64,000 nt of DNA from Turneriella sp. (GTDB lineage Bacteria > Spirochaetota > Leptospiria > Turneriellales > Turneriellaceae). Location: the NCBI GenBank assembly GCA_965279515.1, contig CBDIID010000003.1:3872001-3936000 (forward strand). The letters run 5' to 3'. Within the stretch, counting starts at the first letter, position 1. The number at the start of each line of letters is the position of its first letter. Below are positions 1 to 64,000 of this stretch, in pieces. Under the pieces are notes generated by a model that was not told the origin of the DNA, did no database searches, and saw only the letters and a program-made list of their open reading frames with translations. The position numbers and the translations under genes are program-made.

Positions 1-1
1 C

Positions 2-2344
2 TTGCAGATCGTCAGCACGATCAACGTCGCAAATCTTGTGAATCAGATTTCCGGATTTGACTGTTGGGGAGAAAATTTTGGTCTCATCAGTACTACTGTC
101 AACGCACCGGGCGCAGGTTACACCAGCGCGCCTGCTGTAACTTTTGGCGGCACCGGAGCGGGCGCTACCGGTAAAGCGGTCATCGAAACCGATACGCTCA
201 ATTTTGCCGCAACCCTGGGCCAGGTGAAAGCAGTTGTTGTCCTAAATGCTGGTACTGGTTATAATCCGGCGCCGACCGCAGTGCCGCTCATTCTTACAGG
301 CGGTGGTGGAGCGGGAGCCAACGTGACGGCACGGGCAGGCAGCTGCAGGTTCAATGCGACACCACCTTTGGAATACCGTGGTTTTCCATCGTCAGCGGTG
401 GCCGGAGCCACCGGAGCTACCGGTTTAGGCAAAATGGTGAACGTCATCAACCATATCACTGGATCTCCCACCACTGTCGTTACGATGATTAACGGCGTCA
501 CAGACGGCCAGAAACTGGGTGTGCTCATTAATGGTATTACGCGTTCGAGTAATCTCGTGGGTGTGGTAAATGCCACGGTGGATGCTTCACGCAATAATAA
601 TGCCACAATGACAGATTTGATAACCCTGTTAAACGGCATCACACTCGCAGATACCTATAAACTTGTGCATATGCTCGATAACCTTGGCAATGCCACGGAA
701 ATTGATAATCTGATTACGGTACCCAACGGCGATCATGACATGGTGGCCCAGCTGATCGCTCCTTACAGCAGAACGGGAAATTTAGTCGATGCTAATTCCG
801 GCGTTGGCGTCGCTGCGATGGCCAACCTGGTTTCATCTCTCAGCATGCATGGCGGCGGCGGTTACACCAACGGGGGCACAGTGACGGCTCCCGGCGGGAT
901 GACGGCTGTGGTCAACGTAGCAACTGTTAACGCAGTAACAGGCATTGAAATGAATAATGTCGGGGCCGGCTGTACTTCGCTGCCGACGGTAACAATAACC
1001 GGCGGAACAGGATCCGGTCTTCAGGTCGCTCCTTATCTGTGGGCGGGACAAGTTCTTCGCATCAATATTCTGAACGGCGGATCTTATACGGTCGCGCCTA
1101 CTCTGACGGTATCCGGTGGTGGTTGCACCACGACACCGGTGGCAACAGCACGCATTAACGGCATCGGAACCGTGACTGTGACGAATGGCGGTACCGGTTA
1201 CAATAATAACGGTATTGCACTGACAATCTCTGCCGGCCCGGGCGCCGGTGCGGTGTTAGTCCCGACAGTCAGCGGTACAATTGAAGCGCCGGCATTCCCT
1301 GGCCTCGGATCTTATTCGAGCGGAACACGTTATGTTACAGGTAATATTTGTCCGATTACCGGAGCCGGAGGTTCCGGAGGAACCTGCACTATCGTGGCAG
1401 GCGCTACAGGCAATCTTACGGGTTGTAGCGCGATTAGCGGGGGCAACAATTATGGTGTGGGCAGGGTTGTTAAAATCGGCGGCGGAGCGACTGCAGTTGC
1501 CGCAGTTTCAGGCGGTAATATAGCTACCGGCTTAGGTAGTGCTGCCGGTGGGTTGAAAATTGTTGATACCGGCTGCGGTTACGGCGCAGCTCCGGCGATT
1601 CAGGTTATCGGTTGCACGACGCCTCCAACGGTCGCTATCGTGTTTGACGGCGTTTCCGGTCGCGTGACGGACTTGAACGTCACCGCCCCCGGAAGCGGAT
1701 GCACTACTGGCGTTAAGGTGCGTATCGGTGAATCGCCTTATGCTTACCATTCTGACGGCGCAACCGCCATTGTTCAGAATGTAACTGCTGCTTCCGGAAA
1801 AGTCAGTGCCATCAGTGTTTCCGAAGCTTCCGTCAACGCGGCGCAGTTAGTGCAGCTTCTCGACCGTGATGCTACGGGTGGTGGTATCGCGTTCAACTAC
1901 CGTGCCGACGACGCCACTTGGACACCCACTTCTGCCTGTAGTGGCAGCGGGCTGGTGCCGACGGTCGGCGTACCTTGCACAGGCACGGATACGCTGCGTC
2001 CCAATATTTCGACGCGCGAGGCTATGGTGCGCCTATTGCACCACGGTGTTTCTCCGACGACGACCAGTGCGAAGGGTTTTTTTAACGGTGCTGGCGGAGT
2101 CGGCCCCGGAACTTTGGCGCTTGATTGGCCGGGGCTCGGACCGCAGTACATAGCAGGCGCAATTCTGAATAACGTCGGTAGCGCCTCAACGCAGACACTG
2201 GTTACCCTTATGAACAGCGATACGATCTCTCTTGAAGATACCATTATTCTCCTGGGCTGCGGAGATCATTCAACTTATTCCAATGGCTGGACGACATTTT
2301 CGTGGCAGCAGCTCTGCACCGCTGTCGGCCCCGGCATCTGGTAA
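2..2344 (+). CDS. Large Gly/Thr/Val-rich repeat protein, probably surface-exposed (5'-truncated by the window)
   Basis: Open frame from the window edge. Recurrent beta-type module (GAGYTSAPAVTFGGTGAGATGKA, GTGYNPAPTAV, GGSYTVAPTLTVSGGG, GCGYGAAPAIQV) interspersed with helical-looking 'LxxLINxIT' repeats. Confidence 0.75.
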   Translation: MQIVSTINVANLVNQISGFDCWGENFGLISTTVNAPGAGYTSAPAVTFGGTGAGATGKAVIETDTLNFAATLGQVKAVVVLNAGTGYNPAPTAVPLILTGGGGAGANVTARAGSCRFNATPPLEYRGFPSSAVAGATGATGLGKMVNVINHITGSPTTVVTMINGVTDGQKLGVLINGITRSSNLVGVVNATVDASRNNNATMTDLITLLNGITLADTYKLVHMLDNLGNATEIDNLITVPNGDHDMVAQLIAPYSRTGNLVDANSGVGVAAMANLVSSLSMHGGGGYTNGGTVTAPGGMTAVVNVATVNAVTGIEMNNVGAGCTSLPTVTITGGTGSGLQVAPYLWAGQVLRINILNGGSYTVAPTLTVSGGGCTTTPVATARINGIGTVTVTNGGTGYNNNGIALTISAGPGAGAVLVPTVSGTIEAPAFPGLGSYSSGTRYVTGNICPITGAGGSGGTCTIVAGATGNLTGCSAISGGNNYGVGRVVKIGGGATAVAAVSGGNIATGLGSAAGGLKIVDTGCGYGAAPAIQVIGCTTPPTVAIVFDGVSGRVTDLNVTAPGSGCTTGVKVRIGESPYAYHSDGATAIVQNVTAASGKVSAISVSEASVNAAQLVQLLDRDATGGGIAFNYRADDATWTPTSACSGSGLVPTVGVPCTGTDTLRPNISTREAMVRLLHHGVSPTTTSAKGFFNGAGGVGPGTLALDWPGLGPQYIAGAILNNVGSASTQTLVTLMNSDTISLEDTIILLGCGDHSTYSNGWTTFSWQQLCTAVGPGIW

Positions 2345-2411
2345 CAACCAGCCGGTTCGTATTCTCTTGACGTAGCGCCCGGTGATTACCGGCTGAATCC
2401 AAGTTCGTCAT

Positions 2412-4277
2412 TTGAAACTGCTCCAGACATACCTTCTGTTTTCTGCATTGCTGTTCTCTTACCACGCCGTCTTCCATATCCTGTTTTTGCAGAAAGCTGC
2501 CACTCCGCTTGCCTGGTTCGTTGCGCTGCGCTACACGGCAGCCACCGTTTCTGCTGCGCTTTTTGTTCCCGGGCTGATCTATCTGATCGCAGGCAGGGTA
2601 TCCCTCTTGAAAAAGGCGGTATTATATTTTGCCGGCATTTTGCTGTTTTTTTCCAGCGTTATTCTCGCGGGCGATCTTGTGTATTACCGCCAGGCGGGTA
2701 AACATATCACCGTCGAGTTTGCCCTTGCACTGCATAACTTCGGCGAAATCGCAGGCATGGCGCTGCGCGAATATCTTGTCCTGCTCACTGTGACGATATG
2801 TTGCGGCGCGATATTTCTGTATCTCTGGCAGCGCCGCATACAGGGGCAATTTGCCCCACCATGGAAGTTGTGGGTTCGGGCTTGTGCGGCGGTCTTGTTT
2901 ATTTTGCTGAGTCTCGTGGCTTTCCGCGGCGGCTTACAGGATCGCCCGATGCGTCCCGCCGATGCCTATCAGTATTTACCCCAGGTCGAAGCTGATTTTG
3001 CTCTGAACGGACTCTACACCGCCCTGTATGCTTCTTACCACCGGGAAGACTTTCCCGCACGCGGCGATCGGGAAAGCGTTCTTCTGACGCGCTCTCTTTT
3101 AGGGGGCCCGCAGGAACAATTTCTCAGCGACGAACTTCCCTTCTACCGCTCCTTTACGCCGGCAGTGCCTGCATTAAAAAAGAATGTCGTTTTCCTCATT
3201 CTCGAATCCTGGTCGGCGCGGCGGCTCGGCGCCTTCGGTGATAAGACAGGCGCGACACCGTTTTTCGACGCCCTCGCGCAGAAAAGTTGGTTCTTCACAA
3301 ATGCTTTTGCTACCGGGCGGCGTTCGATTGCATCTTTGCCTTCGGCGGTGAGTAGTATTCCGACACTCTATGGTTCGCTCTACATTACATCGCCGCATGA
3401 ACAGAATTTCCAACGCGGCATGGGGTCGATCTTCGCCGCGCAGGGGTATTCGACTTTTTTCACTTATGCCGCGAAAGCGGGCTCGATGGGTTTCAACGCG
3501 TTTGCGCGTCTCGCCGGTTTTGAAAATATTCTGACGCGTGAAAATTTTCCGCGCGAGGCGGCGCACGATGGCACCTGGGGCATCTATGATCACGTCATGT
3601 TTTCCCGCGTGCTCGCCGATATCGATGCGGCGCCGAAACCGGTTCTCTCCGTCGCCTATACCTTACACCCGCATCCGCCATTTACCCTGCCGCCCGGTAA
3701 TGAGTTTTTTAAGGCGGATCTACCCCGCGGCAAATATTATAATGCCCTGCGCTATTCTGACAATACACTGCGCGATTTTTTTTCCGCGGCTGAAAAAAAG
3801 CCCTGGTTCAGGGATACGGTTTTTGTGCTCATGGCTGATCACGCTTTCGAAGATGTCCAGGGATATGATGCATTCCATATTCCGCTCATGGTTTATTCGC
3901 CCGGTTTTGTCGCTGCCAGGAAAGACCAGACTGTGGCTTCGGAACTCGATGTCTTGCCGACGCTGATCGATCTGCTGCATCTCAAGACAATGCATGCGTC
4001 GATGGGGAAATCCCTCTCTGCGCCCGGCCCGCATTTCGCCTACATTGACGCCGAACATTCAGGCGGTATCATCCGTGAGAGAAAGGGTGAGCTTATGGCG
4101 CTGCTCTACGATGCGGAAAAATACCGGGGCTATTTTAATATGAGCGAAGACGGGCAATGGCAGAGGGAGAAACACGAAGAGCCGTTTGCCGCTCCCGAAA
4201 TGCAGGCCATGCGGAGTTATATCGCAGTCATGGGTCACGCGGTGGCGAAAAACCGCATTGCTCCCCGTCTGCGGTGA
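2412..4277 (+). CDS. LTA synthase/sulfatase family membrane protein (phosphoglycerol/phosphoethanolamine transferase-like)
   Basis: About 5 N-terminal TM helices; KNVVFLILESW metal site, WGIYD, TLHPHPPF and MADH motifs. TTG start is uncertain. Confidence 0.85.
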   Translation: MKLLQTYLLFSALLFSYHAVFHILFLQKAATPLAWFVALRYTAATVSAALFVPGLIYLIAGRVSLLKKAVLYFAGILLFFSSVILAGDLVYYRQAGKHITVEFALALHNFGEIAGMALREYLVLLTVTICCGAIFLYLWQRRIQGQFAPPWKLWVRACAAVLFILLSLVAFRGGLQDRPMRPADAYQYLPQVEADFALNGLYTALYASYHREDFPARGDRESVLLTRSLLGGPQEQFLSDELPFYRSFTPAVPALKKNVVFLILESWSARRLGAFGDKTGATPFFDALAQKSWFFTNAFATGRRSIASLPSAVSSIPTLYGSLYITSPHEQNFQRGMGSIFAAQGYSTFFTYAAKAGSMGFNAFARLAGFENILTRENFPREAAHDGTWGIYDHVMFSRVLADIDAAPKPVLSVAYTLHPHPPFTLPPGNEFFKADLPRGKYYNALRYSDNTLRDFFSAAEKKPWFRDTVFVLMADHAFEDVQGYDAFHIPLMVYSPGFVAARKDQTVASELDVLPTLIDLLHLKTMHASMGKSLSAPGPHFAYIDAEHSGGIIRERKGELMALLYDAEKYRGYFNMSEDGQWQREKHEEPFAAPEMQAMRSYIAVMGHAVAKNRIAPRLR

Positions 4278-4294
4278 GCCTGTCGAACCGTTGA

Positions 4295-5278
<984 letters not shown>

Positions 5279-5289
5279 GTTGGCCACCT

Positions 5290-5360
5290 GACCCGGTCTC
5301 CCCGGGTCGTCGAATCGCCGGCTCGCTCGTCTAACAGACAGTGCGGGCCGGATTTCACTT
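5290..5360 (+). terminator. Tandem hairpins after mdh, probable intrinsic terminator
   Basis: GACCCGG-tctcc-CCGGGTC (5290-5308), then CCGGCTCGC...GCGGGCCGG (5318-5351, one G-U pair) followed by ATTTCACTT. Confidence 0.55.
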
Positions 5361-5391
5361 CACACCTCTGAATCCCGATAATCTATAGACT

Positions 5392-6474
5392 ATGCGCGGA
5401 TTGAAGAACACCCTTCTGGCCGCCGCGCTCTTTGCCTGTAGTCACGGCGCAATCTCGGGATTATCGACATGTAGTCCCATAACGGTTGATGCTCCGACTG
5501 TAGGCCCGATAGTGCAGGAAACTGTCGAAGCGGAGATTTGTAACCAGATCAAGACAAAATTCCAGACGGCCAATATGTCGCAGATTATGAACTACATGGC
5601 CAAGGCGAATACCCTGTCGGGGAAGGGGACGAGCGCGGATTACTGGACGAACCCGCAGGTTTTTACGCTCGGCGCCGGAGCCACGATTTCCGTAAACAAC
5701 ATTACCCCGCCGCTATCTTTTTCCGAACTCGAAACTTTTGCAAAAAAATATAAGGAAAACCCGGTTCCTGACGGGGGAACCGGAGTTGCAGCCAACGCAA
5801 CACTGGGAATCAGCTTCAGGCACATGGGATTTCGACGCCGCGGCTGGTTTGATCCGAAAAATTTTAATGTCTATTTTTCTTTTCTTGTCACGCCGCAGAT
5901 TAACTACCAGACGTACTCTTTTAAGACGACTGCCGTGGGTACGTATATTCAGTACAAGGCCGTGCCGATGCGTAAGACGCCATTTGGTCTTGTGACATGG
6001 GGCGGGGTTGACGTTGGTATCGGTTACAACTTTGCCTCGACGACGCTGGGTGTATCGAGCACGGATACGATTACGTCGGTAGCGTTTTCTACGAACGGCT
6101 ACTCGGGAACATATATGCCCACGGGTACGCTGACGCTTAATTACTCGGCCCACCTGATACCTGTTGAGATATCGACGAATTTTTCGCTGTTATATTTTCT
6201 CTCATTCGCTGCCGGTATCGCTGCGGATATTCATCTGCTGAGCTCGGCGGAAATCACCGCCAATATCGATGGTAAGATAAAGATCGACGGTTATGGCCAA
6301 GGCGCCGACTATGCGAAATTTACGCAGAGTGAGAGCGCGAAAATCACAACGGTCGGCTTTCGGGCGTTTTTCGGGCCGCAGATCAATATCTGGAAAATTC
6401 GGGTGTTCTCCCTGTTGCATATCACAAGCGATAAGAGTTATGCCGCGACCGTGGGGGCACGTTTCTCATGGTGA
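5392..6474 (+). CDS. Exported outer-membrane protein, Leptospira Lsa36-like family
   Basis: Signal peptide, amphipathic beta-strands, WGGVDVGIGYN and IPVEISTNFSLLYFLS segments recalled from this family, C-terminal aromatic residue (GARFSW). Confidence 0.6.
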   Translation: MRGLKNTLLAAALFACSHGAISGLSTCSPITVDAPTVGPIVQETVEAEICNQIKTKFQTANMSQIMNYMAKANTLSGKGTSADYWTNPQVFTLGAGATISVNNITPPLSFSELETFAKKYKENPVPDGGTGVAANATLGISFRHMGFRRRGWFDPKNFNVYFSFLVTPQINYQTYSFKTTAVGTYIQYKAVPMRKTPFGLVTWGGVDVGIGYNFASTTLGVSSTDTITSVAFSTNGYSGTYMPTGTLTLNYSAHLIPVEISTNFSLLYFLSFAAGIAADIHLLSSAEITANIDGKIKIDGYGQGADYAKFTQSESAKITTVGFRAFFGPQINIWKIRVFSLLHITSDKSYAATVGARFSW

Positions 6475-6968
6475 AATTTCTGCTGCCCGTATTGGTCGTC
6501 TTCGTAGCGTGTACGAACTCATTCGTCATGAAACCCAAAACCACGGGCAAACCTATCATGGTCGGCGAGATACGCCAGATTGGCGGTGAAAAGAAACCGC
6601 ATGATGCCAAACGCCCGCCCGATTTTTCGACGGAGATTGAGATTCTTGATACTCCCACATCGCCCTCTTTTGACTGGGAAATAAAACAGGCAGGCAAGCT
6701 CGATGACCGTCTTGCCGCAGCGACGCAGCTGGGTGAGCGCGACGCGCAGATCACGGAATTGAAGTTCGGCAGCTATGTTTTTTTTCCGATACTGCTTTAT
6801 TTTGACAAGGACTGGATCCGTGTTTCGGGGTATACCGAACCGCTGAACTTCCCGGTGCCCGAACGTGTCTACCGCATATTAGATCCCGTCGTCCGCGATA
6901 AATCGGGTAAGAAAACCAAGACGAAAAAAGAAAAGAAAAAACCGACGAAGAAACGGAGGCGCGGATGA
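6468..6968 (+). CDS. Hypothetical lipoprotein with Lys/Arg-rich C-terminal tail
   Basis: Hydrophobic signal ending VFVAC; overlaps both neighbours (operon-like). Confidence 0.65.
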   Translation: MVKFLLPVLVVFVACTNSFVMKPKTTGKPIMVGEIRQIGGEKKPHDAKRPPDFSTEIEILDTPTSPSFDWEIKQAGKLDDRLAAATQLGERDAQITELKFGSYVFFPILLYFDKDWIRVSGYTEPLNFPVPERVYRILDPVVRDKSGKKTKTKKEKKKPTKKRRRG

Positions 6969-7393
6969 AATTGCGAATCGTAATCCTCTGCGCCGTAATT
7001 TCCGGCGGTTTTGGCTGTGTCGGCAACCGGCAGACCGTTAAGCTGAATGGACTCGACTACGCGGTATCGATGACGCCGACGATTTACGGCAACGACGGCG
7101 GTATCCGCGCCGACGGCGTGGGTTTGCAGGTAGTGGGTGACATTGAGGTCTCGCACCGCTACTGGTCGCTGGTCTACAGCTTTGTGCCGCTCGGCGACAC
7201 AAAACAACAGATTCAGAATTTTAACCGGATCATCGAGTCACGCGGCGGCCACGGTGTCATTAATTTTGAAATCGAGAACGAAGGCTGCGATATGAACAAT
7301 TTTGCGTATGTGATCGTTCCGGCCGTGTTGCCGTTTTTTCCGGGTTGCAGCAAGATTACCCTGCGCGGAAAAATCGTCAAACAGGTGAATTGA
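6965..7393 (+). CDS. Small lipoprotein (TRL/Bor-like family)
   Basis: Signal ending GGFGC; ATGA overlap with upstream gene; GxGVINFEI...KITLRGKIVK pattern. Confidence 0.65.
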   Translation: MKLRIVILCAVISGGFGCVGNRQTVKLNGLDYAVSMTPTIYGNDGGIRADGVGLQVVGDIEVSHRYWSLVYSFVPLGDTKQQIQNFNRIIESRGGHGVINFEIENEGCDMNNFAYVIVPAVLPFFPGCSKITLRGKIVKQVN

Positions 7394-7440
7394 AAAACAA
7401 TCTTTATTGACGTCCCTCGTCTGCGGTGTGTTCGAGTGTT

Positions 7441-7884
7441 ATGGCGAAACCGACGCGCAAAAAGCCGATAAAAAAGAAAAAAATTCCGAAGCCCGTGAAG
7501 AAAAAAACACCGGCGAAAAAGACAGCCGGCAAAACCGCAGGCAACGCCGCGGGAATGCACGACGCCCGCGAAGTCGTGCACGAGCGCCGCTTCGAGACGC
7601 GCACCCTCGTCAGCAAGGTAACGTTTGCCGCGCTCTCCCTGAAAACTGAAAATTTCGGCGGCGCGGACTATACTTTAACAGTCGATATCAGCGGACTCCT
7701 GGTCGATGTTTCTTCAGGGGGATGCAGCCTCGTATTTATGAAGGCGAACCCGATTGCGTTAAAACTCAAACGCGAGATGCAATGTGTCGTGCAAATTGCA
7801 CCCGATGCCCCGCGCGTGGCCACGCTGCGCTGGATTAAGGATTTGGACAGCCGCCTGATCAATGCCGGTTTGGCTTTCAGTTGA
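7441..7884 (+). CDS. PilZ-domain protein with Lys-rich N-terminal tail
   Basis: RxxxR (RFETR) and DxSxxG (DVSSGG) c-di-GMP motifs; ATG at 7441 chosen as start. Confidence 0.75.
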   Translation: MAKPTRKKPIKKKKIPKPVKKKTPAKKTAGKTAGNAAGMHDAREVVHERRFETRTLVSKVTFAALSLKTENFGGADYTLTVDISGLLVDVSSGGCSLVFMKANPIALKLKREMQCVVQIAPDAPRVATLRWIKDLDSRLINAGLAFS

Positions 7885-7916
7885 CGATGCCATCCCCTTC
7901 GCTATTGCTGTAACCC

Positions 7917-8333
7917 ATGATCCGCGGCATTTTGTTTCCGTTGTTACTTTTGCCCGTTGCGGTGCTGTTTGCCGAGATCAGTCCCGTATATTACAAAGAA
8001 ATGCAGGAAAAAGCCCCTGAGCGGCTGCGCATCAAAGTGACCGATTTCTCACGCGACTGGTATTTCTGGCGCAGTGAGCGCAAGGTCAAGGTCTCGGCCG
8101 AGGTCGTCCGCGTGATAAAATCTGCCAGCGGGATTACCGCTGGTAACCGCGTGTTTTTTGAGTATGTTATCTTCTCACCGCCGGGTGATGGCTGGGCCGG
8201 CCCACGGCCGATGCCTGAACTTACCGAGGGGGTAGAGTATGATTTCTTCGGTGAGCGGGTGGATGTGGACAAGGCTAAGGGCATCGTGCTGACACCCACG
8301 GCGCGCGGCTATTCGTTCGAATCGCTGCTTTAA
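7917..8333 (+). CDS. Hypothetical exported protein
   Basis: Sec-type signal (VLFA/E); fills the gap before gatA. Confidence 0.65.
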   Translation: MIRGILFPLLLLPVAVLFAEISPVYYKEMQEKAPERLRIKVTDFSRDWYFWRSERKVKVSAEVVRVIKSASGITAGNRVFFEYVIFSPPGDGWAGPRPMPELTEGVEYDFFGERVDVDKAKGIVLTPTARGYSFESLL

Positions 8334-8384
8334 CGACCGTCCGGCAATGCTTTACGCCGCGTCCGATACGCCGGATCGGATCAT

Positions 8385-9803
8385 ATGTTATCGGATCTTT
8401 CCCGCGATTTGAGCGCGAAGAAAATTTCTCCCGTCGAACTTCTGAACCAGACGCTCGACCAGGTCGGCAAGCACGACGAGAAGATTAAGGCATTCCTTGC
8501 CGTTGAAAAAGACCAGGCGCTGGCCGAGGCAAAAAAATCAGCGGATCGCATTCAGCAGGGCAAGGCGCTTTCTCCCTATGACGGCATTCCCATCGGCATC
8601 AAAGACAATATTGTGACGACGGGCCGCGTGACGCAGTGCGCTTCAAAAATTCTCGAAGGCTTTGTGTCGCCGTATTCTGCGACGGTGATTGAAAAACTGC
8701 AGGCACTGGGATTTATCACTTTGGGCCGCCTCAATATGGACGAGTTTGCGATGGGCTCCTCTACGGAAAATTCGGCATTCCAGATTACGCGCAATCCTTT
8801 CGACACAGACCGCGCGCCCGGCGGCTCATCGGGCGGTTCTGCCGCCGCCGTTGCTGCGGGATTTCTCCCCGTAGCGCTGGGCTCTGATACCGGCGGATCC
8901 ATCCGCCAGCCTGCGGCCTTTTGCGGGCTTGCGGGCCTGAAACCGACCTACGGTACTGTCTCACGCTACGGCCTTGTGGCTTTTGCCTCAAGCCTCGACC
9001 AGATTGGCCCCCTCGCACACACAGTTGCAGACGTTGAGATCGTGCATAATGCCATCAAGGGCCATGACGTAAAAGATTCGACGACCATGCCTGAGTCGGC
9101 GTACAAGAACTGGAAGGGCAGTCTCTCCGACATTCGCCTCGGCATCGACGAAAAGATGCTCGAAGGTTTGTCCGCTGAGGTGCGCGCGTCTTTTGACCAG
9201 ACCCTGGGTTTCCTCAAAGGCAAAGTAAAATCGGTTTCTCCCGTATCACTGCCAAACCAGAAGTATGGTATTCCGGTGTATTACCTTGTTGCGACGAGCG
9301 AGGCTTCGGCCAATCTCGCGCGTTTCGACGGTGTGCGTTTCGGCCACCGCAGCAAGGACCCAAAAAACCTCGCCGAGCTCTATGAAAAATCACGCACCGA
9401 AGGTTTTGGCCCCGAAGTCAAACGCCGCATTCTGCTCGGCACCTATTCGCTCTCGAGCGGTTATTACGATGCCTTTTACGGCAAGGCCCAGGCTGTGCGC
9501 ACACTGATCCAGAAAGACTATAACGAAGCGTTTACGCAAGTGGATGCTATCTTGATGCCGTCGACGCCTTCGCCGGCGTTCAAAATTGGCGAGAAGACTT
9601 CAGATCCCGTGCAGATGTATCTTTCCGACGTCTTGACAGTCGGCGCAAGTTTGGCCGGCATTCCGGCACTGGCCGTGCCGGGGCCAACGACTGGCCTGCC
9701 GATCGGTATGCAGCTGCAAGGCGCGAATTTTTCTGAAGATATGCTTTTTGCTTTAGGCAAAGCCATTGAGTCGGAGTTTCCGCAAAAACGCGCGGCGCTT
9801 TGA
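8385..9803 (+). CDS. gatA: Asp-tRNA(Asn)/Glu-tRNA(Gln) amidotransferase subunit A
   Basis: GIPIGIKDNI, NMDEFAMGSSTENS, PGGSSGGSAA, GSDTGGSIRQPA, RTEGFGPEVKRRILLGTY. Confidence 0.97.
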   Translation: MLSDLSRDLSAKKISPVELLNQTLDQVGKHDEKIKAFLAVEKDQALAEAKKSADRIQQGKALSPYDGIPIGIKDNIVTTGRVTQCASKILEGFVSPYSATVIEKLQALGFITLGRLNMDEFAMGSSTENSAFQITRNPFDTDRAPGGSSGGSAAAVAAGFLPVALGSDTGGSIRQPAAFCGLAGLKPTYGTVSRYGLVAFASSLDQIGPLAHTVADVEIVHNAIKGHDVKDSTTMPESAYKNWKGSLSDIRLGIDEKMLEGLSAEVRASFDQTLGFLKGKVKSVSPVSLPNQKYGIPVYYLVATSEASANLARFDGVRFGHRSKDPKNLAELYEKSRTEGFGPEVKRRILLGTYSLSSGYYDAFYGKAQAVRTLIQKDYNEAFTQVDAILMPSTPSPAFKIGEKTSDPVQMYLSDVLTVGASLAGIPALAVPGPTTGLPIGMQLQGANFSEDMLFALGKAIESEFPQKRAAL

Positions 9804-9805
9804 CA

Positions 9806-11077
9806 ATGGCGTTTCTTTCGACACAGCCCTATAAAGGCACACGCGACTTTTTTCCCGAAGACATGCGCTTCCGTGAAGCGATGTTTTCTGTCATGCATCA
9901 AACGGTGCGCCGCTATGGCTTCGACCAGATCGATGCGCCTCTCATTGAGCCCATCGATGTCTATCTCGCCAAGACTTCCGAAGAAATTGTCGGCCAGCAA
10001 ATTTATTCTTTTACCGACCGCGGAGAGCGCAAGGTGGCGATACGCCCTGAGATGACGCCGACTGTGGCGCGCATGGTCGCGGCGCGCTTCCAGGAGACAC
10101 CGAAGCCAATACGTTGGTATTCGATACCCAACGTCTGGCGCTATGAGCAGCCGGGCAAGGGCCGGTTGCGTGAACACTGGCAGCTCAACTGCGATATCTT
10201 CGGCGCGGCCTCGGAGAAACTGGCAGACCTCGAAACTTTAAATCTCGCCGTCGACCTGCTCAGGGGCTATGGGGCAAATGCCGCTCATTTTAAGGTCTAT
10301 ATCTCGCACCGCGAGATTCTCAATGGCGTTCTGGGGGGCGAGCTGAAGCTGCCCGCCGAAAAATGGCCGAATGTCGCCCGCATCATGGATAAAAAATCCA
10401 AGGTAAAACCCGAAGCCTACAGCGAGATGCTCGAGGCCGAAGGTGTAACCGCCCTGCAAAAGGCAGAGCTGGATTTCTTTTTGATTGAAAAACTCGATTA
10501 TCTGAAGAAAAAATACCACCTGACCGGGGCAAGTTACGTTATCGAAATTATGGCAGAGCTGACGTCGCTCGGGCTCGGTGATTTTATCGAGTATGATCCG
10601 GGCGTTGTGCGCGGCTTTGATTATTATACCGGCCTCGTCTTCGAGGTTTTCGACACGCATCCGGAGAACCGGCGCAGTTTATTCGGTGGTGGGCGTTACA
10701 ATAATCTCGTCGGTGCCTTCGGTAAGGATACGCTGAATGCCGTCGGCTTCGGCATGGGGGATGTTACGCTCGAAAATTTCCTGCGCACGCATCAATTACT
10801 GGCCGACCAGCCGCGGCGCGTTGATCTCTACATCGCCCTGCTCGATGAAAAACTCGGTGGGCATGCGCTCAAGCTTGCGGGCGAGTTACGCGCGCGCGGC
10901 CTTGCGGTTGAGCTCGGCCTCGGTGCGGGAAAACTCGGCAAGCAGTTCCAGGAAGCGGAAAAGAAGGGCATCCCACGCGTTTTGATTCTTGGCGAAGATG
11001 AGGTTAAGGCCGGTATCTATTCTGTCAAAACGCTGGCGACGGGCGAGCAGGTCAAGGCCAGCGTCGCGGAAATCTAA
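9806..11077 (+). CDS. hisS: Histidine--tRNA ligase
   Basis: KGTRDFFP, IRPEMTP, WRYEQPGKGRLREHWQ, VRGFDYYTG, GGGRY, plus anticodon-binding domain. Confidence 0.96.
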   Translation: MAFLSTQPYKGTRDFFPEDMRFREAMFSVMHQTVRRYGFDQIDAPLIEPIDVYLAKTSEEIVGQQIYSFTDRGERKVAIRPEMTPTVARMVAARFQETPKPIRWYSIPNVWRYEQPGKGRLREHWQLNCDIFGAASEKLADLETLNLAVDLLRGYGANAAHFKVYISHREILNGVLGGELKLPAEKWPNVARIMDKKSKVKPEAYSEMLEAEGVTALQKAELDFFLIEKLDYLKKKYHLTGASYVIEIMAELTSLGLGDFIEYDPGVVRGFDYYTGLVFEVFDTHPENRRSLFGGGRYNNLVGAFGKDTLNAVGFGMGDVTLENFLRTHQLLADQPRRVDLYIALLDEKLGGHALKLAGELRARGLAVELGLGAGKLGKQFQEAEKKGIPRVLILGEDEVKAGIYSVKTLATGEQVKASVAEI

Positions 11078-11084
11078 ACTCGAT

Positions 11085-12833
11085 TCAGCCGCCGGGAAAA
11101 TCCGGTGATTTTTGCACGCCATCGCCGAACAGTTTCGCGTGCACGCGCTCGCGCTCGCGGTCGATTTGTTCTGCTGTGGCACCAAAGGCTGACAATATAA
11201 ATTCCGTTATCGACAGCGCCACTTCGCCTTCACCGGCAAACACCGCGTCGGCGCCCGCGGCCCTCAGTTCAGCCACTTCGCGCAGGTAGGCTGTGCGTGC
11301 GAGAATACGTATTTTCGGATTCAGCCGTTTCGCCTCGTGGATGACTTCTTTACCGCCGCGGATACTGGATGAGCTTAAGATCAAAATATCCGCTTTTGCC
11401 ACGCCCGCCTGGCGCAACGTCTCGCTGTGGCTGGCATCGCCGTAGACCGCGGGCATATTGCGTCCCCTGAGTTCCTTAACTGTGTTGAGGTTGAGATCGA
11501 CGACCATGGGTGAAAAGCCGTTCGATGCTAAGAGCCGGGCGACGGTGCGGCCGACGGGACCATAACCAATGACGACGGCCGAGCGCGCTGATTTATCCGC
11601 TGCTGCATTCGCCGCCTGGGAATCATCCCCGCCGCTGTCGAAAAACCGCCGCAGAAACGCCAGCCGTCGCAGCCATTTTTCGAGAGGCGCTGCGGTGCGG
11701 TAGATCATCGGATTGATTGTGATCGTGATGATTGCGGCCGCCACGAGAATATTCGCCGCCCCGGCGGGTAAAATTTTCAGCTGCCCACCGAGTGTCGCGA
11801 GAATGAAAGAAAATTCACCGATTTGTGTGAGTGCAGCAGCGACAGAGATCGCCACGCGGGCGGGGTAGCGGAGCAGTGAGAGAATAATAAATGCCCCCAG
11901 CGGTTTGACGATGACGATGACGGCGACGACCGAAAGCACCAACAGCGGAGAATCGATGAGGCTGCGCAGGTCAAAGAGCATGCCCACCGATACAAAAAAC
12001 AAGACGGCGAAGGCGTCCCGCATTGGCAGGGCCTCAGTGGCTGCGCGAAGGCTGAAATCCGAGCGGCCGACAACCATGCCTGCGAGAAAGGCGCCCAGTG
12101 CCATCGAGACGCCGAAGAGCAGCGTGGAGCTGACGGCGATGCCAAGGGCGAGTATCAGCACGGCGAGGGTGAAAAGTTCACGCGAGCCCGTCGAAGCGAT
12201 GTAACCGAGAAGGCGCGGAATTACCCAACCGCCGACGATGAACGTCACGGCGACTAACGCCACAATCTTGACGAAGGCCATACCAAATGCCAGGGCGAGA
12301 CCTCCGCCTGCGCCCGGCCCGAAGACCGCGGGCAGCAGCACCAGGGTGAAGACGGTGAAGATATCTTCCATGACGAGCCAGCCGACAGCGACGTGGCCGA
12401 GCGGCGTGTGCAGGTCGTTGTTGTCGACGAGCACGCGTGTCATGACGACCGTACTGGCGACAGAGATGGCGAGGCCGAAGACAAAACCTGCATTCCAGTT
12501 CCAGCCGAAAAACCGCACAGCGATAGCGCCGAGAACGGCTGCAGCGATCATTTGCAGCAGCGCGACCGGGATGGCAATCCGCCGCACCGCCCAGAGTTCC
12601 TTAAAGTGAAACTGCAGCCCGACGCCGAACATCAGCAGAATCACACCGACTTCGGCGAGCTGGTCGGCGATCGCGGCGTTCGCGACAAAGCCGGGAGTTT
12701 TCGGGCCGACCGCAATGCCGGCGAGCAGATAGCCCACGATGGGCGAGAGACCGAGGCGGTGCGTCACGAGACCGAAGATGAGTGCGGCGACGAAACCGCC
12801 GACGAGAGTGAGTATGAGATCGAGGTTATGCAT
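11085..12833 (-). CDS. CPA2 cation:proton antiporter (YbaL/Kef-like) with TrkA-N (RCK) domain
   Basis: LAEVGVILLMFGVGL, GWLVMED, LPMRDAFAVLFFVSVG, QIGEFSFIL; C-terminal VIGYGPVG domain. Confidence 0.92.
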   Translation of the reverse strand: MHNLDLILTLVGGFVAALIFGLVTHRLGLSPIVGYLLAGIAVGPKTPGFVANAAIADQLAEVGVILLMFGVGLQFHFKELWAVRRIAIPVALLQMIAAAVLGAIAVRFFGWNWNAGFVFGLAISVASTVVMTRVLVDNNDLHTPLGHVAVGWLVMEDIFTVFTLVLLPAVFGPGAGGGLALAFGMAFVKIVALVAVTFIVGGWVIPRLLGYIASTGSRELFTLAVLILALGIAVSSTLLFGVSMALGAFLAGMVVGRSDFSLRAATEALPMRDAFAVLFFVSVGMLFDLRSLIDSPLLVLSVVAVIVIVKPLGAFIILSLLRYPARVAISVAAALTQIGEFSFILATLGGQLKILPAGAANILVAAAIITITINPMIYRTAAPLEKWLRRLAFLRRFFDSGGDDSQAANAAADKSARSAVVIGYGPVGRTVARLLASNGFSPMVVDLNLNTVKELRGRNMPAVYGDASHSETLRQAGVAKADILILSSSSIRGGKEVIHEAKRLNPKIRILARTAYLREVAELRAAGADAVFAGEGEVALSITEFILSAFGATAEQIDRERERVHAKLFGDGVQKSPDFPGG

Positions 12834-12891
12834 TTTATACTCTGTCTAATATAATTCCGTGACGGGATTTGATCCATAAAAAGGCAGCTGG

Positions 12892-12903
12892 CGCATGCAT
12901 AAA
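12892..12903 (-). promoter_or_regulatory. Candidate response-regulator (KdpE-type) box TTTATGCATGCG upstream of the antiporter
   Basis: 11/12 identical to TTTATGCGTGCG upstream of kdpF, at a similar distance from the start codon. Confidence 0.4.
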
Positions 12904-13067
12904 TCCTGCAAATATTCAGCCGATGGCATGAAAAAAGTATTAGGGAACTTAGACATGTAAATTGGCTTAACAGATTCTTGATACTCTTTGCAGTTCACTT
13001 AACGATAATCCAGCGGGCGATCCGGGAAAGCGCATGGATATTAGAGCGGATGGACAGGAGACACAAT

Positions 13068-13454
13068 ATGAAACTGGTTACGGCGATCATTCAACCCGGT
13101 AAACTGCAGGATGTAAAGGATGCCTTGTTCCTGGCAAATATTTCCGGAATGACGATTTCAAATGTTATCGGCTGCGGGCAGCAGCAAGGTTATGACGTGT
13201 CCTTTCAGGGACTCGTGCATGAAATAAACCTGTTAAAAAAAGTACGCATTGAAATCGCCGTCAACGACGATCTCGTCGAAACAGCAGTCAGCGCTATTAT
13301 TGTCGGTGGGCGCACGGGAAAAATAGGTGATGGAAAGATTTTCGTGAGCCCCATTACCGACGTCATACGCATCCGTACGGGGGAACGCGGCAAAGCTGCG
13401 TTATGCAAATCTCCCATCGGTATCAAGGCTCATATCCGCCATAGGCGAAATTAG
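13068..13454 (+). CDS. P-II family nitrogen regulator (GlnB/GlnK-like) with non-canonical T-loop
   Basis: MKLVTAIIQP...KKVRIEIAV...RTGKIGDGKIFV..IRIRTGERG; AGGAG RBS before ATG 13068. Confidence 0.9.
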   Translation: MKLVTAIIQPGKLQDVKDALFLANISGMTISNVIGCGQQQGYDVSFQGLVHEINLLKKVRIEIAVNDDLVETAVSAIIVGGRTGKIGDGKIFVSPITDVIRIRTGERGKAALCKSPIGIKAHIRHRRN

Positions 13455-13535
13455 GTAGCAAATGCACACTTATAGTATTCCGCTGCTTATGCCGGTTTTG
13501 ACCCGATTTAACATCTTTTTCACTCAACTACCTGC

Positions 13536-13590
13536 TTTTTAATACCATTTATGCGTGCGTTCCCGATGTGACAGGGCATATTTATGCAGA
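13536..13590 (+). promoter_or_regulatory. Candidate KdpE-binding region upstream of kdpF
   Basis: TTTTAA-N5-TTTATG half-sites resembling the E. coli KdpE box (TTTATA-N5-TTTACA); a second TTTATGC lies 33 bp downstream. Confidence 0.5.
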
Positions 13591-13609
13591 TGAAACCAGG
13601 AGACCAACA

Positions 13610-13699
13610 ATGACCACTGAAGTGCTGACCGCCGCAATAACGGGGGGGCTGATTCTTTTATATCTGACCTACACCGTCGTGCGGCCGGAGAAATTCTAG
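13610..13699 (+). CDS. kdpF: K+-transporting ATPase subunit F (29 aa, absent from the ORF track)
   Basis: Manual translation MTTEVLTAAITGGLILLYLTYTVVRPEKF*; diagnostic YL...RPEKF end; AGGAG RBS; directly before kdpA. Confidence 0.93.
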   Translation: MTTEVLTAAITGGLILLYLTYTVVRPEKF

Positions 13700-13707
13700 G
13701 AGGATTT

Positions 13708-15486
13708 ATGGCAGGCCGTGATTATTTACAACTCGGGATCTATTTTGCCGCGCTACTGATTCCGGCGCCTTTTATCGGGCGTTTTATGGCGCGTGTTTTC
13801 CAGGGTGAGAGAACCTGGCTGTCGCCGGTCTTGGGACCGGTGGAACGCCTCACCTACCGCCTCTCGGGCATTAAGCCGACGGTAGAGATGAACTGGAAGC
13901 AGTATGCGTTCGCGCTGATGATCTTCAACCTCATCGGGTTTTTGGTCGTCTTTGCCCTTCAGCTATGGCAGTCGCATCTGCCGCTCAACCCGCAAAAATT
14001 GCCGGATGTTCCGCTGCTTTTGGCATTGAATACCGCCGTGAGCTTCATGACGAACACAAACTGGCAGGCATATTCCGGAGAAAGCACCCTGAGCTACTTT
14101 GCACAGCTTCTCGGTCTCAATGTGCAGAACTTTGTCAGTGCCGCAACGGGTTTCGCCGCTTTGCTGGCGATGGTGCGGGGGCTCATCAGCAAAGGTTCAG
14201 AGTCGCTCGGTAATTTCTGGGTCGACCTGACGCGTGCAACGCTCTACGTGTTGCTGCCGTTCTCTATCCTCTTTGCAGTCCTGTTTGCTTCACAAGGCGT
14301 CGTGCAGAGTTTCAGTCCTTATAAAGAAGTGAAGACGATTGAAATTCAAAAAGACGCGGCGCCGGCAGTTGCGGCCAAACCCGCGCAGGGTGATCAGCCC
14401 GCCGTGGCCGCACAGGATGCACAACCCGCAGTCACGACGCAGCAGATACCCTTAGGACCTGCCGCTTCGCAAATTGCCATTAAACAGTTGGGCACGAATG
14501 GCGGCGGTTTTTTCGGTGTCAACAGCGCGCATCCTTTTGAAAATTCCACACCGTTTTCGAATTTTCTCCAGGTGCTGGCGATTCTGTTGTTGCCTGTAGC
14601 CTGCGTCACCATGTTCGGCGCTATGATCCGGCAGAAAAAGCACGGTTATGCAGTGCTGACGGCGATGCTTGTCATCTTCGTCGCGGGACTCATCACGATG
14701 CTGGTGTTCGAACACCGCGGTAACCCGATCTTCGGCGGCCTTACCAACCTTGAAGGTAAGGAAATGCGCTTTGGCGTCACGAACAGCATACTGTGGGGGG
14801 CGGTAACTACCGTCGCATCGAATGGTTCGGTGAACGCGATGCACGACAGCTTCCAGGCGCTGCCGGGAATGATCCCGATGTTCAACATTATGCTGGGTGA
14901 GGTCGTGTTCGGCGGTGTCGGTGCCGGCCTCTATGGTATGCTCACGCATGTGATTATCACGGTCTTTCTCGCCGGGCTCATGGTGGGCCGTACGCCCGAA
15001 TATCTCGGTAAAAAAATCGAAGCCCGGGAAGTTAAGTGGGCGATGCTGGCCATTGTGGTGCCTTCGGCGATTATTTTGATCGGCTCGGCTATGGCGGTAC
15101 TGCTGCCCTCGGCGCTATCGAGTCTCAACAACAAGGGACCGCATGGTCTCACCGAGATTCTCTATGCATTTTCATCGGCAGCCGGTAATAACGGCAGCGC
15201 ATTTGCAGGCCTCAATGCCAATACCGATTTCTACAATATTGCCCTGTCGATTGCAATGTTCTTTGGCCGGTTCATGGTGATCATTCCCGTGCTCGCCATC
15301 GGCGGTAGCATGGCAGTGAAAAAGATTCTGCCGCAATCGGCGGGTACGTTCCGCACCGACACAACGGTCTTCATCGTGCTCCTGGTGGGCGAGATCATTA
15401 TTGTCGGTGGGCTGACATTTTTCCCGGCGCTGACCTTAGGACCCATTATCGAACACTTTTTGGTCCCGGCCGCCAAGCTATTCTAA
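13708..15486 (+). CDS. kdpA: K+-transporting ATPase subunit A
   Basis: SFMTNTNWQAYSGE, KQLGTNGGGFF, SNGSVNAMHDS, NNGSAFAG. Confidence 0.97.
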   Translation: MAGRDYLQLGIYFAALLIPAPFIGRFMARVFQGERTWLSPVLGPVERLTYRLSGIKPTVEMNWKQYAFALMIFNLIGFLVVFALQLWQSHLPLNPQKLPDVPLLLALNTAVSFMTNTNWQAYSGESTLSYFAQLLGLNVQNFVSAATGFAALLAMVRGLISKGSESLGNFWVDLTRATLYVLLPFSILFAVLFASQGVVQSFSPYKEVKTIEIQKDAAPAVAAKPAQGDQPAVAAQDAQPAVTTQQIPLGPAASQIAIKQLGTNGGGFFGVNSAHPFENSTPFSNFLQVLAILLLPVACVTMFGAMIRQKKHGYAVLTAMLVIFVAGLITMLVFEHRGNPIFGGLTNLEGKEMRFGVTNSILWGAVTTVASNGSVNAMHDSFQALPGMIPMFNIMLGEVVFGGVGAGLYGMLTHVIITVFLAGLMVGRTPEYLGKKIEAREVKWAMLAIVVPSAIILIGSAMAVLLPSALSSLNNKGPHGLTEILYAFSSAAGNNGSAFAGLNANTDFYNIALSIAMFFGRFMVIIPVLAIGGSMAVKKILPQSAGTFRTDTTVFIVLLVGEIIIVGGLTFFPALTLGPIIEHFLVPAAKLF

Positions 15487-15501
15487 AAGGAGGAAAGCTC
15501 A

Positions 15502-17610
15502 ATGAGTACCAACATACTGAAAAATAAGAAAGGCCTCTTAAGCGGCGAGATTGTGAAATCCGCCCTTTGGGAAGCTCTCAAGAAATTCCATCCCGTAGTC
15601 CAGATGAAAAACCCGGTGATCTTTATCGTCACCGTCGGTGCGCTGTTCTGCACGGGCATTATTATCCGGGACGCCATCTACGGCAAAGTTTCAAACTTTA
15701 TCGTACAAATTACGCTGTGGCTCTACTTCACCACCTTCTTCGCCAATTTTGCCGAAGCCATCGCTGAGGGCAGGGGCAAAGCCAGGGCCGATGCGCTGCG
15801 CAATACCAAGTCGAATGCAATGGCACGCGTCATTGTCAATGGTGCCGAGAAGCGCATGCCCGCCGGTGAACTCAAAAAGGGCATGGTTGTGATCTGCGAA
15901 GCGGGCGACCAGGTGCCGGGTGACGGCGAGGTCATAAAGGGGATTGCCTCTGTCGATGAAAGCGCCATCACCGGCGAGTCGGCTCCCGTAATCCGTGAAT
16001 CGGGCGGCGACCGCTCGGCGGTAACCGGCGGCACCAAAGTGATCAGTGACCGTATTGAGATCCGCATTACCGCAGAGCCGGGGAATTCCTTCATGGACAA
16101 AATGATTACCCTGATTGAAGGGGCGATCCGCGCGAAGACACCCAACGAGATCGCACTGACAATTTTGCTCTCGATACTCTCGATTGTCTTTCTGCTGGCG
16201 GTGATGGGGATGTTCCCCTTTGCCCTCTACAGCCAGACGGAAGGCGGTGGCATCGGTGCAAAAACCGCAACTTCCATTCCGGTCTTGATCGCGCTCCTCG
16301 TATGTCTCATACCCACGACAATCGGCGGGTTGCTTTCTGCAATCGGCATCAGTGGCATGGGGCGCCTGATGCGCTCGAACGTGCTCGCGACATCGGGCCG
16401 TGCGATTGAGGCGGCCGGTGACATCGACGTGTTGCTGCTCGATAAAACAGGTACGATCACGCTCGGTAACCGTATGGCTTCGGAGTTTATTCCCGCGATG
16501 GGCGTAGACATCTGGCGTCTCGCCGATTCAGCGCAACTGGCTTCGCTGGCCGATGAGACCCCCGAAGGCCGCTCGATTGTGGTGCTTGCCAAGGAAAAAT
16601 TTAATATCCGCGGGCGCGAGATGCTGGCGCAGAACGGCGAATTTGTGCCGTTCAGTGCGGTAACACGTGTGAGCGGGATCAATATTCCCCTGACAGAGAA
16701 CAATCCCGAGCGGATCATCCGCAAGGGTGCGGCCGACGCCATCAAGGCCTTCGTCGAAGCGAAGGGGGGCAAGTATCCGGAAGAAACCCACCGCAGCGTA
16801 GAAGAAATTGCGCGTAAGGGGGGAACTCCCTTAGTCGTCGCCGAGAATAATAAGGTTCTGGGGGTTGTACACCTCAAAGATACCGTCAAACGCGGCTTGC
16901 AGGAACGTTTTGCCGATTTGCGCAAAATGGGCATCCGCACGATCATGATAACCGGGGATAACCCGCTCACCGCCGCAGCGATCGCCGCCGAAGCAGGTGT
17001 CGACGACTTTATTGCGCAGGCCACACCTGAAGCGAAACTCGCGCGCATCCGTGAAGAGCAGGCAAAGGGACATCTCGTCGCGATGATCGGCGACGGCACG
17101 AACGACGCACCGGCATTAGCTCAGGCCGACGTCGGCGTGGCGATGAACAGCGGTACCCAGGTGGCGCGCGAGGCGGGTAACATGCTCGACCTCGATAGCA
17201 ATCCGACAAAACTGATTGAGATCGTGGAAATCGGCAAACAGTTGCTGATTACCCGCGGCGCGCTCACGACCTTCAGTATCGCGAACGACATCTCTAAATA
17301 CTTTGCGATTCTGCCCGCGCTCTTTGCGGGGCTCTACATCGTGACCGGCATGACCTCAGGGCCTGCGTCTGCGCTCAACATCATGGATCTCAAATCGCCC
17401 GAAAGTGCGATCTTAAGCGCCGTGATTTTTAACGCGCTGATTATCATCGCGCTGATTCCGCTGGCGCTCAAGGGCGTCGCTTACCGGCCTGCGGGTGCGG
17501 ATAAGGTGGTGTTGCGCAATCTGCTGATTTATGGCCTCGGCGGCATACTGACACCGTTTTTGGGCATCAAGCTCATCGATATGGTGATCAATGCCGTAGG
17601 CATGGTTTAA
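15502..17610 (+). CDS. kdpB: K+-transporting ATPase subunit B
   Basis: [11 protein letters not shown] phosphorylation motif, [28 protein letters not shown]. Confidence 0.98.
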
Positions 17611-17619
17611 GGAGGATAT

Positions 17620-18189
17620 GTGAAAACTCAAAATACGTTTATTGCCTTAAGACTTCTGCTGGTGATGACCCTGATCTGCGGGGGAGTTTATCCCCTGCTT
17701 GTCACGGGGATCGCAGGGGCAGCATTTCCTGAAAAAGCCCAGGGCAGCCTCATCTATAATAACAAGGGTGAGGCAATCGGTTCAGCGCTTCTCGCGCAAA
17801 AGTTCCGCGACGAAAATTATTTTTGGCCGCGGCCTTCTGCCGGTGATTATGCTACCGTCGCGTCAGGTGCATCCAATAAGGGACCCACGAGCGCCGATCT
17901 CAAGAAGAGTGTCGACGAACGCATTGCCGCACTCAAAGACACAGCCCGCGGTGAGAAAATTCCCGCCGATCTGCTGTTTGCATCCGGCAGCGGGTTGGAT
18001 CCCCACATTAGTCAAGGTGCCGCCCGTCTTCAGGTGAAGCGCATCGCCGCAGCAAGAAAGTTTGACGGCGCGAAGACCGCATCGCTTTACGCTTTGGTCG
18101 AGCGCATGACCGAAGAGCCGCAATGGGGTGTCTTTGGCGAGCAGCGTATCAATGTGCTGCTCCTCAATATCGCGCTCGACAAGATTTAA
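17620..18189 (+). CDS. kdpC: K+-transporting ATPase subunit C
   Basis: YFWPRPSA, SGASN, ASGSGLDPHIS, INVLLLNIALD; GTG start with AGGAGG RBS. Confidence 0.96.
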   Translation: MKTQNTFIALRLLLVMTLICGGVYPLLVTGIAGAAFPEKAQGSLIYNNKGEAIGSALLAQKFRDENYFWPRPSAGDYATVASGASNKGPTSADLKKSVDERIAALKDTARGEKIPADLLFASGSGLDPHISQGAARLQVKRIAAARKFDGAKTASLYALVERMTEEPQWGVFGEQRINVLLLNIALDKI

Positions 18190-18195
18190 TGAGCC

Positions 18196-20871
18196 ATGCC
18201 GCTTTCCGGTGACCCCCGCCCCGACGCCGACCTGCTGCTTTCTGCCATCAATAAGGCAGAAGGCGGCAGGCGCGGGCGTTTAAGAATTTTTTTCGGCATG
18301 GCAGCGGGCGTAGGTAAAACCTACGCCATGCTGCGTACGGCGCACCGCATGAAAAATGATGGTATCGACGTCGTCGTCGGCTTTGTCGAGACCCATGGTC
18401 GCCGCCAAACTGAAACCATGCTGACGGGGCTTGAGGTCATTCCGCGCGCGAAGGTTGTCTACCAGAATGTCACGCTCGAAGAATTCGATCTCAACGCGGC
18501 GCTCGAACGTAAGCCCCACACCATCATCGTCGACGAGTTGCCGCATACGAATGCGCCCTCGATGCGCCACCCCAAAAGATACCAGGATATCCTCGAGCTT
18601 CTCGATGCGGGTATCCATGTCATGACGGCATTCAACGTACAACACCTCGAGAGCGTCGCCGATTCCGTAGAGGCGATTACGAACGTACATGTGCAGGAAC
18701 GCGTCCCGGACAGCTTTGTCGATATCGCGAGCGACATCGAACTCGTCGATCTTGTGCCCGAAGAACTCATCAAACGCCTCGAAGAGGGTAAAATCTACGC
18801 CCGCGACAAGGCAGAGCAGGCCGCGAACAACTTCTTCCGCAAAGGCAACCTCACCGCATTGCGCGAGATGTCTCTCCATTTCACCGCTAACTTTGTCGAC
18901 CAGGAGCTGCAGGACTACCGCACGCTCAAAAATATCGGCAACAAGTGGAAAACGGCGGAGCGCCTGCTCGTGGCCGTGAGCCCCAGTCAAAGCGGCGAAC
19001 ACCTGATACGCATGGCGCGCCAGCGTGCCTTTGAGCTCAAAGGCCGCTGGCTTGCGGTGCACATCGATCTGGGGCGTTCGCTGACACCCGCTGCGCAAAA
19101 AATACTCATGCAGAACCTGAACCTGGCGCGCGAGCTCGGCGCCGAGGTTATTCAGGTGCGCGACACGGATGTCGTGTCGGGTCTCGTCAGGCTCGCACGG
19201 CAGAAGAACGTCACGCAGATTATTTTGGGCAAAACTCCCCAGACCTTATGGCAGAAGATTACCGGGCGTTCGATGCTCGACCGGCTCATGGCCGCGTCGG
19301 GCGATCTGGAAATCCACGTCTCCGGGAATTCTAAGGAAGAGAGGCCCGCGAACAATTTTATTTCCCGGCTAAATTTGACTTCGCCGCGCTGGCAGTATCT
19401 TTTGTCGGTCGGTGCGACCACACTGACGACGCTGCTTAGCTTTCCTCTCTATGGCATCATTGGGTATACGGCGATATCGCTGATCTACTTATCGGTAGTT
19501 TTGGCATTAGGTATGATGGTCGGCCGCGGCCCGTTGATCGTCGCGGCCACGATCAGCGCACTTTCCTGGGATTATTTTTTTATTCCGCCGCGCTATACAT
19601 TTTATGTCGGTAAGCTTGAAGATTTTCTGACGCTCGGCATCTATTTTATCGTCGCGATGACCATGGGTAATCTTATGGCGCGGCTGCGTCTCAGGGAACA
19701 CGTCCTCATGAGCCGTGAAGAGCGTGTAGCTGCGGTTTATAATTTCTCCCGGCTGCTCAGCCGGTCGACGAGTCTTGATGAGACCGTACAAAAAACAGCC
19801 GCGTTTATCAGTGAATTCTTTGCCGGCAGGATTTCCATTAACCTCAGGGACAAAAACGGAAAACTCGAACTACAACCCGCCGAAGGCTCAAACCGCAAGC
19901 TGAACCCGAAGGAAGTCAGCGTCGCTTTTTGGGCGTTTGAAAATAAAAAGCCGGCGGGCCGGCATACCGATACCCTACCACTTTCCGTCGGGACCTACTA
20001 TCCGTTAATTTCAACCGGGGGGATTGTCGGCGTTCTGGGCATCAGGCTTCCGAAAAGGCAAAGGCTCAGGCCCGATCAGGAAGAAATACTGTTCGCTTTT
20101 GTGAACCATGCCGCGATCACCATCGAACGCGATTTTCTCGCTTCGGAGAGGCGCCGCGCGCGCGTCGCCGAAGAATCCGAGAAGCTGCACGCGGCGATTT
20201 TGAACTCGATTTCCCACGAGCTGAGAACCCCCATTGCGGTGATACGCGGCGCGGTGTCCGCAATGCAGCTGAAATCCACGGAAAAAAACGCCGTGGCACA
20301 AGCGGAACTTTTAGGTGAGGTCGACATCGCCGCGCGTAAACTCAATGTGCTGGTGAGTAACCTTCTCGACATGAGCCGCATTGAAGCGGGCAAGATCAGG
20401 CTTAACCGTACGCTGTCAGACCTCCGTGACGTTATTCGCGAGACGGTGGAAAGACTGCAAAATGAGTTGACCGGGAACCGGATGCGCGTCGATTTTCAGG
20501 GAGAAGATTTTTCCTACCTCTGCGACCATACGCTTTTGCAGCAGGCGCTCATCAATATCATCGCCAATGCGACGACGCACAATAAGCCAGGCATAGACAT
20601 ATCGATTCTGTGTGCGGAGATCGGTCCAGAACAGTTGAAGATTATCATCACCGACAGCGGAACAGGCATACCGGACGAGATGCTGGATTCCATCTTTGAA
20701 AAATTTGTACGCTCGCCGGCTGCAAGTCCGGGCGGTACAGGGCTTGGATTACCGATTGCAAAATCCATCATTGAATTGCATGGCGGTTCGGTGACGGCAC
20801 ACAATAGACCTGAAGGCGGCGCCGCTTTTGAAATCCTGCTGCCGCGAAGCATCAAGCGCGAAGGAAATTAA
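18196..20871 (+). CDS. kdpD: Sensor histidine kinase KdpD
   Basis: GMAAGVGKT Walker A, KRYQDI, Usp domain, 4 TM, GAF, SHELRTP HisKA, GTGLGL. Confidence 0.96.
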   Translation: MPLSGDPRPDADLLLSAINKAEGGRRGRLRIFFGMAAGVGKTYAMLRTAHRMKNDGIDVVVGFVETHGRRQTETMLTGLEVIPRAKVVYQNVTLEEFDLNAALERKPHTIIVDELPHTNAPSMRHPKRYQDILELLDAGIHVMTAFNVQHLESVADSVEAITNVHVQERVPDSFVDIASDIELVDLVPEELIKRLEEGKIYARDKAEQAANNFFRKGNLTALREMSLHFTANFVDQELQDYRTLKNIGNKWKTAERLLVAVSPSQSGEHLIRMARQRAFELKGRWLAVHIDLGRSLTPAAQKILMQNLNLARELGAEVIQVRDTDVVSGLVRLARQKNVTQIILGKTPQTLWQKITGRSMLDRLMAASGDLEIHVSGNSKEERPANNFISRLNLTSPRWQYLLSVGATTLTTLLSFPLYGIIGYTAISLIYLSVVLALGMMVGRGPLIVAATISALSWDYFFIPPRYTFYVGKLEDFLTLGIYFIVAMTMGNLMARLRLREHVLMSREERVAAVYNFSRLLSRSTSLDETVQKTAAFISEFFAGRISINLRDKNGKLELQPAEGSNRKLNPKEVSVAFWAFENKKPAGRHTDTLPLSVGTYYPLISTGGIVGVLGIRLPKRQRLRPDQEEILFAFVNHAAITIERDFLASERRRARVAEESEKLHAAILNSISHELRTPIAVIRGAVSAMQLKSTEKNAVAQAELLGEVDIAARKLNVLVSNLLDMSRIEAGKIRLNRTLSDLRDVIRETVERLQNELTGNRMRVDFQGEDFSYLCDHTLLQQALINIIANATTHNKPGIDISILCAEIGPEQLKIIITDSGTGIPDEMLDSIFEKFVRSPAASPGGTGLGLPIAKSIIELHGGSVTAHNRPEGGAAFEILLPRSIKREGN

Positions 20872-20872
20872 C

Positions 20873-21571
20873 ATGGCTATGATTCGTATCCTGACGATCG
20901 ACGACGAAAAGCAGATCAGGAAACTGCTGAAAATCGGGCTTGAAGCCGAGGGCTTTGCGGTTAGCGATGCTTCTGGCTCTGCCGAAGGACTGGATGCCGT
21001 CGTTAAACAAAAACCCGATCTGGTGCTGCTCGATCTGAACCTGCCCGACGGTTATGGTCTCGATCTTTTGAAACGCATCCGTGAATTTTCCGACGTGCCG
21101 GTGATCGTGCTTTCTGTCAAAGATAAAGAAGCGGATAAGATCGAGCTGCTCGAAGCCGGCGCCGACGACTACATCACGAAACCCTTCGGCATGGGCGAGT
21201 TGCTTGCGCGTATCCGCGCGATTCTGCGCAGGAATATTGTGCCGTCGAGCCTGCCGCGCTTTACTGCAGCGGGCCTCGAAATCGATTTCGAGCTGCGCGA
21301 GGTGACGGTTCACGGCGAAAAAATCCACCTCACGCCGACGGAGTATAACTTGCTCTGCCTATTGGCAAAAAACGCGGGTCGCGTTGTCACAACGCAGCAG
21401 ATCATGCGCGAAATCTGGGGCCCGGGGCTTTCGGGCGAAACAGGTTACCTGCGGGTCTATATTACGACGCTGCGCAAAAAAATCGAAAAAATTCCCGACG
21501 AGCCGGCGCTGCTCATCAACGAACCGGGTATCGGCTACCGTCTTGTCAGTTCCGGCCCGGTAGCTGGATAA
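20873..21571 (+). CDS. kdpE: Response regulator KdpE
   Basis: OmpR-type receiver (LLDLNLPD, GADDYITKPF) and wHTH (YLRVYI..LRKKIE, EPGIGYR); follows kdpD. Confidence 0.94.
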   Translation: MAMIRILTIDDEKQIRKLLKIGLEAEGFAVSDASGSAEGLDAVVKQKPDLVLLDLNLPDGYGLDLLKRIREFSDVPVIVLSVKDKEADKIELLEAGADDYITKPFGMGELLARIRAILRRNIVPSSLPRFTAAGLEIDFELREVTVHGEKIHLTPTEYNLLCLLAKNAGRVVTTQQIMREIWGPGLSGETGYLRVYITTLRKKIEKIPDEPALLINEPGIGYRLVSSGPVAG

Positions 21572-22367
21572 AACGCGTATCGCGGCCCGCTTTTTTCCGT
21601 GCGTCAAAAATTTTGCGTGCACGCGAGTAGGGCGGCGCTTCGTTTTGCGGCAGCGTATCAAAATTGGCAATGAGGCACAGGCGCCCGGCCGCAATGATAT
21701 CTGGCATCGTCTTATTTGCCTGCGCCGTCTCTGCGGCGGCGAAGGCCCGCGCGGCATCAGAGAACAGCGGTTTGCCATCGGAATTTTTCAGCTTCAAAAG
21801 CCGGTAGTTTTCTTCGACGACTTTGAGATCGACGATAAAAATCTTCGGCAGCGCGCGCATACTTTTCAGGTCAGAAAGTTCCAGGGCGCTGACGCCGCGC
21901 AGATCGTGGGGATTGACCACGGCGGCGCAGCTCTCGGCGAGAGGGATTTTTTCCCGACCCGATAGCGCGCGCACTTCGTCGAACAGGGAGGTGCCACCCA
22001 GCACGCGCTGCCTGTGCACGATGCCCGCGGGGTTTGCCAACGTTGCAAAAAACAGCAGCGACGTCAGAGCTGCAAGAGCAGAGAGTATTCGCAATACGCG
22101 TGGCGACTGCCGTATCAATCCCGGCAGGTGCAGCATCACCAGCAGCAGACAGCTGAGGTGTACACCCAGCGGCCGGATGATCTGTAAGGCAACGGGGGAA
22201 TAATATTCGTCGAGCAGCAACGCGGCGTCGCGCAGCCGGTATCCCCATGCTATACCAAAGCTGATTTTCCCCTGCGCCGCCAGCGTCAGAGTATTTTCAT
22301 GCGGCCATAACACCAGGGTCACATATACGGCAATGAAAAGAGAAATAGCAAAAAGGAAGCGGATCAT
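21546..22367 (-). CDS. Hypothetical membrane protein, last gene of the RiPP/ECF operon
   Basis: About 3 N-terminal TM segments plus a soluble domain; 4-bp overlap with the anti-sigma gene. Confidence 0.6.
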   Translation of the reverse strand: MIRFLFAISLFIAVYVTLVLWPHENTLTLAAQGKISFGIAWGYRLRDAALLLDEYYSPVALQIIRPLGVHLSCLLLVMLHLPGLIRQSPRVLRILSALAALTSLLFFATLANPAGIVHRQRVLGGTSLFDEVRALSGREKIPLAESCAAVVNPHDLRGVSALELSDLKSMRALPKIFIVDLKVVEENYRLLKLKNSDGKPLFSDAARAFAAAETAQANKTMPDIIAAGRLCLIANFDTLPQNEAPPYSRARKIFDARKKAGRDTRFIQLPGRN

Positions 22368-22618
22368 TCCGGGTTGTGTAGTTTACCCTGAATGTGCCGG
22401 CGCATCGCCGGTGGCATCGGTTGCTGCCGGGCAGGCGCCGTCAGCAGCCCGCGGATTTTCTTCATCTGAGCCAGAAAGCGGCGGCAATAGACGCATTCAA
22501 TGCGGTGCCACAGCATACGCAGCCGGTCACGGAAAACAATCTTCTTTTCAAAACCCGCCGAGGCGAGTTTTGTGAATTCTTCGCAGGGCATACGTATGAG
22601 CGGTTTTTTCTCAGCCAA
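22364..22618 (-). CDS. Zinc-binding anti-sigma factor (zf-HC2)
   Basis: PCEEF...HRIECVYC (HxxxCxxC); overlaps the ECF sigma gene. Confidence 0.85.
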   Translation of the reverse strand: MAEKKPLIRMPCEEFTKLASAGFEKKIVFRDRLRMLWHRIECVYCRRFLAQMKKIRGLLTAPARQQPMPPAMRRHIQGKLHNPE

Positions 22619-23171
22619 CAGAGGCTCCCTTAAAACCGGCGGCTTCGAGGCAGCTTCTTAAATGCATGCGGGCACGGTAAAGCATGACGTTGAGATTGGT
22701 CGCCGTTACCGCAAGCTGCTTACAGATTTCCGGAGTCTCTTCGTTGTCAAGTTCGCGCAACACAACCGCCGCCCGCATCGCAGTCGGAAGCTTACGGATG
22801 CAGTCGTATAGATAGGCACGTAGCTCGTCGTCCTCGAGTTTTTCGAGCGGTGATTTTTCCCAGGCTTTGGGCACGCGTGTTTTTTCCCAGTGCCGGTTTT
22901 CACCGAAATAATCATCGTCGTCTGTGTGATCGGTCGCCTGGTTTTTGACCTCCCTGGCCCGCGCACGGTAGAGATCGATGATCTTGAATTTCAGTATGCC
23001 GATCAGCCAGGTGCGCTCGCTCGAGCGCCCGGCGAAGGTGCCGGCATTTTTAATGGCGGCGAGCAGCGTGTCCTGGATACAATCCTGGATGTCGTCGTCG
23101 CTGTCGACGCGGGTGCGGGCAAAGGCATAGAGTGCGTCGCCGTGGTTTTGCAGAAGATCGCTGGCGTTCAT
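22611..23171 (-). CDS. ECF RNA polymerase sigma-70 factor
   Basis: Region 2 (IQDTLLAA...FAGRSSERTWLIGILKFKIID) and region 4 (EICKQLAVTATNLNVMLYRAR). Confidence 0.93.
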   Translation of the reverse strand: MNASDLLQNHGDALYAFARTRVDSDDDIQDCIQDTLLAAIKNAGTFAGRSSERTWLIGILKFKIIDLYRARAREVKNQATDHTDDDDYFGENRHWEKTRVPKAWEKSPLEKLEDDELRAYLYDCIRKLPTAMRAAVVLRELDNEETPEICKQLAVTATNLNVMLYRARMHLRSCLEAAGFKGASVG

Positions 23172-24673
23172 ATGAGTATGCCGGGGAGCCCCAGAATGCG
23201 GAAAAGTCGTTTCACCGCCGCGGCCGACAACCGCTTTTCGGCCTCAGCAGTTTTGAGCAGGTTTTCCAGATAGCAGGGCTTTTTCAGCGCGGCGAGAAAT
23301 TCGAGCTCCGGTGCGCTGAGCGGAGCTTCTTTGACGGCAAAATGATCGCGGTAGAGAATGGTGCCGGGTTGGCCGGGAATAAATTGCAGCAATTTCGAGA
23401 GCCTGACCTTTTGCGCAAAGGGGTCGCCCAGCGCCGCGCCGGCAGCGTGGCAAAAAAGATCGTAGCGCAGTAAATCGAAGCGCGCGGCAGTGTGCCAGCT
23501 TTTTTGGGCAGGATAGTTCTTTTTGAGGAATGCCGGCATCGTGCGGCCGTATTCCCCGAGATCTTCTGAATGCGAGATCACTTGAGCCGCATGGCGGCTG
23601 CAGATTTTCGCAAACTGGCGGGGGCCTGCCGTCGCCGCAAGGCGTATAAACTTTTCCGTTAAGGCCGAGGTCAGGCGTATGGCGTATGCGTTGCGGTAAA
23701 CCCTTTGCACGCCGCGCACTGACAAGGTGCCGGCGGAGCGTTCTTTTTTTTCAGCCGGTCGAGTGTAGATGGTCTTTTGCCAGCGCGTTTCGCGGGATAA
23801 CGAATGCCCAGGCTTCACCGGCAGCGAATACAGCGGCTTTATACCCTCGGAAAATTTTTCGGGCATGGGTGTGGGTGAAAGCGCCGCCGTACGCAGCAGC
23901 TCTCTTTCCAGCACCGGGAATGCCGGAATCCGGTCGTCGCGCTCCAGGCTCAGGGGGAAATCCCCCAGGTGCTGCTTTGCTTCGCGGTAGAGTTTCAGCA
24001 CCGGCGCATGGATCTTTGCCGCGTGCGTGTCAAAGAGGTGCGTGCCGAGATCGGTGAAACCCGCGAGATGGTACTGGGCAACATGACGGGGATCAATCCC
24101 CCTCAGAAAACGACGCGCATTGAAACGGAAATTGGCCGCGTTCACGTAAATATTGTTGATATCGAGCAAAAGTTTGCAGCCGCTGGCTCTTGCCACGCTA
24201 TTCAGGAATTCGGGTTCGCTCATTTCATTGTGTGGAAACGCGGCGTATGCGGAAATGTTTTCGAAAACAAGCGGCCGTTTCAGATAGTTTTGTGCTTTGT
24301 CGATGTTCGCCGTTATTTTCTGAACCATCGCATGGGTCAGCGGCAAGGGTAAGAGCTCGTGGTACTGGTGACGGCCAAACCGGGAAAAACAAAAATGGTC
24401 TGAGATCTGAAAAGGTTCGATGCGGTCGGCAAGCGCCTTGATTTTTTTCAGGTGTTCGTTGCGCAAACCGTCGACGCTGCCGATGGAAAGGGCTACGCCG
24501 TGCAGCGCGACCGGGTAGCGTTCGCGGATTTTCCCGAGCACATACAGGGGCGCTCCCGCTGTATTAATGAAGTTCTCAGTGATAGCCTCAAACCAGTGGA
24601 TTCTGGTTTGAGGGTTTTTCAACAGATAGTTGAAATGCCCGGTCCGCAGACCGAGCCCGATTTTTTCCGTCAC
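23168..24673 (-). CDS. Fused DUF692 multinuclear non-heme iron enzyme (BufB/MbnB-like) plus DUF2063 (BufC-like) partner domain
   Basis: N-terminal GLGLR, WFEAITEN, LHGVALSIG, SDHFCF, ENISAY, LLDINNIYVN, QYHLAG, DTH, SLERD; C-terminal VYRNAY..RL..AL...F...G..QF...DLGEYG..MPAFL. Confidence 0.9.
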   Translation of the reverse strand: MTEKIGLGLRTGHFNYLLKNPQTRIHWFEAITENFINTAGAPLYVLGKIRERYPVALHGVALSIGSVDGLRNEHLKKIKALADRIEPFQISDHFCFSRFGRHQYHELLPLPLTHAMVQKITANIDKAQNYLKRPLVFENISAYAAFPHNEMSEPEFLNSVARASGCKLLLDINNIYVNAANFRFNARRFLRGIDPRHVAQYHLAGFTDLGTHLFDTHAAKIHAPVLKLYREAKQHLGDFPLSLERDDRIPAFPVLERELLRTAALSPTPMPEKFSEGIKPLYSLPVKPGHSLSRETRWQKTIYTRPAEKKERSAGTLSVRGVQRVYRNAYAIRLTSALTEKFIRLAATAGPRQFAKICSRHAAQVISHSEDLGEYGRTMPAFLKKNYPAQKSWHTAARFDLLRYDLFCHAAGAALGDPFAQKVRLSKLLQFIPGQPGTILYRDHFAVKEAPLSAPELEFLAALKKPCYLENLLKTAEAEKRLSAAAVKRLFRILGLPGILI

Positions 24674-24933
24674 ATCTCCATGGAGAGTGGTTTGAATTTA
24701 CCTTTCTTGGCCTTGCATTGTGCCTCGCTCATCTTTTTCCAACCCTGGCCTTTGCAGGCGTTCTGGCCGCCGCAGCTGTGGTCTTTATTGCCGCAGTCGC
24801 CCTGGCCTTTACAGCCATTGATGCCATGGCATTCGCCTTCTTTGGCTTTATCCTTGGCTTCTTTGGCGCCGATGCCGCCTGCCAGTGCGAGGCCAGCCAG
24901 CGCAGCCCCCATAAAAAGACTCGATTTTTTCAT
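24670..24933 (-). CDS. Secreted Cys-rich RiPP precursor, BufA2-like bufferin type
   Basis: Sec signal, then six Cys with a repeated NxCKGQG motif; AGGAG RBS; ATGA-coupled to the DUF692 gene. Confidence 0.85.
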   Translation of the reverse strand: MKKSSLFMGAALAGLALAGGIGAKEAKDKAKEGECHGINGCKGQGDCGNKDHSCGGQNACKGQGWKKMSEAQCKAKKGKFKPLSMEM

Positions 24934-24962
24934 AGTTTCTCCTGTTTACGAATTTATTGAAT

Positions 24963-24990
24963 TGGTCAACCCAGATCTCTGAATCTTACA
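24963..24990 (-). promoter_or_regulatory. Candidate autoregulatory ECF promoter TGTAAG-N16-TGAC
   Basis: Minus strand reads tgtaag attcagagatctgggt tgacca about 30 nt upstream of the precursor ATG; spacing is typical of ECF promoters (inference). Confidence 0.4.
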
Positions 24991-25024
24991 ATCTGACTTA
25001 GCGCGCCAAGCCGTTTTATGGTCT

Positions 25025-25128
25025 GGAAGTTCTGAAAAAGTCTGGGCCGACTCTCATGACAGTCGGCCGAGCGGATACGCGCATTTGCAGACAAATGCGC
25101 TCCTAATTTTTGATTTTTCAGAACTTCC
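25025..25128. repeat. 104-bp MITE-like or structured element with perfect 15-bp terminal inverted repeats and two internal hairpins
   Basis: GGAAGTTCTGAAAAA (25025-25039) / TTTTTCAGAACTTCC (25114-25128); GGCCGACT-N8-AGTCGGCC and GCGCATTTG-caga-CAAATGCGC inside. Confidence 0.75.
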
Positions 25129-25223
25129 CTCCTTAATTTGATAGCCGCTGCATCGGGCCCCCTAATATGTAACCTTCGCGTTTGCGGCGTGATTTTTGCA
25201 AGGCGGGGGATAAGTTGAGTTCG

Positions 25224-26486
25224 ATGTCATATTTTTTGAAGCGGCGGGTTTTCTACCTGATAATCATCGCTGCGGCAGCGTTGAGTTACTGCACTTCAGG
25301 CCAGACGCGGGTGGTGAATGGTGCGGCCACGCAGCCGAATACAAAGGCCGAGGTCGGGGGCGTTGAGACGATTTACGCCACGCCGATTACCCAGGCGGAT
25401 AAATCGCGTTTCTACGACTGCTCCGAATATTCACCGGCGACGTATGGCTGGCGCTCAGAAACCGCCGACTTTGACGTCTTTAATGAAAAGCTGAACGATA
25501 AGCGCAGGTTTTACCTGACCGAAGAGAGCGGTTATCCCTTCGTCGTCGGCTACCATAATCTCGACCGCGTCAAACCCGGCATCACCTGGATGGTTGGCCT
25601 GCGCGGCGAGTCATCCGGCTTTCATAAATCTTCAGTCACCAAGGGCATCCTGAAAATGATGGCAGATCTGCCTAACGCGGCGATGATCACGATCGACGAA
25701 TACAAATACAAGTACGCGAAAAACCCGCCCGCGACGAACCGGCCGCTGCACCCGATCTGTCACCGCACCTATTATCCCGAAGGCAAAATCCACACCGAAA
25801 TTCCGGCGTTCCGCAACGGCGGCGGCATACGCCTTCTGAAGCGCGCGCTACCCGCGCCGAACCCGATCGTGATCATGGCCTACAGCAATTCGACGACGCC
25901 GCGCGGTGAGCTCTTGTCGCGTGTCTTGCTTACCGAAGAAAAGCTGGATTATAAGCATTTCGGTGACCCGAAACAATTTCTTGCCGATTACATTTCAAAA
26001 ACCGGTTTCAACGATGCAGTCTATGGCGGCATTAAGGGTTTCATCGATATTGAAGGCAACTACGAATATAACAAGTCACTTTGGGACTTGTTGGCTTATA
26101 TCAAGCTTGAGATAGACACGAATCCGAATAAGTTCTATTATAGCGCGATGCGCATAGAAAAATTCGACGCCTACCCGGTGCAGACGACGATGATACGCGC
26201 GCTGGGGCTCAAGGGGGTCGAAGACGAACATGGCATCATCCGTTTCACAAACCCGGCAGGCAATGTCATTATCGACATGGTGACGAACCACTTCCAGCCG
26301 TATTATTCGGGGGTCGGCGGTGACGTGCGCAAGAACACAGATATGAAAACGTACCCGGGGACTGTGCGTCGAACGCGCAGCGACCACTACATGTTAGGGC
26401 CATTCATCCATAGGCGTTTACTCGAAACGACGCCGTTTCTGAAGAAAGAAGCCCAGCAGCCGGCGGCAACGGCGGGCGCGTCTTAA
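25224..26486 (+). CDS. Hypothetical lipoprotein, possibly alpha/beta-hydrolase fold
   Basis: Signal ending ALSYC; PIVIMAYSNS elbow-like Ser, IKGFIDIEG strand, late DHY His. Confidence 0.65.
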   Translation: MSYFLKRRVFYLIIIAAAALSYCTSGQTRVVNGAATQPNTKAEVGGVETIYATPITQADKSRFYDCSEYSPATYGWRSETADFDVFNEKLNDKRRFYLTEESGYPFVVGYHNLDRVKPGITWMVGLRGESSGFHKSSVTKGILKMMADLPNAAMITIDEYKYKYAKNPPATNRPLHPICHRTYYPEGKIHTEIPAFRNGGGIRLLKRALPAPNPIVIMAYSNSTTPRGELLSRVLLTEEKLDYKHFGDPKQFLADYISKTGFNDAVYGGIKGFIDIEGNYEYNKSLWDLLAYIKLEIDTNPNKFYYSAMRIEKFDAYPVQTTMIRALGLKGVEDEHGIIRFTNPAGNVIIDMVTNHFQPYYSGVGGDVRKNTDMKTYPGTVRRTRSDHYMLGPFIHRRLLETTPFLKKEAQQPAATAGAS

Positions 26487-26495
26487 AGGTTCAAC

Positions 26496-27689
26496 ATGGC
26501 CACGCGGCTTCTGCAGGGGATTCATTTCAGGGCGATTCATCTCACCCTGCTTGTCGTTGTTTCATGCGGCGCGCACTGCGCGACGCGGGCGTCGCTGAAG
26601 GTGACGCGCGAGCACCGTAACTTTCTCGAAGAAATCGGCAGCAGCAGCTATTCGAATAACAGTATCAACCGCCTGTTCACACGGCTCGATGAAAAGGGCA
26701 ACAAGATCTGCGACATGATCTTTCAGTATGCCGAGTACGACGAAGCTGTGGCCAGGGATTTTTCTGAGACACTGGACTTTCGCAAGAAAAAAGGCCAGAT
26801 GTGGTATAACAACATACTGCCGTCGCTGATTGCGGGCTGTGCGAATTTTTATAAGATGAATGACCGCGGCGTGCATAAGGTGTTCCGTATTCTCGAAGAG
26901 CTCTACCCCGAAGATAAGGACTGTTTCACGGTGGGTTTTTCACAGTACTATATGATGCTGCAGGAGATGCGCTGCGGCCGCGTCGTCTCGGTGGATGCCG
27001 ACTGGCGTATTCTCAAGGCCCACTATGATTTCCACGAACTCGTGCGCAATAAAACCCCCGATGCGGATACGGTTTCGCTGTTAAAGGCGCTGCCCCTGCA
27101 CTGGGTCGCGCATTTTGATTATATACCGCAACTTGAAGAAGAAATCACCGAATATACCTTCTGTACGCCAACCGAACAAAAAAACTGCTTACGCGCCTTT
27201 GAGCACTTTACGGCCTTGCCCGAAATCAAACGTACCGAGCTCATGCTGGGATTCATCCACGATTCGCAGTTTCCTCCCAAAGACAAAAATCTGAGTGTCA
27301 TTTTTATGAGCAATGCGCTCGATTGGGAATATACCACGCTCGAGCAGTTCGACAAACTGCACTCCAGCGCCCGCGGGTATCTTGCTGTCGGGCAGAAGAT
27401 CGCGATTGTCTACCAAGCGGGCGACAGTGAAGATATCGTCGTCTATGAACTCGCGAAAACAGATTCCGACGAACTCAATGTGTCGATTCGCTGCCGCGAT
27501 AATATCCGCTGGTCTGACCAATATGCGCTCGACCTGCGCGGCAAACCATTCAACACCTATTTCGACGACCTGCTCGACCGCCCGTCGCTGAAGGGTATCC
27601 CGCGTTGCCATGCCCGCGGTACCAAGAACTACAACGATCCGAAAAAATCGAAAAAATATATCGAAGATCAGAAGAAGAAAAAGACATAG
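26496..27689 (+). CDS. Hypothetical exported (lipo)protein with SAM-methyltransferase-like fold motifs
   Basis: Signal with Cys; FTVGFSQYY...VVSVDADWRILKAH and IFMSNALDW resemble the 28487-30220 protein. Confidence 0.65.
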   Translation: MATRLLQGIHFRAIHLTLLVVVSCGAHCATRASLKVTREHRNFLEEIGSSSYSNNSINRLFTRLDEKGNKICDMIFQYAEYDEAVARDFSETLDFRKKKGQMWYNNILPSLIAGCANFYKMNDRGVHKVFRILEELYPEDKDCFTVGFSQYYMMLQEMRCGRVVSVDADWRILKAHYDFHELVRNKTPDADTVSLLKALPLHWVAHFDYIPQLEEEITEYTFCTPTEQKNCLRAFEHFTALPEIKRTELMLGFIHDSQFPPKDKNLSVIFMSNALDWEYTTLEQFDKLHSSARGYLAVGQKIAIVYQAGDSEDIVVYELAKTDSDELNVSIRCRDNIRWSDQYALDLRGKPFNTYFDDLLDRPSLKGIPRCHARGTKNYNDPKKSKKYIEDQKKKKT

Positions 27690-28471
27690 GGATTCAGCCA
27701 GCGCCCGCCCTCGAGTTCTGTCTCATGACCTGTGAGAATTTTCGCGTTAGCAGGAATCGCGGCAATGAACCGGCGGTTGGCGTTTGAGTCGAACACCGCA
27801 CCAGCAGGTAGCGGTATCTGCGCTTTGCAACTCGCCGCAAAATAACATTCATCACCTGTAAAAATGAGCTCCTTTTCCCCGAGCTGCGCGCGTACAACCG
27901 TCGACCCCGGGGTATGCCCCATAACCGGCTCCAGATGAAGTCCTGAGGCCTCTGTACCTGACAGAATAGGTTGTAGCCTGCCCTGTGCCCTCAGAGCAGC
28001 GAAAACCGGCTTTAGGGCTTCCTCTTGCGGGCTGCTGATCTCTGCCTGGTGTACCCAAACCCGGGCATTGGGGAAGCGCCCGGCATCGAGCGCATGGTCG
28101 AAATGCGTGTGTGTCAGTATGATCGTATGGATTTTATCCGGGGTAATTCCGAGGCTTGCCAGAATGTCTGTCACAGAACGGAATTTTTCAATGCCAAAGC
28201 GCTTCAAAAGTTTCGCTTCGGAAAAACCACAATCGATGAGGGTGTGTTTACCATCGCCGTGTTCAATAAGATAGGCCAGCCAGTTCAGGCGAACGTTTTT
28301 TGCCCGGCTGGCGGTATTTACAAGTTTTGAGGGGTAATCACTTTTCCCATACTTCAATGCGTAGATTTTGAGGGGCGCACTCTTTTCCGCAGTTTCGGAT
28401 TTCTTAACGCGCCCGGGGCCGCAAGAACCTGCCGCCAGAAGACATCCTACTATAACCGCGGCAGATTTCAC
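27668..28471 (-). CDS. MBL-fold metallohydrolase, N-acyl-homoserine lactonase-like lipoprotein
   Basis: LIDCG, THTHFDH (HxHxDH), GHTPGS, FTGD, TGHE; lipobox LAAGSC. Confidence 0.85.
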   Translation of the reverse strand: MKSAAVIVGCLLAAGSCGPGRVKKSETAEKSAPLKIYALKYGKSDYPSKLVNTASRAKNVRLNWLAYLIEHGDGKHTLIDCGFSEAKLLKRFGIEKFRSVTDILASLGITPDKIHTIILTHTHFDHALDAGRFPNARVWVHQAEISSPQEEALKPVFAALRAQGRLQPILSGTEASGLHLEPVMGHTPGSTVVRAQLGEKELIFTGDECYFAASCKAQIPLPAGAVFDSNANRRFIAAIPANAKILTGHETELEGGRWLNPYVFFFF

Positions 28472-28486
28472 ACGCGGCCAGCTCCG

Positions 28487-30220
28487 TTAACGGTCTTGTT
28501 CGAGAATGCCCTTGGGTATCGCCGCGGGAATCTCAATCGTGCTGAAATCGGAACGCGGTTTTGATACCACGCGGTGCATCTTGAAATAATCCATATAATC
28601 GTAGTGCGGCAGCATCAGCTTCTTCTGGTAGTTGTATGCGCCGTGCACGACATAGTGCCAGAAGCCCTGCAAACCTTTGCGCCATTTCGGATGCCAAGGG
28701 TATTCGTGCACCGTGCGGAATGTGATCGAGGCCTCATCGAAGGGCAATGAAAGAATATTGCGCTTATAGTTCGAATTCGTTGTGCTGTAATCCCAGAACT
28801 CTTCGGCGTTCGACGGATAATAGACGCGGATCGGCACACCGAGCGCCTTCGCGGCCTTGCCGATCGAATGCATCGACTTATCTTTCAGCATGTCACCCGG
28901 CACGATTGCGATGCGGTTTTGCTGGTAGAGCAGGCGTATGTAACGGTAGTTCTCCGCGTAGCGCAGCCAGCCGAAATCTTTAGCGCCAGGGGCTGCATTT
29001 TTTTTGTAGTGTTTACCGAGCGACTCGGCGTTGTTGCGGTAGACTTGCTGGATGAAATCCACATCGTCGCGGTCGGCATAATGTTTCTTGATAATTTCGA
29101 GCGATGAGTTTTTGTTCTTTTTATCGAAACGTGCGAGAAAAGCAGGCACGGTTTCTGATTCGAGCATGAAGGCACGAATAATCCGATGCAGCGCGTTGAT
29201 ATTCACGTCGAAGTCGAAGAGCCAGACGAAGCGGCTTTTCGCGAGAGCGATATACGAATAGTTCGCATCTGCAGCGACACCTGCGTAACCGCCGCCGAGA
29301 TTACGCAGGTACGGTGCAAAGATATAGTTCTGCGATTCGTTCGGCGTAAAATAGGTCACGGGATCTTTGCAGTGCGCCGGCGAAGTATATTTGGCCTTGC
29401 AGATCGGCTTGTTGAGCGTATCGGTCGCTTCGAGATTGTGCAGTAGTGCCAGTTCACCTGAACTGGGCGGTGCCGGGTCTCCGAGCGGTGCCGGCGGCGT
29501 CTGTATCATCCACGCCGGAGTCTTTGTCGCAGGGTTATAATCCGACGCACAGCGGAAGGCAAGTTTTTTTTTCGCGTTGTAGGCCTGCGGCTCGACGGCA
29601 CCAGTGGCCGCATTGAAGGTCTGTTTAAATTTCAGCGTCTCATAAGGAAAGATGCCGCTGGCAACACCCATTGGGTTCGCGGGTTCGCAAATGTTTTTCT
29701 TTGCGGAAACACCCGAAAAAGATTTTACGGTAACAGCGCATTGCTCCCCGGCAACCGGTGTCCAGTCATTCGACCATTCGGTATAGTCGGTTTTTGTAAA
29801 ACCAGACTCTTCGGCGCCGGCCTTGAGCTCGGCGATTGTCGCTAGGCGGCCGCCTGCCCACGCGCAGTAGCGGTTCGCATGTTCAAAGGTTAGTCCCACC
29901 GCCGGCAGCGCGGGTTCTCCGCCGACACCCTTACCCTCGCAATGCCCGGCCGCGACACAGTCGCCGAATTCAGCGTTGGTTACCACGCGTGGGTCTAAAG
30001 ATACGGTATTCGAGACCGCACCGTTCAAATTGCGCCCGATGGCCTTTCCTGAAAGGCAAAGCTTGTTCGCATCACAGCTGTTCAGATCGCTTTTGGTGAA
30101 ACTAAAATCCGTCGCGGTGGCGTCGCTCGTGGTCTTCACCTTGCTCCCGGTCGAGGTGCAATGAAGCATAAACACAAAAATCCCCAGCGTAGCGCTCAGG
30201 CGTCGAAAAACTTGCGTCAT
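28487..30220 (-). CDS. Lipoprotein with degenerate FGE/SUMF1 domain plus Leptospira LIC_10091-like domain
   Basis: Signal ending FMLHC; VTNAEFGDCV, YCAWAGGRLAT.AE, EWSNDW, AFRCA (FGE-like); GGGYAGVAADANY...WLFDFD and YPSNAEEFW in the C-terminal half. Confidence 0.7.
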   Translation of the reverse strand: MTQVFRRLSATLGIFVFMLHCTSTGSKVKTTSDATATDFSFTKSDLNSCDANKLCLSGKAIGRNLNGAVSNTVSLDPRVVTNAEFGDCVAAGHCEGKGVGGEPALPAVGLTFEHANRYCAWAGGRLATIAELKAGAEESGFTKTDYTEWSNDWTPVAGEQCAVTVKSFSGVSAKKNICEPANPMGVASGIFPYETLKFKQTFNAATGAVEPQAYNAKKKLAFRCASDYNPATKTPAWMIQTPPAPLGDPAPPSSGELALLHNLEATDTLNKPICKAKYTSPAHCKDPVTYFTPNESQNYIFAPYLRNLGGGYAGVAADANYSYIALAKSRFVWLFDFDVNINALHRIIRAFMLESETVPAFLARFDKKNKNSSLEIIKKHYADRDDVDFIQQVYRNNAESLGKHYKKNAAPGAKDFGWLRYAENYRYIRLLYQQNRIAIVPGDMLKDKSMHSIGKAAKALGVPIRVYYPSNAEEFWDYSTTNSNYKRNILSLPFDEASITFRTVHEYPWHPKWRKGLQGFWHYVVHGAYNYQKKLMLPHYDYMDYFKMHRVVSKPRSDFSTIEIPAAIPKGILEQDR

Positions 30221-30259
30221 CGGGTATTTAAGGTGATTTAGACACATCGTCAATCAGGT

Positions 30260-30351
30260 GGGCGTCCCCTCGCCGCGGGCGAGGTCGGGCTGCTCCGGGC
30301 TCGGCGGTCGCCTCGGTCGCTGCGCGACCAAGCCCTGCGCATCCCTGACGC
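30260..30351. repeat. GC-rich nested-hairpin intergenic element (REP/MITE-like)
   Basis: CCTCGCC-gcg-GGCGAGG, GGTCGC-tgc-GCGACC, GGGCT/AGCCC and terminal GCGTC/GACGC pairings. Confidence 0.6.
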
Positions 30352-30397
30352 AGGTTTGGTGTGGCGGCTTGCGAAATTTCAGGTTAAATCGATTTGT

Positions 30398-30955
30398 TTA
30401 GAAAGAGATGGGTTGATTTGGGGGTGGCCAGGGTAGAATTTCTGTTTTTTCGTGATATTCAAGGATTAAACCATCGTTTCTTTCCGTCTGGGACTGATAG
30501 CTAATAATGAAGTCCGCGGAATGGAGTCGCCGGGCGTATTTTTCCTGCCAAATGCGCGCATCTGAGGCGTCGCGACTACGGTACTCAAACCGGAGCCAAT
30601 ATTCAACGACGCGTGGCAGGTAGGTGGCGACCGAAAAGTCCATAAGCCGCGAGAGCGACATACCCGAATGGTGGCAACGTGCCCACGAAGCCGAGCGTAA
30701 CGATTCGCTGGAGTAAAAAGGAACGATCTGGTATTGTCCCCGGCGTTTATTGTATCTCCGGTTGCGGGTCGCAATAGAGCCATGGGAGCGCCAAAATTTA
30801 AGCGCAAGGCGCAAACATTCGCGAATCAGACGCTGCTCAGAAAAAAATAAGCCCCGTTGGTTCACCAGCTTGACCGCAGCTGCCAGCATCGCCCGTGTCG
30901 ATACGCGTAGCGTTACCGACGTATGGCGTATCGGCGAAAGATCAGTATGAGTCAT
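30398..30955 (-). CDS. DUF1564-like (Leptospiraceae) putative DNA-binding protein
   Basis: Basic protein; RRYN....YQ.VPF.......W......GMSLSRLMDF pattern recalled for this ribbon-helix-helix-like family. Confidence 0.55.
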   Translation of the reverse strand: MTHTDLSPIRHTSVTLRVSTRAMLAAAVKLVNQRGLFFSEQRLIRECLRLALKFWRSHGSIATRNRRYNKRRGQYQIVPFYSSESLRSASWARCHHSGMSLSRLMDFSVATYLPRVVEYWLRFEYRSRDASDARIWQEKYARRLHSADFIISYQSQTERNDGLILEYHEKTEILPWPPPNQPISF

Positions 30956-31055
30956 ATAAAGAAATACCAGAAAACGCCCTGTTTTTCTCAGTGTTTAAGA
31001 ACTTCCGGGTTAGTGATAGTTCTTGACGAATTGTGCAGCGCGTCAAAACGGGTTG

Positions 31056-31349
31056 ATGGAGACTTTGCAGTCCTCTATCGCAGATGAGGAGATTGGGCCA
31101 CCCGATTATATCTACGATCTCATAAAAATCTCCCTTTTAGCGGCCGCCTGCGACGTCGAAAGCCTTATTGGTGCCGTCGAAATGGCGCGAGATCGCGGTG
31201 CCGATAACCGTGAGATCCTGCGTGCCATGTTTCGCAGCGACGAGGCATTCGGTACAGGTATTGAAAGTGTCGAGTTTTTGCGCCTTGCCGAATCGCTGCA
31301 AGCCGGGCGTTCGCCTTTACCGGTGCAGGCTGAACCCGTTTCCGCCTAA
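31056..31349 (+). CDS. Small protein with degenerate CMD/AhpD-like helix pattern
   Basis: DLIKISLLAAAC...AVEMARDRGADNREI resembles CMD helices but has no CxxC. Confidence 0.5.
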   Translation: METLQSSIADEEIGPPDYIYDLIKISLLAAACDVESLIGAVEMARDRGADNREILRAMFRSDEAFGTGIESVEFLRLAESLQAGRSPLPVQAEPVSA

Positions 31350-31350
31350 G

Positions 31351-32871
31351 ATGCGCATAGCGCGGATTTCCCTCCTCATCTTCTGTTTTGCCGTCTGCAA
31401 AGAATCGGCGCTCAAACTGACCGCAAGTCATGTTTCGCCTGAAACCGCGTTTCTGCTTGAGGCAGATAAGACAATCACGGGGGAGTTTAACGGCGCGGAC
31501 CAGAGTTTTTATGTGCGTGTTCGCCTCAAAGAAGCGGTCATGCTGCGCGCCGAACTTTCTGCCGCGCGCGGTGTGGACTCGTCTCTGGCAGTTCTCAATC
31601 CCCCAGATAAACTTCTTTTCGAAACTGACGATAACGGTTCTTCATTAGCTGAAGAAATTTCACCGGTCTACCTCCCGGCCGGCGACAGCATCATTCGTAT
31701 CCGTGGCAAGGGGGGAGAGCACTCGGCGTTTACATTCTTCTACCGCACGTTTAACGCACCGTCCGACATCGAGCGCGAACCGAACAATTCGCCTGAGACC
31801 GCCACCGCCATGGCGGGACTGCACGCCGCGGGTTTTTACGGACCTGAACTTGACCGGCGCGGTCAGGTACGCGAGCGTGAGAAGGATTGTTTTGTGAAAG
31901 AGATCGCGGCCAGCGAAAAGAAAGCACTCAATCTGAAACTCACTGGTGTTGAAGGTGTACTGAGTTCCATCGTCATTCGCGGAGCCGATGGCAAAGAAAT
32001 ACTGAGGCAAGAAGCCCCGGCTACGGGCGCAGCCCTCGCAGCAGGGCCCGTCGTACTCGACGGGGCGAAATTTTTTGTCTGCGTCGCCGCGGTGACAACG
32101 CTGGGTAAGCAGAGCCGAGATTATTACGATCTCACGCTATCGTTCGGTGAAGCTACGCAAAAGGGCGAAGTGGAACCAAATAATTCGCCCGGCACTGCAA
32201 GCCCGATTCTCGCAGACCAGATAGAGGGAACGATCTCGACTTTCACCGATAGTGATTATTTTTCATACCGTAACCGCCGTGAATATCCGGTTTCCTTGCG
32301 CATCGATCTCGAAAGTGTTATTTTAGCGACACTGTCGCTGACTGCGGCAAAACCCGGCCAGAGTCTTCAGCTTTTCGAAGACAGCGCCGCGAAAGGTGAG
32401 GTGGGGGAGAATATACGCCTCGAGGCTGGCGAGACAGTAATTTTCTCAGTACGCAACCGGGCGAAACTGAAAAAGAAAAATTTTAAAATCACCGGGTATA
32501 CTCTTAAATTACAGGAAACACAGGCGAGCGATGAAAATGAAACTGAACCTAACCATATTCCCGAAAAGGCCGACGGTCTCGTGGACCTGACGCAAAAATG
32601 GGGTTTCGTGAACCCGATCGGCGATGTGGATTATTACCGCCTCAAGCTGTCATCCCCAGCGGAACGCCTGCTATCCTTCGAAAGTAAGATCGACTGCAAG
32701 ATACGCATCGAACATTTACGCGCAGGCAAGAGCGTGGGAACGCAGAGCGCCCCGCAGAACGTGCGTTACCGCGCCCTGTTTGAAAAAGACGATCTTATCA
32801 AAGTGCAGTGTTTAGGGCAAAAGCCTAACCCGGCGGAACGCGCGTACCGCATCGCACTGACGGAGCCCTGA
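31351..32871 (+). CDS. Lipoprotein with repeated PPC-like beta domains (ExEPNN repeats)
   Basis: Signal ending CFAVC; EREPNN, EVEPNN, ETEPNH repeats each followed by DxDxY/F. Confidence 0.75.
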   Translation: MRIARISLLIFCFAVCKESALKLTASHVSPETAFLLEADKTITGEFNGADQSFYVRVRLKEAVMLRAELSAARGVDSSLAVLNPPDKLLFETDDNGSSLAEEISPVYLPAGDSIIRIRGKGGEHSAFTFFYRTFNAPSDIEREPNNSPETATAMAGLHAAGFYGPELDRRGQVREREKDCFVKEIAASEKKALNLKLTGVEGVLSSIVIRGADGKEILRQEAPATGAALAAGPVVLDGAKFFVCVAAVTTLGKQSRDYYDLTLSFGEATQKGEVEPNNSPGTASPILADQIEGTISTFTDSDYFSYRNRREYPVSLRIDLESVILATLSLTAAKPGQSLQLFEDSAAKGEVGENIRLEAGETVIFSVRNRAKLKKKNFKITGYTLKLQETQASDENETEPNHIPEKADGLVDLTQKWGFVNPIGDVDYYRLKLSSPAERLLSFESKIDCKIRIEHLRAGKSVGTQSAPQNVRYRALFEKDDLIKVQCLGQKPNPAERAYRIALTEP

Positions 32872-34139
32872 TGCGCCTCGGTTCTGCTGTTATTATCGCC
32901 CTGCCCATGCTCATGGGTGGCTTTGTCCAGTTTGTCATTTCCCAGTTCTACCAGAAGTTTGCCACCGACGCGCTGTTGCTCGACAGCGCCATTGTCGGGT
33001 CGATTTTCTTCGTCAGCCGCGCGACCGATGCTATTCTCGACCCTGTGTGCGGTTACCTGAGCGATCGTTTCAGCGCCCGGCGTGGCTTTATTGCTGCAGG
33101 CCTGGTGGCGCTTGCCGCGGGAACCCTGCTGGCTTTTTTACCGGCAAATTTCACGGCAGGTGAAAGCCGTGTCGCATACTATGCGCTTGCCGCTGCGGGA
33201 ATTTTCACCATCTACCTGGGCGTCACCCTCGTCTACATACCCCATTACGCGTGGCTGGCCTCGCTGCAAAAATTGCATCACACGGCGCCACTCTTTGCCG
33301 CGCGCGCCGTCACTGAGAATTTCGGCACCATTCTCGGGGGAGCCGCCCTGACTTTGCTGGTGCCTTACCAAAGTAGTATCAGCGGCCGCGGCGCCGATCT
33401 CATGATCACAGTGGCTGGCATGGTACTGGTACTCGCCGTCGTCGGAGCCCTGCCGCTGCTCTTTTACCGGGCCGGCGACGGCGAGACGGCGGCCTCGCCA
33501 TCATTTCTGAAAGCGCTCCGTGTGCTCGGCCAAAACCGCCGCTTTGCTCTCGTTGCGGCGATGAGCTTTTGTAACCAGTTTGCGGCGACGACGCTGCTGG
33601 CTGTTTCGATGTATTATGCGGATTATGTTTTGGGCCGCAAAGATCTCGGTGTCACTGTTGCGATTGTATTCCTGCTCAGTGCGACAGCCTTCGTTCCCGT
33701 TTGGTCGACGCTCGGGCGCAGGTTCGACCGCCATCGTCTCTGGGGTATCGCCCTCGCCGTTATTATTCTGGTGTTCCCGACATTGCTGATCACGCAGGCA
33801 GGCCATCTCTGGTATCTGACTGTTTTTGCCGTGATTGTGGGTGGTGCGGCGGGTGCGGTGATTCTCTATGTGCCGCAGGAAGTCTCAGAGATCACCGGGC
33901 TCAGCGACGGCGATGCAGGCGGCGGCCTCTATTTTGCCGCGTTCACATTTGTAAATAAATCGGCGATGGCCCTGTCGCCGCTGGCGATCGGTTTTGCCCT
34001 GAGCGCCGCCGCGTATAATCCCGCGGAGCGTACAGCGGCAGGTGCAGGCACGATAACATTCCTCTTCATCGGCCTGCCGGCCCTGGCTTTTATTCTCTCG
34101 GCGCTGCTGCTCAGGCTTTACACAAAACGTAGGTCATAA
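32871..34139 (+). CDS. MFS transporter (GPH/MelB-like)
   Basis: DAILDPVCGYLSD motif, about 12 TM segments. Confidence 0.85.
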   Translation: MRLGSAVIIALPMLMGGFVQFVISQFYQKFATDALLLDSAIVGSIFFVSRATDAILDPVCGYLSDRFSARRGFIAAGLVALAAGTLLAFLPANFTAGESRVAYYALAAAGIFTIYLGVTLVYIPHYAWLASLQKLHHTAPLFAARAVTENFGTILGGAALTLLVPYQSSISGRGADLMITVAGMVLVLAVVGALPLLFYRAGDGETAASPSFLKALRVLGQNRRFALVAAMSFCNQFAATTLLAVSMYYADYVLGRKDLGVTVAIVFLLSATAFVPVWSTLGRRFDRHRLWGIALAVIILVFPTLLITQAGHLWYLTVFAVIVGGAAGAVILYVPQEVSEITGLSDGDAGGGLYFAAFTFVNKSAMALSPLAIGFALSAAAYNPAERTAAGAGTITFLFIGLPALAFILSALLLRLYTKRRS

Positions 34140-34803
34140 CCGGAAAGTTTTCTCCGGTTATGGCCAGGCCGTAGTTCGGCGTGATCTCTTTCATGGTGAA
34201 ACCCGCGGCCGCTGCGGTTTGGGTCAATTCTTCGGCGGCGAATATTCTCTGTGTATGTTGTTCTGTCGCCGATACCCGGCCGGTCATTGTCACTGTCGTG
34301 GTTAACAAGCGCAGGTCGGATGCATAGCGGTGCGCAAAACACACCTCGCCGTTCAGCGCATCGAACGTGCGCGTGGTGAGCATCACTGCACGTTCCGGCG
34401 GACAGACATCGAATACATAGACACCCCCTGTTTCGAGAACACGGTGGCATTCGCTGAAGTGCTGCAAGAGTGCCGCGTCGTCGCGCAGGTAATTCAGCGC
34501 CGCGTTGGTCGCCGCCAGCGCCGAAAATGCGGCGTCGCCAAAGGGTAAATGCAACGCATCGGCGCACACGCCCGAGGTTACGTCTTTCAGAAAGGGGAGG
34601 TGTTTATCGACCGAGATGCAGCTGAGGCCCGCGGCGCGCGCCGCGGCGGCGACGTAGCCGGGGCCGCTGAAGAGATCGGCCAGGGGTTTAGAAGAAGGGG
34701 AAAGATGACGCGCTATGAAGGCAAACCAGGCGCTATGGGGGAGATCCCCCATGACCTTGTCGTAATAAGAGTCGAAGACCGAGTACGGGGGGTGGGCCTG
34801 CAC
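34111..34803 (-). CDS. Class I SAM-dependent methyltransferase
   Basis: YYDKVM, LADLFSGPG, ADALHLPF, ALNYL, L..GGVYVFD. Confidence 0.8.
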   Translation of the reverse strand: MQAHPPYSVFDSYYDKVMGDLPHSAWFAFIARHLSPSSKPLADLFSGPGYVAAAARAAGLSCISVDKHLPFLKDVTSGVCADALHLPFGDAAFSALAATNAALNYLRDDAALLQHFSECHRVLETGGVYVFDVCPPERAVMLTTRTFDALNGEVCFAHRYASDLRLLTTTVTMTGRVSATEQHTQRIFAAEELTQTAAAAGFTMKEITPNYGLAITGENFPVMTYVLCKA

Positions 34804-35438
34804 TACTGCAGTTTAAAATCAGAAATGGCGTCTTTGACGCCCTTCGCCAGGTCGTCGAGTTTCATCAGCTGCTCTTTTTTCTCGGGCGGGGCTTCCTGTA
34901 TCAGTTTATCAAGGCTTTCGCGCATAAACCGCGACATCTGGTCGATGCGCTTGATGCGCGCCTGCAGCCCGTCGAGCATGGTGTTCAGCTGGTCTGCGGT
35001 TTCCTTGAGTTCGTCACCCTGCCTCAGCTTGATGCGCTGTGTCAGGTCGCCGCCGAGCGCTTCTTCAAAAGTACGCTCGATGCGCAGGATTGGACCTGCG
35101 ATTTTGTGCGAGAAAAGAACGAAGAGGATAGTCAGCGACAGCGCCATGACCAGCGCGAGCGAACCGAGGCCCAGCATGCCGTAGAGTTTTACTTTCTGGA
35201 ATACCGGACCCGAGCTCGCATCGACGCCGAGCGTCATCGAGAGCTTCTGTATGAGCTCCGCGGTGTTTTCAAACTGGTATTCTTTCGCGATGCTGTTGAC
35301 AGCAAACATAAAGCCGAAAGCCAGCACCAGCACAAAGAGCATGAGCGGTATAACCGCCTTGAAGATGAACTTACTTTGGAACCTGAAATCGATGACATAC
35401 TGGCGCTTTAGGGCAGAAGGGCGCTTGGCTTCACTCAT
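34803..35438 (-). CDS. Two-TM HAMP-domain protein with no output domain
   Basis: RQYVIDFRFQ, 2 TM, SHKIAGPILR...GDL...IKLRQGDEL HAMP, short coiled coil. Confidence 0.8.
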   Translation of the reverse strand: MSEAKRPSALKRQYVIDFRFQSKFIFKAVIPLMLFVLVLAFGFMFAVNSIAKEYQFENTAELIQKLSMTLGVDASSGPVFQKVKLYGMLGLGSLALVMALSLTILFVLFSHKIAGPILRIERTFEEALGGDLTQRIKLRQGDELKETADQLNTMLDGLQARIKRIDQMSRFMRESLDKLIQEAPPEKKEQLMKLDDLAKGVKDAISDFKLQ

Positions 35439-35501
35439 CCCGCTGTATTGAGCCGACCTTTTCAGACGTCAAGGGGGTTTCAAAGGGAATTGCTGGGCCG
35501 G

Positions 35502-36586
35502 CCTTCATTCTCCAATGTACGCAAACCCCTCAAAAGCCCGCCCCAATAGCCGTTGACAGGCAATTTTATACGACTCTAACCGATTCGATCCTGGATCAAT
35601 TCTATCCGAAGTTCTGTTGCAATGAAAAGCTAACCAAAACCAGTTTGACAAGGGTTACTGTCGTACGTTGCCCAACCTGTCACAAGAGCTATTCTAAGCT
35701 TGCCGGAACGCCCCTAAACCACCTTAAAATTGATCGTTGGATGTTTGGCTATCTGTTGAAAGAGGGGCAAATTCAGTACCCCAAGGTTCTAACCATTGCT
35801 GAAATTCGAAAGAGGTTAGGGGTCTCTATTACAACTGCGGTGCGTTTGAAACGCCGATTGCAACTGTTCGCGAGTGATGTAATGCCACGGATGCAGAAGA
35901 AATTCTATACCGATAACAAATTGTTATTCCATGACTTCCAATTTCCTAAGAATCGTGAAACCGATTTAACTTCTATGGTGAAGGATTTGAAAATACCAAG
36001 TGCTGATACTGTTGTATTGTATAGCTGTGGAAGGCTTGCAAACAAAGGACGAAAACGCCATAAACGATCGGGTCAAACAAGTTCAATTTACCGTTCAGAA
36101 TCATTGGGAGCCGATCAGGTTGGAACGCTTGTAAATACATTGGGGGTTAAACAAGGGCCCACATTTTACGATTCAATTCCCAACCAAAAATCCGAAACTA
36201 TCTTCCGATAGTTCACAAGTACATCCCCTGGCATAACCCGCTATTCACAGACGAAGGTTATTCGCTGCCTTCAAGAAATCACAGGACTGTAAATCATTCA
36301 CGAAAGTCTTCGGATAAACGTTTCAAATGGGCACGGAATCGGTTTTCAAAGAATGGAATTCATAACAATGTAGCTGAAGGAAAAAATGGGGTGTTGAAAA
36401 AGGCGTTTGGTGCCCACACCTGGATTAATCCAAAGCATTCAAATCTGTACCTTACGGAGTTCGCTTTTAATGCCAATTTAAGGTATTTCGAATTGGAGGA
36501 TTTGCTGCCGGATGAATCGCGTTCAAATAGTGCGCCGCAATACCAATTGGATGAAAATTGGCAATTGCGCTCATTGAAGAGCAAGA
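35502..36586 (+). mobile_element. IS1595-family insertion sequence (~1.09 kb) at the 3' end of tRNA-Gln
   Basis: 11-bp direct repeats TGCTGGGCCGG (35491-35501, 36587-36597); imperfect inverted repeats TCTCCAATGTACGCAA (35509-35524) and TTGCGCTCATTGAAGA (36565-36580), 13/16 match; AT-rich; contains a transposase. Confidence 0.8.
35550..36586 (+). pseudogene. IS1595-family DDE transposase split by a frameshift near 36205 (start uncertain)
   Basis: Zn ribbon (FCC...RCPTC) and HTH in the first frame, which stops at 36211; the shifted frame continues LFTDEGY..NHRTVNHS...IHNNVAEG..GVLK...KHSNLYLTEFAFNAN, typical of the IS1595 catalytic domain. Confidence 0.8.
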
Positions 36587-36588
36587 TG

Positions 36589-36660
36589 CTGGGCCGGAAG
36601 GGGTCGAACCTTCGCATGGCGGAATCAAAATCCGCTGCCTTACCACTTGGCTACGGCCCA
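36589..36660 (-). tRNA. tRNA-Gln (anticodon TTG), CCA not encoded
   Basis: TGGGCCGTAGCCAAGTGGTAAGGCAGCGGATTTTGATTCCGCCATGCGAAGGTTCGACCCCTTCCGGCCCAG folds as a cloverleaf; follows ispE, a common linkage. Confidence 0.95.
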
Positions 36661-37655
36661 ATATTTCGAAACGGTATCACCTGCCAGGTCCCGCCGAGCC
36701 TCGCAGAGAGCAAAGCCTTGAGAGAAGTCAGGTTGCGCATCGGTATTTCTGCATCGGACGCGGCGAATAAAGCCGCTCCCGAACCCGTCATACCGAGCAC
36801 CCAGGCACCGGGAAAAAACTGCTTTGCCGTGCGGGCAAGTACAGTCTTAGCCTCAGAGAGCAAACGGCTCTGGGCGGGGAATACCGCCTGCGCCGCCGCG
36901 TCAAAGTCGTTTCGAAGCACTCTGACACCGCTGATGGGTTCGTCCGAATAGGGGATTTCGTTGAGGCGTAAAGCCAAATTAGATTGCGCAGACGCGGCAT
37001 TTTTCGCCGCCTCTGCCTCAACCTCCGGCAAATTCCAGCGGCGCACCTCGGCGAACATTTGCCCCGTCGGAAAGCCAAAACCGGGCACACAGATCCATCC
37101 GCCTAACCGCGGAATGCTCACTGCGGTGAGCTCATGCCCGACACCCTGGAGAAGCGCCGCCTGCCCCTGGAGACCATATTTCAGAAAAAACGGGATATCT
37201 GCGCCGAGCCTTTCTGTCTGTTTTATGAATTCGGGCGGAAGATTTTCAGCGCTGCCTGCCGCAGCCCAGAGCGCGGCGATGAGCGCTGCAGCGTCCGCTG
37301 AGGCACCGCCCAGACCGCCGGGTGAGGGTATCTGTTTTTCAACAGAAATCTGAAGCGCAGGCAGTGCGAGCGCGCACTCTTGTTTAAGATAAGAGCGCAT
37401 CACCCCGAGGGTTTTGAGGAGCAGGGGATTTGTAAGGGTGCCGGAGGCGATCTCGCGCCGGCGCGCAGGGCTGAGGTCAGTGGGCCAGCTGTGTTTCACC
37501 GCTTCCGCAGCGGCGGCCGTCACCGAAATACGATCGAAGACAGAGACCGGTACAAAGATGCTTTCGAGCCGGTGATAGCCGTTTTTGTAGCGTCCTGTGA
37601 TGCTCAGGCCGAGATTAATTTTTGCCGGCGCGCTAAAGGCAAGCGGTAGACGCAT
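36651..37655 (-). CDS. ispE: 4-diphosphocytidyl-2-C-methyl-D-erythritol kinase
   Basis: APAKINLGL, GYHRLES, EKQIPSPGGLGGASADAA, LGADIPFF, NDF, MTGSGA. Confidence 0.92.
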   Translation of the reverse strand: MRLPLAFSAPAKINLGLSITGRYKNGYHRLESIFVPVSVFDRISVTAAAAEAVKHSWPTDLSPARRREIASGTLTNPLLLKTLGVMRSYLKQECALALPALQISVEKQIPSPGGLGGASADAAALIAALWAAAGSAENLPPEFIKQTERLGADIPFFLKYGLQGQAALLQGVGHELTAVSIPRLGGWICVPGFGFPTGQMFAEVRRWNLPEVEAEAAKNAASAQSNLALRLNEIPYSDEPISGVRVLRNDFDAAAQAVFPAQSRLLSEAKTVLARTAKQFFPGAWVLGMTGSGAALFAASDAEIPMRNLTSLKALLSARLGGTWQVIPFRNIGP

Positions 37656-37659
37656 GCCG

Positions 37660-39011
<1,352 letters not shown>

Positions 39012-39018
39012 TTAGAAT

Positions 39019-39912
39019 ATGAATATTTTTATCACTGGAATTGCCGGCTTTGTTGGTCAGCATTTGCGTGATTATTTTCTCAAGAAAGGATTTTCTGTAA
39101 CGGGTATTGCGAAGACGCAGACGTCGTATGCTCATATTTGTGATATAAATGACACTTCGCGAATGGCTGACCTGCTTTTGCAAGAGCAGCCAGATCGGAT
39201 TATCCACTTGGCCGCTATTTCAAACGTCGCCGGCAGTTTTGAGACAGAACGTCTTACTCACGAGATAAACTACATGGGTACTCTCTCGCTATTGCAAGCG
39301 GCACGAAAAGCGACACCAAAAGCCCGGATATTATTTGTTTCTAGTGGCCAGGTTTATGAATCGGCTTCCTTTCCAATAACCGAAACGGGTAAATTGGAAC
39401 CTCTCTCGCCTTATGCGTCATCGAAACTAGCGGCGGAAGTCTTGTGCCTTGAATTTTATTGTACCAAGAAAATGCATACAGTTGTAGCAAGATCGTTCAA
39501 CCATATCGGATCTGGACAGGACGAAGGCTTCTTTATTCCCTCAACACTTAAGCAGATAAAGACGGCTTTATCATCAGGGCAAAAAGAGCTTGTGCTCAAT
39601 GTCGGCAACTTGACTGCAATTAGGGATTTTCTCAGCGTGCAAGATGTTTGCGAAGCCTATTCGGTGCTGCTTGAAAAAGGCCAGCCAGGCAAGGCCTACA
39701 ACGTAGCATCGGGTAAAGGATACTCTATTCGCGAGGTCATAGATATATTTGCCGAAGTTTCCGGTTTGAAGATAACGATCAATCAAGATCCAGCAAGGGT
39801 GCGTACAGTTGAGAAGCCGAGTTTAATTGGCAATGCAAGTGAACTTATTAATCTGGGTTGGCGTCAAAGTCAGCAGTTCCGTGATATTCTGAAAAAACTT
39901 ATACACCCTTAA
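39019..39912 (+). CDS. GDP-4-keto-6-deoxy-D-mannose reductase-like (Rmd-like) extended SDR
   Basis: ITGIAGFVG, HLAAIS, SPYASSK, RSFNHIG.GQ, VGNL...RDF; follows gmd. Confidence 0.8.
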   Translation: MNIFITGIAGFVGQHLRDYFLKKGFSVTGIAKTQTSYAHICDINDTSRMADLLLQEQPDRIIHLAAISNVAGSFETERLTHEINYMGTLSLLQAARKATPKARILFVSSGQVYESASFPITETGKLEPLSPYASSKLAAEVLCLEFYCTKKMHTVVARSFNHIGSGQDEGFFIPSTLKQIKTALSSGQKELVLNVGNLTAIRDFLSVQDVCEAYSVLLEKGQPGKAYNVASGKGYSIREVIDIFAEVSGLKITINQDPARVRTVEKPSLIGNASELINLGWRQSQQFRDILKKLIHP

Positions 39913-39925
39913 ATCTTGCTTGTTT

Positions 39926-41170
39926 TTAAGCGAAGTGGATTTCAGGCAATGGGAAAAGTAATTTGCCACCGGTGGCTAGAAACTCCCTCTCTCGCTCCAG
40001 TATGTTTTTTTCAAAATGCCATGGCAAAACAACAAATACATCTGGCTTAAGCTTTCTCGCTTCGGCCTCGGATATGATCGGAATTTTTGTTGCAGGTGTA
40101 AAAGCTCCGAATTTATCTTCGTTTACTTCAGCAATATATGGCATGAGTTCTGTGGTAATATTGCAATATTGTAATACGACATTGCCTTTAGTTGATGCTC
40201 CATATCCAAAAACTTTTTTGCCTTGTTTTTTCAGATCAACGAGCGTTTCATAGAATTCTTTCCTGTGCTTTTCTACCCGTTCTTTAAAGTGCTGGTATAC
40301 TTCCATTTGACCGTATCCATCATTTTTTTCTTTTTCCATTAAGCTCAATATGGCCTTTTCATTGATTGGGTGCTTGCTTTTTTCTTTTGCCACCGTAATA
40401 GAAAAGCTACCGCCGTTGACATCATTTAGCTCCACATTAATGATTTTAAAACCAACTTTTTTTGCCATGTAGTCAATTTGGCGTAGGGCATAGTATTCAA
40501 GATGCTCATGACAAACCGTGTCATAGGCATTCATTTCAATCATGGTCGGGAGATAACTTTGCTCAAAGGTCCACGTCCCTTCGTCATCTAAGATATTATG
40601 AATATCTTGTACAAAACGGATCGGTTCTTCGAGATCATAGAACATGGCAATTGAAGTTACAATTTTGGCCTTTTCATTTCCAAACACTGACTTGAAATTA
40701 GTTTCGGAGAAAAAGTCCGTTACGAGCTTTATGTACTCTGGATAGAAATGCCGGAATTTTTCCGCCGACGGATCAAAGCCGGCATACCGCCCTAGGTCTG
40801 GAGGGTAGGCTTTTAAAGTCGTTGCGTCGTTACAGCCAATATCGATGACGATATCTCCCTTTTTTATGGGATATTTCTGTAGCAGATTAGAAATCTTACC
40901 GTGTAAGTGCTTAACCATAGACAAATTGAGTCCGGATCGGTAACCGTATGTTTCGCCATACATACCATCCAGCTTATATGTATGTTTTAATTGAACTAAG
41001 CCGCAACCGCCATGGCTTTCACTGCATTTTACAAGCTCCAGAGGCATCGTATCCACCTGCTGATTCTCATTTTTTGGAAATATCCCCGTAAGGGCTTGTA
41101 CGCCCAAATCGAGGATGCTGCTAAGATGCGGACTATTGCATATGCGACAGTGTTCAACCGCTTGGTACAT
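39926..41170 (-). CDS. NDP-hexose C-methyltransferase family protein
   Basis: N-terminal Zn site (CRIC...C...CGLVQL), DIGCND, YDTVCHEH, GYGASTKGN, LPWHF. Confidence 0.88.
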   Translation of the reverse strand: MYQAVEHCRICNSPHLSSILDLGVQALTGIFPKNENQQVDTMPLELVKCSESHGGCGLVQLKHTYKLDGMYGETYGYRSGLNLSMVKHLHGKISNLLQKYPIKKGDIVIDIGCNDATTLKAYPPDLGRYAGFDPSAEKFRHFYPEYIKLVTDFFSETNFKSVFGNEKAKIVTSIAMFYDLEEPIRFVQDIHNILDDEGTWTFEQSYLPTMIEMNAYDTVCHEHLEYYALRQIDYMAKKVGFKIINVELNDVNGGSFSITVAKEKSKHPINEKAILSLMEKEKNDGYGQMEVYQHFKERVEKHRKEFYETLVDLKKQGKKVFGYGASTKGNVVLQYCNITTELMPYIAEVNEDKFGAFTPATKIPIISEAEARKLKPDVFVVLPWHFEKNILEREREFLATGGKLLFPLPEIHFA

Positions 41171-41177
41171 ACGTAGC

Positions 41178-41191
41178 TTTTTTTTTTTTTT
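41178..41191 (-). repeat. A14 homopolymer 7 nt upstream of the C-methyltransferase start codon
   Basis: 14 consecutive T on the plus strand. Confidence 0.9.
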
Positions 41192-41209
41192 AATCGAGTG
41201 TCAATGAGA

Positions 41210-43654
41210 TTATGGTTCGACAAGTTCAGAGAGCAACCTGTTGACGTTTTTCTTAAATTTCGCAGGATCCCCGAGTTGCGCGATCTTTTCGCGGATACGC
41301 TCCTGCGCTTTGATTGTTTGCTTCCTATTATGAAGAGCTTGTACTAATTTTGCCTTGAAATCTGCGGCATTTCCAACTTCAGCTAAATGCAGATATTCGA
41401 TTTGATCAGGAATTTCTCGGGTGATTAATGGGATATTTGATGCAACAATGGGTACATTCAAGGCGAGAGCTTCGTTTACCTGGGTAGGGAAATTTCCTTC
41501 CAGTTCGCTCGTGAATACTAGACATGCGGCGCGTTTGTATAACCAGGAAAGAGTAGCATCGCTGACATCTTGAACTATGTGGACGTATTTTTCGAGGTCC
41601 AAAGATTTCAACAAGCCTTGGTTTTCGGGGGAAAGATCAGATGTTAGTACGAGGCAAAAGTTTGTATATTTTGACTCCTTGTGTAATAATTGCAGAGCTT
41701 TCAACAAGACATCTAATCTTTTGCTGGGGCGATCTCGGGTGGGGTAAAATAGATAATCCAGATGCTGGACTGTCTCCATTACGCTTCGATTCGGTTTACT
41801 AGTGCGGTCAAAATTACCTTGTAGGTTTGGCAATGGGAAGTAACGTATTTTCTCTACAGGTGGAAAAAGTTCAGTTTGCGGTAGGTATTCCTGACTATAT
41901 TTGGAGTTTGTCAGTATTAGTTTTGCTCCTGCGACAATTTTCTGGCCAGTAGCTAGATGTCTTTTCTCCCCTTTAAAATCTTTTTTCCGGGGATAAAAAT
42001 GTGGTATGTAGTCAGGTAAGTAGAGCAGATATGATTTATTCAGCTCAGCAGCTTCTGGGAAAGCATAGTAATGTGGTACAATAATGCCATCAATGTTGTC
42101 ATCATTTTTTAAGGCTGATAGAATCTTATCTGGCCGAATCTGAGCGATAAGTATTCTGAGCGCGTCTTGTATACCGCACCATATTATGGTCTTTTTCATA
42201 ACCACGATGATGCCTAGCTTTGCGAATGATATAATCTTTTTTAACGGAGGCTTTGGGAGGTTTCTTATGTGATGCCGAATCGGATATTGAATGATTTTAT
42301 CCACAATTCTGAAATCCGCGCCGCCGACATCAAAAACCTGGCATTGTATTTCCGAACCGGGCATATTGAAGAAGCCATGAATTCTCTGGATCATGCTTGA
42401 CCGGCTTGTAATTATCACCTCAAAATTCCCGGATTTGATCAGTGCTTGAGCTACCTGCCGCATTACCCGACAAATACCTTCTACGGCAAAATAGCTGCCT
42501 TCATGGAATAGCACAGGTTCACCGGGGAAATGCATAAATATCGCCAGCCGTCTTTTTCCGGAAGTTGGTTTCTCCGGAAAATAGATGAATTTAGGTCGTG
42601 ATACCGTATCGGATTCAATTATCCGCTGCAAAACCCTGTCAAATACCGGCCATACCTTCCGCGGAATATATCGATCAACGACGCTTTTTTGTGAAGCGAC
42701 GATCGCCTGAATGAATTTTTTATCTCCTTCTAAAAGGCGCTCACATTTTCCTTTCGCCTCATCTTCGCTAAATGCCCGCCCGGGAGAATTAACCGGCATC
42801 ATTCTGGAGAGCAGAGAACCGTCAAGAAAAACGACCGGGGCACCGAGAATCATCATTTCGATAGGCTGTAAGAAACAAACAGTTCTGGAGGGGTGTGTAT
42901 AGAGAGCGCCTTTTGATTGGAGGAACTGCTCTAATTGTTGACTCCGCGGGAGGGTGCCAACGATTTGGGGATCTTGGGCGTGGCTCGTTTGAACTCCATA
43001 GTAACGAAAGTGTTTTTCTGGAAAATGGCGCTTAAGATATTTGTAGTGGTGGCGAAAATAGGGGTCCCTAATGTTCGGCGATGTCAGACAAATTTCTGGG
43101 GTTAAAGCTCCATGTTGGTTCCAAGATCCCTGAAGATTAATAATGTCATCAGTGACACAATAGGGGACAACTTCTCCCATTTCTCTTAACCACAGATGTT
43201 CTTCTTCTAATATTTCCATGGAGGTAGGTAAGTAAAAGAAATTTTTGATTCCGGAAAATAATTCCAGGGCACCGACTCTCTGCAATTCATCGCTAACAAG
43301 GTCTTTCAGTCCGTATGCCCGAAAAATAACCTTACCGTGAAAAACCGAAAGGACATCCTTAAGGATATTGGGGGAACTAGGAATGATAACGCAATCAAAG
43401 TACTCGTTCAGCATTTGGGCCATCTCGGCATTAATTGGATTATGATAGAAGTTATATTTGCTCAATTTATCATGAATTTTAGGTGGAAGAGTGGTCGATG
43501 AAGGTACCCACTCCCTGATTACCGATTGATCATTGACTTTGCTAAGGTAAGGTGGCGTAAATACTTCGTAGCCCAGCATCCGGAGACGAGCGACCTCGGT
43601 TTGAAGCAAGATTTTATGAGCACAGATAAAAAAAATTCGGCGATTCTTTTTCAT
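41210..43654 (-). CDS. Two-module glycosyltransferase (GT-B; C-terminal GT4-like)
   Basis: N-terminal module ending PIEMMILGAPVV; C-terminal FYP....PSKR...LEGNFPTQVNEALALNVPIVASNIP. Confidence 0.8.
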   Translation of the reverse strand: MKKNRRIFFICAHKILLQTEVARLRMLGYEVFTPPYLSKVNDQSVIREWVPSSTTLPPKIHDKLSKYNFYHNPINAEMAQMLNEYFDCVIIPSSPNILKDVLSVFHGKVIFRAYGLKDLVSDELQRVGALELFSGIKNFFYLPTSMEILEEEHLWLREMGEVVPYCVTDDIINLQGSWNQHGALTPEICLTSPNIRDPYFRHHYKYLKRHFPEKHFRYYGVQTSHAQDPQIVGTLPRSQQLEQFLQSKGALYTHPSRTVCFLQPIEMMILGAPVVFLDGSLLSRMMPVNSPGRAFSEDEAKGKCERLLEGDKKFIQAIVASQKSVVDRYIPRKVWPVFDRVLQRIIESDTVSRPKFIYFPEKPTSGKRRLAIFMHFPGEPVLFHEGSYFAVEGICRVMRQVAQALIKSGNFEVIITSRSSMIQRIHGFFNMPGSEIQCQVFDVGGADFRIVDKIIQYPIRHHIRNLPKPPLKKIISFAKLGIIVVMKKTIIWCGIQDALRILIAQIRPDKILSALKNDDNIDGIIVPHYYAFPEAAELNKSYLLYLPDYIPHFYPRKKDFKGEKRHLATGQKIVAGAKLILTNSKYSQEYLPQTELFPPVEKIRYFPLPNLQGNFDRTSKPNRSVMETVQHLDYLFYPTRDRPSKRLDVLLKALQLLHKESKYTNFCLVLTSDLSPENQGLLKSLDLEKYVHIVQDVSDATLSWLYKRAACLVFTSELEGNFPTQVNEALALNVPIVASNIPLITREIPDQIEYLHLAEVGNAADFKAKLVQALHNRKQTIKAQERIREKIAQLGDPAKFKKNVNRLLSELVEP

Positions 43655-44013
43655 GGAAAATTCTTAGTAAGAAGGGCGGTAATTCATGACGTTTCTGGCA
43701 AACGGAGCAAATGCTTAGGTAGTCTCACAAGGGGACAGGCTCTTAATGTGAAATCACATTCCTTGAACGCCCCTCCGGAGAGGAGGCTTCGAGCCTATAT
43801 TTATCTTTACATTCGACAAGGTTTTTTCCTAAACCAAAAATTTCATACTAAGTTGATAGTTTTTGGGTAAAACATGAAGTGACAACTCGAAAACTCAGAT
43901 ATCAGTATATTACAGCGTTGGCTGCAAGTTGGCCTCGTTTGGCTATCTATATTGAAGCCTGGCGTAAGATTATACACATTCCTCTGGTCTTTATCGGCCG
44001 TTGATTTACCTGG

Positions 44014-45261
44014 CTACTTGCCATCGTGGCGCGTTAACTTCAAAGCAATATCCGGATGAACATAAAACGGGGTCCGCCTGGTTCGAATAATATTTATTTT
44101 TATGGCCAGATCCCACCAGTCATAAATTGTCAAAGAATTTTTTGAATGTGCAGTAACTTCGATCCAATGGGCCCCATTTTCCAATATATTCGGTATGCTC
44201 CAGGTTATCTCAATGGTCTCGCCCGCTTTAACATTTGCAAGCGTCGAATCTTCTAGCTGAGTATTCGTGCCGAATAGTGGCTGCTTCAGCTCATTCTTAA
44301 TGCAGATGCCGGTTACCAATTCCGCAACCGCATGATTCGCAGCTAATTGCGCTCTCACAGTTATTATGCCACCCCGCTCCGCTGAATAAGTTGTAGCATC
44401 AGCTTCCAAAGCCGTGAATTTAACGTCTCCGTTTCCAAAACGAAATGGGTTGACTGTTTGCATATCAGGACGCTCTCCGCTTGCAGGTATGCTTGCAATT
44501 GCAGCTTCGCTGTTGCTGAATAACTTTCTATACTCACGGGCGACATCTCTCGGCATTCCTTCATGAGTAATCCTGCCTTGATCGATCAAAATAGCGCGGT
44601 CGCAGAATTGTTCGACAGCCCCCATATCATGAGTTACGAATACTACGGTTTTCCCGACGCGTTTAAGCAGCTCAAAATGGCGAAAACACTTCTGTTGAAA
44701 ATCTAAATCACCAACGGCCAAGACTTCGTCCACCAGCAGAATATCGGCATCAGTCATCGAGGCAATGGAAAAGGCCAAGCGAACCTGCATGCCCGACGAG
44801 AAGTTTTTTAGGGGTTTGTCCATATGCCCTTCTAATTCCGCAAATTTCACGATTGCTTCCATCTTGGCTGTAATGCTTGCGCGGCTGAATCCGAGCAGCG
44901 CGCCGTTCATATAAACGTTTTCATAGCCACTGAGTTCACCATGGAACCCAACCCCAAGCTCAATAAATGGGACTATCAAACCTTTTACATTCACGGAGCC
45001 TTTTGTAGGCGCGTAAATTTGAGCTATAAGTTTTAGGAGTGTACTTTTGCCGCCTCCATTACGCCCCACTATTCCAAAAAACTCTCCTTTCCGAATGTTA
45101 AGATTTATATCCTGTAATACAGTTATCGGTGTGGATTTTTTCTGCCCTAGAACCTGACTTGGATGAATAAAGAGATTCTTTAGATTACTTCCTGCAAACC
45201 GGGGGGGGCGAAAAATTTTTGTTACATTGCTGATAGAAATAGCTACTTCATATTTGAGCAT
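44014..45261 (-). CDS. wzt: Polysaccharide ABC exporter ATP-binding subunit with C-terminal Wzt_C domain
   Basis: GRNGGGKST, ELGVGF, FSSGMQVRLAFS, VDEVLAVGD..FQ.KC; TGATG-coupled to wzm. Confidence 0.92.
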   Translation of the reverse strand: MLKYEVAISISNVTKIFRPPRFAGSNLKNLFIHPSQVLGQKKSTPITVLQDINLNIRKGEFFGIVGRNGGGKSTLLKLIAQIYAPTKGSVNVKGLIVPFIELGVGFHGELSGYENVYMNGALLGFSRASITAKMEAIVKFAELEGHMDKPLKNFSSGMQVRLAFSIASMTDADILLVDEVLAVGDLDFQQKCFRHFELLKRVGKTVVFVTHDMGAVEQFCDRAILIDQGRITHEGMPRDVAREYRKLFSNSEAAIASIPASGERPDMQTVNPFRFGNGDVKFTALEADATTYSAERGGIITVRAQLAANHAVAELVTGICIKNELKQPLFGTNTQLEDSTLANVKAGETIEITWSIPNILENGAHWIEVTAHSKNSLTIYDWWDLAIKINIIRTRRTPFYVHPDIALKLTRHDGK

Positions 45262-46052
45262 CAAATTCTCTCGGCAAAAAATTTTGCTGAACGCTGAAAG
45301 AAAATCAGTCCGAATATCAGAATTAAGACCGTAATGCCAATCGGAATTCCTCGCAGCCAAGGCATTTCGGGATGAAGGGTTTCAATTATTACGGTCTGTT
45401 TAGATATAAACACATATCGAAAATCCTGGATTATCTGAGCTACTGGAAAAAGAATCAAAATCTTTGCTGCCAAAGGTGGAAGAGCTAATGGCGTATACAG
45501 AATAGGCGTTCCATAAAAACCGATCTGAAGAGTTAGTTCCCAAATGGGTGAGATATCACGGAAATTAATATAGAGAACCGATAATATGGCGCCCACGCCT
45601 AAAAAGAGCGCGCATGCCTCGATAGTCAGAGGCAGAATCCAAAGCGCTTGAAGGCCGATATCTACTTGATTGACGATGGCGAAAATCAATACAACGACAA
45701 AGTTAAGTACAAAGCTAATACCTGCCGCGGCTACAACACTTGTTAACAATACCCACTTCGGAAAATTTAGCTTTCGAAGCAAGTGACCGCGCGCCGCGAT
45801 TGCCTGAAGTCCTGCTGTTGAGGCTTCCGTAAAGAAAGACCAGATTATCATCCCCAGTAAAAGATAAATCGCCGGTGAAGATACTTTTAGGTCAAATTTT
45901 AGGAATCGAACAAATACAATGTAGAGCACAACGAACATGCACAATGGCTTTAATAGCGTCCAAAAATACCCCAGCAAGGATCCATGGTATCTAAGTCTAA
46001 AATCTGTTCTAATAAACTCAGATAAGATATTTAGCGACTGCGATTTTGACAT
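45261..46052 (-). CDS. wzm: Polysaccharide ABC exporter permease
   Basis: DFRLRYHGSLLGYFW...P, FRDI, FYGTPILY, FAE.I end. Confidence 0.92.
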   Translation of the reverse strand: MSKSQSLNILSEFIRTDFRLRYHGSLLGYFWTLLKPLCMFVVLYIVFVRFLKFDLKVSSPAIYLLLGMIIWSFFTEASTAGLQAIAARGHLLRKLNFPKWVLLTSVVAAAGISFVLNFVVVLIFAIVNQVDIGLQALWILPLTIEACALFLGVGAILSVLYINFRDISPIWELTLQIGFYGTPILYTPLALPPLAAKILILFPVAQIIQDFRYVFISKQTVIIETLHPEMPWLRGIPIGITVLILIFGLIFFQRSAKFFAERI

Positions 46053-46485
46053 ATAAGCTAACCAGAATATTCGATTTTAACATCAGGAATCATCACGGGC
46101 AAAACCTGTTTACTATATGCATTCTACCCCATCAATTCGACGAACCACCTTGGCTATTCAGGCCCGCTCGTAAAGAATTTACTCTGCGATAACAACCAAG
46201 CCATAAGCGTTTAGTTGAATCTAGGAAAAATTCGGGCTACAAGTCTTCTGGCGGCGAATTTGAACTGTCTTTCCGGCTTGCCGGCTTTCTGCAGTTAAGA
46301 CAGGGGTAGTATCCCAGCAAAAAATTTAGAGTATTCAATGTCAAGCCCTAGTTCAGTAGAGATTCCAATCGAGTTGGCACCTTATCGGGCTTAATATTCT
46401 TGACCTTTTATGCTCAGTATGCTCAAAATTCTAATGGGCTCTAAACCGTTGTTCATGCCATAACTGCTTAGTTTTAAACAGGCTT

Positions 46486-47262
46486 ATGCGTAGAGTAAAA
46501 AAGGCAGAATTTGTGTCCGGTCATCTCAAGAAAAATCAAAGTCATCAAAATGCCGAGAATCGTGAATATTCGGGTACCGCATTACTTTTTCAGGCCGAAG
46601 AAGACATACCAAGGTATAATCGGTGGATTGTTAAACAGGTAATTGATGCAACCGGCAAAAAGCCTGGGCTTAGGGTCTTGGACTTCGGTGCAGGAGTGGG
46701 GACTCTGAGCCAGATTTTTGCGACGCAGGCAGGAGTTACTCCCGATTGCATTGAGCTCGATCGGGAAAATCAGGCGACGATTGCCAGCCGGGGGTTTCGA
46801 TGTTATCAGGAAATCCACGAGCTTCAGGATAAATACAGCTTAGTGTACTCATCGAATGTCTTTGAGCACATACCCGACGATAGTGCCGTTGCCAATGAGC
46901 TTCGTGATCATATGCTTGATGGCGCGAAATTAGTTATCTTTGTTCCTGCATTACCACTATTATGGTCAAAAATGGATTCTCGGGTTGGCCACATTCGGAG
47001 GTACACTAAAAAATCGATGCGTCAAATGCTGGAAAAGTCCGGATTTGATGTTATTTCAATGCGTTATTGTAATTCAGTTGGTTTCGCGTTAACTTTATTG
47101 TTTAAATTGGTTGGTAGTTCAAGTGGTGAGCCTTCGCGCACAGCTCTGAGGATATTCGATAAGTTTTTGTTGCCAATTTCCAGAGTATTTGACTTTCTGT
47201 TGTTGGGTTCTTTAGGTCAAAATTTATTTGTCGTAGCAGATTTAAAACCTGATACCCGGTAA
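46486..47262 (+). CDS. Class I SAM-dependent methyltransferase
   Basis: VLDFGAGVG, NVFEHI.DD, FVPA...L.S..D..VGH.RRY. Confidence 0.85.
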   Translation: MRRVKKAEFVSGHLKKNQSHQNAENREYSGTALLFQAEEDIPRYNRWIVKQVIDATGKKPGLRVLDFGAGVGTLSQIFATQAGVTPDCIELDRENQATIASRGFRCYQEIHELQDKYSLVYSSNVFEHIPDDSAVANELRDHMLDGAKLVIFVPALPLLWSKMDSRVGHIRRYTKKSMRQMLEKSGFDVISMRYCNSVGFALTLLFKLVGSSSGEPSRTALRIFDKFLLPISRVFDFLLLGSLGQNLFVVADLKPDTR

Positions 47263-47267
47263 AATGA

Positions 47268-48104
47268 ATGCTTAAAAAAGATATTGAATACTGGCGTGGA
47301 AAAACTGTCCTGATTACTGGCGGGTCCTCAGGTATTGGTTTGGCGCTTGCACATGAAGTCGTTGAAACTTGCGGAGCCGTTGCCATAATATCACGGAATG
47401 ATACAAGCTTGTCAAAGGCGAAGAAAATTCTTACTGGCCCGAAAAATCAGGCAAAGATCAGGTTTTATCCGTGTGATGTGGGCAGTTCAGTTCAGGTCAA
47501 GAAAATGGCCAACCGCGTATTGAAGGAAGTGGGTTGTCCAGATATAATTATCAATAATGCGGGATTTGCTCACTTTTACACTTTTGACCAAATGGATGAA
47601 AATGATATCGAAGAGACGGCGAATGTTAACTTTTCTGGCTTTCTGCGCGTTACCCGGGCATTCCTTCCAGCGATGATCACAGCAACAGCTCCGGGATGTA
47701 TTGTGAACATTGCTTCCGTGGCCGGTGCGTTCCCGATCACGCCCAATGCTGTGTACGGAGCGGCAAAAGCCGGAATGCTTGCTTTTTCTGAGCTTTTGGG
47801 CATCGAATTGGATCATTTTGGGATAAGAGTTGTCACAGTGTGCCCAGGGCGCGTAGAAACGTCTTTTTTTGACCACATCTCATACAAAAGGCGCGTTGCA
47901 GGTTCCGAGACGCAAATTGTGACTCCGATTCGCAAAGTAACCGATGGGATCATCAGGGCTGTAACTGCCCAGAAGCGAGTTGTCTTTATTCCAGGATACT
48001 GGCGATATTTTGCCTGGCTTTTATCTGTTGATAAACTTGTATTGCGACCTTTGTACCGCGCTTTTCTCAAGAAGCGTGTTGCTCGGTTAAGAAATCAGAA
48101 ATAG
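47268..48104 (+). CDS. SDR family oxidoreductase
   Basis: TGGSSGIG, NNAG, YGAAK. Confidence 0.88.
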   Translation: MLKKDIEYWRGKTVLITGGSSGIGLALAHEVVETCGAVAIISRNDTSLSKAKKILTGPKNQAKIRFYPCDVGSSVQVKKMANRVLKEVGCPDIIINNAGFAHFYTFDQMDENDIEETANVNFSGFLRVTRAFLPAMITATAPGCIVNIASVAGAFPITPNAVYGAAKAGMLAFSELLGIELDHFGIRVVTVCPGRVETSFFDHISYKRRVAGSETQIVTPIRKVTDGIIRAVTAQKRVVFIPGYWRYFAWLLSVDKLVLRPLYRAFLKKRVARLRNQK

Positions 48105-48111
48105 GTAATAT

Positions 48112-48999
48112 ATGAATGAGAAAACCATCGTTTGCCCACTAAATGGGCTTCCAGCCCGGATTTACGTCAGAAAAGGTCGAGCAATCTATTATTTGGAGCC
48201 AAAGTCGGGTTTGATTTTTCAAGGCAATCTGCCCACCGTCAATGATATGGAGGCGTTTAATCAATCCGAATATGAGTCCGGCAGTTACAAAGCTTATGTT
48301 GAGATGGGGCATTTGAAGAAGCGGACGGCCAGAAATAGATTGGAAAAAATTCGAAAATTCGGGAAAGCTTCGGGTAATCTGCTCGATGTTGGTTGCTCTG
48401 CTGGCCTGTTTCTCGAGGTTGCTCAGGAATTCGGATTTAAGGTGCACGGCGTCGAGCTTTCCGCAAAGGCCATTGAGCTAGCGAAACCGGACATCCGGAA
48501 ATTGATTTCTAAAGCGGATGCGAATAAGCACATTAAGAAGTACGGTGCAGTGTATGATGTTGTGACGGCGTACGATATTATTGAACATACACAGGAGCCA
48601 AAAGTTTTTCTCAAGGATCTATATAATGCGTTGGCTCCCGAGGGAGTTGTAGCAATTGCAACTCCGGATTCTGGTCATTTTCTGCGTTACCTGATGCGTG
48701 GGAGCTGGTCAATGTTGCAACCGATGCAGCATACCTTTCTATTTAGCCGCCGAGGGCTTAAGTCGCTGCTAGAGGAGACCGGTTTTCAGGAAGTGCAAAT
48801 AATGTCCGCCAAAAAAACCTTAACTATTAATTATCTATTTGGTCAATTAGCGCAGACAAATCCGCTGATTTCGCGGCTATACAAAATCTTCAAGTTCCTC
48901 ATACCTTCTTTTATCGGAGATGCCATGTTCGATCTGAATATCAGCGAGTTTTTGGCGTTGGCACGAAAGGTCCCAGCAAAAACCAAGGCTTCGAAATGA
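48112..48999 (+). CDS. Class I SAM-dependent methyltransferase
   Basis: LLDVGCSAG, DIIEH, L.P.G...IATP. Confidence 0.85.
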   Translation: MNEKTIVCPLNGLPARIYVRKGRAIYYLEPKSGLIFQGNLPTVNDMEAFNQSEYESGSYKAYVEMGHLKKRTARNRLEKIRKFGKASGNLLDVGCSAGLFLEVAQEFGFKVHGVELSAKAIELAKPDIRKLISKADANKHIKKYGAVYDVVTAYDIIEHTQEPKVFLKDLYNALAPEGVVAIATPDSGHFLRYLMRGSWSMLQPMQHTFLFSRRGLKSLLEETGFQEVQIMSAKKTLTINYLFGQLAQTNPLISRLYKIFKFLIPSFIGDAMFDLNISEFLALARKVPAKTKASK

Positions 49000-50432
49000 G
49001 TCCTTTACGAAACTCAAGAGTTAAAGAAAAGTCGCAGCGTGCTACCTACTCGCAAGGTGCGTGTCCGCTTTGCGGTAGCAAACATCAAGCGTATGTTTAT
49101 TCAAAAGTACATTCCCGTGTTGTCCATTGTACGAATTGCGGGTTGCTGGAAGATGTCGCTTTTGACATAAGGAATCAGCCTCAGAATCATTGGTCCCCGG
49201 AAAAGCTTGAGAAATTATCGGATCTTGTTCAGAATACTCAGGGCAATGTCACATTAATTACGACCATCCGGGGCAATAAGTCCCTCGAGCGTGTTTTTAG
49301 GCAAACTTTGCCGGCAGAGCGTCTGAATGTTGTCGACTTCGCAAAGCTAGGGTCGTTTAGGTCAAAAAATGAAAGCGTTTTTGTAGATGACCACTTACTG
49401 GATCAACCTAATCCCAGGGAAATATTAAGCAAGCTGAACCGAAACTTTCTGCCTGATCAACGCGTGGTTTTTTGCATCGAATTAATTGGCGGAAATCATG
49501 GATGGTTAAGGGAATCCTTGAAACCCAGGGAGGCTTACGCGCGTTTTTGGCCTGATTGGGTTACATTCCACAAATTGCTCTTATCCGCAGGTTTTGAGAA
49601 GGTCTGGCTAAACAACGTCCAAGAAGACCAGCACGGAACCAGTATGGCAATTGTTTCAGCCAAAAATGGAATCGCCCGAGTTCGTCCAAAACTCTCAATA
49701 GTCATGCCCGTTTTCAACGAAGCGGCAACATTTGAATCAACATTTTCCCGGGTGTTGAGTAAGAAAATTCCTGGCGCAGATAAGGAAATAATCATTGTTG
49801 AAAGTAACTCAACGGATGGAACAAAAGATCTTGTTGCGCGCGTTGCAGCAGCGCCGAATGTCAAAGTTCTTTGGCAAGAACGTCCCCGTGGCAAAGGTCA
49901 TGCAGTTCGGCAAGGTATTGAAGCATCCACAGGGAACATCATTCTGATTCAGGATGCGGACCTTGAATATGACGTTAACGATTATGATGCGCTGGTTGAA
50001 GAACTCTTATCGTGGCGCTCTACATTTGTTCTTGGCTCCAGGCATACGGGAGATTGGAAAATGAGGAAGTTTAACGATATGCCGTTCATGGCGGGGTTTT
50101 TCAACTTGGGGCACATTTTTTTCGTTTGGCTAATTAACGTCTTGATTAGGGCCAAAATGAAAGACCCGTTTACAATGTATAAGGTATTCTACAAAGATTG
50201 CATTTATGGTTTACATTTCCGGTATAATCGCTTTGATTTTGATCATGAGTTAGTAATAAAGTTGTATCGAAAGGGCTTTCATCCGCCAGAAATACCCGTT
50301 AACTATGTTGCCCGGTCGTTTTCAGAAGGGAAAAAAGTTTCATTTTTTAAAGATGGAATTTCCTGGTTGGTAAAAGATATTAAGCTGGCGACAGAATCTT
50401 TGAACTCAGCTGATCTCAGGAAAATACCATAG
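48996..50432 (+). CDS. GT2 (polyprenol-phosphate sugar synthase-like) fused to Zn ribbon and degenerate methyltransferase-like region
   Basis: CPLC..CTNC; LSIVMPVFNE, S.STDGT, GKG.AV, QDADLEY, GSR, F.FD.E, EIPV.Y..R....GKK. Confidence 0.85.
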   Translation: MSPLRNSRVKEKSQRATYSQGACPLCGSKHQAYVYSKVHSRVVHCTNCGLLEDVAFDIRNQPQNHWSPEKLEKLSDLVQNTQGNVTLITTIRGNKSLERVFRQTLPAERLNVVDFAKLGSFRSKNESVFVDDHLLDQPNPREILSKLNRNFLPDQRVVFCIELIGGNHGWLRESLKPREAYARFWPDWVTFHKLLLSAGFEKVWLNNVQEDQHGTSMAIVSAKNGIARVRPKLSIVMPVFNEAATFESTFSRVLSKKIPGADKEIIIVESNSTDGTKDLVARVAAAPNVKVLWQERPRGKGHAVRQGIEASTGNIILIQDADLEYDVNDYDALVEELLSWRSTFVLGSRHTGDWKMRKFNDMPFMAGFFNLGHIFFVWLINVLIRAKMKDPFTMYKVFYKDCIYGLHFRYNRFDFDHELVIKLYRKGFHPPEIPVNYVARSFSEGKKVSFFKDGISWLVKDIKLATESLNSADLRKIP

Positions 50433-50499
50433 ACATGATGAAAAAGTTTGGTGATAATCGCGTTTTTTACTTTTTATTATCGGGACGGGAGACTCATAA

Positions 50500-51456
50500 A
50501 TGAAGTTCATAGTAACAGGCTGTGCCGGCTTTATCGGGAGCAACCTCACGGACCGATTGCTTGATGAAGGGCACTCTGTGGTCGGAATCGACAATTTTTC
50601 CACGGGGCAACGGGAGTTTCTTCACAAGGCACTGAAAAATTCAAAATTCTCCCTGGTTGAGGCAGATCTGCTTAATCCGGAAGTTTATGTTGATTCTTTT
50701 TCCGGCGGAGATAGGGTTTATCATCTTGCAGCGAATGCTGATGTCCGTTTTGGTACCAATCATCCAAGAAGGGACCTGGAGCAGAACACGATTGCAACTT
50801 ATAATGTTCTTGAGGCGATGCGGGCAAACGGAATTAAGCAGATTATCTTTTCATCGACCGGGTCAGTTTACGGGGAAGCTCCTGTCATACCAACGCCTGA
50901 AGATTGTCCATTTCCAATCCAAACATCACTGTATGCGGCGTCTAAACTTGCATGTGAGGGTTTGCTGGCAGCATATAGTGCAGGATTTGGATTTCAGGTT
51001 TGGATTTTTCGGTTTGTATCTATTCTTGGAGAGCGATACACGCATGGTCACGTATTTGACTTCTACAAACAACTAAAAGCAGATGGTTCCCGCTTGCGCG
51101 TGCTGGGCAATGGAAAACAAAGAAAATCTTATCTCTATATTCAGGATTGTTTGGATGCGATTCATGTCGCGGTTGAAATGGCTAAGGAAAACGTCAATAT
51201 ATTCAATCTTGGCGTTGATGGATATTGTGAAGTCAATGATTCCATTGGATGGATTTGTGGCTCGCTCGGACTAAAGCCAATTTTAGAATACACCGGGGGA
51301 GATCGCGGGTGGATCGGCGACAATCCCTTTATCTTCCTGGAGACCCGGAAAATAAAACAACTAGGATGGATACCGAAGTTATCGATTCAGGAAGGCGTCA
51401 AAAAAACCATAGATTACCTTCGCGAAAATCCATGGGTAATGGAAGCTAGGGCATGA
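50500..51456 (+). CDS. NAD-dependent nucleotide-sugar epimerase/dehydratase
   Basis: TGCAGFIG, HLAANADV, SLYAASK. Confidence 0.9.
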   Translation: MKFIVTGCAGFIGSNLTDRLLDEGHSVVGIDNFSTGQREFLHKALKNSKFSLVEADLLNPEVYVDSFSGGDRVYHLAANADVRFGTNHPRRDLEQNTIATYNVLEAMRANGIKQIIFSSTGSVYGEAPVIPTPEDCPFPIQTSLYAASKLACEGLLAAYSAGFGFQVWIFRFVSILGERYTHGHVFDFYKQLKADGSRLRVLGNGKQRKSYLYIQDCLDAIHVAVEMAKENVNIFNLGVDGYCEVNDSIGWICGSLGLKPILEYTGGDRGWIGDNPFIFLETRKIKQLGWIPKLSIQEGVKKTIDYLRENPWVMEARA

Positions 51457-52763
51457 AAATCTGCGTTCAGGGTTTGTGGCATCTCGGTACGGTAATCGTC
51501 GCGGGATCAGCCAGCCTTGGGCACGACGTAATCGGTCTGGATTTTGACGAATCGGTCATCAATAATCTGCGAAACGGTCAGGCTCCTATACACGAGCCTG
51601 GTCTAGACGACCTCCTTTTGGATGGCCTCTCCAAGAAACTAATCCATTTTACAGAAATGGCGTCAGATATTCCTGGAGATACCGATGTTCTCTGGGTTAC
51701 GTATGATACTCCCGTCGATGCAGACGACAAAGCCGATGCAGATTTTGTCTACAATCAGATAATTCAGACTTTGCCTTTCTTGCCCAATGGAGTTATTGTA
51801 ATGATCTCCTCGCAACTACCCGTTGGGTCAATTGCGCATTTGGAAGAAATCGCCCGGAAGGAATTTGCGGCGAAAGAACTCACTTTTGCGTGCTCTCCAG
51901 AAAATTTGCGATTGGGGAGGGCGCTTGATGTATTTTTACATCCGGATAGAATCGTAGTTGGCTATCGTAGTGCTAAGGACAAAGAAAAGCTGCAAAAACT
52001 CTTTCATCCATGGTCATCTCCGATCGAGTGGATGTCCGTAGAATCTGCGGAAATGACAAAGCATGCTATTAATTCATTTCTGGCGGTTTCTGTCACCTAC
52101 GCAAATGAGATTGCATCTATTTGCGAGCTCGTCGGTGCGGACGCCAAAGAGGTCGAGCGCGGTCTGAAATCGGAGCAGAGGATTGGACCAGGGGCTTACC
52201 TTTCACCGGGTGGTGCTTTTGCGGGGGGGACACTCGCCAGGGACATCGCCTTCCTGAACCAGTTAAGCCTGCGATTGGGCCTAGAATCTTCACTGCTGGC
52301 ATCAGTGCGCAAGAGTAACGAGAATCATAAGCATTGGGTAGAGCGCCGTTTGAAAGCAATTTTTCCATCTCTGCATAAATTGAAGGTTGCCGTTTGGGGA
52401 CTTACGTATAAGCCTGAAACGGACACTTTAAGGAGATCTGCGGTCGTAGAATTTTGCAGCCGGCTCATTAATGATCAGGTTCAATTGCGGGTTCATGATC
52501 CTCTTGTGAAAGAATTACCTGAGGGATGGGAAGAAAAGGTGGAACGCTATTCCGATCCGCTCGACATGCTCCGGGCTGCTGATGTTCTTATTGTTGGAAC
52601 GGCGCATTCATCATACAAGTCAATCACCCCTGAGGAAATAAAAAATGTGGCACGAGGGCTGGTAATCCTGGATCAAAACAGAATATTGAAAGATCTAATG
52701 GGTCACGTCGAGCTGCGATATTATTCCGTTGGAACCTCTCAAACTTTGGTAGGCTCGGGATGA
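51453..52763 (+). CDS. UDP-glucose/GDP-mannose dehydrogenase homolog lacking the catalytic Cys
   Basis: PIHEPGL, SPENLR.G, AEMTKHAIN.FLA, GLTYKP; FAGGTLARD in place of the canonical (Y/F)GGSCFPKD. Confidence 0.85.
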   Translation: MKICVQGLWHLGTVIVAGSASLGHDVIGLDFDESVINNLRNGQAPIHEPGLDDLLLDGLSKKLIHFTEMASDIPGDTDVLWVTYDTPVDADDKADADFVYNQIIQTLPFLPNGVIVMISSQLPVGSIAHLEEIARKEFAAKELTFACSPENLRLGRALDVFLHPDRIVVGYRSAKDKEKLQKLFHPWSSPIEWMSVESAEMTKHAINSFLAVSVTYANEIASICELVGADAKEVERGLKSEQRIGPGAYLSPGGAFAGGTLARDIAFLNQLSLRLGLESSLLASVRKSNENHKHWVERRLKAIFPSLHKLKVAVWGLTYKPETDTLRRSAVVEFCSRLINDQVQLRVHDPLVKELPEGWEEKVERYSDPLDMLRAADVLIVGTAHSSYKSITPEEIKNVARGLVILDQNRILKDLMGHVELRYYSVGTSQTLVGSG

Positions 52764-53635
52764 ATTATTCCCTTGAAAATAAAGTCGCTATCATAACCGG
52801 AGCCAGTCAGGGATTGGGGCTCGAAATTTCGCGGAAATACATCATGGCTGGAGCCTCTGTTATGCTTTGTGCCCGGGAGACCGGCCGACTTGAAAGAGAG
52901 GCTAGCGAACTTACGAAACTCCTTAAGCAAGGACAAACGTTAGAGGCTTTTTCCGTGGATGTGTCCTTGGAAGGTGAAGTGGGTTTGATGGTTGAAAACA
53001 TTATCAAACGCCACGGCCGGATTGATATTCTTGTCAACAATGCCGGGATTTACGGGCCTATGGGACCTATCGAATCGGTGGACTGGTTGCACTGGAAGAA
53101 GGCTATAGATGTAAATCTCTTTGGTTCCATACTGATGTGCCGGCTTGTAGTACCTTACATGAAAAAGCAAAAATCTGGAAAAATAATTCAGCTCTCCGGC
53201 GGAGGAGCCACCAATCCATTGCCAAATATCAGCGCATACGCGGTTTCCAAGGCTGCGATAGTCCGGTTTGCCGAGACCCTCGCTGAAGAATTGCGTGAAT
53301 TTGGCGTAGATGTCAATTCGATAGCACCCGGTGCCTTAAACACGCGTATGCTTGATGAAGTTCTGTCAGCAGGACCTGAAAATGTTGGTAAAAACTTCTA
53401 TGAGAAATCCGTTAAGCAAAAGCAAAATGGTGGTGCAGGACTTGAGGCTGGCGCGGAATTAGCCGTGTTTCTCGGGTCTGCCGTGAGTAACGGAATTACA
53501 GCAAAACTCATAAGTGCAGTATGGGATAATTGGCAGGAATGGCCCAAACATCTTGCAAAACTTAATAATTCAGATGCATATACCATTCGACGCATTGCGG
53601 GGCGCGAGCGGGATTTTTCGCTGGGTGACAAATGA
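52760..53635 (+). CDS. SDR family oxidoreductase (sugar ketoreductase candidate)
   Basis: TGASQGLG, NNAG, LSGGGA, YAVSK. Confidence 0.88.
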   Translation: MNYSLENKVAIITGASQGLGLEISRKYIMAGASVMLCARETGRLEREASELTKLLKQGQTLEAFSVDVSLEGEVGLMVENIIKRHGRIDILVNNAGIYGPMGPIESVDWLHWKKAIDVNLFGSILMCRLVVPYMKKQKSGKIIQLSGGGATNPLPNISAYAVSKAAIVRFAETLAEELREFGVDVNSIAPGALNTRMLDEVLSAGPENVGKNFYEKSVKQKQNGGAGLEAGAELAVFLGSAVSNGITAKLISAVWDNWQEWPKHLAKLNNSDAYTIRRIAGRERDFSLGDK

Positions 53636-54621
53636 GTCTGCGCATCGGAATCATCGGTTGTGGATTGATTGGACAAAAGCGGGCAAATTCTTTAGGGGAT
53701 ATGAGCTTAGTTGCGTGCGCTGATTTAAGCGAAGATCGAGCCAAGGCTGTCGCAAAGGGAAAAGCAAAGGTATATACCCAGTGGCGTGAGCTCCTCGCCG
53801 ATCCTCAAGTGGAGGCTGTAATAATTGCAACCCTGCACGATTCATTGGCAGAAATTACTTTGGCTGCAATTCAAAGCGGGAAGCATGTGTTGGTAGAAAA
53901 GCCAGCGGCGCGAAACTCCTCGGAATTGCTCCCAATTCTTGATGCTTTGAAAACAAGCAAAATAAAAGTCCGGGTTGGCTTTAATCATCGCTTTCATCGT
54001 GCAATGCAAGCGGCCCGGGAGCTCGTTGATTCCGGCTCGCTCGGAGAATTAATGTATATCCGGGCGCGCTACGGCCATGGAGGTCGTCCCGGCTATGATC
54101 GTGAATGGCGTGCTCAACCTAAGGTTTCAGGGGGGGGTGAATTGATCGATCAGGGACCGCATATTATAGACTTGGCCCGTTGGTTTCTGGGGGATTTTTC
54201 AGACATCAATGGATTCGCACATACTTATTTCTGGGATATGGCCGTAGATGATAACGGATTTCTGCTATTAAGAAATACAAAAAAGCAGGTGGCTTTTTTA
54301 CATGCGAGTTGCACTGAATGGAAGAACATGTTCTCCATGGAGATATACGGCAAAATCGGCAAGGTGGAAATTTCAGGACTGGGGGGAAGCTACGGTGTGG
54401 AGCGCCTTTGCTTTTACAAAATGCTGCCTGAGATGGGGCCACCTGAAACTACAATTTGGGAGTATCCGATGGCAGATAATTCCTGGGCGCTTGAACTCTC
54501 TGAGTTCGCCAGAGATATAAGTTTGAACAGAAATTCTTCGCCTGGAATCAATGATGCATATCAAACACTTAAAATAATCGAGAAGATTTATCAGGAGTCT
54601 GGCTATGATCATCGCGCGTAG
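53632..54621 (+). CDS. Gfo/Idh/MocA family oxidoreductase
   Basis: IGCGLIG, GKHVLVEKP, GFNHRF, GGGELIDQGPHIID. Confidence 0.9.
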   Translation: MSLRIGIIGCGLIGQKRANSLGDMSLVACADLSEDRAKAVAKGKAKVYTQWRELLADPQVEAVIIATLHDSLAEITLAAIQSGKHVLVEKPAARNSSELLPILDALKTSKIKVRVGFNHRFHRAMQAARELVDSGSLGELMYIRARYGHGGRPGYDREWRAQPKVSGGGELIDQGPHIIDLARWFLGDFSDINGFAHTYFWDMAVDDNGFLLLRNTKKQVAFLHASCTEWKNMFSMEIYGKIGKVEISGLGGSYGVERLCFYKMLPEMGPPETTIWEYPMADNSWALELSEFARDISLNRNSSPGINDAYQTLKIIEKIYQESGYDHRA

Positions 54622-55585
54622 TCCGTTACGTATTACACTTGGCGGAGGGGGCACAGATTTACCTTCTTATTATCGCCAACATGAAGGATTTCTCATCGCG
54701 GGAGCTATTAACAAATACGTTTATGTAACTGTTATGCGCCCGTTCACCGAAGGTATCTACCTGAAGTATTCGGAGTTGGAACAAGTGGCGAAAGTGACTG
54801 ATGTCAAGCACCGAATCATCAGGGAAGCCCTGCTAATACAAAACTTGCGGACCCCCCAAATCGAAATCACAACTCTCGCAGATATTCCGGCAGGAACCGG
54901 CTTAGGGTCTTCAGGAAGTTTTACAACGGCTCTTTTGAAAGCATTATATGCACATCGGCGTCAATTATTGCATCCTAAGGAACTTGCAGAAATGGCATGT
55001 CATGTTGAAATTGACAGGCTTGGTGAACCCATCGGCAAACAGGATCAATATATTGCAGCTTATGGGGGGCTAACTTGCTTCACTTTCCACAAAGACGATA
55101 GTGTAACCGCGATACCGCTAAATATCACCATGGATACCATGCATGATCTGGAGGATAATATCCTGTTGTTTTTTACCGGTTACGCGCGCAGTGCGAGCGG
55201 AATACTCACGGATCAAAATGTTCGAACGCAGAGTAGCGATGCGGAAATGCTAAAAAATCTTCATTTTGTGAAGGAGCTCGGTTATCGCAGCTTGCATGCG
55301 TTAGAAGCGGGTGATGTCATCAAATTTGGGGAGCTAATGCATGAGCATTGGGAACATAAGAAAAGTCGATCTGGAGGGATGAGTAATCCACAAATTGATG
55401 AGTGGTACTCCCTTGGAATCAAAAGCGGCGCCGTTGGCGGAAAACTTGTAGGTGCGGGCGGCGGCGGCTTTTTAATGTTCTATGCGTCTGATCGTACTAA
55501 ACTCCGGCAAGCGATGACACGCGCTGGCCTTGAAGAGGTTCGGTTTACTTTCGATTTCGAAGGTACAAAGGTTGTATTGTCTTGA
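54605..55585 (+). CDS. GHMP sugar-phosphate kinase (HddA-like)
   Basis: SPLRITLGGGGTD, DIPAGTGLGSSG, GKQDQY, GGKLVGAGGGGF. Confidence 0.92.
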   Translation: MIIARSPLRITLGGGGTDLPSYYRQHEGFLIAGAINKYVYVTVMRPFTEGIYLKYSELEQVAKVTDVKHRIIREALLIQNLRTPQIEITTLADIPAGTGLGSSGSFTTALLKALYAHRRQLLHPKELAEMACHVEIDRLGEPIGKQDQYIAAYGGLTCFTFHKDDSVTAIPLNITMDTMHDLEDNILLFFTGYARSASGILTDQNVRTQSSDAEMLKNLHFVKELGYRSLHALEAGDVIKFGELMHEHWEHKKSRSGGMSNPQIDEWYSLGIKSGAVGGKLVGAGGGGFLMFYASDRTKLRQAMTRAGLEEVRFTFDFEGTKVVLS

Positions 55586-56289
55586 GTTTACCGGTCGCCA
55601 TTCTGGCGGGCGGGTTTGCGACCCGGTTATTGCCCATCACTGAAAAGATTCCAAAAGCGTTGGTTGACGTCGCAGGAAAGCCTTTTATCCTTCGTCAATT
55701 GGAGCACCTGCACGTCCAAGGATTGGATCGCGTCGTAATCTGCGTCAACTATCTTGGCGGACAAATTGAAGCTGCGCTCGGAGATGGCAAGGCCCTTGGC
55801 ATGGAAATTAAGTACTCATGGGATGGAGAAAATCCTTTGGGGACAGCGGGTGCTTTAAAAAAAGCGAGTCGGTTGCTTGGCGATACATTCTTCGTTTATT
55901 ATGGTGATTCCTTTTTGCCTATTGATTTTCAGGCTGTCGCGGCAGCTTTTGCCAGCTGTGGCCACCCGGCGTTGATGACCGTACTTAAGAACGAAGATAG
56001 ATGGGATAAGAGCAATGTCATATTTGTAAATGGCAAATTGATAAGTTACGATAAAAAAAATCAGGTGCCTGAAATGAAATATATTGATTACGGTCTAGGT
56101 ATAATCTCCGCTTCAATTCTAAAAGAAGTATCGGAAGATAAATCCACGGATCTTTCCGATATTTATCGTGAACTTTCTCGCGATGGACGTCTGGCCGGAT
56201 TCGAAGTTTTTGACCGATTCTATGAAATTGGATCTCACAAAGGCCTTGACGAGACGACTAGATACTTTACGAATACAGGTTTACAATGA
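55582..56289 (+). CDS. Sugar-1-phosphate nucleotidyltransferase (HddC-like)
   Basis: ILAGGFATRL...IPKALV, LGTAGAL, YGDS, FYEIG; TTG start. Confidence 0.9.
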   Translation: MSLPVAILAGGFATRLLPITEKIPKALVDVAGKPFILRQLEHLHVQGLDRVVICVNYLGGQIEAALGDGKALGMEIKYSWDGENPLGTAGALKKASRLLGDTFFVYYGDSFLPIDFQAVAAAFASCGHPALMTVLKNEDRWDKSNVIFVNGKLISYDKKNQVPEMKYIDYGLGIISASILKEVSEDKSTDLSDIYRELSRDGRLAGFEVFDRFYEIGSHKGLDETTRYFTNTGLQ

Positions 56290-56891
56290 GCTATTCCGCA
56301 AAGCATTTGGCTGAGGCTGTAGAGATTCTTGCCAAAATTAATCCTGATGATCTGGAAAAAATGACCGATTTGTTGGTTCAAGTAAAGGCAGACGGTGGTA
56401 GAATATTTTTTCTCGGTGTAGGCGGAAGTGCCGGAAATTGCTCCCATGCGGTTAACGATTTCCGAAAAATCGTGGGAATTGAATGTTATGCCCCGACAGA
56501 TAATGTTTCCGAACTCACGGCAAGAACCAATGACGAAGGCTGGGCAACTATTTTTGTGGAATGGTTGAAGATTAGTAAGCTGACTTCGAAGGATTTGCTT
56601 TTCATTCTTTCTGTCGGTGGTGGTAGCTTGGAAAAAAATATTAGCCCAAATCTGGTTACTGCTTTGCAATATGGAAAACAACAAGGAGCAAAGATTACGG
56701 GAGTGATTGGTCGTGATGGCGGATATACAGCTACAGTAGCCGACGCATGCCTGATAATCCCGACAGTGAATCCGGAGAACATTACTCCGCATTCCGAAGC
56801 CTTTCAGGCCGTAGCATGGCATTTGCTTGTGTCACATCCGAAGCTAAAGGCTTCCGCGACTAAATGGGAATCTACAGTAAAAACTTCGTGA
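56286..56891 (+). CDS. SIS-domain sugar-phosphate isomerase (GmhA-like)
   Basis: GVGGSAGNCSHAVND, ARTNDEG, SVGGG. Confidence 0.88.
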   Translation: MSYSAKHLAEAVEILAKINPDDLEKMTDLLVQVKADGGRIFFLGVGGSAGNCSHAVNDFRKIVGIECYAPTDNVSELTARTNDEGWATIFVEWLKISKLTSKDLLFILSVGGGSLEKNISPNLVTALQYGKQQGAKITGVIGRDGGYTATVADACLIIPTVNPENITPHSEAFQAVAWHLLVSHPKLKASATKWESTVKTS

Positions 56892-56901
56892 TTCGCTTTG
56901 T

Positions 56902-57447
56902 GTGATTGCTAAAGCAGTTTTTTTAGACAGGGACGGTGTTATTAACCGTGCCTTGGTTAAAGATGGCAGACCATATCCTCCCAGGGATTTGCAGGGTGTC
57001 GAAATTATCCCGGGTGTACACACTGCCTTACAGAAATTGAAGAGCCATGGATTCATTCTGATTGTGGTCACAAATCAACCCGATGTTGGCAGGGGTGTAA
57101 CGCCAATAACCTTAGTCGAAGCAATAAATAAGTATCTTGGACGGGAATTGCCAATCGATAAGTTCTTAGTGTGCTACCACGATGACGCTGATAATTGCTT
57201 ATGCCGAAAGCCAAAACCGGGAATGTTATTCGAAGCTGCCAGGGCTTTTGATATCGACTTGAATCAGTCATATTTGATCGGTGATCGCTGGAGAGATGTG
57301 GAGGCTGGGATTAATGCGGGCTGTAAGACAATATTTATTGACTACGGATACAATGAAAAACAACCCGAAAATGCGGATTTTGTAGTGAAATCGATAGATG
57401 AAGTTGTGGAGATTATTCTCAAAGGAGTGCATGATGAAGAAAATTGA
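56902..57447 (+). CDS. HAD-IIIA sugar bisphosphate phosphatase (GmhB-like)
   Basis: FLDRDGVIN, VVTNQ, CxH...CxCRKPKPGM, IGDRWRD. Confidence 0.92.
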   Translation: MIAKAVFLDRDGVINRALVKDGRPYPPRDLQGVEIIPGVHTALQKLKSHGFILIVVTNQPDVGRGVTPITLVEAINKYLGRELPIDKFLVCYHDDADNCLCRKPKPGMLFEAARAFDIDLNQSYLIGDRWRDVEAGINAGCKTIFIDYGYNEKQPENADFVVKSIDEVVEIILKGVHDEEN

Positions 57448-58150
57448 AGATCTGAACATCAAGATATTTGCAGATGGTGCTGATAAAGAAGGGATGCTCG
57501 AAATGAACAGCAAGTCTTACATAAAAGGACTTACAACAAACCCGACTTTGATGAACAAAGCCGGCATAAAGGACTACAAAGCCTTCGCCCAAGACATACT
57601 TTCAACCATCAAGGATAAGCCTATTTCATTCGAAGTTTTTTCCGATGATTTTGCCGAAATGGAAAGACAGGCTATGGAAATAGCCGGATGGGGAAGTAAT
57701 GTTTACGTGAAAATTCCGGTAACTAATACTAAGGGCGAAACCTGCTACAGCATGGTGAAAAAACTGGCTGCAAATAAGGTAAAGTTAAATGTAACCGCCC
57801 TCATGACACTTGCCCAGGTTCGGGACGTCGTTGCTTCGTTGCAAAATGATGTACCCAGTTACGTGTCTGTTTTTGCAGGCCGCATTGCTGATACAGGCTG
57901 CGATCCGATGCCTTTGATGGCAGCCGCCGTAGAAATGCTCAAGCCAAACCGCAGTGCGGAACTTATTTGGGCAAGTCCCCGCGAACTTTTGAATATTTTT
58001 CATGCAGAAGCGATTGGGTGCCAAGTAATAACCGTGACAAATGATATTCTGAAAAAGCTGACTCTAGTCGGTTATGACTTAGGAGCATATTCCCTTGATA
58101 CTGTGAAAATGTTCTATAAAGATGCTGTGGCGGCCGGATTTAAGCTGTAA
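57431..58150 (+). CDS. Transaldolase family protein (short FSA/TalC type) inside a sugar operon
   Basis: IFADGAD, GLTTNPTLM, VYVKIP Schiff-base Lys, NVTA, SVFAGRIAD, WASPRE; AGGAG RBS. Confidence 0.92.
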   Translation: MMKKIEDLNIKIFADGADKEGMLEMNSKSYIKGLTTNPTLMNKAGIKDYKAFAQDILSTIKDKPISFEVFSDDFAEMERQAMEIAGWGSNVYVKIPVTNTKGETCYSMVKKLAANKVKLNVTALMTLAQVRDVVASLQNDVPSYVSVFAGRIADTGCDPMPLMAAAVEMLKPNRSAELIWASPRELLNIFHAEAIGCQVITVTNDILKKLTLVGYDLGAYSLDTVKMFYKDAVAAGFKL

Positions 58151-58477
58151 ATTTTTCCTCCGGTTTTATTTAAGTAGGCTGGCTGAAAATGTATCTTTCC
58201 GGAAAGTGCATGCCTGCATTATTTCGCACGTTTATGGCGTAACGTCTGGCTGATCGCAAGGTTAACATCAGTGTGACTATGCTCTAAGCCAGACATGCAT
58301 AAACGGGTCAGGTAGCAATCAATGCGATTGTAAAGAAACCCAAGAAAATAAAACTCGGATAAAGGCTAGTTTATACCAAGCCCTGTACCGACCCCCTAAA
58401 TCACCGGACACCTTATCCTGCTCCTAAGACATAGGAGTAGTGATAGTACTAAGGCTAAGGTAGAGTTAGTCACAACC

Positions 58478-58828
58478 GTGCAGCGTCGTCGCAGATGGTC
58501 TGTTGCAGAGAAGCTGGAGATTCTCGCCGAAGCTGAACAACCCGGAATGAGCATGTCGTATGTGGCCCGCAAACATGGCATTGCGGCAACGCAGATTTTT
58601 AAGTGGAAAAAGCTGAAAGAAGCTGGCGCTCTGGCGGCTGTCGATAGCGAAGAAGAGGTGTTGCCCGTATCTCAGGTTAAGCAACTACGCGAACGCATCC
58701 GCCGACTGGAAAACATTCTGGGCCGTAAAACCGAAGAAGTGGAAATTCTTAAGGAAGCGGTTCGTATTGGACGCGAAAAAAAACTCATCTCGCACAAGCC
58801 GTTACACGGAATCGACGGTTTCGAGTGA
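58478..58828 (+). CDS. IS3 transposase OrfA (HTH); true start may be further upstream
   Basis: RRRRWS..EK....AE...PG.S...VARKHGI; A8 slippery run at 58776-58783. Confidence 0.88.
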   Translation: MQRRRRWSVAEKLEILAEAEQPGMSMSYVARKHGIAATQIFKWKKLKEAGALAAVDSEEEVLPVSQVKQLRERIRRLENILGRKTEEVEILKEAVRIGREKKLISHKPLHGIDGFE

Positions 58829-59646
58829 GTCGGGTTGCTGATGTATTGCGCGTTGCGCGGTCGAATATCTATGAGGGCTTGAAATCCTCACGTCGGGGAC
58901 GGAAAATTGATCGTATAGTCGATGAACGAGTCCTGCCTGAAATCCGCCGGATTTGCGACGAAAGGCCAACATATGGTTACCAGCGCGTGACTCCCGTACT
59001 CAACAAAAACCTTGAAAAACAAGGATTTTCCCGCGTGAATAAGAAGCGCGTTTATCGGCTGATGAAAGAACACCAGCTGTTGCTACCGAAAAGCGCCAGC
59101 CGTCGGACGCTGGTGCATGATGGCAAGATCATCACTGCCAAAAGTGACGTGCGCTGGTGCATGGATATATTTGGAGTGCTCACCTGGAATGGGACTCACG
59201 TCTGGGTTGCATTTGTTTTGGATTGCCACGACCGCCAGATCATCAACCATTTCAGCAGTACCATCGGCATCGACGGTCTGAATATTCGTGACATGCTGCT
59301 GGGTGCTGTCGAGGAACGCTTCGGTAAGGCCGAATGTCCTCACACCATTCAACTGCTGAGTGACAATGGTCCGCAATTCACAAGCCGCGAAACAGTTCAT
59401 TTTGCATCCTCGATCGGATTTCAAGTATGCACCACGCCAGCCTACAGCCCCGAAAGCAATGGCATGGCCGAAGCATTTGTGAAAACATTCAAGCGCGATT
59501 ACGTTTACATCAATCGCCTTGAGTCCGCATGGAAAGTAATGCCGCAGATTTCGGAGTGGATGCATGACTACAACCATCATGCGCCCCATAAAGGCTTGAA
59601 GATGCGTTCACCGGTTGAATACAGGAGCTTAATGGCAGCAGGCTAA
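58825..59646 (+). CDS. IS3 transposase OrfB (DDE integrase core)
   Basis: TYGYQRV, WCMD, LSDNGPQF, SPESNGMAEAFVKTFKRDY, YN...PH..L...SP. Confidence 0.92.
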   Translation: MSRVADVLRVARSNIYEGLKSSRRGRKIDRIVDERVLPEIRRICDERPTYGYQRVTPVLNKNLEKQGFSRVNKKRVYRLMKEHQLLLPKSASRRTLVHDGKIITAKSDVRWCMDIFGVLTWNGTHVWVAFVLDCHDRQIINHFSSTIGIDGLNIRDMLLGAVEERFGKAECPHTIQLLSDNGPQFTSRETVHFASSIGFQVCTTPAYSPESNGMAEAFVKTFKRDYVYINRLESAWKVMPQISEWMHDYNHHAPHKGLKMRSPVEYRSLMAAG

Positions 59647-59733
59647 GCTGTCCGCTTTTCGGGGGGCACTGCAACCCCGAGGTTTGCGAAGCCCTGTCCA
59701 TTGGAGCTTCCCCATGGGATATGGCAGAAGACT

Positions 59734-61470
59734 TCAAGGAGTATCCGATCTCTCTGCCTTTCTTGTCGGTTGTTCACAGGTTGGCGCAATTGCTTTGTTT
59801 GGACATGCTGAAAATTTCAAGTTCGGCAATCCCGTGCCGCAATATCCCGTGAAGAGGGCATATATTTCATAGTCTACAGGTTTGTCACAGGCTGCAACAT
59901 TAAAGGTGATGGCGTCGCCTTTTAGGTTAAAGGCGCCACTTTCATATTTTCGCGTGCCGCAGTCATATTTAATAATATTGTCATCGAATGGCCTCTTTAG
60001 CGGTTGATTTCGCACATCCGTAAAGCTGATTTTTACTTCACATTGTCCATTGATGCATTTAGCATTCGTCGTAGGTTTAGGATTCAGGTGCCTGCTAGTC
60101 AGTTCAAACCAGTTATATTTTGGTATCAGCCATTGTCCGACGCCAATCGCTAGCGTACTTATGCCTACCAAAGGTATAAGCCAAGCCAAGCGTTTTTTCT
60201 TGAATGCCTGGGCAACGAATTGCAACAGACCAGGACCAGTGGCGATGGTGAGTAATAGCGTTGCGAGAATGAATTCTCTGGTCAGCCCATATTTGTTATG
60301 GGTACCACCCCAAACGGCGGTTGCATTGTAACCCAGAGTTATTGTCAAAAATGATCCAACCCCTATCAGGAATGCGAAACCAACCATTGGCGAATCAGTA
60401 CGCCAATCTCTTTTCAAAAAGATTCCAGTAAAGGAGGCAAAGAGCGTGAGCGGAATAATGTAGAAAAGAATCGGCAACTGCATAAGCAACGGCATATAGA
60501 AATCGGACCTTGAAAAACCACCCAGAATGATGCGTCGAAAGGAGTACTCGTTGCCGTAGCTATAGTAATTAGGGTCGACAAACGTTTGTATTAAATGCAA
60601 CGGAATCATCTTCGGATTGAGACTCATGTATTCTCTGATATAAGTGTCCTGTGATCGCAATTGGCTATAGTGCCCATTCATCGGCATTCCGTTAGAAAAA
60701 TAATAAATAAAAGCAACCGCAAAAATAGCTCCGGAAATGGAAGCTGTTATGCGTTTCAGCAATAGAGCAAAATCAATTTTGTTTTTCTTCAAAAACAAGT
60801 AATGGCCAAACATGATTGCGGTTGCAACAGCACAGGCTAAGAAAACGGCCATGGCCTCATGACGGCGAACATTAGCGAATAAAATTCCAGAAAAAGCCGC
60901 CGCGAAATACCACAGGAGCCGGTTATTGCACATAGCCTCTATGAACGAAAATACGAAAGCAACTCCGCAGAAAGCAGCAGCGTAATGCGACCAGGGGATG
61001 TAGTTAAAACGCAAGATGGTGCTAAGCTGATACATAATAATCCATAGCAAAACAGAGAAAAACGCCAATGAGAGTTTGTTTTTTACTGGGTTCAGTACCA
61101 TTCCCACTCGAAACATAAGCAATACTGAGAGCAGGGCTGCAGCCATGGCGTAAGCCATGCCGTGATAGGCGAAAGATGCGTCCACTGACGGTGTATACCA
61201 CACGCCGGATAATTTGTGGTAAAATCCGATCAGAGATAAATAGCCTGTTGCCATATATCCGCTTCGCACGGAGTCAGGCACTTCACCTGCCATAGCCGCT
61301 TTAAAGGCCATATATATCTCGCCCTGATCGTCACGATTGCTAAATGTTGCACTGTTTTGGGTCAGATTATGTTTAGCGCCGGCAAAATTGTCCTGAAAAA
61401 CAAAATAGCAGGGTAAAATCAGGCAAATTACAATTAACAACACCTTCAGCGATTTCAGCATAGAAGTCAT
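59734..61470 (-). CDS. Polytopic membrane protein with C-terminal extracytoplasmic domain (GT-C-like candidate)
   Basis: About 10-11 TM segments, acidic DD pair in the first loop (NRDDQGE), Cys-containing C-terminal beta domain; start chosen at ATG 61470. Confidence 0.6.
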   Translation of the reverse strand: MTSMLKSLKVLLIVICLILPCYFVFQDNFAGAKHNLTQNSATFSNRDDQGEIYMAFKAAMAGEVPDSVRSGYMATGYLSLIGFYHKLSGVWYTPSVDASFAYHGMAYAMAAALLSVLLMFRVGMVLNPVKNKLSLAFFSVLLWIIMYQLSTILRFNYIPWSHYAAAFCGVAFVFSFIEAMCNNRLLWYFAAAFSGILFANVRRHEAMAVFLACAVATAIMFGHYLFLKKNKIDFALLLKRITASISGAIFAVAFIYYFSNGMPMNGHYSQLRSQDTYIREYMSLNPKMIPLHLIQTFVDPNYYSYGNEYSFRRIILGGFSRSDFYMPLLMQLPILFYIIPLTLFASFTGIFLKRDWRTDSPMVGFAFLIGVGSFLTITLGYNATAVWGGTHNKYGLTREFILATLLLTIATGPGLLQFVAQAFKKKRLAWLIPLVGISTLAIGVGQWLIPKYNWFELTSRHLNPKPTTNAKCINGQCEVKISFTDVRNQPLKRPFDDNIIKYDCGTRKYESGAFNLKGDAITFNVAACDKPVDYEIYALFTGYCGTGLPNLKFSACPNKAIAPTCEQPTRKAERSDTP

Positions 61471-61695
61471 TGACCGATTGTGCACCATCGACTTGCCGAG
61501 AAGAAGAATTTGACTTTGGATATGGAATATCGCGTGTTTGGCAACAATTAACTGAACAGCCGGCCCGAAACTGGAAATGTTTACGAATTGCAAAACAGCC
61601 AAAAATCGCCGGCGCTAAACCGTCATCGCCATTAAAAAAGTGCATGCAAATTGCCAGGCAATTTCCACTCACTTTAAAAGCCTGGTTAAGAAATT

Positions 61696-62814
61696 TCAGG
61701 GGTGGAGGATTTTACTGAGGGCTTTCACAACCTTCTGAATCTGCCCGGAACTAAGATGGCTACTTGAAGGTAAATATAGTCCACGCTCGGCAAGGTATTC
61801 GCTAACGGGTAAGGTTTGACGTGTTGCATATATAGGCTGCTTATGCATCGGGAAAAAAAAGGGCCTCGAATCGACACCCTCTGCGCGCAGTTGTTGCATA
61901 ATATTTTCGCGTGAATTTTTCACATGATCATTCAGAGTTACTCCAAACATCCAGTAGCAGTTTTTGGCCCAATCTCGTTCGACTGGTAACCCGAGCAGTT
62001 CACCCAAATTATGTTTTCGGATTTCTTGCAGATACTCCGCTGCATTCCTTCGTCGTGCGGTAACTAATTCGTCAAATCTCGCCGTTTGGGCATATCCAAT
62101 AGCTGCCTGCAAATTCGTCATCCGGTAATTATACCCTATTGCCTGGTGCACATAATTCCGTTGACCATCTAAGGGGAATGCAAGATTCTTGTAGTATTTA
62201 GCGGAATCTGAAATATCAGGATTATTTGTGCATACCATCCCGCCCTCGCCGGTCGTCAAAATCTTATTTGCGAAGAAGGAATATGCTGTTGCATCGGGCT
62301 GCTCCGCCAGACGCTTCTCATAAGCCAGGGCTCCATGACCCTCTGCCGCATCTTCAATCCACATGATTTTGTATTTGTCCCTCAGTTCAGCGATCACCTT
62401 ATAATCTGAAGGATGCCCGTAAATTGTTACGCTCAGGATTCCAAATGTCTTGTCATTAATCAGACTCTCAATCTGTGACGTGTCCATCGTCCAGGAATCT
62501 GATACCGAATCCACAAAGATGGGTTTTGCGTTACAGTATGATACAGCGTTTGCCGTTGCCACCATGGTGAATGATGGCATTATCACTTCTTGGCCTGGTT
62601 TCAAACCTGCAGCAAGCAAAGCGATATGCACTGCAGCAGTACCATTACAAACCGAAATCCCGTACTTTGCACCAACCTTCTCTGCAAATCCAGTTTCAAA
62701 CTGACCAATATATTTGCCGACGGATCCGATCCAGCCGCTCTCCATCGCATCTCTGACGTACTCCTGCTCTAAGGGCCCCAGGGTGGGTTCACAGACGGGG
62801 ATCAATTCTGCCAT
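61696..62814 (-). CDS. DegT/DnrJ/EryC1/StrS aminotransferase (perosamine synthetase-like)
   Basis: NGTAAVH.AL, EDAAEGHGA, SFFANKILTTGEGG, GYNYRMTNLQAAIG, RPFF.PMH.QP. Confidence 0.92.
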   Translation of the reverse strand: MAELIPVCEPTLGPLEQEYVRDAMESGWIGSVGKYIGQFETGFAEKVGAKYGISVCNGTAAVHIALLAAGLKPGQEVIMPSFTMVATANAVSYCNAKPIFVDSVSDSWTMDTSQIESLINDKTFGILSVTIYGHPSDYKVIAELRDKYKIMWIEDAAEGHGALAYEKRLAEQPDATAYSFFANKILTTGEGGMVCTNNPDISDSAKYYKNLAFPLDGQRNYVHQAIGYNYRMTNLQAAIGYAQTARFDELVTARRRNAAEYLQEIRKHNLGELLGLPVERDWAKNCYWMFGVTLNDHVKNSRENIMQQLRAEGVDSRPFFFPMHKQPIYATRQTLPVSEYLAERGLYLPSSSHLSSGQIQKVVKALSKILHP

Positions 62815-63215
62815 GGGAAAATGCGTTTATCGGATTCACGGGACAGGTATGGTCCCAACTTGACTTCGAGAATTTTTGTCTCTTTATTCATGACAAGGCT
62901 GTGTCCTCCCTGTATTAACAATACGGTATCTCCGTCCTCAAGAGTTACGGATTTTACAATTTTGTCCCGCCAGTACATATTTACGATACAACTGCCGTGC
63001 ATGATGTGTAGCAACTCGGGACTTAAATCGGCAGGTAAGTCAGGTTGGTTTTTCAGAATGTGCTCATGGGGTTCGCACTTTCCCCCTGCGGGATAATTAT
63101 TAAACCCAATTTGGAATAACCATTCGTTTGGAGAAATAAAATTATATCCTGTAGGAAAATCGGCACTTTTGATGATTACGGCAAGTTGCGTTTCACCAGA
63201 AAATATTTTTTCCAT
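62802..63215 (-). CDS. Small cupin-fold protein of glycan loci
   Basis: PHEH, E...I..G, GD..LL..GGH, EVK.GPY....DK; overlaps the aminotransferase gene. Confidence 0.75.
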   Translation of the reverse strand: MEKIFSGETQLAVIIKSADFPTGYNFISPNEWLFQIGFNNYPAGGKCEPHEHILKNQPDLPADLSPELLHIMHGSCIVNMYWRDKIVKSVTLEDGDTVLLIQGGHSLVMNKETKILEVKLGPYLSRESDKRIFPWQN

Positions 63216-63287
63216 CAAACTCCTTTTGCTCTTTGAGACTCGAAGTCCCAAATCTATTCACGATGGAAAGCAGCAACGCGCTGAATA

Positions 63288-64000
63288 CTACAATTCAAGA
63301 GGGGCATGCGGATCGATCCTCGGCCGAATGCAATAAAGCCATGATAGCAAAGCGCAGCAGGAAATCAAAGAAATAGCCGCGAGAGCAAAAACCGAGTTCG
63401 AAACAGGGTTTTTCACCTTAAACACGGCGACAGTTTGGTGGTCCTGCCTGCTATTGGCAGACTTCTTTTTAAGGTGCCATGAGAGCTTCATTTGATAGAG
63501 CCCAATGCTCGTGAGTTTAACCCCTTCCGGAGGGCCATTTTCAAAGCCGAGGGCAGGATACTTCAGCTCTAAGATTGCAGTGCCATCAGGATCTTTTGCG
63601 TGCAACCTGATCTCGTTGTGCGTGATCTCCACCTGATCGCACGATCCGCTGCAGACCCGTCCGTAACTTCCTGGCGGGCCAAATTTCTTATAAATATACT
63701 GCGTATACTGAGGACAATGACTGTCAACAAGGACTTCATTAGGGCACGGGCTACCAATTATGTGAACTTGCCCGGCCATAACAACCCCTTGCAGGATATT
63801 ATCCCGGTTCCACGCAAGCCATGTGTTTCCCGCATCAGAGTCCAAATTAGCTACTGCTAGCGTGCCCATGGCATTGTGGGTCGTCGAGAATTCAACTATT
63901 TTAGGTTGATATTTGGCTCCATGAAAATCATAACCCTGCTTCCGCATTCTTATCGTCAGGAAAGCGAGAGTAAGGATGTTGGCAAAGATCACTATGCTAA
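63288..64000 (-). CDS. C-terminal part of a membrane protein (5'-truncated by the window)
   Basis: Open frame to the window edge: TM, soluble domain, C-terminal TM. Confidence 0.6.
   Translation of the reverse strand, partial: SIVIFANILTLAFLTIRMRKQGYDFHGAKYQPKIVEFSTTHNAMGTLAVANLDSDAGNTWLAWNRDNILQGVVMAGQVHIIGSPCPNEVLVDSHCPQYTQYIYKKFGPPGSYGRVCSGSCDQVEITHNEIRLHAKDPDGTAILELKYPALGFENGPPEGVKLTSIGLYQMKLSWHLKKKSANSRQDHQTVAVFKVKNPVSNSVFALAAISLISCCALLSWLYCIRPRIDPHAPLEL

What the first reader, a model, noticed from the sequence alone, without database searches (positions are those of the whole stretch)
50500..58150. Lincosamide-like GDP-octose gene set embedded in a spirochete surface-glycan locus
Seen: nine tightly coupled genes encoding an epimerase, a UDP-Glc/GDP-Man dehydrogenase homolog with catalytic Cys replaced by Thr (FAGGTLARD), an SDR, a Gfo/Idh/MocA enzyme, a GHMP kinase, a nucleotidyltransferase, an SIS isomerase, a GmhB-type phosphatase and a dedicated transaldolase. 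Known: ordinary GDP-heptose synthesis needs only GmhA/HddA/GmhB/HddC. The lincomycin octose route uses LmbR (transaldolase making octulose-8-P), LmbN, LmbP, LmbK, LmbO, then LmbM (epimerase), LmbL (UDP-Glc dehydrogenase homolog) with LmbZ/CcbZ (Gfo/Idh type) for 6,8-dehydration, and LmbS aminotransferase. Inference: this operon makes a GDP-activated C8 sugar, possibly an 8-deoxy-octose with the SDR reducing the 6-keto group, for an LPS or surface glycan rather than an antibiotic.
Basis: partly seen in the sequence, partly recalled or inferred. Interest (0 to 1): 0.85.

Follow-up and report, generated by a model that had tools for sequence, protein, structure and literature searches.

The report
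Transaldolase-primed octose-type surface-sugar cassette
A spirochete carries a horizontally acquired nine-gene block, shared in the same order by bacteria of many phyla, that most likely builds an activated eight-carbon sugar for the cell surface with the enzyme families known from the antibiotic lincomycin; the sugar's chain length is still unproven.

Summary
Nine coupled genes of the stated families sit at 50500-58150, and Thr260 replaces the catalytic Cys of the UDP-glucose dehydrogenase homolog. All nine occur in 43 of the 80 best GTDB loci (40 collinear) across many phyla; here they lie in a low-GC island. In a kinase-anchored control of 78 loci, a transaldolase accompanied 14 of 15 cassette-type isomerases, 0 of 18 other isomerases and 0 of 45 loci without one. 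Transaldolase-linked isomerases form one clade with a rebuilt phosphate loop. So this is not the canonical GDP-heptose route; a GDP-octose is the best reading (about 0.6). Against the detailed scheme: the tailoring genes are modular (Cys-less dehydrogenase in only 2 of 14 control cassettes), there is no LmbS equivalent, and Lmb sequences could not be obtained, so orthology is untested. An 8-deoxy product is about 0.3. Neighbouring genes suggest delivery on a lipid carrier. No paper on the cassette was found in ten searches. This scan has noted it before in at least ten other genomes.

The parts
50500..51456 (+). Extended-SDR epimerase, nearest to the archaeal GDP-sugar 4-epimerase subgroup; LmbM-family counterpart (318 aa)
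   Evidence: Pfam PF01370; best PDB hits 3EHE E 1.5e-85 and 8RDG/8RDH E 3e-72; R83, Y145 and H182 of PhGal4E_1 kept, P80 is Ala
51453..52763 (+). UDP-glucose/GDP-mannose dehydrogenase homolog lacking the catalytic Cys (T260); LmbL-family counterpart (436 aa)
   Evidence: one clade apart from five canonical outgroup sequences; same fold, TM about 0.8
52760..53635 (+). Classical SDR, probable ketoreductase (291 aa); no lincosamide counterpart
   Evidence: PF00106; YxxxK motif in the sequence; fused to the Cys-less dehydrogenase in 5 of 8 representatives scanned
53632..54621 (+). Gfo/Idh/MocA oxidoreductase; LmbZ/CcbZ-family counterpart without carrier-protein domain (329 aa)
   Evidence: present with the Cys-less dehydrogenase in 53 of 53 and 25 of 26 well-flanked loci
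54605..55585 (+). GHMP sugar-phosphate 1-kinase (HddA/LmbP family, 326 aa)
   Evidence: HddA model 160 bits against cut-off 600
55582..56289 (+). Sugar-1-phosphate nucleotidyltransferase (HddC/LmbO family, 235 aa)
   Evidence: MurU 117 of 250 and HddC 83 of 300 bits; best PDB hit GDP-mannose pyrophosphorylase beta
56286..56891 (+). SIS ketose-aldose isomerase of a transaldolase-linked clade: GVGGS, HAVND, SVGGG plus a 6-residue insertion (201 aa)
   Evidence: gmhA model 46 bits against cut-off 209
56902..57447 (+). GmhB/LmbK-type HAD bisphosphate phosphatase (181 aa)
   Evidence: DxD and CxH..CxC motifs in the sequence
57431..58150 (+). Cassette transaldolase, TIGR02134 subfamily (239 aa); catalytic Asp, Asn, Glu, Lys, Phe and Arg kept
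   Evidence: 335 bits against cut-off 282; alignment to TalC structures; start site
48996..50432 (+). Polyprenol-phosphate (DPM/AglJ-like) GT2 glycosyltransferase with an N-terminal extension; probable loader of the product
   Evidence: PF00535; best NCBIfam AglJ, below cut-off; homologs in 23 cassette loci, the top 12 at 48-63% identity
59734..61602 (-). 622-aa membrane protein with about 10 hydrophobic segments; candidate GT-C transferase
   Evidence: no Pfam or NCBIfam hit; hydropathy; Atlas neighbours GT39/PMT_2-like at 0.94-0.95; a lead only
46486..48999 (+). Two SAM methyltransferases and an SDR upstream, same strand; co-travel with the cassette in L013 (44-65% identity)
58478..59646 (+). 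Two-ORF insertion sequence (IS3-like, judged from the translation only) right after the transaldolase
   Evidence: not scanned against a library

Best explanation
The cassette builds a GDP-activated eight-carbon aldose and tailors it for transfer to the cell surface. Inferred steps: (1) the transaldolase adds a C3 unit from fructose-6-P or sedoheptulose-7-P to ribose-5-P, giving octulose-8-P; (2) the specialised SIS enzyme isomerises it to octose-8-P; (3) kinase, phosphatase and nucleotidyltransferase make GDP-octose; (4) the epimerase inverts C4 and/or C6; the Cys-less dehydrogenase oxidises the secondary C6 alcohol, which needs no Cys, and Gfo and SDR reduce the resulting ketone(s). The result is an epimerised octose or, if C8-OH is eliminated as in lincosamides, an 8-deoxyoctose; (5) the GT2 loads the sugar on undecaprenyl phosphate and a GT-C protein adds it to a surface glycan. 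Shown here: the genes, families, motifs, linkage and modularity. No reaction is shown. C8 product about 0.6; specifically 8-deoxy about 0.3.
For: Transaldolase is tied to this isomerase: 14 of 15 cassette-type SIS loci (the 15th is cut by a contig end), 0 of 18 other-SIS loci (14 fully flanked) and 0 of 45 no-SIS loci in a kinase-anchored sample. In the dehydrogenase-anchored sets it is 48 of 52 and 20 of 23; six misses are at the end of the fetched DNA and one has the gene about 21 kb from the locus. Two well-separated transaldolase subfamilies are used, and L219 and L223 pair the window's SIS type with the TalC type: the gene is swapped but kept. The host has another transaldolase, so plain supply of sedoheptulose-7-P is a weak reason. 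All transaldolase-linked SIS proteins form one clade in which S-T/S-S-G becomes S-V-G/H-G-G plus an insertion. Families and lengths match CcbK185/L436/M325/N202/Z(Gfo about 332)/P323/O232/R222. LmbR makes octulose from F6P or S7P plus R5P (PMC5854111 passage). The epimerase is nearest to a GDP-preferring subgroup. A GtrB/DPM-type GT2 or a flippase is in view in 39 of 80 loci.
Against: No Lmb or Ccb sequence was obtained, so orthology is untested. CcbL's best outside hit in 2015 was only 33% identical and CcbR's was a Cellulomonas protein, so any kinship is distant. Ordinary transaldolases also make sedoheptulose-7-P, and no residue seen here sets acceptor length. TIGR02134 members also occur outside glycan loci (L102, L103). 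Cys loss fits a heptose as well as an octose. The E65D/Q172E metal-site change is shared with the SIS of a hygromycin cluster, and HygP acts on sedoheptulose-7-P. The Cys-less dehydrogenase is in only 2 of 14 control cassettes, and epimerase+SDR+Gfo occur without it in L207, L208 and L211, with none found elsewhere in those genomes; this weakens a fixed 'dehydrate then reduce' scheme. There is no LmbS equivalent in the block. No octose-bearing surface glycan was found in the literature searches. Lipid-carrier genes are also common beside non-cassette kinases, and no flippase was identified in this window.
Confidence: 0.58

Rival explanations
1. The cassette makes an unusual GDP-heptose (non-manno configuration, epimerised at C4/C6). 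The transaldolase only boosts or secures the sedoheptulose-7-P supply, the dehydrogenase plus SDR act as a two-enzyme C6 epimerase, and Gfo acts at a ring carbon.
For: All five core families also serve heptose routes. The D/E metal-site change is shared with the SIS of a hygromycin cluster; HygP turns S7P into an altro-heptose. Cys loss needs only a secondary C6 alcohol. SDR and Gfo work without the dehydrogenase in 3 loci. Dehydrogenase-SDR fusions fit an oxidise-then-reduce pair.
Against: None of 18 other-isomerase loci and none of 45 further HddA-like kinase loci carry a transaldolase. Hosts checked have other transaldolases. The rebuilt phosphate loop is confined to transaldolase-linked SIS proteins and is absent from the hygromycin SIS.
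Confidence: 0.27
2. The transaldolase uses a hexose-6-phosphate or a non-ribose pentose as acceptor, giving a nine-carbon sugar or a different octose stereoisomer, so the cassette makes a sugar with no lincosamide precedent.
For: Transaldolases accept varied aldose phosphates (general knowledge; notes broad substrate range). The isomerase loop is strongly rebuilt. The window's transaldolase is of the TIGR02134 subfamily, while CcbR at 222 aa has TalC length.
Against: No direct sign of a C9 product. The only characterised pathway found with this family set makes C8.
Confidence: 0.1
3. The product is not for the envelope but for a diffusible glycoside or antibiotic, as in lincosamides.
For: Family match to the lincosamide sugar branch; methyltransferases nearby.
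Against: Neighbours are Wzm/Wzt, GT2, GT4, GMD, GtrA/GtrB and YfhO-like genes. No carrier-protein domain on SIS or Gfo, and no adenylation or amide-ligase genes among the ORFs scanned.
Confidence: 0.05

Closest known systems
Lincosamide sugar branch of Streptomyces lincolnensis / S. caelestis (LmbR, N, P, K, O to GDP-octose; LmbM, L, Z/CcbZ, S/CcbS to GDP-lincosamide)
   Same: Eight of the nine genes match by family and length: transaldolase, SIS isomerase, kinase, phosphatase, nucleotidyltransferase, epimerase, nucleotide-sugar dehydrogenase homolog, Gfo oxidoreductase.
   Different: An SDR in place of the aminotransferase; no carrier-protein fusions or condensation genes; glycan-locus setting with lipid-carrier transferases; TIGR02134-type transaldolase. 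Sequence kinship was not tested.
GDP-D-glycero-alpha-D-manno-heptose pathway (GmhA, HddA, GmhB, HddC)
   Same: Same four activating families and the same step logic.
   Different: All scores far below the equivalog cut-offs; isomerase motifs changed (GVGGS, HAVND, SVGGG plus insertion); has its own transaldolase, seen in 0 of 18 other-isomerase loci.
Hygromycin B heptose branch (HygP and partners)
   Same: Non-canonical SIS with Asp and Glu at the GmhA E65 and Q172 positions (L105; taken as the HygP ortholog from its cluster); HddA-like kinase, 35% identical.
   Different: No transaldolase annotated in the 16 kb fetched; its SIS keeps the short phosphate loop; GalT-like transferase; the product is a heptose.
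Three-component lipid-carrier glycosylation (GtrA/GtrB/GT-C, ArnC/EF/T)
   Same: Polyprenol-phosphate GT2, GtrA or LPG_synthase_TM flippase and YfhO/PMT-like membrane proteins flank many cassettes.
   Different: The donor would be a higher-carbon sugar; no flippase was identified in this window.
Coxiella burnetii O-antigen region cbu0664-0704
   Same: A second heptose-type activation set (isomerase cbu0674, epimerase cbu0676, HldE-like cbu0678) inside an O-antigen locus; cbu0678 is needed for full-length LPS (passages). An adjacent transaldolase, Gfo and dehydrogenase homolog are recalled, not seen in a call.
   Different: HldE-type kinase/adenylyltransferase in place of GHMP kinase plus NTase; its known sugars are virenose and dihydrohydroxystreptose; no sequence comparison was made.

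Membership tests
Lincosamide GDP-octose pathway | Cluster-encoded transaldolase with intact catalytic residues | tested here: met
Lincosamide GDP-octose pathway | SIS isomerase, GHMP kinase, GmhB-type phosphatase and nucleotidyltransferase in the cluster | tested here: met
   against the table
Lincosamide GDP-octose pathway | Epimerase, nucleotide-sugar dehydrogenase homolog and Gfo oxidoreductase (LmbM, L, Z families) | tested here: met
   family level only
Lincosamide GDP-octose pathway | C6 aminotransferase (LmbS) in the block | tested here: not met
   None among the nine genes; the DegT at 61696-62814 is on the other strand beyond the IS and has only 21-31% hits in 6 of 83 loci
Lincosamide GDP-octose pathway | Carrier-protein domain on LmbN or CcbZ; condensation machinery | tested here: not met
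   SIS (201 aa) and Gfo (329 aa) have no extra domain
Lincosamide GDP-octose pathway | Orthology (reciprocal hits, shared clade) with Lmb/Ccb proteins | not testable with these tools
   No Lmb sequence reached
Lincosamide GDP-octose pathway | Product is a C8 GDP-sugar | not testable with these tools
   needs biochemistry
Canonical GDP-manno-heptose pathway | GmhA, HddA and HddC equivalog scores | tested here: not met
   46 of 209, 160 of 600 and 83 of 300 bits
Canonical GDP-manno-heptose pathway | GmhA motifs GNGGS, HxAxE, STSG, RIQE | tested here: not met
   GVGGS, HAVND, SVGGG plus insertion, HSEA
UDP-glucose/GDP-mannose 6-dehydrogenase | Catalytic Cys in GGSC(F/L)PKD | tested here: not met
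   T260
UDP-glucose/GDP-mannose 6-dehydrogenase | Three-domain fold with catalytic Lys, Asn and Asp | tested here: met
   K203, N207 and D264 invariant; Foldseek TM about 0.8; the model is weak at 244-259
GDP-sugar 4-epimerase subgroup (PhGal4E_1) | Nearest structures and residues R83, Y145, H182, P80 | tested here: inconclusive
   three of four kept, P80 is Ala; activity not tested
Three-component lipid-carrier glycosylation | Polyprenol-phosphate GT2 | tested here: met
   48996-50432; below the AglJ cut-off
Three-component lipid-carrier glycosylation | Flippase and GT-C in the locus | tested here: inconclusive
   GT-C-like ORF by Atlas only; no flippase among the window ORFs scanned, though present in many relatives

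The most novel reading that the evidence does not exclude
A widespread, uncharacterised pathway makes GDP-octose, and in this nine-gene form GDP-8-deoxyoctose, as a surface decoration across many bacterial phyla. It is marked by a diagnostic isomerase clade and a modular tailoring kit, and is the pool from which Streptomyces recruited the lincosamide sugar branch.
Probability: 0.4. Interest if true: 0.82.

Novelty: new variant of a known kind. Interest (0 to 1): 0.62.

Why it matters
Straight-chain eight-carbon aldoses are known from antibiotics such as lincomycin; the searches run here found no report of one in a surface glycan. If this cassette makes one, hundreds of species carry an unreported surface sugar now annotated as heptose or UDP-glucuronate synthesis. 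The isomerase motif S-V-G/H-G-G plus a linked transaldolase gives a simple marker for it. A five-enzyme in vitro assay settles the chain length in one experiment. It would also offer an origin for the lincosamide sugar pathway and enzymes for making higher-carbon sugar nucleotides. Even the heptose reading implies an undescribed route and a large Cys-less dehydrogenase family of unknown chemistry.

Tried and rejected
Getting Lmb/Ccb sequences failed. No Streptomyces genome handle could be reached. Searches of longer proteins with Gfo and SIS fragment profiles listed no carrier-protein fusion in the best 120 each. Twenty of 150 representatives looked up by name gave no Lmb name. The primary papers (Wang 2020, Sasaki 2012, Lin 2014, Tang 2018) are not held. 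I first read the SIS metal-site change as an octose marker and dropped it, because the hygromycin-cluster and Rhizobium SIS share it. I first took L157 (DegT next to the cassette genes) as an exact lincosamide layout and dropped it, because that DegT sits with NeuB-like, Gfo and GNAT genes of another pathway. The first co-occurrence tables undercounted transaldolases through an overlap filter; one search replaces them. The promoter and terminator scan was uninformative (32 sites against 22.4 +/- 4.9; 19 against 14.6 +/- 4.0). An archaeal glycoproteomics paper gave no octose lead. No complex prediction was run, since binding is not claimed.

Full report
1. Observation. The nine ORFs are present on the + strand from 50500 to 58150 and overlap by 4 to 17 bases, with one 10-base gap. 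In the dehydrogenase homolog, T260 aligns with the Cys of GGSCFPKD in solved UDP-glucose dehydrogenases. The Lys, Asn and Asp of the active site are kept, and GGTLARD is invariant in 120 of 120 nearest homologs. Thr holds that position in 143 of 150 representatives at 50% clustering. These sequences form one clade apart from five canonical outgroup sequences (FastTree). A model has the family fold (TM about 0.8), but is weak around the motif. The genome has another transaldolase, another GmhB and a canonical dehydrogenase, and no other hit for this SIS or kinase. The host is Turneriella-like.

2. Setting. G+C falls from 0.52-0.57 to 0.41-0.49 after 38 kb. Third-position G+C is 0.39-0.47 in the cassette against 0.63-0.69 in five housekeeping genes. 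An IS-like element follows the transaldolase. Only 2 of 301 genomes of this phylum score above the canonical-dehydrogenase level. The block is therefore a horizontal acquisition. Its neighbours are Wzm/Wzt, GT4, GMD, a C-methyltransferase, methyltransferases and a GT2.

3. Distribution. The best 80 come from Pseudomonadota, Cyanobacteria, Chlorobi/Bacteroidota, Acidobacteriota, Chloroflexota, Myxococcota, Nitrospirota and others. All nine genes are in 43 of these 80 loci and collinear in 40; of 49 loci with room for the whole block, 40 have all nine. Such conservation across phyla implies one defined product for this form.

4. Is it a heptose pathway? The enzymes score far below curated cut-offs: gmhA 46 of 209, HddA 160 of 600, HddC 83 of 300 bits. 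To test the transaldolase link without anchoring on it, I searched 201 Acidobacteriota and 401 Pseudomonadota genomes with the kinase. I fetched 78 regions covering 80 of the 89 places outside the two seed loci; the nine weakest Pseudomonadota places were left out. A transaldolase lay beside 14 of 15 cassette-type isomerases (the 15th is cut by a contig end), 0 of 18 other isomerases (14 fully flanked) and 0 of 45 loci with no isomerase. Kin are not independent, so I give no P value. In the dehydrogenase-anchored sets the figures are 48 of 52 and 20 of 23. In a tree, every transaldolase-linked isomerase falls in one clade where the S-T/S-S-G loop becomes S-V-G/H-G-G with an insertion (FastTree, midpoint root; one non-clade isomerase in the extra region L242 lies 4 kb from a cassette transaldolase). 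That this loop binds the substrate phosphate in GmhA is recalled. Two transaldolase subfamilies are used (100/100 support; bootstrap not fully settled), and L219 and L223 pair the window's isomerase type with the TalC type. The gene is thus swapped yet kept. That fits a committed first step better than a supply boost, since canonical heptose loci do without it.

5. What does not discriminate. Cys loss means only that C6 is a secondary alcohol (inference), true of heptose and octose alike. The E65D/Q172E change is shared with the SIS of a hygromycin cluster, and HygP acts on sedoheptulose-7-P. Transaldolase catalytic residues are ordinary, and TIGR02134 members occur outside glycan loci.

6. 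Tailoring is modular. Of the 14 control cassettes, 2 have the full set, 3 have epimerase, SDR and Gfo without the dehydrogenase, and 5 have none of these four genes. No Cys-less dehydrogenase was found elsewhere in 10 such genomes, which are incomplete to unknown degrees. Conversely the dehydrogenase almost always has Gfo (53 of 53 and 25 of 26 well-flanked loci), and where the SDR is missing an extended SDR follows Gfo in 8 of 9 loci. It is fused to the SDR in 5 of 8 representatives that I picked by length. So the dehydrogenase needs Gfo and a second reductase, which fits elimination of C8-OH to a 6,7-diketone with two reductions (inference). But Gfo and SDR also work without it, which that scheme does not explain.

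7. Nucleotide and destination. The epimerase is nearest to archaeal enzymes including PhGal4E_1, which prefers GDP-sugars, and the best structure hit of the nucleotidyltransferase is a GDP-mannose pyrophosphorylase, although its best NCBIfam score is MurU. GDP is likely, not shown. Flanking genes are often a polyprenol-phosphate GT2, GtrA or LPG_synthase_TM, a methyltransferase and YfhO-like proteins (83 of 304 flanking ORFs scanned; GT2 or flippase in view in 39 of 80 loci). Here the GT2 is at 48996-50432 and a GT-C-like protein at 59734-61602; no flippase was identified. Such genes also flank non-cassette kinases, so this is a route, not a marker.

8. Comparison with lincosamides. From PMC4351081 (passages, and part 1 of 2 of supplement 1) eight families and lengths match CcbK, L, M, N, Z, P, O and R. 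Their best outside hits were 33-49% identical and included acidobacterial and myxobacterial proteins, groups in which this cassette is common; I did not check whether those proteins belong to it. PMC5854111 (passages) reports the LmbR reaction. PMC12945683 (passages) says LmbM, LmbL, CcbZ and CcbS convert GDP-octose to GDP-lincosamide. The 6,8-dehydration by LmbL/CcbZ is recalled; the primary papers and their supplements were not available and may hold LmbL alignments that bear on the Cys question. No Lmb sequence was obtained. The cassette works like the lincosamide branch but is not filed as a member: it lacks LmbS and the carrier domains, and orthology is untested. Coxiella papers (passages) show a second heptose-type set inside an O-antigen locus; this is a lead only. 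PMC10948575, PMC12171764, PMC9875253 and PMC12153357 were seen as passages.

9. Novelty. Ten full-text searches found no description of this cassette or of an octose in a surface glycan; most subscription journals are outside the library. This scan has noted the same cassette in at least ten other genomes, including the lipid-carrier link; those notes are not independent support.

10. Verdict. Real and widespread; no characterisation found. C8 GDP-sugar 0.58, unusual heptose 0.27, other chain or stereoisomer 0.10, non-surface product 0.05. The 8-deoxy product is about 0.3 overall. New variant of a known kind; interest 0.62.

Noticed in passing
window 38031-41170: GDP-mannose 4,6-dehydratase (above cut-off), an Rmd-like reductase and a sugar C-methyltransferase (PF08484/PF08421): a likely route to a C-methyl-branched 6-deoxyhexose in the same island.
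   Followed up: no
window 38000-64000 and L115:1-14113: The low-GC glycan island runs on past the window, with a second DPM-like GT2 (L115:2133-2924), another multi-TM protein, GT4s and a canonical UDP-glucose dehydrogenase (GGSCFKKD). Either GT2/GT-C pair could serve the cassette.
   Followed up: partly
window 61696-63251 (-): DegT-family aminotransferase and a 149-aa protein with no Pfam hit, beyond the IS; not conserved beside the cassette.
   Followed up: partly
L196-L203 (viral contigs): Eight viral-collection loci carry the Cys-less dehydrogenase; L199 has epimerase, dehydrogenase, SDR, Gfo, kinase, NTase, transaldolase and SIS. Whether these contigs are truly viral was not checked.
   Followed up: partly
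L143, L148, L158, L160, L163, L164, L172, L177: A variant replaces the classical SDR with an extended SDR right after Gfo (Rmd-like by motif; NCBIfam gives only sub-cut-off dehydratase hits), often with two epimerases: a second product type.
   Followed up: partly
L101 (NC_008014.1): Lawsonia intracellularis plasmid 3 carries a rearranged cassette with an LPG_synthase_TM flippase and GT2; plasmid 1 has a separate HddA-like set (L111).
   Followed up: partly
L109 and many Rhizobium plasmids: A transaldolase-free heptose-type cluster (SIS, GT2, flippase, epimerase, HAD/NTase, kinase) with a non-canonical SIS; 58 Rhizobium plasmid records hold a related kinase.
   Followed up: no
P0126, P0134, P0160, P0167, P0243; Many fusions among cassette genes: dehydrogenase-SDR in both orders, SDR-Gfo, Gfo-kinase, Gfo-NTase, NTase-SIS, SIS-HAD.
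   Followed up: partly
window 30398-30955 and 35645-36211: A DUF1564-like spirochete protein and a partial transposase-like ORF, judged from the translation only.
   Followed up: no
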